A stretch of 64,000 nucleotides of DNA, taken from Cycas panzhihuaensis. Its lineage: Eukaryota > Plantae > Cycadophyta. The position numbers and the translations under genes are program-made. The stretch's first letter is position 1. Each line of letters starts with the position of its first letter. The stretch is taken from NCBI GenBank assembly GCA_023213395.1, contig CM041465.1, positions 137,585,741 through 137,649,740 on the forward strand. The letters run 5' to 3'. Below, in pieces: positions 1-64,000 of this stretch. Under the pieces are notes generated by a model. The model was given only the letters and a program-made list of their open reading frames with translations, made no database searches and was not told the DNA's origin.

Positions 1-2560
1 CGTCAACGATAAAGAAAGGCTTACCCTTCGCAGGAGGTTGGGTAAGCGCCCTTCAGAAATCGTAATGACCAGGATGTACGGGAATGGCCTTGGGAAAAAG
101 TGGCACTTCCGGAGGAGAGTTTTCCAGAAGAGGATTGGAGTGTGAGGCAGAAGAAGAGGCACCAACTGCCTCTTTAGCAATTTGAGACTAAGTAAGGGCA
201 TACAAAGGAGTAGCCTCAAGCATTTAGATCACCTTCTTTCCCTTATTCCGGGACCGCGAAGGTGATGGAGTACATCAGTTAAGGGAACGAGAGGAAGAGG
301 ACGAATCCTGAGCGCCCTTCTCTTTATCGCGGGTAGGACAGGAATTCGGGGATCTTCCCCGGCTCTGATTGTTTTTGGGCTGAGTGTTACGATCGCGTTC
401 CCCATGTTTGGGGAACGGATCCTTGTGGACCGGTTGGTTTGGATTAGGCCTTGAGGCCTGTTTAGGGGATGAGTCATATTGAGGGGCATCCATGAGATGT
501 TGGGCCCTACAACATGAGTCATCATGGAAGCACTCCCCATGAATGGAACACCACTTCTTCTCAAGCAAAGAATCTGTCTTCCTTGCTTGAGAGGACTGGG
601 TGTTACCATTCCTAGGGAGGGAAGCTTGAGTAGCTTGTTGGATTTGTTTGTTAGAAGTTGGTGATAAAGGAGCTTATAGTTTGAGTTCTTTCATCATACG
701 TTCAAGTGAGCGTATAGCGGATGTAAGTGGGTCTAAAGTCTTCTCAGTTGGATGAGAAGAAGACCTAGAAGATTGTTGAGGTTTAATATCTTTAGTTGGA
801 GGTGGTGCCTCACGTCGCTATGAAGGCTTGAGAGGCTTCTTGAGTCCAACCTAGATCTTAATAGCCTCAAGTGCTAAGTACTTTGCAATAACGGAGTCAC
901 ATGTAGTTGCCCCCATTTTAAGGACTTCTACGTGGACTTCAAGGCGAAGTGCATTAACGAAGAGATCCCTCTTCAACTCCTCAGGGAACGTAGCCTTAGT
1001 GGAATGAAGAAGGTCATGGAACCACCACACAAAGTCATGATTCATCTCGTCGTGACCTTGTTTGAGCGATAAAAGAGATCTCATTCCACTTTCAAATGGG
1101 CGAGCAACATCAAAATAATTGATGAACTCGTCCATAAGTTACTGGAACGAAAAAATGGAATGAGCTAGAAGACGATAAAACCACTTAAGGGCATCGCCTT
1201 GTAAAGATCAAGGGAATAGTTTAATTAAGATGTGGTCATAGGCCCAGTAATCAATACATGCCATAGAGAAACTACGAATGTGCTCCGTTGGGTCTTGTGA
1301 GGAAGTTCCGTCAAATTTAGGAACTTCGAGAGGATGAGGTGACAGATTGGTTCTTAATGCCTCAACAGATAGTGGTGTTGATCTATAGTCCATGAAGGGA
1401 CAGGCCCTTGCCTGGACTGTAAGATCGACGAATGATGTAGTAGGTAGTGAACAAGGAATGGATGGGGGTGACAAACCTATCTCTCCTTGAGGAAATGCCC
1501 CTTGTTGGAAGGGGGCTTGAGGATAAGTGCCTTGAAAGGGAGTTGGGTTCCCTTGCGAGGGCACAGCAAAAGAGGCTACTCTAGATGGTGGAAAAGGAGG
1601 GTGTGGAACCAGGTTTTGTCTGTATGGGCCACCCGTGGGTGGTGCAACCCCATATGGATGTAGCGGGTCCACCCCGTAAGCTGGAATATGATTCCCTTTA
1701 CCTTGCCCCCAAGGTTGAGAAGTATAACCTGGGGGTATGTAAAGAGAAGGACCATGGGATTGGTTTTAAAGATATGTGGGAGTGGGTCCCACACGACTAG
1801 TGGTAGAAGCGTTAGCAGACCCCCTAGGCGTACTAGGAAACATATGTGCCACATTAGGAGGTGGCATATTGGCTTGACTCAGAAAAGGTATGCTAACCCC
1901 AAGCTGGGAGAAATACATACCTTGAGAGGGTCCCAAAGAGCTAGGACCATGACGAGGAACGGAAGGCGCAACATGTGTCCCCAAAACAGTTGTACGGATG
2001 GAGTGGGACAAATATGTAGACACGAAAGGATTAGTCATTACAGGAGGTGTAGATGCGGATGAAGAAAGTGGGAGAGGAGCGAACGAGGAAAACGCTCCAC
2101 AACGAAAAGCATCTTTAAACCATCTAGGACAAGGTTGAAGACGAGCAGCTCGAAAGCACTCGTTAAGAGCTTCAACCACGTCAGCAGAAGGGGTATCAAC
2201 ATGATCATAAGAAGTAGATGGGACTTCAAATGAAGTAGACCCCTCAGGGAACTCCTCATAAGAATCACCAACTGGATGGTAAATCTCAAGAGGAGATGGT
2301 CCTTCTACCATATGAGTAGAAGGATGGGTGTCAAGTGGGTGACGTTGGTCACCCGGGTAGTAAATAGGATCATCACCCTCTTGGGTGGATCCCAGAATAG
2401 ATGTGGGAAACTCATGAGTTCCTGAGACCAAGGTGTGATAGGCCCAATCGGAGGGGTATCCTTCCATGGTCGAATTGGAATCTGACGATGAAAGAGGACG
2501 ATACCTGGGATCTTCTAACAATGGAGGCAAATCACATAGGCAATGAGAGAAGCATCGCAT
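1..2560 (-). pseudogene. gag: Disrupted gag of element A (Pro-rich N-terminus, retrotransposon gag core, CX2HX4HX4C knuckle)
   Basis: ORFs 1766-2560, 1208-1672, 851-1135 and 275-568 are successive pieces broken by stops and frameshifts; homologous to 6114-8640. Confidence 0.85.
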
Positions 2561-2708
2561 ACAAAGCTTTCCAACACTTTAGAAGAAGGAAAGAGCCACA
2601 AGGAGTGCACGTTGGGGGCTGCCCAACGAAGGAGATAAAGAGAAAGGAACCACTAGAAGGTAGTAATATCAACAGGAAGGGATGAGAACTAGCTCCCTTA
2701 CTGGCAAG

Positions 2709-2726
2709 TCCCCAGTATGGTCGCCA
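2709..2726 (-). promoter_or_regulatory. Primer-binding site of element A (TGGCGACCATACTGGGGA, tRNA-Arg-like)
   Basis: Identical to the PBS of B; one base after a CA LTR end at 2728 on the minus strand. Confidence 0.85.
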
Positions 2727-3362
2727 GTGGATGCGCATCTACGGAATAATCACCTAGCTGAGTAGAAATAGTGAGGATGATCGATAACGGTATCGAGGGT
2801 GCAGATAGAAACCTACAAGCGAAACGAGTACCATGCAGGGCGCCCCATGTGCTGGAGCATGAGTTCGGGACCTGCGGATGATATCCAACTACTTAAGAGT
2901 GGTTCCCCACCTCAAAGAGAAAGGGGGAAAGTGAGAGAAGTAGCCTGGATAGACTTAGGAAGAAAGTCCTCCCACCCTTGGATGGTCGGAAGGGGAGGAA
3001 GAGAATCCCCAAGGGTTTCCCTATGACGGAGGGAAACAAGCGGGAGTAAGGTAAGTGATAGCCTATGGTGCGACTAGGATCTTCTCGATTATTTGATTGA
3101 GCAAATATAGCCGAGAAGAGGAGAAGGGAGCGGGAGTAGACAACAATCCCAAAATCTCCCTTAATGATTCGGCCAAGAAGGCGAGAGTGATGTGGCATAT
3201 GCAAGCAAATAAAACCAAACAAAGAAAACAAGCCAAAAGGGGCGAGGATTGGTTTTGCAAGCTGAAGAAAAGACGAAGGAAAAATCTCCTAAAGTCTTTT
3301 CTCAGAGTGAATGTGGTGCGTAATGTGTAAATATATAAATGCGAGTAAAAGATATTAATTTC

Positions 3363-5941
3363 GGTTTCCCAGCTACTGGGAATGGACTCGAGACGCATCG
3401 ACGCAGGTTTGTTTAGGTATACTTTCTTGCCTTTTCTTGCCCATGCTTGATTGAGGTTATTTAGAGTAGGTTGCTTGACATATGCCTACCTGTACACATT
3501 GCTTTTCTGCTTGCTCATAATGCATGTGCTTACGGCATACCATCAGCTTATGACGACTCGCAACGGGGGCATTCCTCAGCGAATGCTACACCCCGTATGG
3601 CGCACAGTCACCCACGTTGTCTCCACGGTCTCCTGGGATGTTTCTGCCAGTCCTATATGCTCTCGTTACAACGTGTTGCTTATGTTACAGTCCTTCCTAA
3701 GCCTGATTTAATCCTTAGTTAGGACTCTTTGCATTGTTTGGGTACTTGCCCATTACCTGGGCACTCCCCCAACTGCTCTGACTTATGTTTAGCCTTGTTT
3801 TTACCCTAAAACTTGATATTTCTGCTTATTTTTCTCTTTTTTTTGTTTCGATGACATCTGCAAATTTAGCGATCAAGATTTGGTCGCAGATCGCAGTTTG
3901 CCGCAGACGATCGCTTGAAATTTAAAAAAAAGAGAACCATGCGACAGTTTCCGTTTTTTCACGGAACTGTCGCGTGGCGTTGGTTGATTCGAATCGCCCT
4001 GACATCCCCAACATTCACCTGCTGTGAACAAGGGATAAAGGGGATTTTGCCCCCCATTTTTTAGATCTTTTGGCCATTTTTCAAATCTCTTGGAAGAATT
4101 TCTAACTTTCACATAAGAAAACACACAGAAAAGACAAACTACATACACAGCAACTGGACAAAGGAGAAGAGGATTGCTATTAGCTAGACTTGCAGGGCCA
4201 TTGCTGCCCCCCTACAGCTCTCCACAGCAAGCCCCATCTTTCTTTGCAGGTGCTCAAGGATCCAAGTGACTTCTTCACCCAAAAGCTACCTCAAGAACCA
4301 ACTTTGAAGGCTCCAAACTTGCAAGGAGTTTTTCTTCATTCTCACTCTTGCAAGGACCACTCATGATTAGTCCCTATACGTTGTTTATTGCTACTGTTCT
4401 TATCAGCGAAGTGCATGCTTGATCTTCCTCATACAAGTTACTTCTTGTTTTACTTGCAATCTATTTTATTCCTATTTCTTTTGTTCATTAATGAACGAGA
4501 TCCTAGTTAGCTAATTTTCCTAATAGAGTTGCACTAGATTAGTGATACCCTCCCGTTGCTTTTTCCTGTAAGCCTCTCTATTTTCCTTAAACTGTCTCTT
4601 CCACCCCTTCCTTAGTTAGCCGGTGTAAAGGAGTACATACGAGGATTTGAGGGAGGTAGGCGGGGTTCCGTCCCCCATTGTTGTCCTTCTCCCTAAGGGT
4701 TCTGTCCCTTGTCCTCTTTCCCTGTGCCATCCGTGCTTTCTTAGGGAACGAGCTAAAGGAGTTTAGGGGATTTAGTTAGGGTGTTCCGATTAGCATAGGC
4801 AACTTGTCACTACGTCATTGTCAGAAGTCTCACTCGTTTGTGTTGGACCCTACGTGAGCTCCAGTTCTCTTTTTTTATATTATTCCTTCCCTTGTCACGG
4901 TTTGTTGTTTCACTACCTTATTGCCAACTAGTTCTTCTTCCTCGAGTTCCGTGGAGGTCTCCCGTGGGTGAGTTAGCCATCCCGAGGCTATACTCCTTTC
5001 CCTTTCAAGTGTTTTCGCGGTGCATGGTGGTGAGAACGTTTCTTATATATCGCCATTTCGTTTGGTTATATTCCATTGCTTAGCTTAGATCTTAATTTCA
5101 TTTGATTTCAATTTATGTATATATTTCTTGGTATATCTTGTGGCCTCTCTTCGGAGAGGAAGGTGTCCTTCTTACCTATTTGCAGGATCGCGCATTGGTG
5201 GAGTGATATGCGGGATGAGCCCGTTGCAGGTTAGTTCCCTGCGTAGTGCATTTCTTTCTTTAGTTTCAAGTTTTTTTCGTTCCTTTCCATTTCATTTGCT
5301 TTTGCATGCTTAAGGGGAGGTAAGTAAACCCCTCTTCCATCCCTTCCGGTAATTACCGCCGATCGGCATTGCATGCACGACAAACGGAGAAGGAAGGAGC
5401 GGGACTTAGAGAGATGAGCCACACCTCCATCTAGGCGTCGGGTCCAAGTATTCCCCTTGCTTCCTGTGTATCCCCTTTTACATTGTTACCTTTTATGCAA
5501 TTGCCTGAGTAGTTAGGAAATTGTAAAAGAATATAAAGGAAAAAGGAAAAGCACATTCATCTTTTACATTATTTCTTGTTTTATCTAGCATAGCATAGCA
5601 TAGATAGCTTGCTCGCGTCGTATTCGAGCTGCCCCTCCATTGCACCTTTTTCGCATTTGCCTGCACATTAGTTAGCTCCCCTTCCATCTGTTGCCTTCTC
5701 ATTGCCTTGAGAAGACGCAACGCGCAAGGCATTCTCTCTCCTTCCCGGCCATCCGAAGGGTAGGAAGGCTTTGCTTTGCACAGCTACCTGGAAGCAACCA
5801 GGCACCTTGCAGTCCTAAATCCGTGCTCCGGCACACGGATGCCCTGCGAGGTGAGGTCCTCGCTGCCTAGCTTAGTTAGCATAGCGTATTCTTATATCCT
5901 TTTGCTAGACGTAGGATCATCACCCTGTAGCGAGCATTTCA
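3363..5941 (+). repeat. 5' LTR of element B (~2.58 kb)
   Basis: Collinear with 17417-19983. Starts GGTTTCCC (TG mutated to GG) and ends TTTCA before the PBS. Confidence 0.93.
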
Positions 5942-5942
5942 C

Positions 5943-5960
5943 TGGCGACCATACTGGGGA
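5943..5960 (+). promoter_or_regulatory. Primer-binding site of element B (TGGCGACCATACTGGGGA, tRNA-Arg-like)
   Basis: TGG one base after the LTR end; resembles the tRNA-Arg PBS (TGGCGACTCCACTGGGGA) typical of Tat/Ogre elements. Confidence 0.88.
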
Positions 5961-6113
5961 CTGCCAGTAAGGGAGCTAGATTCGCTTCCCCTTTTGTTGG
6001 TGTTCTTGCCCCTAGGTAGTCTCCTATCCTGTATTTCAGTTGGGCAACCCCCAACGTGCTTGTATTATTTTCTTCTTTTCATTTTCTTTTAACAATGCTC
6101 GCAAAGGCGTTGC

Positions 6114-8440
6114 ATGCGACGTTTCTCACGTCACTTGCGAGGTCTGCCGCCGTTGTTAGAAGACCAATCGCCTCGATCCCTTCCGTCGTCGAACCCCGAT
6201 TCGACAATGGAAGGTTACCCGGCCGATTGGGCTTACCATACCATGGCTTCGGGAACTCAAGAGTTTCCCTCATCTGTTCTGGAATCCGCCCATAGGGGCA
6301 ATGATTCCATCTACTATCCAGATGACCAGTTTCACCCTGCTGACTTTCACCCTTCCGCTCATGCAGCGGAAGATTCGGCCCCTCACGAGACTCACCACTC
6401 TACTGGTGAGCCTTACGAGGAGCGTCCTGAGGGATCCCCTACTTTCGAGATCCCATCGACTTTGTATGGCTATGAGGATACCCCTCCCGCTAACGTAGTC
6501 AAAGCGCTCAGCGAGTACTTCCGAACGACTCGCCGCCAACCGCATCTTAAGTGGTTCGAAGAAATGTTGTGCAACGCAGCATCTTCTTCATCCATCCCTG
6601 CGCCTCATATAACGATTGATGCTTCTGCCTGCGCACACTCGTCCTATGCCATGTCTACCCTAGCTCCCAGGGCAAGCGTTACGCCGCCTACTTCTAGCCG
6701 TGGTCCTACTTCTTCAGGACCCGTTCGTGGTATGTCCTTTCCCCAACTCAGGGTTAGTATGCCGTTTCCGAGTCAAACACATGAGCCGCCTTCGAACGTG
6801 GCACACGCGTTTCCTAGTAGGCCTCGAGGCCCTACTAGTGCTGCTGCCGTCAACTATGTAGGACCCACTCCTACATACGTTCAAAACTCTACTGGTGGTC
6901 CTTCCCTTTACGTGCCCCCAGGTTACACGTCTCAACCTTGGGGGCAAGGTAGGGGAAACCATCTTCCTGCTTATGGGGTGGACCCGTTGCACCCATATGG
7001 AGTTGCGCCACCTACGGGTGGCCCATATGGGCAAAACCTGGTCCCTCACCCTTCATTTCTGCGATCTAGCGTGACTCTCGTTGTCGCACCTTCGCAAGGG
7101 AACATACCTCCCTTCTAGAGCGTTTACCCGTAACCCCCTTTCCAACAAGGGGCGTTTCCCCAAGGAGGGATGGGTTTACCACCTCCATCCATTCCTTTAC
7201 CGATCGTCAATCCGTTAGCCCATGTGAGGACACATCCTTTCATGGACTATAGGTCGACGCCATTGTCTATTGAGGCGCTAAGGACCAACCTGTAGCCTCA
7301 CCCTCCTAAAGTTCCTAAATTCGATGGAACTTCGTCGCAAGACCCTACCGAGCACGTACGTAGTTTCTCTATGGCGTGCATCAATTATTGGGCTTACGAC
7401 CATATTCTGATGAAGTTATTTTCGCGATCTTTGTAGGGCGACACCCTCAAGTGGTTCTACCATCTCCCTGCTAATTCGATTTCTTCGTTCCAGCAATTGG
7501 TGGATGAGTTCGTCAACTATTTTGACGTAGCCCGTCCATTCGAAAGCGAAATGAAAGCGCTTATGTCACTTAAACAAGGTCACGATGAAATGAATCGTGA
7601 CTTTGTGTGATGCTTTTATGATCTCCTTCACTCTACCAAGGCCACGTTGCCTGAAGAGTTGAAGCGAGATCTCTTCATCAATGCACTTCGCCCCGAAGTG
7701 CATGTGGAAGTCCTTAAGATGGGGGCAACCACATGCGACTCCACGATTACAAGGTGCTTGGCGTTGGAGGCCATTGAAATACAAGCTAGACTCAAGAAAC
7801 CTCCTAAGCCCTCACAATGTCGTGAGGCGCCTCCCCCAGCGAAGGAAACCAAACCTTCACAGCCCGCTAGGCCCACCTCTCATCCGACTGAGAGGACCCT
7901 AGATCCTCTCACCTCTACTATTCGCTCATTTGAGCGCACGATGAAGGAGCTTAAACTCTAACCTCCTTCATCGCCGACCTTTCATAAACCAGTTCAGCAA
8001 GCTTCTCGTGCGATGCCCCCCAAAGGGGGTAACACTCAACCTTCTCAAGCAAGGAGGATTGATCATCCCCTTAAGAAGAGGTGGTGTTCCATCCACAGGG
8101 AGTGTTTCCATGACGATTCGCGTTGTCCAAGAAGACCCACGCCGACGCCCGCCGTGATTCGTCCCCTAGGCAGGCATCGAGGCCTAACCTTGATCAACCC
8201 GTTCATAGAGACCCATTCCCCAAACATGGGGAACATGGTCGTGATGTTCAGCAAAGGAACAATCAGAATCGGGATAGATCCCCCGATTCTCGCCCTTCGC
8301 ATGGTAGAGAGAAGGGTGTGCGAAGGCCATCTTCCCCTTTGCGCTCCCCTGACCGCCATGCTCCATCACCTTCGCGGTCCCGTAACAAGGGAAAGATGGT
8401 GATCCAAATGCTTAAGACCACTCCCCTTTACGCGTTGACC
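6114..8440 (+). pseudogene. gag: gag of element B, disrupted
   Basis: 334-aa Pro-rich ORF from 6114, then gag core (VPKFDGTSSQDPTEHVRSF, WAYDHILMKLF, LKRDLFINALR) and WCSIHRECFHDDSRC knuckle; in-frame stops. Confidence 0.88.
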
Positions 8441-8639
8441 TAGTCTCAAGTCGCAAAGGAGGCAACAGGTGCCTCCGCATCCACCTCGCAACTTGATCCT
8501 CCTCCAGAGGCCATTCCTTCAGAGATTCCCGTACTTCCCAAGAGTGTTCCCATCTGTCCCGGTAGATTCGACTTTAGGAGAGCCCTTACCCAACCCACAG
8601 GGAGGGGTAAGCCCTTCTCCGTAGTCGAAGAGCTTCTCA

Positions 8640-9300
8640 CTGTGGTTGCCGGGATGTCCATCATGGACGTCTTGAGAAGTTGCCCCGAGCAGCGAGCGCT
8701 CCTCTTGGAAGCTCTAGGATCGAATGACGCGTCCGTTCATGCCTTGGGCACAACCCAAAGCTGTGAACCTGTCATCTCCTTCGATCCCAGAGATCTTCCC
8801 GCATCTAGTGGAAGGGAACGCCAATGGAACTTCCCTTTCACCATTACCATAGATACTCCTGATTGCACGTTGTGAAGAACCGTCATGGACAACGGTTCTT
8901 CCGTGAATGCCATGCCCTTGCGCGTTATGCAAGAGCTTGGCATTTTCGCCTTGGAACCTATTCCATGGCGTTGTCAGGGTTATGATGGTAGCGAGAAGAC
9001 TCCCTTGGGATCTGTTTCGATATCCCTTACTCTCGAGGACAAGACTGTCATTACTGACATCGTCGTCCTCGATGTTGATGTTGATTACAACTTGCTTCTG
9101 GGTCGACCATGACTTGACCAAATGGGAGCCGTGTGTTCCACTCGTTGGGGGCAACTTAAATTTGTCCATAACGGGCAAATGAAAGTTGTCTCCTGCGAGC
9201 GATCACTCGCCAAACAAGCTAGGCCTTCGCTGCAAAAGCCATGGCCATACGAAGGGAAACAAATGCCCTTCCGACCATGTCTCGGCTTACTCCATTGGAA
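8640..9300 (+). pseudogene. pol: Aspartic protease of element B
   Basis: VMDNGSSVNAMP catalytic motif and DYNLLLGRP motif (ORF 8885-9112). Confidence 0.88.
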
Positions 9301-9989
9301 TCCACGATTCCTCTTACCGTGAAGAAGATCCCATATCTTCTTCTCTTGATTTGACGCGTTTCACCCCCATTAGTGTCAGGAGCTATGGGTACCTCGCCAT
9401 GTTTGACGATGACGGGTCCCATAGCGAGGATGAGGATCGTCCTCACCCAGTTTCATTTCTCTGCACTAGTGTGGGGCATCCTCCTAATCTTAGGTCTCCT
9501 CCTATGACCCCTTTTGTTATGGAGCTTGGTCATTTTCACATGTCATATGACATTGCGCATGTTGATCATCACGTTTCTGGCTCTTCCATCCCATCACCTC
9601 CCGTAGGTGATGATATTGAGAGTTTCCCTCTTGCTTTTTACAAGGGACCTCTCCTTGACTCTCCTTCAGAGTCTCTTAGGGATGATGGGCGCCTTCGTGC
9701 CATACCACCCTATCGCTCCCACGCTATCCCGCGCCTCGTCTATTCGAAGTCAGGTCATCCATAGGGTGGACTACTTCGAAGACGATGAGCCTTTGTTGGA
9801 ACACTTAGCAGGTTCCATGCCTAGTTTACCTCCTGGTCACCACAAGCTTGGCCACCAGAAGGTCTTAGCGATTGGGTCCACATTAGCTAACCCAATCCCT
9901 TCTTCCGTTTCGTCTCTTCTGGTCGATCATGCCCCCCTCCATTCGAGGAGGGGAATGCCATGTGCATGGGGGCAACTTAGGACAACGTC

Positions 9990-11400
9990 CTTGCCTCGGA
10001 CAAGGTCATCAAGGTAGGAGCGGAATGTACTCCTGACGAAGTGAGGGAATACTCCCTCATGTTCCAGGAATTCTGTGATGTATTCGCATAGGACTACTCG
10101 GGCATGAAGGGCATTGACCCCTCCATCGTCACCCATAACCCACGACTGCCTCGACGCCGCCCGGTGCGTCGAGCGGCGTCTTCACCTAAGCTTTCACCGC
10201 CATTAAGATGGAGGTTGAGAAGCTTACGGATGCGGACTCGTTTCTTCCATCGATTACCCTAAGTGGGTATCGAATATCGTTCCCGTTGCTAAGAAGAACG
10301 GGACCATTCGTATTTGTGTCGATTTTCGCGACATAAACAACGCTTGTCCTAAGGACAACTTTCCTCTTCTCTTCATTAATCAAATAATCGATCGTACGGA
10401 TGGATTCGAAGTTATGTCCTTGATGGACGGCTTCTCCGACTATAACCAGATTCAGATTTCTCCTGAAGACCGCCATAACACGGCCTTCACTATGCCATGG
10501 GGTGCCTTTGCCTACAAGGTAATGCCCTTTGGTCTTAAGAATGCAGGGGCTACTTATCAAAGAGCCATGCATTTTATTTTTCATGACCTCATCAACAATA
10601 TGTTGGAGGTTTTCATGGACGATATGATGGGCCTTCCGCGTACCAGAGCCCATCATCCCTTCGACTTGCACGCCATCTTCACAAGATGCCACAAGTATCA
10701 CGTTAGTCTAAACCCACTGAAATGTGTGTTTGTCGTCACTTCAGGCAAACTCTTGGGTTTCCTCATGTCCCAACAAGGAATCCAAATCGATCCAGAAAAA
10801 GTCAAGGCAATCCTTGACATGCCGCCGCCTAGGACCCAACAACAAATTAAGTCATTTCTAGGCAGGCTTGGTTTTCTGAGGCGTTTCTTGGCAAATTTCG
10901 CCATAAACGCCAAGCCTCTTACGAACCTATTGAAGAAAGGAGCTCCTTTTGTTTGGTCGGACAAGACCCAAAAGGCCTTCATAGGACTCAAGGAAGCTCT
11001 CATTTCTGCCCCTACACTAGCGCCTCCTCGCTTTGATAGGCCCTTCATTCTATATATCTCAGCAACCGACGAATCCCTGGGCGCAATGATCGCACAGGAG
11101 GACGATTCAAGAACCGAGAGGGCTATTTATTTCATCCGCCGTACTCTCGTTGCCATTGAATTAAACTATCCCCCCGCCGAAAAGGAATGCCTCTCCTTGG
11201 TCCATGCGACCAAGAAGTTTAGGCATTACTTGCTAAGAATACAACCAAGGTGATCGTTTAATCAGATCCTCATGCGTTACTTACTGCTCGGGACTTGGCG
11301 GTAGGGCAGGTCGTTGGGCCGTCCTGCTTCAAGAGTTCGACTTGCAAGTCATCAACAGGAATTCGAAGAAGGGAATGATAGTAGCAGAGCAATTAGCCGA
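9990..11400 (+). pseudogene. pol: Reverse transcriptase and degenerate Gypsy RNase H of element B
   Basis: MDGFSDYNQI, VMPFGLKNAGATYQR, VFMDDM, SGKLLGF; RNase H region reads LYISATDESLGA, with the catalytic Asp replaced by Ser. Confidence 0.92.
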
Positions 11401-11499
11401 TGCTGCCATTCCCAACACGAGCGGCGTTCCTATTGACGACTCTTTCTTGGACGAGTCTATCATGACCATCCACGATGCTTCTCCTCACCCACTCGCCGA

Positions 11500-12752
11500 C
11501 AGTGAGTGGTATGGTAACATTGTGCCATATCTCACTCAACAAGAATATCGCTCAGAAGCAAGTAACAAGGTTAGGTTGCGTATCTGCGCCACTGCTAGGC
11601 AACACTTCCTCGCGGATGAAGTGTTGTACAAGAGATCCTTTAATAGGATCCTGCTTCGCTACGTCACTCCTGATGAAGCGGACCAAATACTCCGCGAATG
11701 CCATCATGGCATTTGTGGAGGCCACTTTGGGGGCCAATCCATGGCCCAAAGGATCCTCTGCATGGGTTATTACTGGCCGTCCTTGTTCAAGGATGCCCAC
11801 GCCTGTGCCCTTAGATGTCGGCGATGTCAGGAGCACGCCAATGTCTCCCACGTACCTTCCGAGGTGTTGCATCCTATTGTGTCTCCATGGCCCTTTTCTC
11901 AATGGGGCTTAGACCTCATTAGGGCTATATTGTCGCCATCTTCCGCACAACATAAATATATCTTAACCGCTACCGAATACTTCACTAAATGGGCAGAGGC
12001 AATCCCCCTGTCCACTACCCCTGGCAAGACGATAGCCACCTTCGCTCACCAAAGATATTATCTATCATTTTGGGATTCCAGATGTCCTAATTACGGATAA
12101 TGGAACTTCCTTCTGTAATAAGGAAATGGATGAATTATGCGAGAAATTCAAGATCTCGTATAAGACGTCATCCCCTTATTACCCCCAAGCAAACGGGCAA
12201 GTTGAATCTTTCAACAAAACGCTCGTCAGCATTTTAAAGAAAACCGTCACCCAGTCTCAAAGAGACTGGCACATCCAACTCCCTTCCGCCCTGTGGGCTT
12301 ATCGCACTTCCATCTGCACGGCTACCGGAATGACCCTATTCTCGTTAGTCTACGGAGCCGAGGCGATACTCCCACTGGAAGTGGAGATCCCCTCTCTTCG
12401 AGTTTCTCTTCGAGGCCTTATTGACAAGGAGTCTATTCACCAGGCTCGCCTCCTAGACCTCGAAGCCATGGATGAGAGGCACTTAACGGCTTATGAAGTG
12501 AACCTCGCTTCGAAAGCCCGCTTGCAAAGGACACACGACAAACGTCTTCATGCTCGTCCTTTGTGCCACGGGGACCACGCCCTTAAATTGGAGTACCTTT
12601 ACGATCGTTTGGCCAAATTCGGGCCCAAATGGGTAGGCTCCTTCGTTGTTCATGAAAGCCTCGATAACGACGCCTACAGGATCGCCACCTTAGATGGCTT
12701 AGAATTTGAGAAAACGGTCAACGGAAAATTCCTTAAGAAGTTTTACGCGTGA
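11500..12752 (+). pseudogene. pol: Integrase of element B
   Basis: HHGICGGH...CRRCQ zinc finger, PWPFSQWGLD, SSPYYPQANGQVE, C-terminal GPKWVGSF...VNGKFLKKFYA; one frameshift near 12050-12100. Confidence 0.92.
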
Positions 12753-13285
12753 TCTTTCCGCTTTTTTCTCCGCCATGCTCTAAAACGAGCCTAAACTACC
12801 ATTTTAAATTGTTCCCATTCCTCTCAACCACGGGTAGAATCGTAATTTAAGATGGATTTTCGCTTCTTCTTCTTGTTCCTCCCGCGGAACCTGCGTTCCC
12901 GTATGCTCTCGGGAACCTTTGTCCTCCTATTTGGGCATTCCCCGACTAGGACGACGCTGTGGAGTATTGTCACTCCCTTCTCCTGCCTGTTGTTTCCTTC
13001 GCATATTCTGCTATGCTCCCCCGTGAACGTGCATGTCGCTCTATTTCTAACCTCACACCTCTCGATCACGTCTGCTTACAGTGGATGTGTGTGCTCCTGT
13101 TAGACATATAGCCATACATGGAAGGAAACACATGCATATTACAACCAAATACTTACAACAAAACATATTTACATATTTACATTTACAACATACAAAATAT
13201 TCATTTACAAAAGTAAACCATACATGCTATCTCTAGCATACATGATACACACCATTTCATGTCAAAATGGGGTTCCAATTACCCC

Positions 13286-13286
<1 letters not shown>

Positions 13287-13344
<58 letters not shown>
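13287..13344. repeat. (TA)29 microsatellite
   Basis: Read directly from the sequence. Confidence 0.95.
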
Positions 13345-13349
<5 letters not shown>

Positions 13350-13477
13350 CAAAATGTCATGGTATATCATGCGTGTGGGAAGCTGGGATCCTTGCAGGGG
13401 AGGGTACAATCATGTGAGCCTACATATGACCCCCTAGAGGCCCGCGCTTTCCCGTCAAAACCATATTTACATCTCAT

Positions 13478-15906
13478 CTACTGTTGTCCTGATCCTGGGG
13501 TGCCATCCCCTGGTCTATGTGATTCCTCTCCTGGGGACCACATCCCTCCGAGGCTCCTCCTGGGCCTCCGCGAGCTGCCTGCCTCGCTCCCCTCATCCCG
13601 AGGCCGTCTCAGGGTAGTAGTCGCTGTGTGTATGGGTCCAGCTCCTGCTCGACCTCGAGACCATCTGCGCTACCGGTCGCATTCTGACACGGATGCGATC
13701 CCTCTCACCCTGCAGTCCCTCCTCCATACTCAAACTTCTCCTCTGTCACCTTAAGGTGCTCCTCTAATCGCTAGGCGGATGCCGCCTCGCATCTCCTCCT
13801 AGTCCGCCTCCGAGCCTCTAAGGCATGGACTCGTCTGCAGCCTCATCCCGCCGCCTCGGCCGCCGAGCTCTCACCGCACTGTCCCCGAAATGCCATGTGC
13901 TCTCGGGTCTCGCAACCTGGATGTCTCACCCTGCCTGGGGCGAATGCCTGCATGTGGGCTCCTGCCGATCTGGGCGCATCCTCCACCCGGATGGGTGGTT
14001 GCCCCTCTGCGTAGACCTGAGGGAACATCTCCCTCACCATGGCCTCCACCGGACCTGCACTACTCACATCACATGCAACATGACGTATATCAGTGTAAAT
14101 CCTCACTGCATACCATAATGAAATGTAATCAAAGATCTATCTAGATGTCAAACGACTAAGGAAATGGTTAGGTCTCACCTGCCAGGCCACTGCTACTCGC
14201 CGGTGACATCCTCATCTCCTGGCCCTCTGCCAGCTGCAGGTACCTCGTCCTCAGGTACATCCTCTGCCTCTACCTCACCTCTAGCAGGATCGGCTCACCT
14301 CGCCTCTCGGATCTCCTCACAATCCGTAGTCTGCGACCCCTGGTCTCGGGCACCCCGCCGCCGCCAGCCTCTTGATGGGCTCGCCTTCTCCGGCAGTCCC
14401 GGATGGCCCTGCTACTCCTCCTGTCGACCGTGATGGACCTGCCTCTCCTACAGGTCGTGATGGGCCAGCCCCATCTCCCCCGTCATCACCGTCGTCGCCG
14501 CCATCGTCGTCGCTATCATCGTCGTCATCATTGGCGATGGGCGCTCCTGCTCTGCCTGCTTCATCATCACTCTTCCACCTCACTGCTCTGTAGGGCTCTA
14601 CTATATAGTCTGTCAGAGTGAGGAGGTCGAGTGATGTTGCATTAACCGACCGACGGACATGGGCCTGGTCCTGTATCCCTCAGAGCTGCGTTTTCTATCT
14701 GTGGACCATCGGGGCCCACTCTACTATGGGGAATGGCCCCCCTACTGGTGCCACCACCGCAAAGTGATAAAAAAACTAGCACTGCAATAGCGTGCTATAA
14801 GAAAACCCTCCTCTGCCGGATCTTCGGATGGTGTCTAGCTGGGCGACGAGGTTTGCCACAACTAGAGTGGCCCAGTCCATTCTCTCGCTAGCCTCACACC
14901 GGCGTGCTGCATCCACTCAACCTTCGGGGATCTCCCTGTAGTTCTATTTCTGGGAAATCTGGAATAGAATGCATAGTAGTATCAACTTCCTCACTTGAGG
15001 AATCCTAAACATGAGCATAGTCTAGAGGGGAGCTCCCCTCCGCTCCCACCTGTCACTCCCTGTGAGGAACTAGGCCACCTCCCGTGTCTTGCCTCGGTCT
15101 TGGCAGCCCCACCCTCACCGGCCTCCCCAGCCATTTGGTACTCCTAAGATCCGCCTGATATCTCTTGGGGTGATCGTGACGCCGCCTATCTGAGGCAAGT
15201 GAAAGACATGCCTCCTCATGTCCCAGTGTGACACGATGTCAACTAGGAGCCTCTGGTTTGATGCGAACTAGGGGGTCTTGAGGGCCTTATATAGGCCACA
15301 CCTCTTCAGAGTCGCCTTGTCCTCTTGGGACACCATCTCCAAGTGACTCAGTATCGGCGTGCCGATGTTCTCGCGGTTATCCACCGTGATAACTGCCTGC
15401 AATCATCAAAAGTCAGTCAAGGTCAGTTTCCTAGCAGTCATCTAAGCTCCTAGCTCTCTTTCTGATGTTCCTTTCTGATTTTGGGGGCTGTTTGGCCCCT
15501 TTTCTAGTTTTTTCTAGTTTTCTGCCTGCGTACCACTCCAAATTTAGCGGTACCGCTAAATTTGGAGCGGGTCCAGCGGCGATCGCTTTGCTATAGTGAT
15601 CCCGCGGCCAAGATCGTAGTCTTGATCTTGTCCATGCAGATGAACGGCAAACCCCAAAAAAGGGGTTTCACTGAAAATCCCAAAAATTTTTGTGGTGGAG
15701 CCCCGTGGGGCCCACTGGGACCAGGGCTCCCTAATGCCCAGGTCCCCGCCTCTTTCTGGGTCCAATTCAGACTCCGAGAGGCATCCAATCGCCCATAAGG
15801 GGCATAAAAAAGCATACAAATTAATTAAAAAGCATTAACTTTCAAACTTTGAAATGGCAAGGGTTTCGTGAGATCCACTCACTGGGTCTGGCCTGACCGT
15901 CGCCAT
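13478..15906 (-). pseudogene. Antisense three-exon plant mobile domain (PMD, aminotransferase-like; MAIN/MAIL-type) gene inside element B
   Basis: Manual translation gives LLVDIVSHWDMRRHVFHLPQIGGVTITPRDIRRILGVP and MDWATLVVANLVAQL...STLLQC*FFYHF, which match PMD motifs. GT-AG introns at 15397-15882 and 14055-14178 keep the frame across their junctions. The C-terminal part is D/G-rich and charged, with stops and frameshifts. Confidence 0.8.
15536..15567. repeat. Perfect 32-bp palindrome CTCCAAATTTAGCGGTACCGCTAAATTTGGAG
   Basis: Read directly; lies within intron 1 of the antisense gene. Confidence 0.95.
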
Positions 15907-16037
15907 CTCGTCTCTAGGGTCGTAATGACTCTCGTCGTGCTCGAATCCAACGGTCGGATCGTCTCCTGCATGCCTCCGAAGTCGGGTAGCGCTCCGTGTC
16001 GTAAAGAAAAGGCTCTGGTTTCGTACGAGAGCCGGTG

Positions 16038-16073
16038 AAAATGAATCCGATTTTCATTTGTTTTCCTTATATA
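16038..16073 (-). promoter_or_regulatory. TATA box (TATATAA) and initiator-like TTCATTTT of the antisense PMD gene
   Basis: TATATAA on the minus strand at 16067-16073, pyrimidine-A initiator about 30 nt downstream, ATG at 15906. Confidence 0.6.
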
Positions 16074-16585
16074 GCTGGGGCCACGGCACTTCTTCCGCTT
16101 CGGCTCATGCTGCTGGGACCGACCCATTTCCCTGGTAGCCTTTACCTTCTGGCCCTATTGCCCATTGTACTCTATTAATGCCCTTTTTGCCCTCCCTTGC
16201 AAGGGCATTTATGGTGCCTCATTATCGCACTTTTGCTAGGGCCCTTCTACATCGTTTTGCATGCTACTCCCATGCATGCCTGAGTTTATACTCATTTAGC
16301 TCAATTCGCCGTCCTAGACTCATTTTCGTAGCCCTTTCTTGCTCTTAGGATCTCCAAAGGAAATGCTCCCCCATTCAGGGGCATGTTTGCTTTCCAAAGT
16401 AACCTTTGGCACTCCAGTATGTTTTTCTCTCCGCCCACTCACCAAAGGGCCGGATTACTTGCTTTGCCTCGTGTAACCTCATTGCTAGGTCCTCCTACCC
16501 TTCTCGGCCACCTTCTTGCTTGCCATTTGAGTCTTTGTTTTATTTTCATTGCTATTTGTTTACTACCAGAGCTTAGTATTCAGGC

Positions 16586-17007
16586 ATGTCCCTTCTCGTT
16601 TTTACCGACGGTGGAAGTCGCGGCAAGAACCCGGACCTTCCACCGCGTGGATTCTTCGCAGCCCCTCCGAACATGATTCCTTGCATTCCAGGGTCTTCCT
16701 CCCCGAGGCAACCAATAACGAAGCTGAGTACACAACCGTTATTGAAGCCCTTACCGATGCTCTTTGCTTCCATTGCAGGTCCATTATGTTGCTTTGTGAT
16801 TCCCAGGTCGTGGTGTCCCATCTCACCTAGGTCTACCACGTGCAATGCCCTCACCTGAGAACCCTCGCGTCTGCTGTCAGATCTCTTCTAGCTTGTTTCT
16901 CATCAGTGGATATTCAGTATATCCCTAGGCACGTTAATGTTGAGGCCGACAGCCTCGTCTGCCTCATCCTTGAGCATCGCCTCCCTCTTTTAGACGACCG
17001 CCCCTGA
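16586..17007 (+). pseudogene. Stand-alone archaeal-type RNase H (aRH) ORF of element B
   Basis: MSLLVFTDGGSRG..PGPS, ATNNEAEY, LLCDSQVVV, YIPRHVNVEADSL: all four acidic catalytic residues plus the aRH-type Arg. One frameshift near 16630 and one TAG at 16828-16830. Confidence 0.9.
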
Positions 17008-17264
17008 GGCTTGCCTGGCCAGCCTGTGCCCGAGTCTCCAGTTGTTGTTAGTTAGATTACTTGCTCTATTTGCTGGATGCCCTCCTGCTCCACGTTGCAC
17101 TTTGGTAACGGCAGCATCCCCTTTTACTTGCTTATTCCAGTCACAGGTCAATGTTTAGACGACGCGTAGGTAGCCCCTACGTTGTCCTCGTCTCTGTCTC
17201 CCTTGTCCACGCGTTCCGCCATGACACTTGCCTATGCCCTTGGTCCACGTGCTGCTCTTTATTG

Positions 17265-17266
<2 letters not shown>

Positions 17267-17338
<72 letters not shown>
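17267..17338. repeat. (TA)36 microsatellite
   Basis: Read directly from the sequence. Confidence 0.95.
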
Positions 17339-17342
<4 letters not shown>

Positions 17343-17392
17343 TGTGCTACTCATATCTTTGATTGTCATCATTCGCCATCACGTTACGCCTC

Positions 17393-17402
17393 GAAAAGGA
17401 GG
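17393..17402 (+). promoter_or_regulatory. Probable polypurine tract of element B (GAAAAGGAGG)
   Basis: Only purine run near the 3' LTR start, but 14 nt upstream of the TG at 17417. Confidence 0.55.
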
Positions 17403-17416
17403 CTCACGCCAAGGCG

Positions 17417-19983
17417 TGTTTCCCACCTCGGGAATGGACTCGAGACGCATCGACGCAGGTTTGTTTAGGTATACTTTCTTGTATTTTCTTGCCCATGCTT
17501 GATTGAAGTTATTTAGAGTAGGTTGCTTGACATATGCCTACCTGCACGCATTGCTTTTCTGCTTGCTTATAATGCATTTACTTACGGCATACCATCAGCC
17601 TATGACAACTCACAACGGGGGCATTCCTCAGCGAATGCTACACCCCGTATGGCGCACAACCACCCACGTTGTCTCTACGGTCTCCTGGGATGTTTTTGTC
17701 AGTCCTATTTGCTCTCGTTACAACGTGTTGCTTATGTTGCAGTCCTTCCTAAGCCTGATTTAATCCTTAGTTATGACTCTTTGCATTGTTTGGGTACTTG
17801 CCCATTACCTGGGCACTCCCCCAACTGCTCTGACTTATGTTTAGCCTTGGTTTTTATCCCAAAACTTGATGTTTCTGCTTATTTTTCTCTTTTTTTGTTT
17901 CTAATCAGATACCGCTGCAAACTTAGCAATACCGCAGAGTTTGCTGCGGTACGACTGTTTGAAATTTAAAAAAAAGAGAACCATGTGACAGTTTCCGTTT
18001 TATCGTGGAACTGTCACATGGCGTTGGTTGATTTGAATCGCCCTGACATTCCCAACGTTCACCTGCTGTGAATAGGGGATAAAGGAGATTTTGCCCCCCA
18101 TTTTTCAGATCTTTTGTCCATTTTTCAAATCTCTTGGAAGAATTTCTGACTTTCACACAAGAAAACACACAGAAAAGACAAACTACATACACAGCAATTG
18201 GACAAAGGAGAAGAGGATTACTATTAGCTAGACTTGCAGGGCCATTGTTGCCCCCCTACAGCTCTCCACAGCAAGCCCCATCTTTCTTTGCAAGTGCTCA
18301 AGGATCTAAGTGACTTCTTCACCCAAAAGCTACCTCAAGAACCAACTTTGAAGGCTCCAAACTTGCAAGGAGTTTTTCTTCATTCTCACTCTTGCAAGGA
18401 CCACTCATGATCAGTCCCTATACATTGTTTATTACTACTGTTCTTAGCAGCGAAGTGCATGCTTGATCTTCCCCATACAAGGTACTTCTTGTTTTACTTA
18501 CAATATATTTTATTCCTATTTCTTTTGTTCATTAATGAACGAGATCCTAGTTAGCTAATTTTCCTAATAGAGTTACACTAGATTAGTGATACCCTCCCAT
18601 TGCTTTTTCCTGTAAGCCTCTCTATTTTCCTTAAACTGTCTCTTCCACCCCTTCCTTAGTTAGCCGATGTAAAGGAGTACATACGAGGATTTGAGGGAGG
18701 TAGGCGGGGTTCCGTCCCCCATTGTTGTCCTTCTCTCGAAGGGTTCCGTCCCTTGTCCTCTTGCCCTTTGTCATCTGTGCTTTCTTAGGGAACAGGCTAA
18801 AGGAGTTTAGGGGATTTAGTTAGGGTGTTCCGATTAGCATAGGCAAGTTGTCACTACGTCATTGCCAGAAGTCTCACCTATTTGTGTTGAACCCTACGTG
18901 AGCTCCATTTCTCTTTTTTTGTGTTATTCCTTCCCTTGTCACGGTTTGCTATTTCACTACCTTATTGCCAACTAGTTCTTCTTCCCTGAGTTTCGTGGAG
19001 GTCTCCCGTGGGTGAGTTAGCCATCCTGAGGCTATACTCCTTTCCCTTTCAAGTGTTTTTGCGGTGCATGGTGGTGAGAGCGTTTCTTGTATATCGCCAT
19101 TTCATTTGGTTATATTTCGTTGCTTAGCTTAGATCTTAGTTTCATTTGATTTCAGTTTATATATATATTTCTTGGTATATCTTGTGGCCTCTCTTCCGAG
19201 AGGAAGGTGTCCTTCTTACCTATTTGCAGGATCGTGCATTGGTGGAGCGATACGCAGATTTGAGCCCGGTGTGTTAATTCTCGCATAGTGCATTTCTTTC
19301 TTTAGTTTCAAGTTTTTTTCGTTCCTTTCCGTTTCATTTGCTTTTGCATGCTTAAGGGGAGGTAAGTAAACCCCTCTTCCATCGCTTCCGGCAATTACCA
19401 ATGATCGGCATTGCATGCAGGACGAACGGAGAAGGAACGAGCGGGACTTAGAGAGACGAGCCGCATCTCCATCCAGACGCCGGATCTAGGTATTCCGCTT
19501 GCTTCCTGTGTATCCCCTTTTACATTGTTACCTTTCATACAATTACCTGAGTAGTTAGGAAATTGTAAAAGAATATAAAGGAAAAAGGGAAAGTGCATTC
19601 ATCTTTTACATTATTTCTTATTTTATCTAGCATAGCATAGCATAGATAACTTGCTCACGTCATATTCGAGCTGCCCCTCTATTGCACCTTTTCCGCATTT
19701 GCCTGCACATTAGTTAGTTCCCCTTCCATTCGTTGCCTTCTCATTGCCTTGAGAAGACGCAACGTGCAAGGCATTCTCTCTCCTTCCCGGCCATCTGAAG
19801 GGTAGGAAGGCCTTGCTTTGCACGGCTACCTAGAAGCAACTAGGCACCTTGCAGTCCTGAATCCACGCTCTAGCGCATGGATGCCCTGCAAGGTGAGGTC
19901 CTCGCTGCCTAGCTTAGTTAGCATAGTGTATTCTTATATCCTTTTGCTAGACATAGGATCACCGTCCCATAGTGAGAGTTTCA
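17417..19983 (+). repeat. 3' LTR of element B (~2.57 kb)
   Basis: TG...CA ends, followed by TSD ATTTC; differs from the 5' LTR mostly by transitions. Confidence 0.93.
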
Positions 19984-19988
19984 ATTTC

Positions 19989-20330
19989 CTTTTTCCTTTT
20001 ATGTTTGACCTATTTAACTAATACATAGACCACAACTAAAAGTACGAAAAGGAAAGTGAGGACAAGAGGAAGAAGTACGTACTCAGGAGAGTAGGGGTTG
20101 ATAGGAAACCTCGCTCATGCGCCACACACATCCTCGCCAAGCCCACAGATAATAGAGGGGCTTCCTTACCTTCCCCTTACAAAAGGAAAAAAATAAAGGA
20201 AACAAAAATGAAAGCAAAGAGTAAACACACAAGACACCTTACCCGGATCTAAGTGCTTGACACCTTTGCAAGAGCACCGCGGCAACCTGCACATGCACAA
20301 ACCTATCCCTTCCAAGAAGAGGCTGCAAGA
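19989..20330 (-). repeat. Continuation of the element A 5' LTR beyond the B insertion (truncated; right boundary approximate)
   Basis: Follows the TSD; same purine-rich plus-strand composition as 2900-3350, with weak inverted similarity to B LTR 4190-4270. Confidence 0.6.
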
Positions 20331-20485
20331 GACAATCTATATAAGCTTTATGTGAGTACGATATACACTGGCAATTGTAATTTGGCTATTATAGAAAGTA
20401 GTAATAATGTAGGTAGGACCCAAGTATCACTTCTTGGTAGAATTATCTTGTGGCATCAAAGATTAGGCCATATTAGAGAGAAAAG
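20331..20485 (+). pseudogene. Copia GAG-pre-integrase fragment
   Basis: NLYKL...LWHQRLGHIREK in ORF 20253-20609. Confidence 0.7.
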
Positions 20486-22204
20486 CCCCTATAATTTAGC
20501 CACATTTGAGAGAAAAGCCCCTATAATTTATTCTTCAAAGGTATGGTTGAAGAGATCCTTGAAATTTATGGCTTATTATATAACCACTAGTGGTTGGCAG
20601 AACTCTTGAGAATGTACACTTTGTTAGTAAGAAGCAGATGTTAATGCTCATAATTAAAATGTGTATGTAGGTCACTTGGGGCTACTAATGGAAATAAAGG
20701 CCTAATGCCTCTTCGATGAGATCCATTTTCTAAATGGCTAATTTGCCTATTTAAGGCCCTATGGATATGAAAGAAGATTAGTTTGTGAATGTGAAATTAC
20801 TATTGCCCTTTAGTATGATCTTTTAATATTTATTTTAGTGTTTATTTATATTCTTTTTCTATGTTTTATTTTCTATTTATATATAAAGGCAGATTAAGAG
20901 AACTATATTAAGTAGTATCATAGCTCAGTTATATAATAAATAGGAACTATAGAATAGGTAAAAATCAAGGAAATTTCTTCCCTCCAATATGATTAAGTAC
21001 TTTCTTTACACAAGTAGAGATTGAGAAAAGATCACCTCTCAGTACTCTCTCTATAGGGATATTGAGGAATAAAATCTACGGCATTCAAGACTCATAAAGA
21101 AAAGGAAATTTTATTTCCCCTTAGTAATGCTCAACACCTTTTCTTTGAATTTGATTTAGTTCAGTTCAATTTTATTTCAATTACAATACCTGTATTGTTA
21201 GTCCAAGGGTAGATAACTCCACTTAGCAGCTATCCTTTTCCCTTTTGATACTCATTCCTAGGTAGATAACTTTCTGTAGCAACTACTTAAAGTAGTTAGA
21301 TAGAGACCCTATACTAGCAGTCTATAAAAATCATAATGATCTTTCATTTTGGCTAAGCATAATGTGAGTTTTCTGCGCTTTATATGAAGGACTAGAGATA
21401 ACGCTCCTGAACTAAGCCCTATAGACAAAACTTAGCTATAGAATTAAGCCTCCATGTACCTTTGGGCATAGAGGAGGATCCCTTTAGGTCTTGAATCCTT
21501 CTTAATATAGACAACTTATTGTTCACTAAAGTCTTGTAGTGTATTAGTTGGAGATTAGTGCCATGAAGCTACCTGTTCTTACATTCTACATAAAAAGTTT
21601 ATTAATATGCTTATAAGACCAAGTACACCTTTTCTAGTGGTTGGTAGGATACCTTGTTACTACTCACATCATGCTTACAATATTCTACTTCTTATTTAAG
21701 ATCTAAATACATAGGATAATAGATCTTTAATTGATAACTTCACATGCTAAATATAACCATGTAAGTAACAATCTATCAATAACAATTCTAGCTCACAAAG
21801 AAAAAATAACTACCAATAGTTAGATTTATTAAAAGAAAGTAATTTCCTACTCTACTGAGAATTCTAATTTTTAAAATACTTCCTAGATTTAAAAATAAAT
21901 AACACAGTTAGATTTAGGTTTTTATTAAAAAAAAATGTCTATAATATGAAAATACCTAGGGTATTATGTCATGCTGATCATTTTTCATTAGGGTAGTTTT
22001 AACTTAAAATTTTAGGGTATAATGATATATAGGCATCTATGGGACCCATTGCCCAAAAATTTCACTTAAGACCCACCTATCCTACTTTAACGAGCTTCTC
22101 ATGCTTGTTTTGGTATACTAGGTAAATCTATTATACTTTTAGGGTCAATAGGCTATAAACACCTTACAACTGCACCCCCCACTTATCATTCCCTCACTTA
22201 ACTC

Positions 22205-25200
22205 CTAACCTCTTTAGTAGTCCACCCCATGGATGACCACGCTTCGAGAAGACGAGGGGAGAGGAGTAAAAGGAGCAAAGGGGACCGTAGCGACCCACCA
22301 TTAGATATACCCAAGGGATTTTTCAGAAGAGTCAGAAGGGGTCCTCTTGTGAGAAACAATAAGAAGCTCCCTCACTTCATCGCCTACAGAGGGCAACAAA
22401 GTGGAAGATAGAGTGATATGGGGGATTGCATGATTGGTAGGAGCGATGATATGTGATCCAAGAGGAAAGTTGGTCTCCTTAATTGGAGAAAGTTCAAGTC
22501 TGGACCTAGAATGAATAGAGTGCCTCCTACTTGCATTTAGGAGGGATATGGGATGAGGAAGGTCCTCATCCTCGCCATTGGATTCGTTGTCACTAAGCAC
22601 GACGAGATACCCATAGCTCCCTACACCAATAGAGATGAAGTAGATGAGATTTAAGGAAGAAGAGGAGGGACCTTCTCCCAAGCTAGATGAGCCAAGAATA
22701 TCGATAGAGCAAACAGAACTGTGGGCAAATAGATCCTTATTGCCCTTTGCCTTATCGCAAGCTGCTTGACGAGGTTGGCGGGTTTGTTTGGTGGGAGGAG
22801 GCTCTCGAGAGATAAACTTCATTTGCCCTTCATGGATGAATTTAAGTCATCCCCAACGAGACGAGCACACAACTCCCATCTGGTTGAGCTATGGGTGTCC
22901 CAACAAAAGGTTGTAGTTGACGTCGACGTCGAGAACTACAATGTCAGTTAGGACTGTTTTGTCCTTGAGGGTGAGTGGAATGAGCACTGATCCTAAGGGT
23001 GTCATTTTGCTACCATTGTAACCTTGACACTACCATGGAACTGGCTCTAGAGTTAATATGCCAAGCTCTTGCATGACGTGTAAGGGCATAACATTGATGG
23101 AAGAACCATTGTCCACAACGGTTCTTCGAAGAGTGTAGTCGGGAGTATCAATAGTTATGGTGAAGGGATAGTGCCATTGGCATTCCCTTTCATCGGTTGG
23201 AGGAAGATCCTTGGGGTCGAAGGAGATGGCAGTTTCGTGGCTTAGAGCATAAAGCATGAATGGATGTGTCACCCAATCCCAAGGCTTCTAAGAGAACTTA
23301 CACTGTTTAGGACAGCTCCTCAAGACATCCATTATGGACATCCTCGCGGCCATAGTGTGAAGCTCGTCGACAACAAAGAAGCACTTCCCCTTCACGGTAG
23401 GTTGGGGAAGGGCCCTTCAAAAGCCGCAATGACCGAGGCACACAGGAATAGTCTTGGGGAGCGCAAGGACTTCTAGAGGAGGGATTTTTAGAAGGGAATC
23501 AAGGTGAGGTATGGAAGAAGAGGCGTCGTTTGCCTCTTTAGCCACTTGAGACTGGGTTAAGGCATATAATAGCGTGGTCTCGAGCATCGAAATGACTCTC
23601 TTTCCCTTGTCTCGGGATCGAGAGGATGAAGGAGTGTGACAAATGGGGGAAATATAAGGAGAGGACAAATCCCTTGTACCCTTCCCTTTGGCTTGCAAAA
23701 GGCAAGGGTTTGGGGACCTCCCTCTATTTTGGTTACCCTTTTGTTGGTTATTGTGATCACGTTCCCATGTTTAGGGAAAAGATCCTTGTAGATGGGCTGG
23801 TCTAGGTTTGGCCTAAATGCCCGTTTGGGAGAAGAATCACGTTGCGGGGTGGCTCTACGGTGCTGGGCCCGACATTGTGAATCTTTGTAGAAATACTCTC
23901 CATGGATGGAACACAATTTCTTTTCTAGGGAGGCATTGAGCTTTCTCATTTAAAAAGATTAGGTGTTACCCTTGAGGGGAGCAGCTTGAGAGGCCTATGA
24001 ACTGGTTTATGAGAGGTGGAGGATGAAGGGGCTTGGAGTTTAAGCTCCTTCATGGTACGTTCGAATGAGCGTATAGTGGAGGTGAGAGGATCCAAGGTCT
24101 TCTCTGTTGGATGGGAAGAAGACCTGGTAGGCTATTGGACTTTAGTCTCACAGAGTGGTGGAGGTAGCTCACGCCGTTGTGAGGGCTTAAGAGGCTTCTT
24201 GAGACCCGCTTGGATTTCAATAGCCTCGAGTGCCAAGCGCTTGGCTATGGTGGAGTCACATGTTACTGCCCCCATTTTAAGGACTTCAACGTAGACTTCT
24301 AGGCGAAGGGTGTTGATAAAGAGGTCTTGCTTCAACTCCTCAGGTAAGGTTGCCTTGGTGGAGTGAAGTAGGTCATGGAAACATCTCACAAAGTCACGAT
24401 TCATCTCATCATGACCTTGTTTAAGAGATAGAAGAGCTTTTATTCGGCTCTGGAAAGGACGACCTATGTCAAAATAATTGACGAATTCATCCACGAGTTG
24501 TTGGAATGAAAAGATAGAATGTGCTGGCAGGTGATAGAACCACTTAAGGGCATTGCCTTAAAGAGATTGTGGGAAGAGTTTCATAAGGATATGGTCATAA
24601 GCCCAATAATTGATACATGCCATAGAAAAGCTATGGACATGCTCCGTTGGGTCTTGCGATGAGGTTCCATCAAATTTGGGAACCTTGAGAGGGTGAGGCA
24701 GTAAGTTGGTCCTTAGCACCTCAATAGATAGGGGTGTCGATCTATAGTCCACAAAGGGGCGTGCCCTTGACTGGACCATAGCATCGATGAGAGATGGAAG
24801 AGGAGGTAGACAAGGTTGCCCAAATCCTCCTTGGGGAATTTGATTCGAAAGGGGATATTGGCCTCCTCCAGTTTGATGAGAAGACACTAGTCCCACATTC
24901 GAAGGAATATACATAGGAGCAGATGGGGGTGAAGGACCCATCCCTCCTTGAGGAAATACCCCTTGTTGGAAAGGAGCCTGAGAGAAGGTACCTTGGGAGA
25001 GAACTTTCCCTCCTTGCAAAGGTGCAACATGAGGTGTGACATGGGAGGATCGAAAAGAGGGGTGTAGAATTGGGGTTTTGCCTATATGGGCCGCCCGTGG
25101 GTGGTGTGACCCTATATGGGTGCAAAGGGTCCACCCCATAAGCTGAAAGAGAGCTTCCCTTGCTGTGCTCCTACGGTTGAGAGATGTAACCTGGGGGAAC

Positions 25201-25562
25201 GTAAAGGGAGGGATCCCTACGTTGAACTTGGGAGTGTGTGGGGACGGCCCCCACATGGCTAGAAGTAGGGGTGCATGCATGTCCCTTAGATCCAATAGGT
25301 GGCGGATATACTATAGTCGGCAGAGGTGTAGACGTTTAACTAGAAGGGGGCATGCTCAACCCAAGTTGGGAAGAGGATATGCCTTGGGTGGTCCTCAAGG
25401 ATCATGGACTATGAGGAGAGGAAGATGAGGCAAAAGATAAACCCATCGTGGTAGAGGAGTTAAATAGGATGGACGAGGTAAGGCAGATGTAGAGGAAGGA
25501 GGTGCAACGCTTCGCAAGATGCTCTTAAACCACTTGGGATGTGCTTGGAGGTGAGGACCAAC
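22205..25562 (-). mobile_element. Element C: internal gag-protease fragment of the A/B Tat-like family
   Basis: WAYDHILMKLFPQSL, MDEFVNYFD, LCSIHGEYFYKDSQC, VVDNGSSINVMP; homologous to B ~6540-9790; no LTRs recognised. Confidence 0.88.
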
Positions 25563-25919
25563 CACATAGTGTATATAATCACATCCATTCAATGGGATGG
25601 ATGTGAGAACCAAGTTAGTGAATTCTAACGGTTCCTAACTGCATCGCTGACCACCGTAATCGAATGGACCTTATATGATGTAATTTTAACTGTTGTCTAA
25701 TGAAATAAAAAGAGTTATGTGAACAATTGTGTGTACTTATTATGGAATGCATGTGAATTGTGGACTTATATGGATGATTAACTAAAGAATATGTATGTTG
25801 ACCACCTGCACACACCTTAGACTATAGTGGAAAAGCCTTGACAAGTGAAGAATTGCAGTAGGAAGTAGATTTCTTAGTCAACGCTTATACTGAACATGTT
25901 TGTTGTAATTGAGTGAGCT

Positions 25920-27142
25920 GACAGAAGTAATTTGTATTCCAAGTGTTCTCATATTACTCTCTGAGGTTTGTTTTTAGGGAATGTTAATTGTTGCCCATTG
26001 CCTTCTTGCATGCTCTTTTCTACCAATGGAACCATTGAAGTTCCTTATCACATAAAGGGAGAGATGCTATTAAGACTTGCTCTTGATCGTGTAGGGTGTA
26101 TGCCTGGAAGTAGATTTCCACATGGAGTATCCAACTGTGAATATCTCTTGATTTGTTAGGACCATTTAAGAAAAAAAAAAAATTGTCCCTTTAATGCCAT
26201 TTTTTGGTTCAAAATCCCTTTGATTTCTTTGCTAGTGGTCCCTTTGGTTCTTTTGTTCATAGAATTCTTCTTCAAACTCCCAACAATCTTTGTGTTTCTG
26301 AGATTTATCTTGTCTTCAAGTTTCTCCTTCTTCTTTAATCTTGTCCAACCTCTTGCTTATGTTGTTTAGTGAATTCTTGAGGTCATTTAGGGTTCCTTCT
26401 AAATGTGTATCCATCCTTTATATCTTATCATTCAGTTGGTTGACCCTTTTATCTATGTCTCCTATTGTTACTAACAGGGTATTCACCATCTTGTTTTGTT
26501 AAAGAGTCCTTCCTGACCTTAGTTCCATTTGAAAGGAAGTTGGGTAAGGAAAGAAAAGGAGGATAGCATTTCCTTATTTTCACTTTGACTTCCTTTGTTA
26601 TAATAAAGTTGAATCTCCTTCAGAATGGCTTCTAACGAACCTCTAATACCGCTTGTAGCAATGCCATAAACCAAATTTATCGAAAACTAGGAAAATAGTG
26701 TGTAATATACATAAAGAATGCAAGCCATCTAATATTTGATATCACACAAGAGAGTACTTAACCAGAATAGATAAATTAAGCTTTTAATATCAATTTTGAA
26801 TATAATAAATGCTATGTACAACTTACAGAAAAAATCACCAGATTCTATCTTTCTCTTCCAGGCAAGGTTCCCTCCCAAATTGTAGCCCTAAAGGCCAAAA
26901 ATACAGCAACCACTATTCACTTTGGATGCCCTAGGAAGAGGCCCAAGATCCTTATAAATAGGCGGCACAAATGGCGCTAAGTAACTCAGCCAAAAGGAGG
27001 ATGGAAGTAAGCTAGAATAATCATTCAAAGTTGGTTAGAATACATTTTGAAGTTGGCCAGAAAATAAGGTAATTCCTACTCACTTTAAGTCAGACAAATA
27101 ACTCTTTAGAATTTGACTAGATAGGAGGAAAGGAATGCTACA
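25920..27142 (-). mobile_element. Chromovirus-type Gypsy 5' fragment: LTR 26654-27142, degenerate tRNA-iMet PBS, gag start
   Basis: TGTAGCA...TGCTACA termini; CTCTAATACCG at ~26641-26651 is a decayed reverse complement of TGGTATCAGAG; minus-strand MELRSGR starts at 26528. Confidence 0.65.
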
Positions 27143-27489
27143 TAGGTCTTCATTATATCCATAGCCTCTCATCATTCGCTAATGAGCTTATATAGAGTGA
27201 AACATGTTCTAATTACACAATATACAATTTGAGTTGTTAATGGAAGACTCTTTTGCAATGTTCTATTAAATCTCTTTTGAATCTCTCGTGTGCTTTATTG
27301 CATCTACTGTTTGCTCACTTTATTAAATATTTTGCTTGCACTTTTCCTCTAAGTAATATGTATTGCTCATTATATCTTCCTCTCCTAAACAAGATGTTCT
27401 ATTTGAGTCTAAGCTATCATAAACCAACACAACAAGATCTTTCAAGACATTCCAAAAGGGTAATAGAGTTAATGAGCATGTAATACAGT

Positions 27490-30230
27490 TAATACTAGGA
27501 GTTTCACTAGTTGACATCTGACCTTATAGACACCCACACCACTTCAAGAAGGAAATACAATAAATCGCCAAGAATTTGTTACAACAAGGAGCTATTGTGG
27601 CCAATTCTAGTCCTTTTCTATCACCAGTTATTTTGATAAAAAAGAAGGATGGGTTGCATTGGATGTGTGTTCACTATCTTGCTCTCAACAAGTTAACAAT
27701 CAAGAATAGGTGTCCAATGCTATGGATTGACGTTTTGTGAGATGAACTACATGGTGCTAAGAACATCTCTAGGATTGATCTTACTTCAGAGACATGCATA
27801 AAATAACTTTATAGACACATCAAGGCTTATTTGAGTTTTGGGTGATACCATTTAGGCTGGTTAATGAATCAATAACATTCCAATGCACCATGAACATGGT
27901 GGTTAAACCATTTATTAAGAAACTTGCCCTACTATTCTTCAATGACATTTTGATTTGTAGCTAAACATTAGACAAATACTTGGAGCATTTGTAGGAAGTT
28001 TTGCAAGTCTTGGAAGAAAACCAATTCTTCACAAATAAATCCAAATCCACCTTTGGACAAATAGAACTAGAATATTTGGGGCATATCATCACCCAAGACA
28101 GAGTAAAGAAGGATCCTAAAAAAAGTCCAAGCCATCGTGAATTTGCCCACGTCAAATAATATTGCAAGTGCCAGATATTTTTTTGGGGCAGTTGGATTTT
28201 TGTGACACTTCATAAAAGGATATGCAATCATAATAGCACCATTAATGAGTCTCACAAAGAAGGGAGCTTTCATATGGCACCAACCAGTAGAACAAGCTTT
28301 CCAAGGATTGAATAATGCCATGCTCACTACCATGTTTTAGCTACACAAGACGTAAGAGAACCGTTTGTTTTGGAATGTGATGCTTAAGGAGTTGGATTAG
28401 AAGCAATTTTGCTTTAGAACAAGCAACCCATAGCTTGTAAAAGTCAGAGACTAAATTCAAGAAAACAACTAAAACATATTTACAACAAGGAAATGCTTAC
28501 AATTATGCATGCCATCCACCAATGGCAACAATACTTAGTAAGGAGAAAATTCTTCGTCAAGACTAATCATGACAGACTTAAGTATTTCTTGAATCAAAGG
28601 GTTTTATCAAACAAGTAACAAAAATGGGTAAGCAAATTGCAAGCTTTCGACTTTGGTATCATCTACAAGAAAGGGAAAGAGAATGTGGTGGTAGATCCAC
28701 TAAGTAGGAATCCAAAGCAACCCACCCTTTGGGCAATTTCGATGGACACACATAGTTGGACACACGAGTTGGTACAAGAATACTAGAAAGATCGAGGGCA
28801 CAACATATACTCTAAAAAATCCAAGCAAGAACACAAACGAAATACAGATTATGGACTGATTTAATTTTGCATAGGGGGAAGATCTTTGTCCCTCATACAT
28901 CAACACTGGAGGAGAAGTTCATTCAAGAAGTTCATGTGACACCATTATTAGGGCATAGGGATCGACAAAATGTATTTCCAAGTCCATAATATATTTTTCT
29001 CAAAAAGTTTGAAAGTAGATGTCTACAAGTTTGTATTAGAATGCAACACTTGTCAAAGAACAATAGCAAAAATATTAGAATTCTAAGATCACTTTACTCG
29101 TTACATATACTAGAACAAAAATAGGAGGAAATATCAATGGATTTTATAATAAGTCTATTGAGATAAGGAAGTAAGGACTTGTTATTTATAGTAGTGGATC
29201 AATTGGCTAAGTATACACACTTTAGAGGTATTCAGTCCATAGTTAAGGCTAGTCAGATTGTCAATCTATTTATTAAAGAATTTTGCATCATGTGGTTTTC
29301 CCAAAGTGATAGTAAGTGATCTAATCTAAAATTCATGAACAACTTTTGACATGAGATGTTCCACCAGGGAGGTACTAAGCTCACAATGAGCATAGCCTAT
29401 CATCCACAAATAGAAGCAGTGAATAAATGTTTGGAAGGCTATCTTCAGAACTTTTCACCTAATAAGTAACAACATTAGCATAAGTGGTTATATCCAACTG
29501 AATGGTGGTACAATACCACCTATCACACCTTGGTCAAGATGACTCTTTTAGGCATTATATGGTTATGAACCCCTATCTCTCCTCCCATGGGCCAATAACT
29601 CCTTGTACTTGTTGTATAGGACCAACAATAATAGTTGGCTCAGATAGTACAAATTTTGAAGGACTATTTTAACTTAGCAAAGAACCATATGCAATAAAAA
29701 GTTGATTTGCATAGATTAGAAAGGCTATTTGACAAAGGAGGTGGGTTTTTTTTAACGCTTCATCGCTTCATCTATATAAACAATTTATGCTAAAGCAGGC
29801 AAGGAGGTTTAAATTATGGCCACAATTTTATGGGCCTTATTAGATCTTGGAGAACGTACAAGAGGTAGCCTACCAACTTGATCTACTACTTAACAACAAA
29901 GTGCACAATGTATTGCACGTCTCTTGTGACAATACTTCCCATGATAATCAAGACAATACTTCCCATATTAGACGAAGAAGGATAGTTTACTATAGAACCT
30001 GAAGCCATTATCCATATTCAAACTAAGCAGCTTTACTCTAAGAAGATTTGTGAGTATTTGATCAGGTGGAGAGGCCTCAACAAGGAAGATGCCACGTGGG
30101 AATCTAAAGCATGGTGCCAACAACATTCTCACATTTCCACGTTTTGAAGGCAAAACATATTTTCAATAGGGAGAACTTGTAGCATTTCTTTTGAATGCAT
30201 AACTAGGCTCTACTCTTAATATTTTGTTCT
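27490..30230 (+). mobile_element. pol: Decayed chromovirus Gypsy pol (RT-RH-INT-chromodomain), PPT and start of 3' LTR
   Basis: SSPFLSPVILIKKKDG, FFNDILI, LECDA*GVG, GPY motif, chromodomain EYLIRWRGLNKEDATWE (~30050-30105), then AGGGAGAAC followed by TGTAGCA at 30178. Confidence 0.85.
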
Positions 30231-30639
30231 TTATTTTTCTCTCTTAATTTTGTTTGGATGCCTTTCTCAAAACCAACTTCTATTTTTAAATTTTACTTCA
30301 CCTGTATATGGGTCATCCTATCCCTATTGTAAGGCATCATTAGCAGATTATCCAATTTGCTATTTTCAGCCCTACCTGGGATTTGTTTTGGGAGGACACC
30401 CCATGTTAAAAAGGGGACGTATTGTGGTGTTCAATAATTGTAAGTTTTGGACATTTTATAAATAATATTGAACTGTTATTATTGTCTTTGTGATTAGTAT
30501 TTTTAATTAATCTTTGAGATTTGGTTATTTTACTTTAGCAATTGTCATCATATCACATGGTATATTTGGATTTGCTTTGCTAAATAGCATAGATCTGTGT
30601 GTTTTCAATTGTTTTTCATATGAATGCCCACTATGATTC

Positions 30640-33600
30640 CTATAGATTGCCTTTGTCTTAAAGAGTTTGCCCTAATCATATGAGAAGTTTGTCATAGTTT
30701 GACAATAGCTGAGAAACTTAAGACAATCACTTTTAATGAACTTGAGGGTTTGCTATTACAACAAGAGTAGTTGTTGAAAGAAAGTAGTAAAGGCAAAACA
30801 TTTGGTGCATATGCAATAAAGTACAAAGGGCATAAGCTCTTTATTTAGAAGAAGAATGTTGCTCCCAAGGAACATAATGCTTAGAAGAAGGGTCTTAAGT
30901 TCTTTAAAGGGCTAGGTAAATCAAGAGTATGTTATTACTATGATAGACCTAGGCACTTTAAAAAAGACCGTAGAAAGTTGTAATATGATTAATAGAAATA
31001 GTATGATTAGTTAAAATAGCAAAAGAAACAATGGTTTGGTTCTTTTTTTGGTCATTCTTCAAGTAAGGATGAAAAGGAATGACTTTTCATACCAATTTAA
31101 TAGTTGAGGTATAATTTTGATGAAGCTTGTTATATTGATTCAAGTGTTGCTAGACACATGACATACAAGTTAGAATGGTTTAGACACGTGTGGGAGGCTA
31201 AAAGTCAATTTGTTATACTTGGTGACGACTCCATACTACAAGATGAAGGAATTGGCTTGGTCTTTATAATTACACCAAGTGGTGAGAGTACTTACATCAA
31301 TGACATTTTGTGTGTACCTAGACTAATGAAGGATATGATCTTTATTAGTCAAATTAAGAAAAGTAACATGAGTGTTCATTTTGAACATGGCAAATATATA
31401 ATCAAAGATAGTAATAGAAAAGTCATAGCAATAGGTATAGAAGAAGATGGCCTTTATAAGTCGAAAGGCAGAAATGTGAATCAAAGAGCATTTACTACTA
31501 ATATAACTCAGAAGAATCATTCATGGCTTAGATGCATGGGACATTTGAATTAGTCTTGTATTTGGTTGATGCTTAAATTGAATATGGTACATGGCTTACC
31601 AAGACTTGAAATTGAAAATTATCTATGTGAACCATGTATAATGATCAAGGAACATCAAGAGAAATTTGAAAGAGGTAAAGCCTTAAGAGCAAAAGAGAAA
31701 TTAGACTTATGTCCACTATGATATTTGTTGACTGTTAGATTGGTTAAGTGTTAACCACATACTTACATTAATGTAAATGTGGTTAATTAGTGAGTTGATT
31801 AGTTGAATGGCCATGATTAACGAAGAGTTGCATCTCTTTAGATGGACGTACCATACAAGTTTGTGTATATATACCAACCCTTAGATTGGATGTATCATCT
31901 CATTATAGTGCAATCAACGTAACCATTGATTTGGCTTAGTGGGCTTTTTCCTGAAACGGTTTTTTGACATAAATCTAGTGTACTACTCTTTGTTATTTGA
32001 TACTTGTTATGTATGTTGAAGATTTGGATGTATGTTGTGCATGTTAAACCATTCACAATCTTAACATGGTATCAGAGCAAGCATCAAACAATTAAGAATA
32101 GTACACAGGATATACCTAGGAAAACTCTTTTGGAAAATACTGCCTTCGCTTGGAGATTTCTAATTGAAGCCTAATTCCTTACATTTCCATTAAAGGGGAT
32201 GCTAGAGTGGTTAAGTGTTAACCATATAGTTAATTAATGTAAATGTGGTTAATTAATGAGTTGATTAGTTGAATAGCCATGATTAACGAAGAGTCGCATT
32301 TCTTTATATGGATGTACCATATAGGTTTATATATATTCCAAGCCCTAGGTTGGACTGTAATGAATGTAATGATTGATTTGGCTTGGTGGGTTTCTTTCTC
32401 AAGAGAGTTTTTCTACATATATTCAGTGTATCATTCTTTGTTATTTGATGCTTGTTGTGTATGCTAAAGATCTGGATGTATGTTGTGCATGTTAAACCAT
32501 TTACAATCTTGGCATGAATTAATACTAACAAGATCACTTGGAGGTGCAAAATAACTTTTTACCTTGATGCTTTCTCAAGGAAAGCATGGGTTTATTCCAT
32601 AATGAGAAGTCACATGCCTTTGATATTTTCAAAGAATTTAAAGAGAAGGCTAAAAATAAAAGTGAACAGGTTAAAAATCCTCAGATCTAATAATAGTGGT
32701 GAATACACCTCCAAAGAATTTGATCAATGTTGTAAGAATCATGGAATCAAAAAGTAGTTCACAACTATATATACACCATAGTAAAATAAAATGACACGAA
32801 GGATGAATATGACTCTTATTGAAAATGCCAAGTTAATATTGAATGCCAAGAGTTTACTAGATTCAACAAGAGCTATGATGCAACAATTTACTTGACGAGC
32901 AAGAGTCCTATAAAGGTTGTTAGGAATGTGATGCTTGAGGAGGCTTGGATAGACAGAAAGCCTACAATGAGCCCTCGTAGAATCTTTGAGTGTATAGGAT
33001 GCATACACATTCCAAAGGAGAAACAATAAAAATTTGATTAAGAAAATTTAAATTGCATTTTCATTTGGTATAATGAGATGGGCAAAACTTATTGAGTGTA
33101 CAGGTGAAAAATCAAAATGGTGCACACAACTTGTGATGCCATATTTGAAGAAAGTGACAAGGAGAAAACCCTAGGTTCATTGCAATTTAGGCAGGAGAAA
33201 GGAAAACAAATCAAGAAACAACTATAATCAAGTTTTTTGAGAGAATTTGTCATGTCGGAATCATAACCGATCAATGCATTAGTTGATACTATTGATGAAG
33301 AGGAGGGATTTGAGGATGTTAAATCTGAAATCATTTTGCTATCAAAGAGGTTGCTTAAATGGTATCTGAAAACAATTGTTGATGCATAGTCACTTGAGAC
33401 ACAAGGTAAGCAAAAATCCAAGATGAGACCTATATAAGGGTCAATTATGCTCTTATGACATAGGTGCTTAATGCAAAAAAGGCTTCCACTTTTAAGGGGG
33501 CAAATTCAGAGAAAAAGTGGAAAGACGTTATAGATGTTGAAATCTGAGCAGTGAGCAAGAATAAAACTTGGGATTTAGTATAATTTCTCAAAGGGAAATG

Positions 33601-35324
33601 TGCAATTGGATGTAGACGGGTTTATATGACCAAATTCATATAAAATGGCTCGATTGAAATATAAAACTAGATTAGTAGCTAAAGGCTTCAAGTAAAAAGG
33701 AGGAGTTGATGATCAGGAGACATTTGCTCTAGTAGTAAAAATGATGACTATAAGGATCATACTTGCTTTCACTTCCTAATTTAAATGGAAATTACACTAG
33801 TTTGATATGAACAGTATTCTCCTTAATGGAGATTTGATAGAAGAGGTCTATATGGAGTAGCCACTTGGATATGCAGAGGAGGGTAAGGGATATTTGGTAT
33901 GTCCCCTCTAAAAAAGGCTTTGTATGGCTTAAAGTAGCTTATTAAAGCCTGGTATTTTTAAAATTGATGATTGTTTTCATAAGAATGGATTTGAAAATTC
34001 GTTAGTTGATTCAAACTTGTATATAAAGGTTCATGATGGAAGATTTGTGGCCTCCATGCTCTTGTATGCTGGTGATTTAGTCATAACAATCAATGATACC
34101 TCAATTGTAAAAGACTTAAAAGAAGATTTGAAGAACACTTGTAAAATGATTGATCTTCGACTACTCCATTATTTCCTCAAATTAGAAGTTTGGTAAAGAC
34201 CTAGTAGGATATCCATTTTACATACTAAATACACATGGAAAATTTTGGAAAAATTCGGAGTGGAGGACTACAAGCCTTCGTTGATCCTAATGGAAGCATG
34301 GACAAAGTTATTAGCTTAAGATGAAGGGAAGTAGGTATATGGCAATTTGTACAGACAAAAAGTTAAAAGTTACATTTATTTGATTACAACTAAACCTAAT
34401 ATTACTTATGCAATAGGCATGGGATCCAAGTTCATGATAGAACTAAAGCAAAGCCATCAGAAAATTGGAAGGAGGATTTTGAGATACTTGTAGGAAACAC
34501 TATAGTATGGACTTGAGTTTACCCACAACAATAATTTTGTCTTGGAGGGTCTTTTTTATTTAGATTAGGTTGGATGCATTGACAGTAGAAGGTTCATTTT
34601 TAGATACTATTTTAGTTTTAGATTAGTTATTGTAACTTGGAGCAACAAAAAACAACCCAATGATGTCATTTCTTTTACTAAAGCATAGCATAACGCTGTA
34701 GTTGTAGCATGCGAAGGCATCTAGTTAAAATTGTTTCTTGGTGATTTAGGTTTTTATTAGAAAGGCATTACAAAGTTGGACCATTATAATTCAAGTACAT
34801 TGAAGATAGCCAAGAATCTAGTGTTTTATGCATGAAACATATTGAGGTGCGTTATCATTTTATTAGATAGAAGACTCAAAATGGAGAGATTGAGTTGATT
34901 TACAAGCCTATTAATGAAAAGTTGGCACACATCTTCACCAAATTGTTGGCACAAGACAAACTTGAGAAGTTTAGAGATGGTATTAATATTAAAGCCAATG
35001 AAATAAACATTAAGGGGAGTGCTAGAATTAATGTTCGCTTGGGTCATAATTTAATGTTGTGAGTCCTAGTGGTTAAGTGAGTCCTTGATGGGTTAGTTTG
35101 AACCATGTGTTATTAAGAGTTACCAAAGTCTTTAGTGGGCGCATGACATGAGTTAGGATAATTACCACTCTAATGGATAGTTATTTGGCCAACACTTGTA
35201 TTTATATCTATATCATACTTTGTATCACACAATTCAATATTAATAGAAAATATTTGAAGATAGACTAATTTTACTACAAAATCTTTATTTGTTGTTCTAT
35301 TATTAACTCAATTTTTTTCTTACA
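30640..35324 (+). mobile_element. Decayed Ty1/Copia element (gag-PR-INT-RT-RH, PPT, 3' LTR ~35020-35324)
   Basis: Zinc-knuckle relic near 30930, YIDSSVARHMT protease, WLRCMGHLN, integrase split by the TRIM, LLYAGDL (YVDD relic), KHIEVRYHFI, then AAGGGGAG followed by TG. Confidence 0.88.
31733..32514 (+). mobile_element. TRIM (terminal-repeat retrotransposon in miniature) nested in the Copia integrase
   Basis: Direct repeats 31733-32066 and 32200-32514 (TG...CA); perfect PBS TGGTATCAGAGC at 32067-32078; PPT AAAGGGGA; 133-bp non-coding interior; degenerate TSD TTGAC/TGAAT. Confidence 0.92.
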
Positions 35325-36229
35325 TAGATAATACTTGGTGGGAGTGAGAGTAGACAAACTCAATATTCTAGGTTGTAGCTTATCTTCAAGGTAAAATTTG
35401 ATGTAAAAAATTAAATACTATAATCTAAAGCATAGTATCCTAACACTAGTTTGACAAAATGACAAAATACAGTTGCCAATTTAAAAATCAAATTAGTAAT
35501 TAGATTAAACTTACGGCTAGCTAAAAGGAGGTTATTGATAAATTACAACTAATTGCTAGGAAGGGTTTAATAAACTAGGTTTAGGTTAATGAGACATGGA
35601 AGTTTGGCTGAATGCTTGAATGTTATGTAATGTTTGAATGCTCACATGTTATGAAAAAATGAAGAAAGAATAAAATTTTAAGTCAAAGAATATTTCTAAT
35701 AAAAAAATTTCTCTAGGATATTTTAAAACATAAATTTTATAATATTTATGCAAAAATATTTTTTATTATTATATTTTAGACTAGGTCGGGTGTTGGAGCA
35801 TATCACTTAGTACTACATTTTGATGTAAAAAATGTTCCAAGTTGGACTCCTAGGAGATTTATAGAGGTGAATGGGATGAAAGGGTGACAAATTTCAACAA
35901 ACTAGAAACTAATTCTCTCTTTAAGACTCAACATCTTTAAAGAAAAAAAAAAAAAAAAATTTAATATTTGATTTATAACTTCACAAGAAATATAAATATA
36001 AGCATACTAGGCAAAATCAAGTTGATCTATGTTAGTGATTGGTGTGCATTTTTGCATATCAATTTGGCGAGGCTCCTTTGAGTGTTGCGTGTTTTTGTTT
36101 TCGTGCGAAGATGAATGGGCATGATAGGGATCAACCCCTGTGCAGTACCATGTACTTCTGTTCTTCCTTGATAGTGAATTGAATTTACTATGAACTATGC
36201 CTATATTATATTTCTTGTCTTCATTGCAT

Positions 36230-36795
36230 GAGAACAAATACAAGGTAGAATGGGATGAAGCAAGCTCTGAGGTGAGTTAGATGTGAATGGTAGGAGAGGG
36301 AAATGCGCTCTAGAGTGCAAACGTGATCTTGCTGCTGGGAATCTCACACCTACAAGCTGTAAGAGTGGAAAGAAATGCAAACGGAGGCCACCTGCGCTTG
36401 GGTTTCTGAATACTAACGATTGCAACGGATGCAGGGAAAGCAGTTAGGTTAAAATTTGAGTAGAGGCCAAGGATTTTAAGGATGAGGGACCTAGAGGAGT
36501 GTTGAGTTTGTAAGAAAAAAAAAGATAAAAAAGACTGGAAGAAAATTGGATGATTTATCTCCAGAACTGATCTGGAAAGAATTGGCTCTGATACCAATTG
36601 TAGGGGTCCTGCCACTCCAGCATACAACGGGGACCATGTTCTAGCAAAATTGCCTCCAAATGGAGATGCCTGAAGGCAGAATAATACAGCAACAAATATT
36701 TGATGCCCATTCCCTAAGGCTGCAACCCTTATAAGTAGACACCCGCTAACACCCACATGGTGTGGTTGGCTTCCTAGCCATCTTGGGCCACTACA
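36230..36795 (-). mobile_element. Truncated LTR element: 197-bp LTR (36599-36795), tRNA-iMet PBS and short leader
   Basis: GCTCTGATACCA at 36585-36596; TGTAG...CTACA termini. Left boundary approximate. Confidence 0.7.
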
Positions 36796-36839
36796 GGGTT
36801 AGTAAAATCAGTGAGGTCAGTGATCAGGGGTCAATGGAA

Positions 36840-37880
36840 TCGACATGAGGTTAGGGATTTGAGTTAGGACATGTGCCCAAGATGGCTTTTCAAACCAACA
36901 CGGAGATGAAATTATGTTCATACCTTTCAAGGTTGTGCCATTGAATTTGCAACCTTCCAAATTCGTGGGAACAACTTGAGAACTATTCATTAAAAAGTTT
37001 GTAATCCTCTTATTCGATGATGTGGTATTATCGAAGATTGCTTTTTCATGCTAAGCAGGTGTTGTCCATGCTGCATCAATTTGGCTAAGAAAGAATAAAC
37101 TATTTGGGGCTTTGCCTTCCCGTAATAGTAGTTCAGGTTGATGAGAGGGAACATTAGAGCAATCAAAAGTTGATCTAACCCAGTAACCTCTTGCAACATG
37201 GAACCCTTTCCTGGTTAGCTTCGTCCTGCAGATGATTTGTTTAAGACTTTCACACAAAGAAGCCTCATTCTAACAAGAATTTTTGAGAGTTACTTCCATT
37301 AGACTGAAGTTCTTGGAAGTGTCATTGGGGTTACAGTCATTGAAACCAAAAAAGTCATTTGCTTCAAGAACAAAAATGATGACAGTGAGTGGTTAAGAGC
37401 TATAGATGTTCGCCATATTTGTGTTTCAGTGATAACATCTACAAGTAACACTACTTCCCAAACTGATCGCCCAGCTTGAAGTATTATCTGACCCAATTGG
37501 TGCTTGCTTAATGGGACATAGAAATGATGGCAAAATACCATAACAAGTACCAGACTGCACCATTAGGACATACAAAGGCAGAGTCAGCAAGGTGTGTGTG
37601 TTATCTGGAATTTTTATTGTTAAGTGATTGCTACCATTAGATTTCTAATTTAGCAGATTCAGGACATACTTTATTTTTGTCTTTGAACAACATAGTGCTT
37701 AGAGATAAATAGAGGCCGCATGGGAAGAATGCATTCTTGCACAACACTCCTTTTTCATAGATCAATAGGGATTTACTTCTGTAGAAGGGCAGAATTTTCA
37801 TCCTGCCTAATTATGAATTTGGAATGGGGATTGCCATTCACACCCTATTGGCGGTCACAAAGGATTTGGGAAAAATATGT
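36840..37880 (+). pseudogene. Highly decayed Gypsy RT and integrase remnants
   Basis: VPKMAFQT and FIKKFVILLFDDVV near 36870-37030; HPIGGHKGFG near 37838-37870. Confidence 0.45.
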
Positions 37881-38878
37881 TTGAACATAAGAATCCATTT
37901 TTATCATGCCAGTTTTTGTACGAGGATAAAAAATAAGTTAAGAAATTTGTCAAACGAACGTTCCCTATCTTGAGCCAACAAGTTATTGAACGTTTCTGTT
38001 TGTGGATTTGACTTTAGATTAGATTGAATGAGTCCTATAGGTGGCCCGACAAACTCCAGCTAGTGGTTAGATGAGAAATATGCAATTGCTGATTGAATCA
38101 CTAAGCACACAAACTTCCTGGCCAAGTGGACCATACAAAGCCTCTCTTGTGACATAATCCTTTTTAACTTATGGGAACATAAATGTCTTAAGGGTTCCAC
38201 CTATCACCCTCAGATTCATGTCCAAACATGTATACGATAGAAGACTTGGAAGAGTGTGTTCAACACTTGCTTGTAAAATGACTAGTTTTATAGTGTTCTT
38301 ACATAAATTTGTAAGAATATCTCTAGTTGCATCAGTATTTGAGGCCTTGTTTGGATTTGGGGCTTATATGAACATTTCTTGGCAGAAGTGTAATACGATT
38401 TACTCACAAGAGAATGCACTGATGACATGGTGAAAGAGCTGAACGCAGAGCTGTTGGTGCCAAGACTTGGGAGACCTCTCTTGACCTTCACTTTGATGAC
38501 CAATTCCATTCATATTGTGATGATTTAATGTGCAAATAAAATAACTATGATGTGGTTAGGTGGCTATTGCACCCAACATGATTATAGAAGAGGCTTTAAG
38601 TTGCAGTTGCAACTCTTGCAATTTATCTTGTTCTTTGGATTTTTTCAAGATCAGTTATTCCTCTGACAAATATGACCCTTATTTGGGTTGATTTGCTAGC
38701 TTAGCCCTGGAGTAGACTCAGATGTGGATTCTTCTGTTCCACCTGCTTGTATAAATATTGTTGTGTATGAGATTTGTGGTATAAATATTAATGCTTTAAT
38801 AATGACATTGATTAAAAAAAAAAAAAGCTATGGAAATTAGATGTCCTAACTGCGATGTTGTTGTGTGCAACAGTACCA

Positions 38879-39091
38879 CATATATCCTCTTTATCTGTTT
38901 CAGCTGTAAAAGTTAGATTAAACTCAACAGTTGTAAGATGGCTTGGATTCAGAACAAGGCAATCTGTGAAGACTTGAAGTTGTAGCATATATATCCTTTT
39001 TATCTACTTCAGCTGTAAAAGTTAGATTAAACAGTGTAGTAACAAGGTCGTTTGGGTTCAAACCAAGGCAATCTGTTAATACTTAATTGTG
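38879..39091. repeat. Two diverged tandem copies of a ~107-bp unit
   Basis: TTCAGCTGTAAAAGTTAGATTAAAC and CAAGGCAATCTGT each occur twice. Confidence 0.85.
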
Positions 39092-39886
39092 CAAAAAGAC
39101 TCTCTGAGAGTAATGTGGCCATTCATTTTGTAGTTAGCACGACTGTCAGAAGTCTAGCAAGAGTCTTGCTTATTCGGTGTTGATTTGAAAATTTGGCATA
39201 GCAAAGAGTGAAGCTGCTGCTGCATTGAAATAAATAAATAAGACTTAGAAAAGAGATGTTCCACCTTCAGTTTCCAGAGGCAAAATTGTGTTGTTGATAC
39301 TTGTTGGTGATGTTGTATATTTATACACGGACTTTCTATTAGCATTCAAAACGTTTTAAGGTGCATTTGTATGTTGTGAAGTATTGGGATTTCCTATTGT
39401 AGATGTTCACACTGAGCAATTGTGTTTTCGGGCATTTACTGAAAATGAAACCCGCAAAAGATTTTGAGTGCAAACAGTTATTTTCATGAGGAAATGTTTT
39501 GCTAAAGCGGGGATTGAAATATACTATTTGACATTTCCATGGAAGATTTGGCCCAAAACTTATTTGCGGAGGCAAGTAGGGTATACAGAGCTGTGTAGTA
39601 TTAATTCACAGTTGCACAAGTTACATGATACTTCAAAATCATCACACAATATTTTGTGAGGGGCAGCTTTTAAATACTGTGTTTTAATTCAAAATCTGAT
39701 CTGTTTACATAGAAAATTTAAAATATGACAGGTTATAAAGAAAATTCGGAAATATATAGACCTACAAAATAAAATAACAATTCTCTACATAGAAATAGAA
39801 ATAGAAATGGAAGTATATTAATGTTCTCAAATGATCGAAACAGTCAATGGTACTGGAGAAAAGATGTCCTGCATACAATACATGGA

Positions 39887-40107
39887 TAGGGAGTGTGCAG
39901 AACTTCTCCAATCTAAACCCATCTAAGACCATCTAGTGATGCACATATGAGCAATAACAATAACAATATATTGGCTAAATAAAGTAATACACAAATTCGT
40001 CAATAGGGAGTATGTAGAGCATCTCCAGTGTAAGCCTGTCTAAGACTACCCAGTGATGTATGTATGAGCAATAACAATAACAATGTCTTGGCCAAATAAA
40101 GCAATAG
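39887..40107. repeat. Two diverged tandem copies of a ~117-bp unit
   Basis: TAGGGAGT...TATGAGCAATAACAATAACAAT...AAATAAAG occurs twice. Confidence 0.85.
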
Positions 40108-40679
40108 ATTACTTTGAATGCCGTAATCTCTACATGAGAGATCCTAGAGTTTGATAAGGTTGATACAAGAGGTGTCTCTCATCCTTTATCATGATCTGAA
40201 AACCCTAATGATCTCGTCTTCTCCATCAACTCCTCTGAAGTTCTGTATCACCCATTGTATAAAATCATTGAGTGAGCTGTCGATGAATTGCTATTACAGT
40301 ACCTTGAGGGGTGATTCCCTTTGATGCCAAGATGTGTTTTTCCCAACATGGAAGGCCAAAGTCTACAAAGGTTTTAATTAAGGACTGGTAGAAGTTTGCA
40401 AAATGTGCGAGAGGAGACCTAGCAGAGTTGCCTTGATATGAACCTTTGGACTCTTTACACCTTGGTCTGGTAGTCGTTGTCCCTTTATGTGGTGGCCTGC
40501 TATAAATTGCAAATGTGTGAGGTGGATTAGAGATTTGAGTATGTGAACAATGTTTGATATGCTGTTGATTGTCTTGAGAGACTGAAGGGCATTTTGTCCT
40601 GATGCAATAGTCATTGAGCCAAAAAATGATGTAATAATTAACTGCATACTAGAGGGGTTGCAGCTATTCAAGAGTCATT

Positions 40680-41610
40680 TTCTCCTGAAAAACTGCTTTT
40701 GGAGAAAAAGAGCAACACACCTATGCCTTGTGTAAGAAGTCGAAGTTGGTGAGGATCCTATGGAGACTCTAAACAGGTAGTAAAATTTGTCCCTAATCTC
40801 ATAGTGTACTGGGCATCGAAAAATAAAATGATCTTCAGTCATTGGTTCCGACAAATAAAGCATGTGAATCCTCTCATTTCAAAGAATAAAATGCTGGGCT
40901 TCTACACTAAATTGGTGAGAGGACACTTCGGACTACCCCATGGGAACTACTAAACCATTCTACATATAGAGGCATATATACCATGGTGGATCAATTGTAA
41001 CATATGTAAATTTGAGAAAATGCTCATGGTAGAAAGTTTAGGACTAAGCTACTCTGTGGGAGAAATCCAAGGAACCTGGAGATATGCTTGGTAAAGCTCA
41101 TTTCTTATGGCCACATCAATCTCTTTCTCAGATAATGAGATTAGGGTTATCTAAGGGGAACTATGGGTGGAAGTTCATCACAGAAAGCCCAATCATCTGC
41201 AATACAACTGGATCTTAAATATACATACTTGGAGTTTGTTTGAGATAGATATTGTGAGGAATACTGGGCCAAAAATGGGTATCTATCCTTTCGAACACTA
41301 GACTCTGCCATCCTCCTATCCTTCAGTGTAAATGCAAAACAATCCCAAGTATGGCCACCTGATTGAAGGGGATGTGCTTCAAACTCTGCATGTGTATCAC
41401 ATGTATGCTAAGCATAGCATTTGCACTCCCTCAATCCTTGTCCATTCTAGGGAGGACAGACTTGGTTCTTACATCTCTGCTTCATGTAAAACCATAGGCC
41501 TAGCTAGAGAATCAAAGGACAGTTGCTTTGTACATATATCTTGGAAATATATTTGAAAACATTGCTTCTCTAGAAATGAAAGTGAGTCATATCCTTTATG
41601 AAATTGAGGC
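40680..41610 (-). mobile_element. LINE ORF2 3' part (decayed), interrupted by element D
   Basis: SSHQFSVEA...EPMTEDHFIFRCPVHYEIRDKF, a C-terminal Cys/His motif of non-LTR retrotransposon ORF2. Confidence 0.75.
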
Positions 41611-42159
41611 TGTGTGGTTGATTTTGTTATTACAACCACTACAAGCTGTGTGCCTCTGAGGTGCGCTTCTGATCGCTATAGGTCGCTACGGAGTCGCTAC
41701 TCGCTACAAGGTCACAGCTCTGCTACTGAGTCGCTACTTAGGCTCTGAGCCTGCTCTGGTGCTCACGAGGCTACTACGGAGTGCACGAGGTCACAGTGCC
41801 TCTGGCCGCTACAAGTCATACGGATCGCTACTAACCGCTATTCGGCAGAAGGGATGCCCGGGCGTGGCACCATGATAGTTAGGAAAGCAGTTAGGTTGTG
41901 GGAAAGAAACAGTTATGTAACGCTCTTAAAAAGAGTATAAAAGAAGAAAGAACCGCAATGTGCGGTATGTATGTACCTCAGTTTGCTTATGTTTAAGAAA
42001 GAAACACACGCGTGTAGGCGGGTCCTCAGACATCCGGCAAGCGTCTGGTTGTGAGAGGACCAGACGTGACGCCTTCTTGGAATAATTAATCCTGGATGGA
42101 CTTCTTCTAAGTGTGTGTCTTTCTCTTTGCAATTACTGAGCATGACCAAGCCGCACACA
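41611..42159 (+). repeat. 5' LTR of element D (549 bp)
   Basis: TGTGTGGTTG...GCCGCACACA, repeated at 50873-51422. Confidence 0.95.
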
Positions 42160-42162
42160 TAT

Positions 42163-42180
42163 TGGTTCCGTTGCCGGATT
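42163..42180 (+). promoter_or_regulatory. PBS of element D (TGGTTCCGTTGCCGGATT, tRNA-Glu-like)
   Basis: Complementary to the plant tRNA-Glu 3' end (...CCGGCAACGGAACCA); 3 nt after the LTR. Confidence 0.8.
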
Positions 42181-43078
42181 CCTATCAGAAAAAGATGAAA
42201 GGATAAAAGCCCTGAAGCCGCTCATGCCACCTAGGGTGAGTTCGTTAAAAAAGATAGAAACTCGGGACGAGAGAAGTAGACGCTGGGACGCGGAGAAGAG
42301 CCAGGAGGGCACGCGAAGACCCAGAGAATTAATAGACAAGAAATCGGTAAAGAAGCGAGGTTGGAAGGGGAAGCAAGAAGAAAGCCAAACCCCAGTTGCG
42401 CCGGTGGATTGTAATAAAGACGAAGAACCTCAGGAAGACACGAGTTGGCTGAAGGGAGAAAGAAGTGGGAAATTTTTGAAGAAAAACATAGTTGCAGAAG
42501 AAAGAGACGCGGAGCAGCAAGCCGCAGAAGATAGGGACGGGCGACAAGCGCAGAAGAGAGCGGAGGCGACAAGCCTTGAGAAGATAGGGACGCAGAGCAG
42601 CAAGTCGCAGAAGAGACGCGAGGCGACAAGCGCGAAGATAGAGACGCGGAGGCAAGAAGCCGTAGACGGCAGACGCGGAACATCAAGTCATCAAAGATAA
42701 AGAAGCGGAAGATAAGGATATAGAAGGAAACCTGCAAAATGGCTAGGTATGGAATAATGTTGATGTAATTCAAAAAATTGTAGGGCAGCAAGTTCAAGTA
42801 GGATTGTGCCAGAAGGGAATAGGAGGAGAGCAAACCCAATCAGGGTTGCGCCAGAAAGGACAGGAGCTGGTAGAGCAGCAGGAGGAAGGGCAGCAAACCC
42901 AATTAGGGTTGCGCCAGAGGGAAGCAAAACATTTTGGAAAGAAAAGGTGGCAACGAACCCAGTCCGGGGTATGCCAAGTAGGTGATTGGTTGCAATCTCA
43001 GAAAGAATTAAGTACAGAAGAAGTAGGAAATTCATTAAAAATCCAAAGAAGCGATGGTAGCAAATTCAAGAAAAACAT

Positions 43079-44485
43079 TTGAATGATTCACAAAAATTGA
43101 TTAACAAAGAGGGATTAAAGGGTAATGAGATAGTGCAGAAAACATACAGTTTGGAATTAAAAGAAGAAAAATTGTTGAAATTAGAAATATACAGTACCAC
43201 TGCAGCAGGTTGGGACTGTTATATTTTGCAGGTAAAAGAGGATCATTCCCATGTATTGAATCCATTGTATAGAATGACTCGTATGTTTACAGGGTCATCC
43301 TTTATTGATGAAAGCCCGGAAAGTGCAGCGTTGAGGCAGGAAGGCAACGGGGACGAACTGCATGTGATAGATCCAGCAAGACCAGGTCCTTCCGTTCCAA
43401 GAACCATGTCGCAAGGGAGTGGGGGAAGTCAAGCAATTCCTCCGTGTGTGGTGGTGCAGAATGATGCTATGTTTGGGCATCTCCAGTTCGATGGCTCGGG
43501 AGATCCTGGAGATCACCTGGCTTTGTTCTCTAATATGTTGAAAATTAAGAAAGTTAAGGATCTAGAGGAAATTAAGGCTAGATTCTTTTCTACACTGCGA
43601 GGAATAGCAATTGCATGGTACCAGTATGTTGCAGCAACAAATCCTAGTTGGGAAATGGTCCAAACAAAATTTCTGGATAGATTTCAAAGACTGAGAGATC
43701 CGATGGCGGTATTTCAGGCCCTGGAAGAAATTAGACAAATCCCAGGTGAGTCGGTTAATGATTTTGATGGAAGATTGAGAATCATATTAAATAAAATGGA
43801 TCCATTAGTTCCAATAAATCCAATGCTGTCACTTAAATATTTTGTACAAGGGTTGTTACCACATTTAAAAGAAAAAATTATGTTTCATCCCTTAAACAAT
43901 TATGAGCAAGTGAAGGAATTAGCACTGCGATTTGAAAATCAGACAAGGACAGCGTATAGTGGAATCCAGAGTGTAGGACAATCGTCCTTATGGACCATAA
44001 ATCCAGAAATTGAAAAGTTGAAGAAAGAATTGGAATTGTTAAAGCAGCAGCCCGTGGTACCACCTGCTGAAATTCAGCAGAATGATGAGATTGAAAAATT
44101 AAAGAGTGAAATAGCTAAGTTAAAACTGGAGAAAGCACGAGAAAATGTGTGGTGTCCACCCCTGCATGACAAAGAAGGGCATTTCAGAAATGAACATCAA
44201 CAGAAAGAGAAGAAATGGTGTGAAATCTGTAGGAGAGAAAATCATAACACGTGGGAGTGTTACTACAGAAATCCACCAAGGGAATCCTTTTATCAAAAAA
44301 AGGAGAATTCTTCCTTCAAACAATATAAAGGAAAGACAAAACCTGTACGTTGCCATTTGTGTTCCAGATGGGGACATTTTAGGACAGATTGTCCATTGGA
44401 GAAACAAGGGAAGGACTATATCTGTGAAGAATGTGGTCCAGCAGATCATGAATGGGCAAATTGTCCAAATAATCCTGGTTTATAA
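43079..44485 (+). CDS. gag: Gag of element D with three CX2CX4HX4C knuckles plus one degenerate knuckle (true start possibly ATG 43274)
   Basis: FDGSGDPGDH, FSTLRGIAIAWY, QIPGESVNDF; CEICRRENHNTWEC, CHLCSRWGHFRTDC, CEECGPADHEWANC. Confidence 0.9.
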   Translation: MNDSQKLINKEGLKGNEIVQKTYSLELKEEKLLKLEIYSTTAAGWDCYILQVKEDHSHVLNPLYRMTRMFTGSSFIDESPESAALRQEGNGDELHVIDPARPGPSVPRTMSQGSGGSQAIPPCVVVQNDAMFGHLQFDGSGDPGDHLALFSNMLKIKKVKDLEEIKARFFSTLRGIAIAWYQYVAATNPSWEMVQTKFLDRFQRLRDPMAVFQALEEIRQIPGESVNDFDGRLRIILNKMDPLVPINPMLSLKYFVQGLLPHLKEKIMFHPLNNYEQVKELALRFENQTRTAYSGIQSVGQSSLWTINPEIEKLKKELELLKQQPVVPPAEIQQNDEIEKLKSEIAKLKLEKARENVWCPPLHDKEGHFRNEHQQKEKKWCEICRRENHNTWECYYRNPPRESFYQKKENSSFKQYKGKTKPVRCHLCSRWGHFRTDCPLEKQGKDYICEECGPADHEWANCPNNPGL

Positions 44486-47400
44486 AATACAAACTTCAAA
44501 TCTGGCTACAAAAATTCCAGATAAGGAAAAGCCAGTTTATGTACAGACGAGAAGTGGGAGAGCCACAAACTTGACAGAGGCAACAAATTTTCCAGATCCT
44601 GAGGAAGAGAAAAGAAGACTGCAGGAAGCTGTTGATGCAATAAAAGAGGCAACGAGGACAATACAATTGAAGCAGATGCAACAAGCGAATCGATTCAAAG
44701 GAAATGTATATCAGAGAAGACCGTCGGCACAGGAGGAGCAGAATCCCTGGCAAAAGTTGCAAATAATGAAAGAATTGTTGATGGAATCAGGTATATCTAT
44801 TCCAATCTCGGTAATTTTTAAATGGTGGGAAGCTGGTTATTTTCTGCATCATATGGAAAAACCAGTATTAAGAACAACGAAGATGGATGCAATTGACCCC
44901 CGGGTCCCCATGATGTTGCTAGGAACATTGATTTGTAAAACAGTGGTGGATGGAGGGTCGGGAGTGAATGTACTTCCAGAATCCTCTTGGGTCTCTTTGG
45001 GACGGCCAAAGTTGGTTTCCCCAGATTATACAATTCGGCTAGCCAACCAATTGCAGATTCGACCCATAGGATCCTTAATTGATATTCCAGTAACGGTGGC
45101 AGGGATCACAGTGCAATTAGATTTTGCAGTTGTTAGAATGCAAGATCATAACAGAACATATCCAGCACTGTTAGGACGGCCGTGGTTGCTAGCAACAAAG
45201 GCATTACAAGATTGGGGAAGATTGACCTTTACCTTGTACTCTGCAGGAAAAAAAGTCGTATTGCCCCAATGTTCGGATGGTCCGCAGATTGAAAAGATCG
45301 AAGATGAAGATAGAATGTCCTCAACTACAGCATCAACAGCCACAACAGTAAGTCCTTGTTCGGAGACAGCCTTTCAAGCATTGAAGACTCCACCACAGGT
45401 GGCAAGCGAGACTTCATCAGCATATTTGTTGGATTGGTTGCGATCACTGGGAAAACCGGGAGACATCAAAATGTTACTTGATGGAATTATGTGCAGACAA
45501 ATCAAGTGAAGATAACAATGTGTTGGGGAAACCCCAAGAAGATAATGTGATTTTTTCTTTTAATAATATTTCAAATGATTGTTTTTATGAATTGCCTAAA
45601 AGTGTGATATGCTCTGAAGAGGATGTAAAAGAAGAAAGGAAATTCCCTAAGGTATATTCTTCCATCGAATATGGGAGTAAAGAAATACTGCAAACACCAG
45701 CATATGAGTTAAAACCAGATGGGAAGTTTATTCAGAAAGAAGAACTTCAGCTCAAGCTCATTAATGTAGGAACAGAAGATGATCCAAAGTATGTACAATT
45801 AGGTGATTATTGGGAACCTGCAATAATGGAAGAAGCTGTTTCTCTCTTTCAAGAATTTAAGGATGTCTTTGCATGGTCTTACAAAGACCTAAAGGGAATT
45901 CCCCCAGAATTAGGGGAACATAAAATAGAACTAATAGAAGGCATAAAACCAGTAAGGCAAAGACCTTACAGAATGAATCCGCGCTACAAAGAGCAGGTTA
46001 AGATAGAATTAGATAAACTTTTGGAAGCCGGATATATATTCGAAGTTGAAAACAGTGAATGGGTAAGCCCGGTGGTGGTGGTACCCAAGAAAAGTGGAAA
46101 ACTGCGCATTTGCGTAGACTATAGAGCTTTGAATAAAGCTACAAAAAAAGATCCATTCCCCATACCCTTTACAGAAGATGTATTGGAAAAGGTAGCTGGA
46201 CATGATATTTTTTCCTTTACAGATGGATTCAGTGGTTATAATCAAGTACGCATTGCACTTGAAGACCAACTGAAAACAACATTTGTTACGGAATGGGGGA
46301 CATATGCATATAGGGTCATGCCTTTTGGGCTGACAAATGCTCCTGCAACTTTTCAAAGAGTAATTTTGAACATCTTCAAGAAATTATTGGGTAAAGCAGT
46401 AGAGGTTTTTTTGGATGACTGGACTCTGTATAGCACAGTAGAGAAACATTTGTCTCAATTAAGACTAATGTTAGAATTGTGCAGAGGAAGCAGGTTATGC
46501 CTAAATCCAGATAAGTGTACCTTTTTGGTACCATTTGGCAAATTGCTAGGTCATATTGTTTCAAGAGATGGATTAAAAACTGACCCAGCAAAAGTAGAAG
46601 TAATTTTGAAATTTCCGGTCCCCCGGACACCTAAAAATTTGAAAGGGTTCCTGGGAATGACTGGTTATTACCGGAAATTTATAAGAAACTATGCGCGGAT
46701 AGCCCATCCATTAGAATCTTTGTTGAAGAAAACCGTGAAGTGGGAATGGACACTTCAACAGCAATTATCTTTTGATGCATTGAAGAAAAAGATAGTTGAA
46801 GCTCCAGTACTTAAATTTCCAGACTGGAACAAACCGTTCCATGTTCATGTTGATGCATCACTGTATGCCATTGGTTGTGTATTGGCTCAACCGGAAGATG
46901 AAAAAATAGATCTTCCGATTGCCTTTGCAAGTAGGAAATTGACATCCATGAGGCGTAACTATCTGATTCTGAACGAGAAGGATTGGGCATGGTGTATGCC
47001 TTGCAGAAATTTCGGCATTATCTGTTAGCAAACCCATTCGTATTCTTTGTGGATCATCAAGCCCTTCAGTATTTGATTAACAAACCTATTTTGCAGGGGA
47101 GAATTAGCCGCTGGCTAATGTTGTTCCAAGAATTCATGTTCAAAATTGTGGTGAAAAAAGGGGAAAAACATATTATACCAGATCAATTATCGCGCATAAA
47201 GGATAATGAAAAAGGTAAGGGAGTCTTTGATGATTTTCCAGATCATAAATTGTTCTCCATAGAAGCTGTGCCAGCATGGTATGAAGGGATTGCAGAATAT
47301 TTAACCACAGGGCAAACACCCCAAGGGCTGGAAAGAGTAGAAAGGAAAAGTTTTATTAAGAAAACTTTTCCGTTTCAATTAATAGGGGGTATGCTATATA

Positions 47401-48518
47401 AATTGGGACCTGATGAAATTTTACGAAGATGTATACTTCAACATGAAGTAGAACCTGTGCTGAAAGAGGCACACGAAGGGATAGCTGCAGCACATCATGG
47501 AGGAGAAGCCACAGCCAGGAAAATACTGACATCAGGATTATGGTGGCCTACACTGTTCAAGGATGCGGAAAAATGGGCAAGAACCTGTGATATCTGCCAA
47601 AGAACAGTGGCCGTCAAAGTAATTTTATGCCACTTCACCCAATATTGGCCCAGGCCCCATTTGAAAAATGGGGATTAGATTTTGTTGGACCAATTAGTCC
47701 ACCGGCAAGAAAAACGAATGCGAGATATATATTGGTGGCTACAGACTTTCTGACAAAATGGACTGAGGCAAAGCCAATGAAGAAGTGTGATGCAAGAAGC
47801 ACAGCTCGCTTCTTATATGAAGTTATTATTATTAGGTTCGGTTGCCCATTGGAAATAGTGTCTGATCAAGGAGGAGCTTTCCTGAATCAGACAATTAAAT
47901 ATCTAACTACAGAATTTTTTATTCAGCATCGACGATCTTCACCATATTATCCCAGAGCAAATGGGCAGGTGGAAAGTACGAATAAAATTCTGAAGATCGC
48001 TTTGATGAAAATATGCAATGGGCAACGGACTGATTGGGCAGAAAAATTACATTCAGTCCTTTGGGCAGATAGAACAGTGAAAAAGAGATCTCATAAACAG
48101 ACACCATTTCAATTGGTATATGGAATGGAAGCTGTGCTTCCTCTTGAATTTCAAGTAGGAAGTTTAAGAGTAAGTCAATGCCTCAGGAAAGATCCAGTGA
48201 CATCCCTTGACCAGCGATTGATCCAGTTGATGAAACTGGATGAAACCCGAGCACGAGCATTATGGGAGCTAAGAATCGAAAAGAAAAGACGGAAAGCATG
48301 GCACGATCGCCACATCAAAGAACCTGAATTTAAGGTAAATGATTTGGTCTTATTGTATGATAGTAAGTTCAAATTCAAACTAGGAAAAATGAAAATTAGA
48401 TGGTTAGGACCATACAGAATTCAAAGTATTTATCGAAATGGATCGGTTAGATTACAGCAATTAGATGGACAACCATTGACTAAGTTAGTCAATGGCAGCA
48501 GACTGAAAATATACAGAA

Positions 48519-48523
<5 letters not shown>
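44480..48523 (+). pseudogene. pol: Pol of element D (PR-RT-RH-INT), split by three frameshifts near 45490, 46950-47000 and 47610-47650
   Basis: VVDGGSGVN protease, FTDGFSGYNQV, VFLDDW, HVDASLYAIG RNase H with catalytic Asp, HEG...CDICQ, WGLDFVGP, GPY motif. Confidence 0.93.

Positions 48524-48554
<31 letters not shown>
48522..48554 (+). repeat. Poly(A) run directly after the pol stop codon
   Basis: Read directly from the sequence. Confidence 0.9.
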
Positions 48555-48558
<4 letters not shown>

Positions 48559-49104
48559 ATCCAGTATTAAACAAGAAACGACAAGGACAAGGTAGTAGTG
48601 ATAAGGAAGCAGATGGGATAGCAGCGGCGACAACAAAGCGGGAAAGTAGTGTTGCTGACATGGTAGGGACGTGGGCAACGGATGAATAGCAGCGGTGACG
48701 TCGGTAAAGCGGGGAAGTAGCGGTGCTGAGTTGGCAGGAACGCGGGCAACGGATGCGATAGCAGCTGCATGATAGCAGCCGTATTGAAATGACAAGGACG
48801 GCTCTGACGACGGGACAGCACTTGAGATAACATTAAGTTGAGACGTGGGAATGATGGCGCCAGCACGATGCGTAATTAAGGAAGTAACGTCGCGCCAAGA
48901 TATGATGGAAGATTAACGGCGGCTGAATTTAAAGATAGCAGTAGCGCATATTATGATTAATACGGATTCAGTTGCAACGGCCGTAACTAATAGCATTAGG
49001 TCAGACGCGTGCGCAGCGATTGAAATAGCGAGGCACCACATATAGCAGTTGAAATAGCAGGCGACCTTGTATAGCAGTTAAAATAGCAGAGACATTATAG
49101 TACT

Positions 49105-50811
49105 GTGGAAATGATGCCTCCAGTATTAGTTCGTGAAAATGATGACAGTAGAATTCGCGAGGAATGGAGGAGTATGCCGAAAGAGGACAAACGATATCAG
49201 TTGGTTTGCCAAGCGGAGCTACATCAGTTTGTGACAGTCGGGATTTTTGGCAATGCAGAGGAATTTATGCAGCGTTTACTCCCTCTGCTGGCAAAGCAAC
49301 CGCAGATAATACAAATTACAGAAGATGTAATAATGACAGTTACTGGTCTGCCAAAGAAGGGAGCAGAAATTGTTAGGGATACCATGCTGTCACGAGAAGA
49401 GGCAGCAAGGATAATGGGGGCAGCAAGCAGCGATGCGACTTCGGCGGGAATTAGAATCGCAGGGATAGAAGATGTGGGCAAACGGTTCCTTGCTCAAGTA
49501 ATTTTTTCTAAGATTATCCTCACCCAGAAGAATGCATACGCTCCAAGTAATTTGCGGACAATGCTAAACAAAGTGGCGCAAGGAGCAGTTTTTAATTGGG
49601 CAAGGTTAGTAAAACAGCGGTTATTGGATGCTTTACAAGCAATTAAAAATGCAAGTAAGCCAGTCCCATTTTACTATGTAACCATTTTACAAGGCATTCT
49701 TTTGTACCAATGTCCTAATGTGAGAATGCGGATGGAGCAGGCGGCAGTCTCCGTTAGCAGTGTGGACAAACCAGGGGGTCGGGAAATGGGAAAAGGAGCA
49801 GGTTCAAGTTGCAGATTGGGTCGAGAAGATGTATCAAGCATATGAATTAACACCTGGGACGTTCCCGCCAGCGGCAGCGAAGGGGAAGGAGAAGATGGAA
49901 CCTGGAACAAGTTCCAGGAGTGAAGCAGCGGCCACAGTAATAGAAATAGTAGATGTAGAGCAGTTGGAGGAAAGGCTTAAAGCAGATCAGGGCAGGCAGG
50001 AGACAGTAGCAGAAGAAGGACGGACAGCCGCAGCAGAAGAAGGATGGACAGCGGTAGCAGATGAAGATCGAATAGTTGCAGCAGAGAAGAAGCGGAAATC
50101 AGAAGAAGAAACTTTGGCGGAAAGAAAAAGAAGAGCAGAAGAAAGAAGACGCCAAATATTAGAGATTTTGGATAATCAACCCCCAGAGGTAGAATTCAAT
50201 ACGAGTAAGGAGGCATTAGAGGAGGGGATGGATCCAATGTTATGTGATGCACAAGACATCACAACTTGGAAAACATCCTTTTTAGCAAAAGTAACTAGAC
50301 AACTAGTTACTGAGTTGGAAAGTCGGGCAAAACCACCCGATGAATCATTAAGGCAGGTCCATCAGATCACAGTAAATAAACTAGAATCCTTGAAGGCATT
50401 TATATTAGATTGGGTGGATGATGTTCACGAGATTGGACCCCATGTAGCGGAATTTCGGAGAAGGTTCGATAAGTATATTCCATAGGACATGCAATCAGTC
50501 TATCATCGACTGGGAGCATGGATTATTCAAGCAGATGAAGACTCAGAACGTTGTAAGAACCTCTGGAAGGAACATAAGGCCTTCCGAGAACGCCTGGAAT
50601 TGATGGAAAGAGTTAATGAGGAATTAAACTAGGAAATTGAGCAATTAAAATCAGGAGAACAGCTAACATTGCCTTGGCTAAATACAATGCACGATGTCGC
50701 ATTGCTGTGTAAATACTTGAGACAAAAAGGATTAAAAATCCCCCCTCACATAATAGAACCAGAAATGGAGTATATACGCCGGGAGCGGATAAAGATACAA
50801 GAAAGGCGTTA
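49105..50811 (+). pseudogene. Extra 3' ORF of element D: PMD-like/plant-transposon-protein-like N-terminus plus coiled-coil C-terminus
   Basis: ORFs 49105-49845 and 49760-50485 joined by one frameshift; reading continues past TAG codons to about 50811. Motifs ITEDVIMTVTGLP and FNWARLV...FYYVTILQ. Confidence 0.7.
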
Positions 50812-50852
50812 AAACTAATTTTTTGTATTTTGAACGAGTATGCTACTGGTTC

Positions 50853-50872
50853 AAAATAGGGGGCGGGGAAGA
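50853..50872 (+). promoter_or_regulatory. Polypurine tract of element D
   Basis: AAAATAGGGGGCGGGGAAGA directly before the TG at 50873. Confidence 0.9.
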
Positions 50873-51422
50873 TGTGTGGTTGATTTTGTTATTACAACCA
50901 CTACAAGTCGCTACTCGCCACGAGGTCGCTACAGTCGCTCTGGAGTCGCTACGAGTCGCTACAAGGTCGCTTCTGGTATTTGCTCTGAGTCGCTCTGAGG
51001 TCGCCACTGAGTCGCTGCAGTGCCTCTGGTCGCCTCTGGTACTCTGGGCCTTTCACAGTCGCTACTAGTCCGCTACAAGCTGCTGGATCGCTAACCGCTA
51101 TTCGGCGGGGAATGGGACAGGCGGGCAGACCCATGATAGTTAGGAAAGCAGTTAGTTGTGGGAAAGAAACAGTTATGTAACGCTCTTAAAAGAGTATAAA
51201 AGAAGAAAGAACCGCAATATGCGGTATGTATGTATCTCAGTTTGCTTATGTTTAGGGAAGAAACCTGCCACGTGTAGGGCAGTTCTCTGTATTGTCCGGC
51301 AAGCGTCTGGTTGTGAGAGGACCAGACGTGATGCCTTCTTGAAATAATTAATCCTGGATGGACTTCTTCTAAAGTGTGTGTCTTTCTCTTTGCAATTACT
51401 GAGCATGACCAAGCCGCACACA
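50873..51422 (+). repeat. 3' LTR of element D (550 bp)
   Basis: Direct repeat of 41611-42159, followed by the TSD. Confidence 0.95.
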
Positions 51423-51427
51423 GAGGC

Positions 51428-52060
51428 CAAGCTGTTAGATGTATGAAAAAAGTATGCCGGATATTCTTAATTATGTAAAAGACGAAACTATCTCCAACCG
51501 CTGCTGCCGAAAGGTGAGCAACAATCTAGATAAAACATCCTCGGAGGCACTGAAAACCATCATCTTATTCATTTCTAATTCTTCTTGTTCTCAGAAAAAG
51601 ATGGCAAAGCGTTTGTTACAACCCCTAAGAGAAACTATATTATATGCAAATAACAAAAAGGCAATCAAAACATTATACAACATGCATCCATCATATATAT
51701 ACAAGAGTGGCTTGTCAAATGTACTCTTCAGCAACCCTATTTGACTCAAATAGTTTGGGGATCTTTCTACAAAGACCATGTGGGGTGAGGACTTGCCTTA
51801 TAATTCTCGTATATAAAGTTACTACACCAAGCATGATTGCTTTTGAGAATTCCAAACAATGTGGATGTAGGAAATGTGGTGGAATTACATCAGAAGTCTT
51901 TCAAGAGTTTAATAAGACAATGGTAAGCCTTACGACGGTGATGTTTAACTTCCTCAATGATAGCTACAAGAGAAAATATTATGGGGTCATATTTTTGTAT
52001 GTATAGGATTTAATTGCCTTTATGATGTTTTTAAAGAGTCAACCTCGGGAACCACATATT
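51428..52060 (-). mobile_element. LINE RT remnant, 5' continuation of the LINE split by element D
   Basis: FLLFAYNIV (LLFADDIV relic) and SQIGLLK (xIGVxQG relic); sequence rejoins across the GAGGC TSD. Confidence 0.65.
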
Positions 52061-54999
52061 CACATTTTTATTAGTTTCAAGTCAATTTTGGCCTTTAATT
52101 AAATTATTCATAATATAGCTTCTTTGTAATGTCGTATAGCCTTGGTCATAGTAGTGCTCATGTGACCAATACTTGGGATCCTAGGGTCATTTTGGCCAAA
52201 CTAATTGGTTTCAAATGATGCATAAGTAATTTGTTTGTATGGATTTGGGGGAATTGTAAACACACTATCCCTGTGCATTCACACCTCAAATGTGCACCTA
52301 CACATTCAACCTTCTTACCTTAGTTGAAATTCACGTCTAGCTTGCAATACTTGCACTGGTTAGTTCCTAAAACCTGACTTTATGCAACCTATTATGGGGA
52401 TAATTTTTCTCTAAGAATATATTGCATATTTCAACATAATTAAATAATAAATATTCCAATTCATTTAACAAATGTTTTAGTACCTTCCTATGAATAATTA
52501 AATGCATGCTTCAATTCACATTTAATGCTACCGTTTGACACCATTGGTAACACACATTTTTGTATGTTTCTTAATGTCTTTTGAATAAATAGTACAATAT
52601 ATTTTCATGGGTGTTATCAAATGTTTAATGCACAACTCTGCATATTACATAAATGAGCACGAGAATGTTAAAAGTAACATTTCAAAATGCACACCATTCT
52701 GATGGAGAGATTGTGTGCAAACACCTTTAATCCATTATTACTGTGTCAAGTATTGTATAGGTTAATGCAATCAATTTTTTTTTTTCACGAATGAATCTTC
52801 AAGTGTTTGGTCATTATCATTTCTAAAAGCATGGTAAATGTGATTAAATTTCAAGGGAAACATCAACATTAATAAATAAGAATTAAATAGGGGTTGGAAG
52901 TGAAGATTAGAAGAATGATGGCTTCACTTAGTTCATGATAAATGGGTAAGTTGCTCTCTCTTTCTTGCTTTCATTTTCAAACCTAGAAAGGACGGAATAA
53001 TCACATTAAACACTTATAAATGTCATGGATGTCCAATAAATTTTTTAATTGATGATCCCCTTTATTATAAACAAACTTTATTCTGAATATATATTAGACA
53101 CATAAGGCCATAGAATATGTCCTAAATCTAAACACCATAACAAAGATAATTTGAGCAATATTTTTTATAAAACCCTTTTCAAAATGTTGGTTGTGTTAGC
53201 AAAATGCCATTTGACTTGATATACAAGAACTTGAGGGCTAAAAAGGCTGTTGTTGCTTTTGTGTCAACCGATATGGTCCAACATTTGGTGATCTTGGAAA
53301 AAACATGCTTGATAATTGGCATGAAAGTTACATCTCCACGAATCAAATTCCTATAGTGCAAAAATAAAAAGGAAGAAAATCTTTTTGTAATTATAAAGAG
53401 AATATATTAATTAGGATATTAATTAATTTAATGTAATTATTAATGAAAAGATGCAATCTATTGGGAATGTGGCACTTTTGACTTTTGATAATGTATATTT
53501 AATGAATTGAATGAAGAAGAGAATTCCAAGGAAGATAAGGAATCCTAAGATGAATTCCTAAATGGTTGGGTTGGGGCACAAGGCACGATTGGGGACTAGA
53601 CCTAGAGCTTGCTACAAGAGCCAAACGATGTAGCAAAGGCGCTAGGCGTGACGAGATTTGGGCTGATACTAGAAATGTTAATGAGGAACCCGATGATGCA
53701 ACAAGTGCCCTTGAGGAGCTTAGTTTGGCATTGCGGGTGTTCGTGAGGAGCTTGGTCTAAAGCAGGAGACAAGCAATCCTCTAGAAGACCTCCATCTCTT
53801 TTGGTTGGATTTTTTAGTGAAAGAACAAGATATATACTCTATCTTTATTTGATGAAAATATAAATATTATTTCAAAAGAAATGACTATTTTATTTTTTGA
53901 TAATTGTGTGAATTTCAATAAATTCGTGTATCTTTATTTCTTGAAAATAAGTTGAAAGAATGGAAGCTATGTAGAATTACTTAATTTTATTTTTAGGGAA
54001 CAAGGAACATTACATTTGCTCCAAATATTATTGGCCAACACACTAAATTTAGATTGATACAAGTGTTTATAAGGAACCTAATTGATGTGGTGAATGCTCA
54101 TGAGGAGTCTAGTTTGGTGTCGAGGATGTCTACAAGGAGAGCTAGTCTAAGCACGAAACAACTATCTCGTTGCATTTGGGAAAAAAACTTCAACCCCTCT
54201 GATCATCACGTCTAATCATTGCATTTCATGAGACAATCCTTATTTTGACACTATCAAATACACAATGCATATTTCCATTCGATAGAAGCATAGAGAAGGT
54301 TATTCCCTTATCCAAGATGCACTTTCCAAACCCAATTTTTACAATGAACCCTGGTTCTAGAGCCACCATGTTAATCAATGCACTTGAAACACTAGTAAGG
54401 GTGATCATTTGTGTGCTTATTTGTTGAGCTTTTGGAAGATTGAAGTGACCTCCATATTACCCCCTTTGAATACACTATTACCTTGTCACCACTTGTTACA
54501 CACACACACATACACGAGCGCATAATCACAATTCACAAAGCATAGATTAAAAAAAAAAAAAAAAAACCTAGGAATTCAAAAGGAATTGACATAGGGAATA
54601 TGCATAAAACAAATGTAATTTGGGATACAGATGGAAGTAGGGCAGGCGAGGTTGGGGCCCCTATAGGAAAATGATTAGAAACCCAATTCGAGTTGGCTTA
54701 TCTTGGATTATAGCTTTCTTGGGAATAGATCCTCAACTAGGTGGCTGAGTATTCATTGATGTAACCATTGATGGGTGGGGGGTAGTGAAGTAGAGGAAGA
54801 GGTGGAGGAGCCATCTTTCTATTAATAAACCTAGCCATTGACAAGACCAGAGGTGGTGAGGACAAGGAAGGGGTTTGCCTTGAGATGCAAATGTCAACAA
54901 GTTGTAAGATTCACCTCTCATTTTCCTTCATTTAGCATGGGGCCTTTGTCTCAACCATTGCTCGAAGAAATTAAACGAAAGGCCCACTCAACCTTACTA

Positions 55000-57495
55000 T
55001 TGCTGAATACTATGATGAAATGATAGGGTATTGATAGGAGAAAAATCTTGCTATCAATTCTTGCATTATAATGAACGATGGAGATAAATTGTGGTGCTTG
55101 TAATGCTTAACCCTTGAAAAACATAGTTAAAACTGAATTATCTTTAGGACTGAATGAACTAGTAAGCCCCCTCTCATTGGACTACATGTATCCATGTGAT
55201 ACCAAAATAATTTTTTGGAGGAGGAAAACTCTCCCTATTGCCCACCTGCATTGTTACTCACTCATCAAATCGACTTTCTCTGAGCCCATTTTGTGTAAGA
55301 CAAGAGCAACTATTCTAGCTCATAATGAGTGTATTATTTTTAAAACCCTCTCAATCCCTACTGTGTGTGTGTGTGTAACCCTTTTTTTTTTGGTGAATAC
55401 TTTACATCCATGAAACTTTCATTACTATTGAATTTATATACCATTCTTGTAACTCAACACTTTTATCCTTACTTTGGTAAGAGATGTTATTTTAAAAGGG
55501 GGGAAATATCCTTGAAGATTCTCTCATGATAATTTTTTTTAAATAGACATTTAAATCCCTATGAGTTAATTCATGAATAAATTGATCATAGTGAGTATCA
55601 ATAACTTAATGGCATCATAATTTTATGAAATTTAAGGATTTGCAATCCAAGCGAAGATTTCTTCTTGCACCATTTTGCTTTTTACAAGTAAAATCTCTAT
55701 AAAGTGGGGTTGACTTGTCAATATGAGATGCCATAAGAGAAGGGAATTTAATTTGCCAAAATCTCATAGAAATTGCATTTGGCATCATTTGTTTAGAGAC
55801 AACAAGAAGTAGTTTCAAACCTCCCAAAAATTTTGACGCTAACATAATCTATGAAGGCCCGATTAAGATTACAAGCTCTAAACATACACTAATATTACTA
55901 AGTCATCTTTGTTGCCAATGCTACATGTGTATTCAAATTTTGTTTAAATTGTGCATTAATGGCATATTAATTTCAAAATAACCATGCACATCACTTCCAT
56001 TTCATAATTTGAATTGGAGTGCACCCTTACTAGCTAGCTAAAACAATGGCATACCAAGCTATCATTGCTATAAACACCATGAACCTTGGTCAATACATTG
56101 TCAACTCCTTATAGCACCACCTCTATTCAAAAAACCACAAACCACAATCAATCACACGAAATGATGTTGCCTCCAATTTGAACAAACATTCCATAGACCA
56201 TATGTTCTATTATATTTTGATCCGATTGATTGAATGTCGAATACCATAAAAACCATTACACGCCTATTGGAATTAACCATGTAGGCAAAACCTACTTGTC
56301 CATTAAAGCATCAACATCTGCCAATCACCATGCCATGCAAATTAGCCAAACATCACATGCATGAACATGAGACGTTGACCACTTTGGTTTGCATGTAAAA
56401 TGACACTGTCGATGAAAAAAAGAGGTTGAATTATTCATGTTGATTAATATTATCGATGCCACTATAGTAAGCACCCATTAAGCACTAACATCTTCCATTT
56501 ACCATGAAATGTCGATAAGAAAAAATGCCCACCAATCACTATGAAACACTAACAAAGAAAAGGTTGAATTGTGTACGTTGATCAACATCAATGTTGTCTT
56601 ATTAAAAAGTGTAGATCTTTGACCATGCTAAACATAATTCCACCAACACAATAATATGTAATCGCCACATAAATTTTAAATGAATTTACCAGCCATCAAG
56701 CACAATCACAACATCTAAGAATGTCAAATCCACATAAATCACTCTAATACAATGCCATAAAACAAATATGTAATGGGTTGGTAACACCATCATTGCCAAT
56801 TGCCACACCAAACTGAAATGAATTTGTCAACAATCAAGCACAATCAAAATGTTGAATATTAGCAAATTTGCAAAAATCACTCTAATACAATGCCACAAAA
56901 CAAATATGTAATGGGTTGGTAGCACTATCATTCCCTATCTAGACCTAGAACACCTCTTATAGACCCTTTGAAGGCAAGAACAAACCGGATTAGAAAACCC
57001 AATGATAAATTCAACCATATCGCTAGCTTATACATAATACTAATAATGAACATTGCACCTAGTGTAATATTTCTAATGATTGTGCAAACCTTCATCAACC
57101 AAAGTGGTTGGATATATTCAAAGTCGAATTGCCTAAACCTACACTCGAACGATAAGCAATTACTTCCACACCAAAATCTCCATGCATCACATAAGGATTT
57201 AGTTACAGCCACCAAAACTCCCCATAATCTGAATGCTAAAACCATACCAATTAGTTGAAGGGAACTGCAATCCCATAGAGTGATGATACCACGAGATTAA
57301 CCTTGAGCTCCACCCTCATAATAGAATATTTATAGCCATTCCATAGTTGGTTCGAGCCAAAAGATTCTTCTTTTGTCATTTTAGTTTCTTGAAGATGAAG
57401 AACATTAAGAATCCATTCCCTAATACATTCTCTTAGGGCTTGTTTTGTAGAGGTCAAACTTAGACCTCACATGCTTTATGATACAATAATCATTT
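55000..57495 (-). mobile_element. Decayed L1-type LINE ORF2 (APE endonuclease 56930-57495; weaker downstream remnants to ~55000)
   Basis: MIIVS*SM*GL (SWNVRGL relic), NVLHLQETK, LIRFV (LDRF relic), DKSTP (DKSPG relic). Confidence 0.55.
56697..56932. repeat. Two copies of a ~138-bp tandem unit
   Basis: AAATCACTCTAATACAATGCCA.AAAACAAATATGTAATGGGTTGGTA occurs twice. Confidence 0.85.
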
Positions 57496-60272
57496 TTGTC
57501 CTTGATGGGATGATGCCCTTTCTAGCTTTGGGAGCTCCTTCACTTATGTTGGGATTCTTTATCTTTTGGACATCCAATGTGAACTTGTCTTTACTAATTC
57601 TCAATTGGGAATGAGTCCCACTTTCAATTCCTCTTGAAGTTTCCATTTAAAGAATTTCCATATTTGATTGTTTGCCTACCTTCCTTCTATTAGTGGACGA
57701 GCCGACCGTTGAGTGAGGTTGAAGAGTTGACTCATCTCCTACATTCATGGTCAACTCTTCCTCTCAGGAAATGGGGAGTTGATTATTGACAATTATCTAC
57801 CTGCCTTCCTTCTTTCTCCCGCATAATATATAATTACATAAATATTAAGTGTTAGATAAAAAATTAATTATTTTAACTTTAAATTTGTTAGAAGATGGGA
57901 GGATTGCCATTGATGTGCCTCAATCTTTAGTAAGTTGCTTTAATGTTCAACAAGTTTGTTAATGTCCATATGAAAATAATAACATCTACTAGTCCACATG
58001 GGTAACTAGTTACTGTAGCCACTAATTCACTAGGAAGATTATTTGGTTACGTGGTTTAATCAATAATACTAATAGCCACACTTTAAGAATATGTCATTTT
58101 ATATGTCAGTTGAATGTGCTAAAAATACATATAAGAGTAGCATAAATTTTGTATCTCATCTTTTACTTTATAGAACTAGGCAATTTCTTTAGTATCTATT
58201 GGCTGAAATTACAATAAACATTGGCTATATTAACTAAAAATACATGAGATATTATTATTATTAGTTAGAAATGCATAAGAAATAGGCTCTTTGGCCTCAC
58301 AATTGCCCTCTTAGACTTATATAAGTCTAATAATACAAATTGGCATTGACTTGATCAAAGGATATCACTCAAACATAAAAAATACTCTATTTTTGATAAA
58401 ATTTAACTTTCTAAGGCTCTCAAGAGTTTAAAAGAGTATTTTTCATATTTTCTTCTCTTCTTTCATTTGCCCCCTTTATTTAGAGTGTGGTTTTATATAA
58501 ATAGATATTTGAAATCATAAAAGAAAGGTTATGATAAATAAATATGCCAGAAAATTTGAAACAAGAAAAAAAGACAAACCTACAAAAGTAACATTTGCCT
58601 TGTATTGATTTCAAATATTAGAATATCCATTAAATAATCACCAAAAGGGTTTGTATGACTAAATTTGTTTTGAAGGTAAATGAGTCATCTCCTCAATGCA
58701 ATAGATTAGAAGTCTAAGTTTTATAGTTAAAGTTAGAATAGAAAAACTACAAGCATGTCATAAAAAAGTTAATTAATATTAAAAGGTAAGTTAGCCTCTT
58801 TTGTTGGGGGCTCTAGTCATGTGGGCTAATCTCTAGGGGTTGGCGAACCTCAAAAAACATTTTAATTTCGTTAAACTAAGAGAAAACTTTGTAAAAAAAA
58901 TAATTAGAAATCTAATTTTTTTTGCCATCATTCATTTTTAAAATTTATGCTCTTGTGTTTTGTAGAGGGCATCTCTACAATGTTATGGACTACCGATATC
59001 TATGAATCATGGTGTCTATGTGAGGGACAAATATTTGAAACCAATTTTGTCTTCCCTTTTTGATGACTTGAACCTCACTTGTTGATTTTCATGCGTAAAG
59101 TTAGAAGTGGTTTTAATTTAAAGGTAGTTAGGGTTCTCATTCTCAAGAATCTCTTTAATGGGCAGAGTAAGATGACCTTGAAGATACTATCTTGCATAAG
59201 ATCCACACAAAAGTATATTTTTACCTAAACTTTCACCAACATTTAGACATTCCTAAAATTCTCTGCATGCAATTTGGCCAACCAAGTGGCTATGTTTTAT
59301 TTTTCACAAAAATGAACTAACATGTTTTTTTTGCTTTCATTGAAATCCTTGGCCCACTTAAGTTCCTTGTTTATATAAGCATAATCATTGGAGTTTCTAG
59401 CCCTTTTTGTTCTTAGCCATGAAGAAAAGATTGACCATTGAATAACTTCAAAATCTTTTGATTCGCCTAGCATTAACATAATTATGATCTCCAACATCTT
59501 CAGATGTTATGTTTTTTGCAATTTGTCCACTTTCTGTTGACATTACATTTTCTTTGATAGGATGAGTTTGGTTAAGTTTGTGCTTCTTTTTTTAAAGTTG
59601 TTTCTTTCCTTTAAATAAGCTCTGCATTTATGTAAATGACCTAAAAATCCTTCACATCTTCATCTTTCACTTGACTTTATATGCTTGGGTGGCTTGTGTT
59701 ATAAAATACACAAAAAACACAACCAAAATGATATTGAAAAACAAAATGGGTTTACCATGGCAGTTTTTCAGCTTTGGCATATAGTTGTTGCAACTACCAA
59801 AAAGAAAAAGAAAAATAATAATATTTTTTTTGCAATCTTCATTTGGTATCTGCAACTATTAGTTTAAAAAACTTAGAAAACTTGAATTTGTGGCCAACAC
59901 TAAGATTTGCATGCAATATTATTTTAGGGTCCTATGGTTGTGAAAAAGAGGCCATAAGGCAATTTTAAGGCATCAAATATTATTTAAACACCATGATATT
60001 TTTCTTCTTCTTCTTTTTGAAAAATAAAAAATGCAAATCTTGATATGTATTTTGCTTTCTAAAACTATCTATAATATTTCAGAATAATTTGCCTAATAAA
60101 ACCTTTCTTTTTCTTTTTAAAAAATACAACTATTAAATGCATTTTGCAAGATCTTCCAATGGTCACTTTCGAGGGAAAAAAATAAGGTTATATGAAGATA
60201 TCAAAGTCTCAAAAAAATAGCTCAAAAAATTTAAAGAAACTAGGCTCTAAATTCCAAAGGATCAAAACTTTG

Positions 60273-60606
60273 GCTTTGATACCAAATATTGAGTGTGGCA
60301 TTGCTCTAATACCATAATGTTAGGTATTAAATTTAATTTTTATACTAAAATATTATGGACGATTAAGTGGAAGTAATGCATGGATGATAGACCTAACCAT
60401 AATTGAACATGGGACATGCAATGAGTACAAAATATCATAATTAAATGCACAAAGTATAATGAAATATACACACAAAGGATAGACACAATATGTGGAAGAA
60501 TAGTTATTCCTTAATTATTAAAATATGATGTACATATTTATAAAACAACTCATTTCAAATTAAGAATCTAAAGTTAATTATTGTATGCTTGGTACACATT
60601 TCAACA
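60273..60606 (-). mobile_element. Decayed LTR with adjacent tRNA-iMet PBS relic
   Basis: GCTTTGATACCA at 60273-60284; TATTGA (decayed TGTTGA)...TCAACA termini at 60287-60606. Confidence 0.5.
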
Positions 60607-61929
60607 ACCTTTATAGGTGTTCATAATAAAATATTCATAAATTATGTGTAAGAGAGTGAGAAGGATTTGGTATATCATTTGATATAATTAGATATTATAT
60701 CCAATACCTATTTATAAGCCAAGAAGAATATCCTATGAGTTATTCCCTTGGGGATTGCTTGAAGAATAAATTGGTGTTTGTAGCACCACCATAATCGAGC
60801 TTACAAATGCTCTCCAAGAGGAATAGACCCATATACAGACTAACTTTAAGGGTAAATAGTGAGATGAACTTTTCTCCTTTCTTATTCTCTTATGTTTAAC
60901 ATCTATCACTAGTAATAACAACCATTCTAAATAATAGGATTCAAATTACCGGCACATTTAAGTAAGAAAAGTACGTGGCATGGTCAACTACAAATTGTTG
61001 TAGTGATTGAAATACTAGGTTGATTATGACTACAAGAATACAACTGCTATAACTACTTCAAGACATACTAATTAATAGATATGGATAATAGACCTAACCT
61101 TGCATCAATAATAGAAAAGAACCGGGTCTTAGACAAAAGCTTAGAAAAAATGATAAGTGATAGAATTGAAGCTTAAGTTAGAAAACAAGGGAAGGGAATA
61201 CTTGACAGATAATGATATGTTAAATGAAGAGCAATATCAAGACAAGCATGGATTTGTGAAATCAAGTATAGGAGGATCCACATCAAATAGTAATAAAAGT
61301 GAAAGCACAACACTAATAAGGAAGGGTGAAAATGGGGCAAGGTGCAAAAATAAAGGGAGAATGTCAAGGAGGGAACATAAACCACAAGGTAAAAAGAACA
61401 TAAGTAAATGAAGAAACAAGGGATATAGAAAGCATACAAAGAAAGGTGAGTCAAATAGAAGCTTTGAAAGCTCGGGGACTACCTCTAGCTCAAAGGACAC
61501 TTATAGTTCTAATAGTCTCGATGAGTCTAATATGTAATCTTTATGGAGTCTAGAAAGATGACATCCCTTGTTATGAACTAATACCCACCCCTTTTTAGGT
61601 GAACCAACATGTTTATTGGGTAATGGAAACCTTTTGCGTCATATTTAAGATGCAGAAGATCAAAGGAAGATCATTATGGAGTCTTATTTTGGAGCATTAG
61701 CTATTTGGAGGCTGGTGTAGGTAGTACTGATTCTAGGAGGAGCCCTTACCTTGAAGAGGACTAGTATTCATTTTATTTAACTCATTTTTTAAATTACTTC
61801 TTTATAATTAGCATATTTCTATTAATTGGTGTTATTCATTAGTCGATGTATATTACTAAATCTAGTCAGTTCGTAATATGATCATAACAAGAAAAGAAGA
61901 GAATAAAAGGAAATAAACAATTATAGAAG

Positions 61930-62420
61930 AAAATTGAAACTTCCAGACCATGAAGGAGAAAGAGGCATGGGAGAAGAGGTCAAAAATTGAATACATAACC
62001 TAGAAAGATACTTTGAGTTAAAAAGACTAGGTAGCTATACCAAGACCTCAATAACCATATATCAATTAATGAGACTTGCATTCACTTAGTGATATGACAA
62101 ACTCCATAGTTACAAAACAAAAACAAAGTTTATCCCTTAGAATAAGTTAAAAAAGAAATTTTGTAATAAATTTACCTCTGAAAACTTCTTATAAGATAGT
62201 CAATGTTTTTTGCAATTTAAAGTATAGAAGCCTTAACATAAGTGAGCATAAAAAAGAAATTGAAATCCTTAATAGATTTATACCTATTATCTAAGGAAAG
62301 GATCGACTTATAAGATTCATTAATGGATTGAATTGAGAATATTGCACTTATGTATGAGTTCATAAGCCTAATTTAATGGACAAAGCTACAATATTTGTAG
62401 AGAGATATGGAGAGCAAAGG
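61930..62420 (+). pseudogene. Possible highly decayed Gypsy gag core
   Basis: Weak LPDHEGE...LERYFE and RFINGL motifs among many stops. Confidence 0.35.
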
Positions 62421-62821
62421 AGGGGACAAAAAGGGAGGGAATGGTTACATGAAAGGGAAGGCACTTGCATGGGCAGTACACTTAAACACAAAAGAAAAAG
62501 ATATAAAGTAAGTAGAAGGGATGATCATAAAGACTGGGATAGCAACTAAGATTATCAAAGCACTGAGACTGCTACTAGAAGCCATAATAGCTCTCAAGAG
62601 GAATAATCTTACTGAGGTTTATACAAGAAATCTCCTAGGTAGTTAAGTAACTAAAATTAGGTCCAAAATTAATGAAACAAATTTAAAACTATAAATTATT
62701 GGGAATGCAAAGAAGCCACAACCATAAATGCACATACATGTTATAGTTGAATTGGGTAAAATATATATGCAATTATCTTTGGTATAAGTAAACAACAAAA
62801 TAAATGAACAATATTTTGTTG

Positions 62822-64000
62822 TGTTATGGATCTTTTCGGTAACTGGAGCACAATTTAAAAGATTCCAAAGAACACAAGTATGCTTGAAAGTAAATTTACA
62901 GTGAAAAGACCAATTGGTATTGATTGATAAAAATAAGTGATGATTTTTAATACACTGGAGGCCTCATTTATCAGTGCATGACAGGCCTTTTCAATTATAA
63001 GTTACAACTCTTGGAGATGCCCTTTCACTTTAATTAACAATTACTTAATCCCTTTAAGGAGGTCTGTAACAATTCCTCCCCCTTAAGATGTTTCGCCCAC
63101 GAAACATAGTCGAACGATTACAATCCCTTAAACATATGATGTCCTTCATTGTAGTGGAGTCCATTAAGTGATTAGACGAATGTTGCAGGTATTTATTGGA
63201 AGATTCCTTTGGGTGAAAATCTCAACAGTATTTTTGGAGTGCTTGTGGTTGCCTTTTTACTTCTTCACCCTAATTCTCATGTAATATGACTTTAGTTTTG
63301 TTTGATCTTTTTCTTGATAATGTGATGGTTCTTCTTTCTTTCTTAAATCACATAAACTACTCGTCCATATTCATTTTGAAGGTTCTAAGTGTACTGAGCC
63401 ATTGACTGCCCAATACAATATCTACACCTCTGACATCAACAACGTAGAAATCTTCTATAATGCTGATGTCGTTTAGCATGATGTTAAGGTTCTTCATTAT
63501 ACCTTGGCCAGAGATTACCTGCCTTCCTCCAACAGTGACATGGAAACGAGGAGTCCTTAATGGAAATAACCTCAGTTATTGTGCGCAGTTTCGATCAATA
63601 AAATTATGTGTGCTACCTAAATTTATCAATATTGTTACAACTTGATTTTTAATAGATCCTTGCAATTTTAAGGTATTTGATTGATTAAAACTACTCATAT
63701 ATGATAGTGACATTTGTGGATGGTCGTCATCGAGATTACTGTGGCTTTCTTGATGTTCTGCATGATAACAATTTCTTTGATTATTTTTAGATTCTTGTTC
63801 TTCTTCGTCAATATTGCCATTTGGCAGTAATCTGATTGTATATAGATGGTTCTTTTGACATCTATGCGCAGGTTCCCACTTTTCCTCACATCTGAAGCAT
63901 AGGTTTCTTCTTCTTAACTCTTCTTGTTCTATTTTTGTTTTTTGAATGATTAGTTTGGCAGGTTAATTGATTGACAATTGTTTATGCTGAACGCTTGGTA
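62822..64000 (-). mobile_element. Internally deleted Gypsy element: protease, PPT, probable ~250-bp 3' LTR (62822-63071); continues off the right edge
   Basis: Minus-strand ILINLGSTHNFID and GVDIVLGSQWL; AAGGGGGAGGAA-T-TGTTACA at 63084-63065. Confidence 0.7.

Follow-up and report, generated by a model that had tools for sequence, protein, structure and literature searches.

A stand-alone archaeal-type RNase HI gene (aRH) near the 3' end of a Tat LTR retrotransposon of Cycas panzhihuaensis is the RNase H that a 'structure #3' Tat element encodes separately; judged by its sequence, its product is probably a free protein, translated from a spliced RNA in which gag-pol is skipped, and would act in trans. 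The gene lies in a 64,000-nucleotide stretch of DNA (NCBI GenBank assembly GCA_023213395.1, contig CM041465.1, forward-strand positions 137,585,741 to 137,649,740; hereafter the window, whose own numbering is used throughout). A first-pass annotation of the same letters had presented this layout as unusual, a view that the accessible texts of two papers correct, as they already describe a separate post-integrase aRH ORF (PMC10508981, PMC13468544). Since the layout is catalogued, the element itself is ordinary and its value lies in the mechanism; relative to the literature searched, what is new here is the acceptor signal before the aRH ATG and the shifted position of aRH, behind an antisense plant mobile domain (PMD) gene.

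The element and its RNase H gene

The Tat element is complete, spans 3363-19983 (16,621 bp) and carries an LTR at each end plus a 5-bp TSD (Table 1). The two LTRs are identical at 2387 of 2559 aligned bases (93%), which corresponds to a K2P distance of 0.071, and the PBS, which resembles that of Ogre, may be of the tRNA-Arg type. Between the LTRs, the order is gag, PR, RT, native RH, integrase (ending at 12752), antisense PMD gene and aRH. This copy is dead. Its native RH reads YISAT and has lost the first catalytic Asp, as the annotation had claimed; the corresponding motif is HVDAS in an element of the window that lacks aRH.

Table 1. Features of the element, in window coordinates (strand relative to the forward strand)
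Feature	Position	Strand	Basis or remark
TSD, left copy, ATTTC	3358..3362	+	matches 19984-19988
5' LTR, ~2.57 kb	3363..5941	+	alignment to 3' LTR
Strong donor-like site in LTR, GAG/GTAAGT (candidate)	5317..5325 (5320)	+	6/7 consensus; in both LTRs
PBS	5943..5960	+	identical in older minus-strand relative
Donor-like site behind PBS, CCA/GTAAGG (candidate)	5964..5972 (5967)	+	4/7 consensus; kept in older relative
gag-pol with RT, native RH and integrase, split over several frames by decay	6093..12752	+	
Further antisense pieces, may belong to PMD gene	13846-14679	-	
Antisense PMD gene, decayed	14746..15393	-	weak Pfam and tblastn
TATA-like box and upstream GGCC motif	16067..16082	-	read from sequence
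T-rich tract and first CAG (likelier acceptor, 16 bases before ATG)	16511..16569	+	in-frame stop between CAG and ATG
Second CAG (weaker acceptor, 2 bases before ATG)	16581..16583	+	three other AG in preceding 14 bases
Stand-alone archaeal-type RNase HI gene (aRH)	16586..17007	+	DEDD and Arg motif
Purine-rich stretch, likely polypurine tract, 14 bases before 3' LTR	17393..17402	+	read from sequence
3' LTR	17417..19983	+	alignment to 5' LTR
TSD, right copy, ATTTC	19984..19988	+	matches 3358-3362

The motifs and flanking sites reported for aRH were all found where they had been placed: the ATG at 16586, TDG at 16604, AEY at 16723, CDS at 16795, IPR at 16921, ADS at 16945 and the stop codon at 17005-17007, with CAGs ending at 16569 and 16583. 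From the integrase stop to the ATG there are 3,833 bases (given earlier as ~3.8 kb), and the gene ends 409 bases before the 3' LTR. By plain translation aRH is outside Pol, again as proposed, given the integrase stop at 12752 and an in-frame stop before the ATG. In this copy two lesions disrupt the gene: a frameshift near 16627, which leaves the first Asp in a different frame from the rest, and a stop at 16828. The HMM search that had been suggested gave a Pfam RVT_3 match above the cut-off (E 2e-15) for the part after the frameshift, read through with X, and the best matches among solved structures were RNase HI proteins (E 6e-11). The broken sequence gave an AlphaFold model with a pLDDT of 48 and, as query in a word-based protein search, no match. 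When a ginkgo aRH was used as query, the single match in the whole window was 16586..17007, and a motif scan concurred; neither search found an aRH in the window between RH and INT, which agrees with the earlier reading, or between PR and RT.

The PMD gene is assigned on weak evidence (Pfam PMD E 0.0055, below the cut-off), and it matches the PMD ORF of a related locus, L001 below, by tblastn at E 4e-5. It stands head to head with aRH, which lies behind it. Donor-like CAG/GTGAG sites on the minus strand (14160-14260 and 13920-13940) suggest introns in this gene, with a later exon that is acidic and of low complexity. Long (TA)n runs were also seen at two places, 13287-13345, likely the 3' end of the antisense gene, and 17267-17340, behind aRH; either may correspond to a transcript end, and the second could have travelled together with aRH. 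A TA-rich patch follows aRH in loci L001 and L003 as well. We rejected a scenario in which the aRH region had been inserted on its own between the two runs, as L001 has PMD and aRH together and the TA-rich patches of L001 and L003 follow aRH.

The rest of the window holds other retrotransposons, and no host gene was recognised within its 64 kb. Older related Tat copies lie on the minus strand at 1-3357 and 22551-25400 (70-72% identical over gag and PR), and the main element is inserted in the LTR side of the first. A second Ty3/gypsy element (~41620-51422, plus strand), used as an outgroup only, has an intact native RH (HVDAS) and no aRH, looks like Tat Z1 and bears a sense extra ORF after the integrase (49087-50485), for which the part tested had no Pfam match. 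Decayed pieces at 27791-28723, 31104-34196 and 63357-63962 derive from Ty3/gypsy RT, Ty1/copia and chromovirus-like gag-PR.

Sister copies and relatives

We then turned to four sets of contigs, all from one study, whose runs were found by means of the aRH region. Between 41,600 and 52,082 contigs per run mapped to 12000-17260, and the integrase-aRH interval was covered in 30 of 30 bins in all four. No single contig reaches from integrase to aRH in a sister copy, and the gene order is therefore known from this copy only; contig joints bypassing the PMD region were set aside, being represented by 1-2 contigs each with sides mostly under 30 bases. Sister sequences do carry the gene, contrary to one outcome that had been named as decisive against the first reading, and they mostly lack the frameshift: at that site gap-bearing contigs account for 63-92% of a low depth (27 contig counts in total). 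At the stop at 16828 a different base is read in 52-56% of the depth and the remainder could not be resolved, so that many sister copies may also be dead. Of 73 difference rows 40 were considered, and 32 were left once 6 upstream and 2 at the breaks had been excluded. Among these listed rows, 21 of 32 coding differences were synonymous against the one third expected for transitions (p 2e-4, for rows that are non-independent and with no account taken of methylation-driven change), and at sites with a share below 80% the count was 19 of 25. The ATG and both AGs were unaltered among the 40 of 73 rows, a weak hint only. Altogether, the substitution pattern indicates that the family keeps aRH under purifying selection.

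This bears on whether aRH might have been captured from the host or from a LINE as a fragment, or be a relic that the family does not use. The gene is indeed broken here, and its stop is perhaps common to many sister sequences; yet selection among those sequences, the decay of the native RH, the publication of the same arrangement for thousands of gymnosperm elements and the identity of its nearest relatives, which are stand-alone ginkgo-type proteins both in the tree and in a search of 1.84 billion representatives, leave either reading hardly credible. That aRH belongs to the element, as first proposed, is borne out by its position inside the LTRs and TSD and by its recurrence in sister sequences.

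In the same search, the best match was a 142-aa stand-alone protein (E 1e-20). A Met start is found in 118 of the 120 relatives listed, and 90 of them have a length of 145 or 147 aa, a length pattern that cannot exclude fusions because the profile search was limited to proteins of 40-254 aa. The closest named relative among the matches listed was ginkgo Gb_11691 (142 aa, 50% identical). In an aRH tree of 44 rows, the window's aRH clusters with a pair of unnamed partial sisters and with four proteins of the ginkgo type, of which Gb_11691 and Gb_19334 are named (99/97 support), apart from the aRH fused to RT; forcing the window's group onto the RT-fused type was borderline (AU p 0.052). A conifer-type group lies near the ginkgo-type group without joining it, and forced joining was not rejected (AU p 0.24). 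In the RT tree, which was built from 25 of 120 matches listed in another search (all 120 entered a fast tree), the window's RT falls outside a clade of Taxus, Ginkgo Gb_11641, Cryptomeria and angiosperms (99/98) and branches after the L002 family, weakly (87/64). This placement appears to agree with the ladder described in the accessible text of PMC13468544, in which Tat H and Tat I precede J-L. The phylogenetic comparison suggested earlier is answered in part: aRH groups with stand-alone ginkgo proteins, in trees that carry no labelled TatI-III, Ogre, Retand or other REXdb references and no host RNase H1 or LINE references. The grouping of aRH with the ginkgo proteins, compared here as protein sequences, points to cluster Tat I (Cycas, Ginkgo), which is a probable assignment.

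Gene order in relatives came from one metagenome scan, in which 109 pattern matches yielded four loci (L001-L004) of two families, with hosts that we infer to be conifer-type. In L002 an unbroken Pol of 1961 aa stops 93 bases before a separate 145-aa aRH ORF. This intact Pol ends before aRH begins, and intact members are therefore not fused to integrase, the other outcome that had been held to count against the first reading. The integrase end and aRH are 122 bases apart in L003; in L001, aRH lies 93 bases behind the integrase with an antisense PMD ORF behind it, the opposite order to the element studied here. Hundreds of JGI metagenome proteins labelled 'ribonuclease HI' (P0138, P0290-P0405; one cluster of 530) probably represent retrotransposon aRH that came into the samples with plant DNA, and L001/L002 tie the 530-member cluster to retrotransposon aRH. 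Scans of viral contigs found distant RNase HI (25-40%) at 68 loci and a single distant integrase, and the ESM Atlas gave RVT_3 clusters without informative taxa.

An acceptor-like signal before aRH and how the gene may be expressed

The T-rich tract followed by CAGs that had been reported ahead of the ATG was confirmed, and a T-rich tract with a CAG also stands directly before the aRH ATG in L001/L002 and in L003/L004. Three lineages thus share an acceptor-like signal with the CAG 0-16 bases before the ATG, the other two being ~40-48% alike. Of the two CAGs in the window, 16569 is the likelier acceptor on grounds of AG spacing, as 16583 has three AGs close upstream; the AG-free stretch before the acceptor measures 38 bases in the window (16569), 44 in L001 and 33 in L003. 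No good match to a branch point was found before the window's acceptor. We formulated the signal as a rule (YAG at most 20 bases before an ATG, a T content of 45% or more, no further AG over 30 bases), which was fitted after seeing the sites and which the aRH ATG satisfies in the window, L001/L002 and L003, three lineages only. The rule is also satisfied by ~2% of other ATGs overall; counted with the aRH start, 4/226 ATGs pass in the element, 24/1408 in the window, 2/63 in L001, 1/95 in L002 and 2/139 in L003. An earlier rule (YAG at most 2 bases from the ATG, passed by 6/226 ATGs) favoured 16583 and was replaced after the AG-spacing check. The signal before the aRH ATG suggests a spliced, env-like RNA, and the first-pass claim that a spliced or subgenomic RNA is needed is likely to be right, given its occurrence in three lineages.

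Translation of aRH from the full-length RNA, by reinitiation or internal ribosome entry, with the T-rich tract serving translation and the CAG incidental, would suit L001-L004, where the ATG closely follows the integrase end. Across the 3,833 bases of the present element, with their antisense gene and many ATGs, it becomes very improbable, and a CAG within an AG-free T-rich zone in three lineages is unexpected by such a route.

Candidate donors in the leader, read from the sequence, lie at 5320 and 5967. The annotation had named two donors, both of which exist (GT at 5851 and 5967): the PBS-side site is kept in the older relative, whereas GAG/GTGAG at 5851 is not and was dropped; the site at 5320, of stronger consensus, had been missed. 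The block on the PBS side, including the 20 bases behind the PBS, is identical in the older copy at 1-3357, which has the same PBS, at 37 of its first 40 columns (68% overall). A small hairpin at 6036-6062 (GTTGGG..CCCCCAAC), downstream of the PBS-side donor, is also kept in the older relative, and folding of the leader gave no shared structure except this one; splicing would remove it, as would be expected of a packaging signal. Strong acceptor- and donor-like sites within the 2.57 kb LTR (4240-4255, 5175-5190, 5230, 5320) suggest leader introns. Further donor-like sites, kept in the older relative, lie in gag at 6730, 6753, 6922, 6949 and 7579. Near the integrase end, no donor of at least 5/7 was found in the window, L002 or L003, and the option of a short intron joining integrase to aRH was therefore discarded.

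We propose that a leader donor (5320 or 5967) would join the acceptor at 16569, as in retroviral env. The spliced RNA would omit gag-pol and its product would be a free RNase H of ~140 residues, which could act in trans in the particle and replace the decayed native RH. Acceptor and ORF together would form a movable cassette, and such a cassette would explain why aRH comes right after the integrase in some families and behind PMD here. For this fuller scheme, with env-like expression from a leader donor over gag-pol, packaging of aRH in trans and a cassette that moved within the element (before PMD in conifer-type families, behind it here), we see about an even chance on sequence grounds.

Splicing could instead fuse aRH in frame to Gag or Pol, which would solve packaging and has a precedent in the Ogre intron that joins Gag-PR to RT. 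In L001-L004 the acceptor abuts the ATG, and a phase-0 donor would give an in-frame fusion there; the conserved donor-like sites in gag are compatible with this as well, though coding constraint could explain them. In the window, however, the in-frame stop between 16569 and the ATG excludes a fusion if 16569 is used, and 16583 would require a phase other than that of L001/L003. As the start Met is moreover kept across relatives and no strong donor lies near the integrase end, a fused product seems unlikely.

Alternatively, aRH might be transcribed from an internal promoter of its own that also serves the head-to-head PMD gene, and a short local intron might then end at the same acceptor. The two genes are divergent, with a near-palindromic TATA-like box (16067-16074) in the interval, and weak local donors occur at 16399 and 16417. 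The box is likely the promoter of the antisense gene and could also fire on the plus strand, but its context is better on the minus strand; 12 other ATGs lie within the 690 bases between 15900 and the aRH start, and the local donors reach 4/7 only. The gap of just 93-122 bases in L001-L004 leaves no room for a promoter while the acceptor is still present. We therefore hold local transcription to be rather unlikely, and retain a gag-pol-skipping spliced RNA as the probable source of aRH.

Place among known systems and significance

The element falls within the Tat clade (Ty3/gypsy, OTA) by its RT-RH-INT order between LTRs, its additional aRH with a DEDD core and active-site Arg, and its decayed native RH. 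In the accessible text of PMC6317226, the TatI and TatII elements of REXdb have an aRH located between PROT and RT, those of TatIII carry it after INT, and in Ogre/Retand it separates RH from INT; the annotation had these subclade positions swapped, giving the post-integrase place to TatI. Neither the TatI/TatII nor the Ogre/Retand position is found here. By the same source, TatIII elements have aRH after INT, a 5-bp TSD, a size of 12.7-17.3 kb and a PBS that is mostly of tRNA-Arg, and they are described as unique to gymnosperms (PMC13477047, as far as its accessible text goes); lineage III of Ustyantsev 2015, in the corresponding part of PMC4408406, has a C-terminal aRH and an antisense PMD gene. 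The present element resembles both, with aRH downstream of the integrase, an ATTTC TSD, 16,621 bp and an antisense PMD gene in its 3' part for which the evidence is weak but two-way (Pfam E 0.0055, tblastn E 4e-5). Unlike in those descriptions, as far as they were accessible, where aRH is part of the polyprotein, it is a separate ORF here and in L002.

The closest counterpart is structure #3, called 'post-integrase', which Biryukov and Ustyantsev 2023 describe from pines, cycads and ginkgo with aRH as a separate ORF (PMC10508981, accessible text). Like Tat H (Pinaceae) and Tat I (Cycas, Ginkgo), the element reads GAG.PR.RT.RH.INT.aRH with a separate aRH ORF and a decayed native RH, its RT branches before the Taxus, Cryptomeria and angiosperm lineages, and its aRH is nearest to ginkgo proteins. 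It differs from the accessible structure #3 text in its 3.8 kb INT-aRH distance and in having aRH behind PMD, the papers giving no distance, order or expression route in that text. The accessible part of PMC13468544 makes no mention of splicing, an antisense gene or PMD. Neither the difference in order (aRH behind PMD here, before it in L001) nor a splicing route for a detached aRH was found in the literature searched, most subscription papers lying outside that search.

Splicing itself has been demonstrated in Ogre (PMC6317226, accessible text). The present element would resemble this other Tat lineage in splicing to make a replication enzyme, here proposed from sequence; in Ogre, by contrast, the splice fuses Gag-PR to RT and aRH lies between RH and INT, whereas a free protein is likely here.

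Retroviral env is made from a spliced RNA with the donor near the PBS and the acceptor before the 3' ORF, and plant env-like ORFs are reportedly made from spliced RNA too, to go by the title of a reference. The predicted arrangement, with a donor near the PBS and an acceptor just before the 3' ORF, is like that of env; unlike env, the 3' ORF here encodes not an envelope protein but a replication enzyme bound for the particle core.

That aRH lies outside pol raises the question of how it functions from a separate ORF, according to the accessible text of PMC10508981, and reports of aRH in pol versus a separate ORF in the 3' UTR are called controversial in that of PMC13468544 (2026). An acceptor common to several lineages gives an exact junction to seek and bears on this open question of how a detached aRH is expressed. 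If the proposed route is true, this would be an LTR element whose RNase H is supplied in trans by way of a spliced, env-like RNA, which would be relevant to how retroviruses gained a dual RNase H and a third gene. In that case the element would also have a reverse transcriptase that is naturally split, and the dispute over aRH in Pol would be settled.
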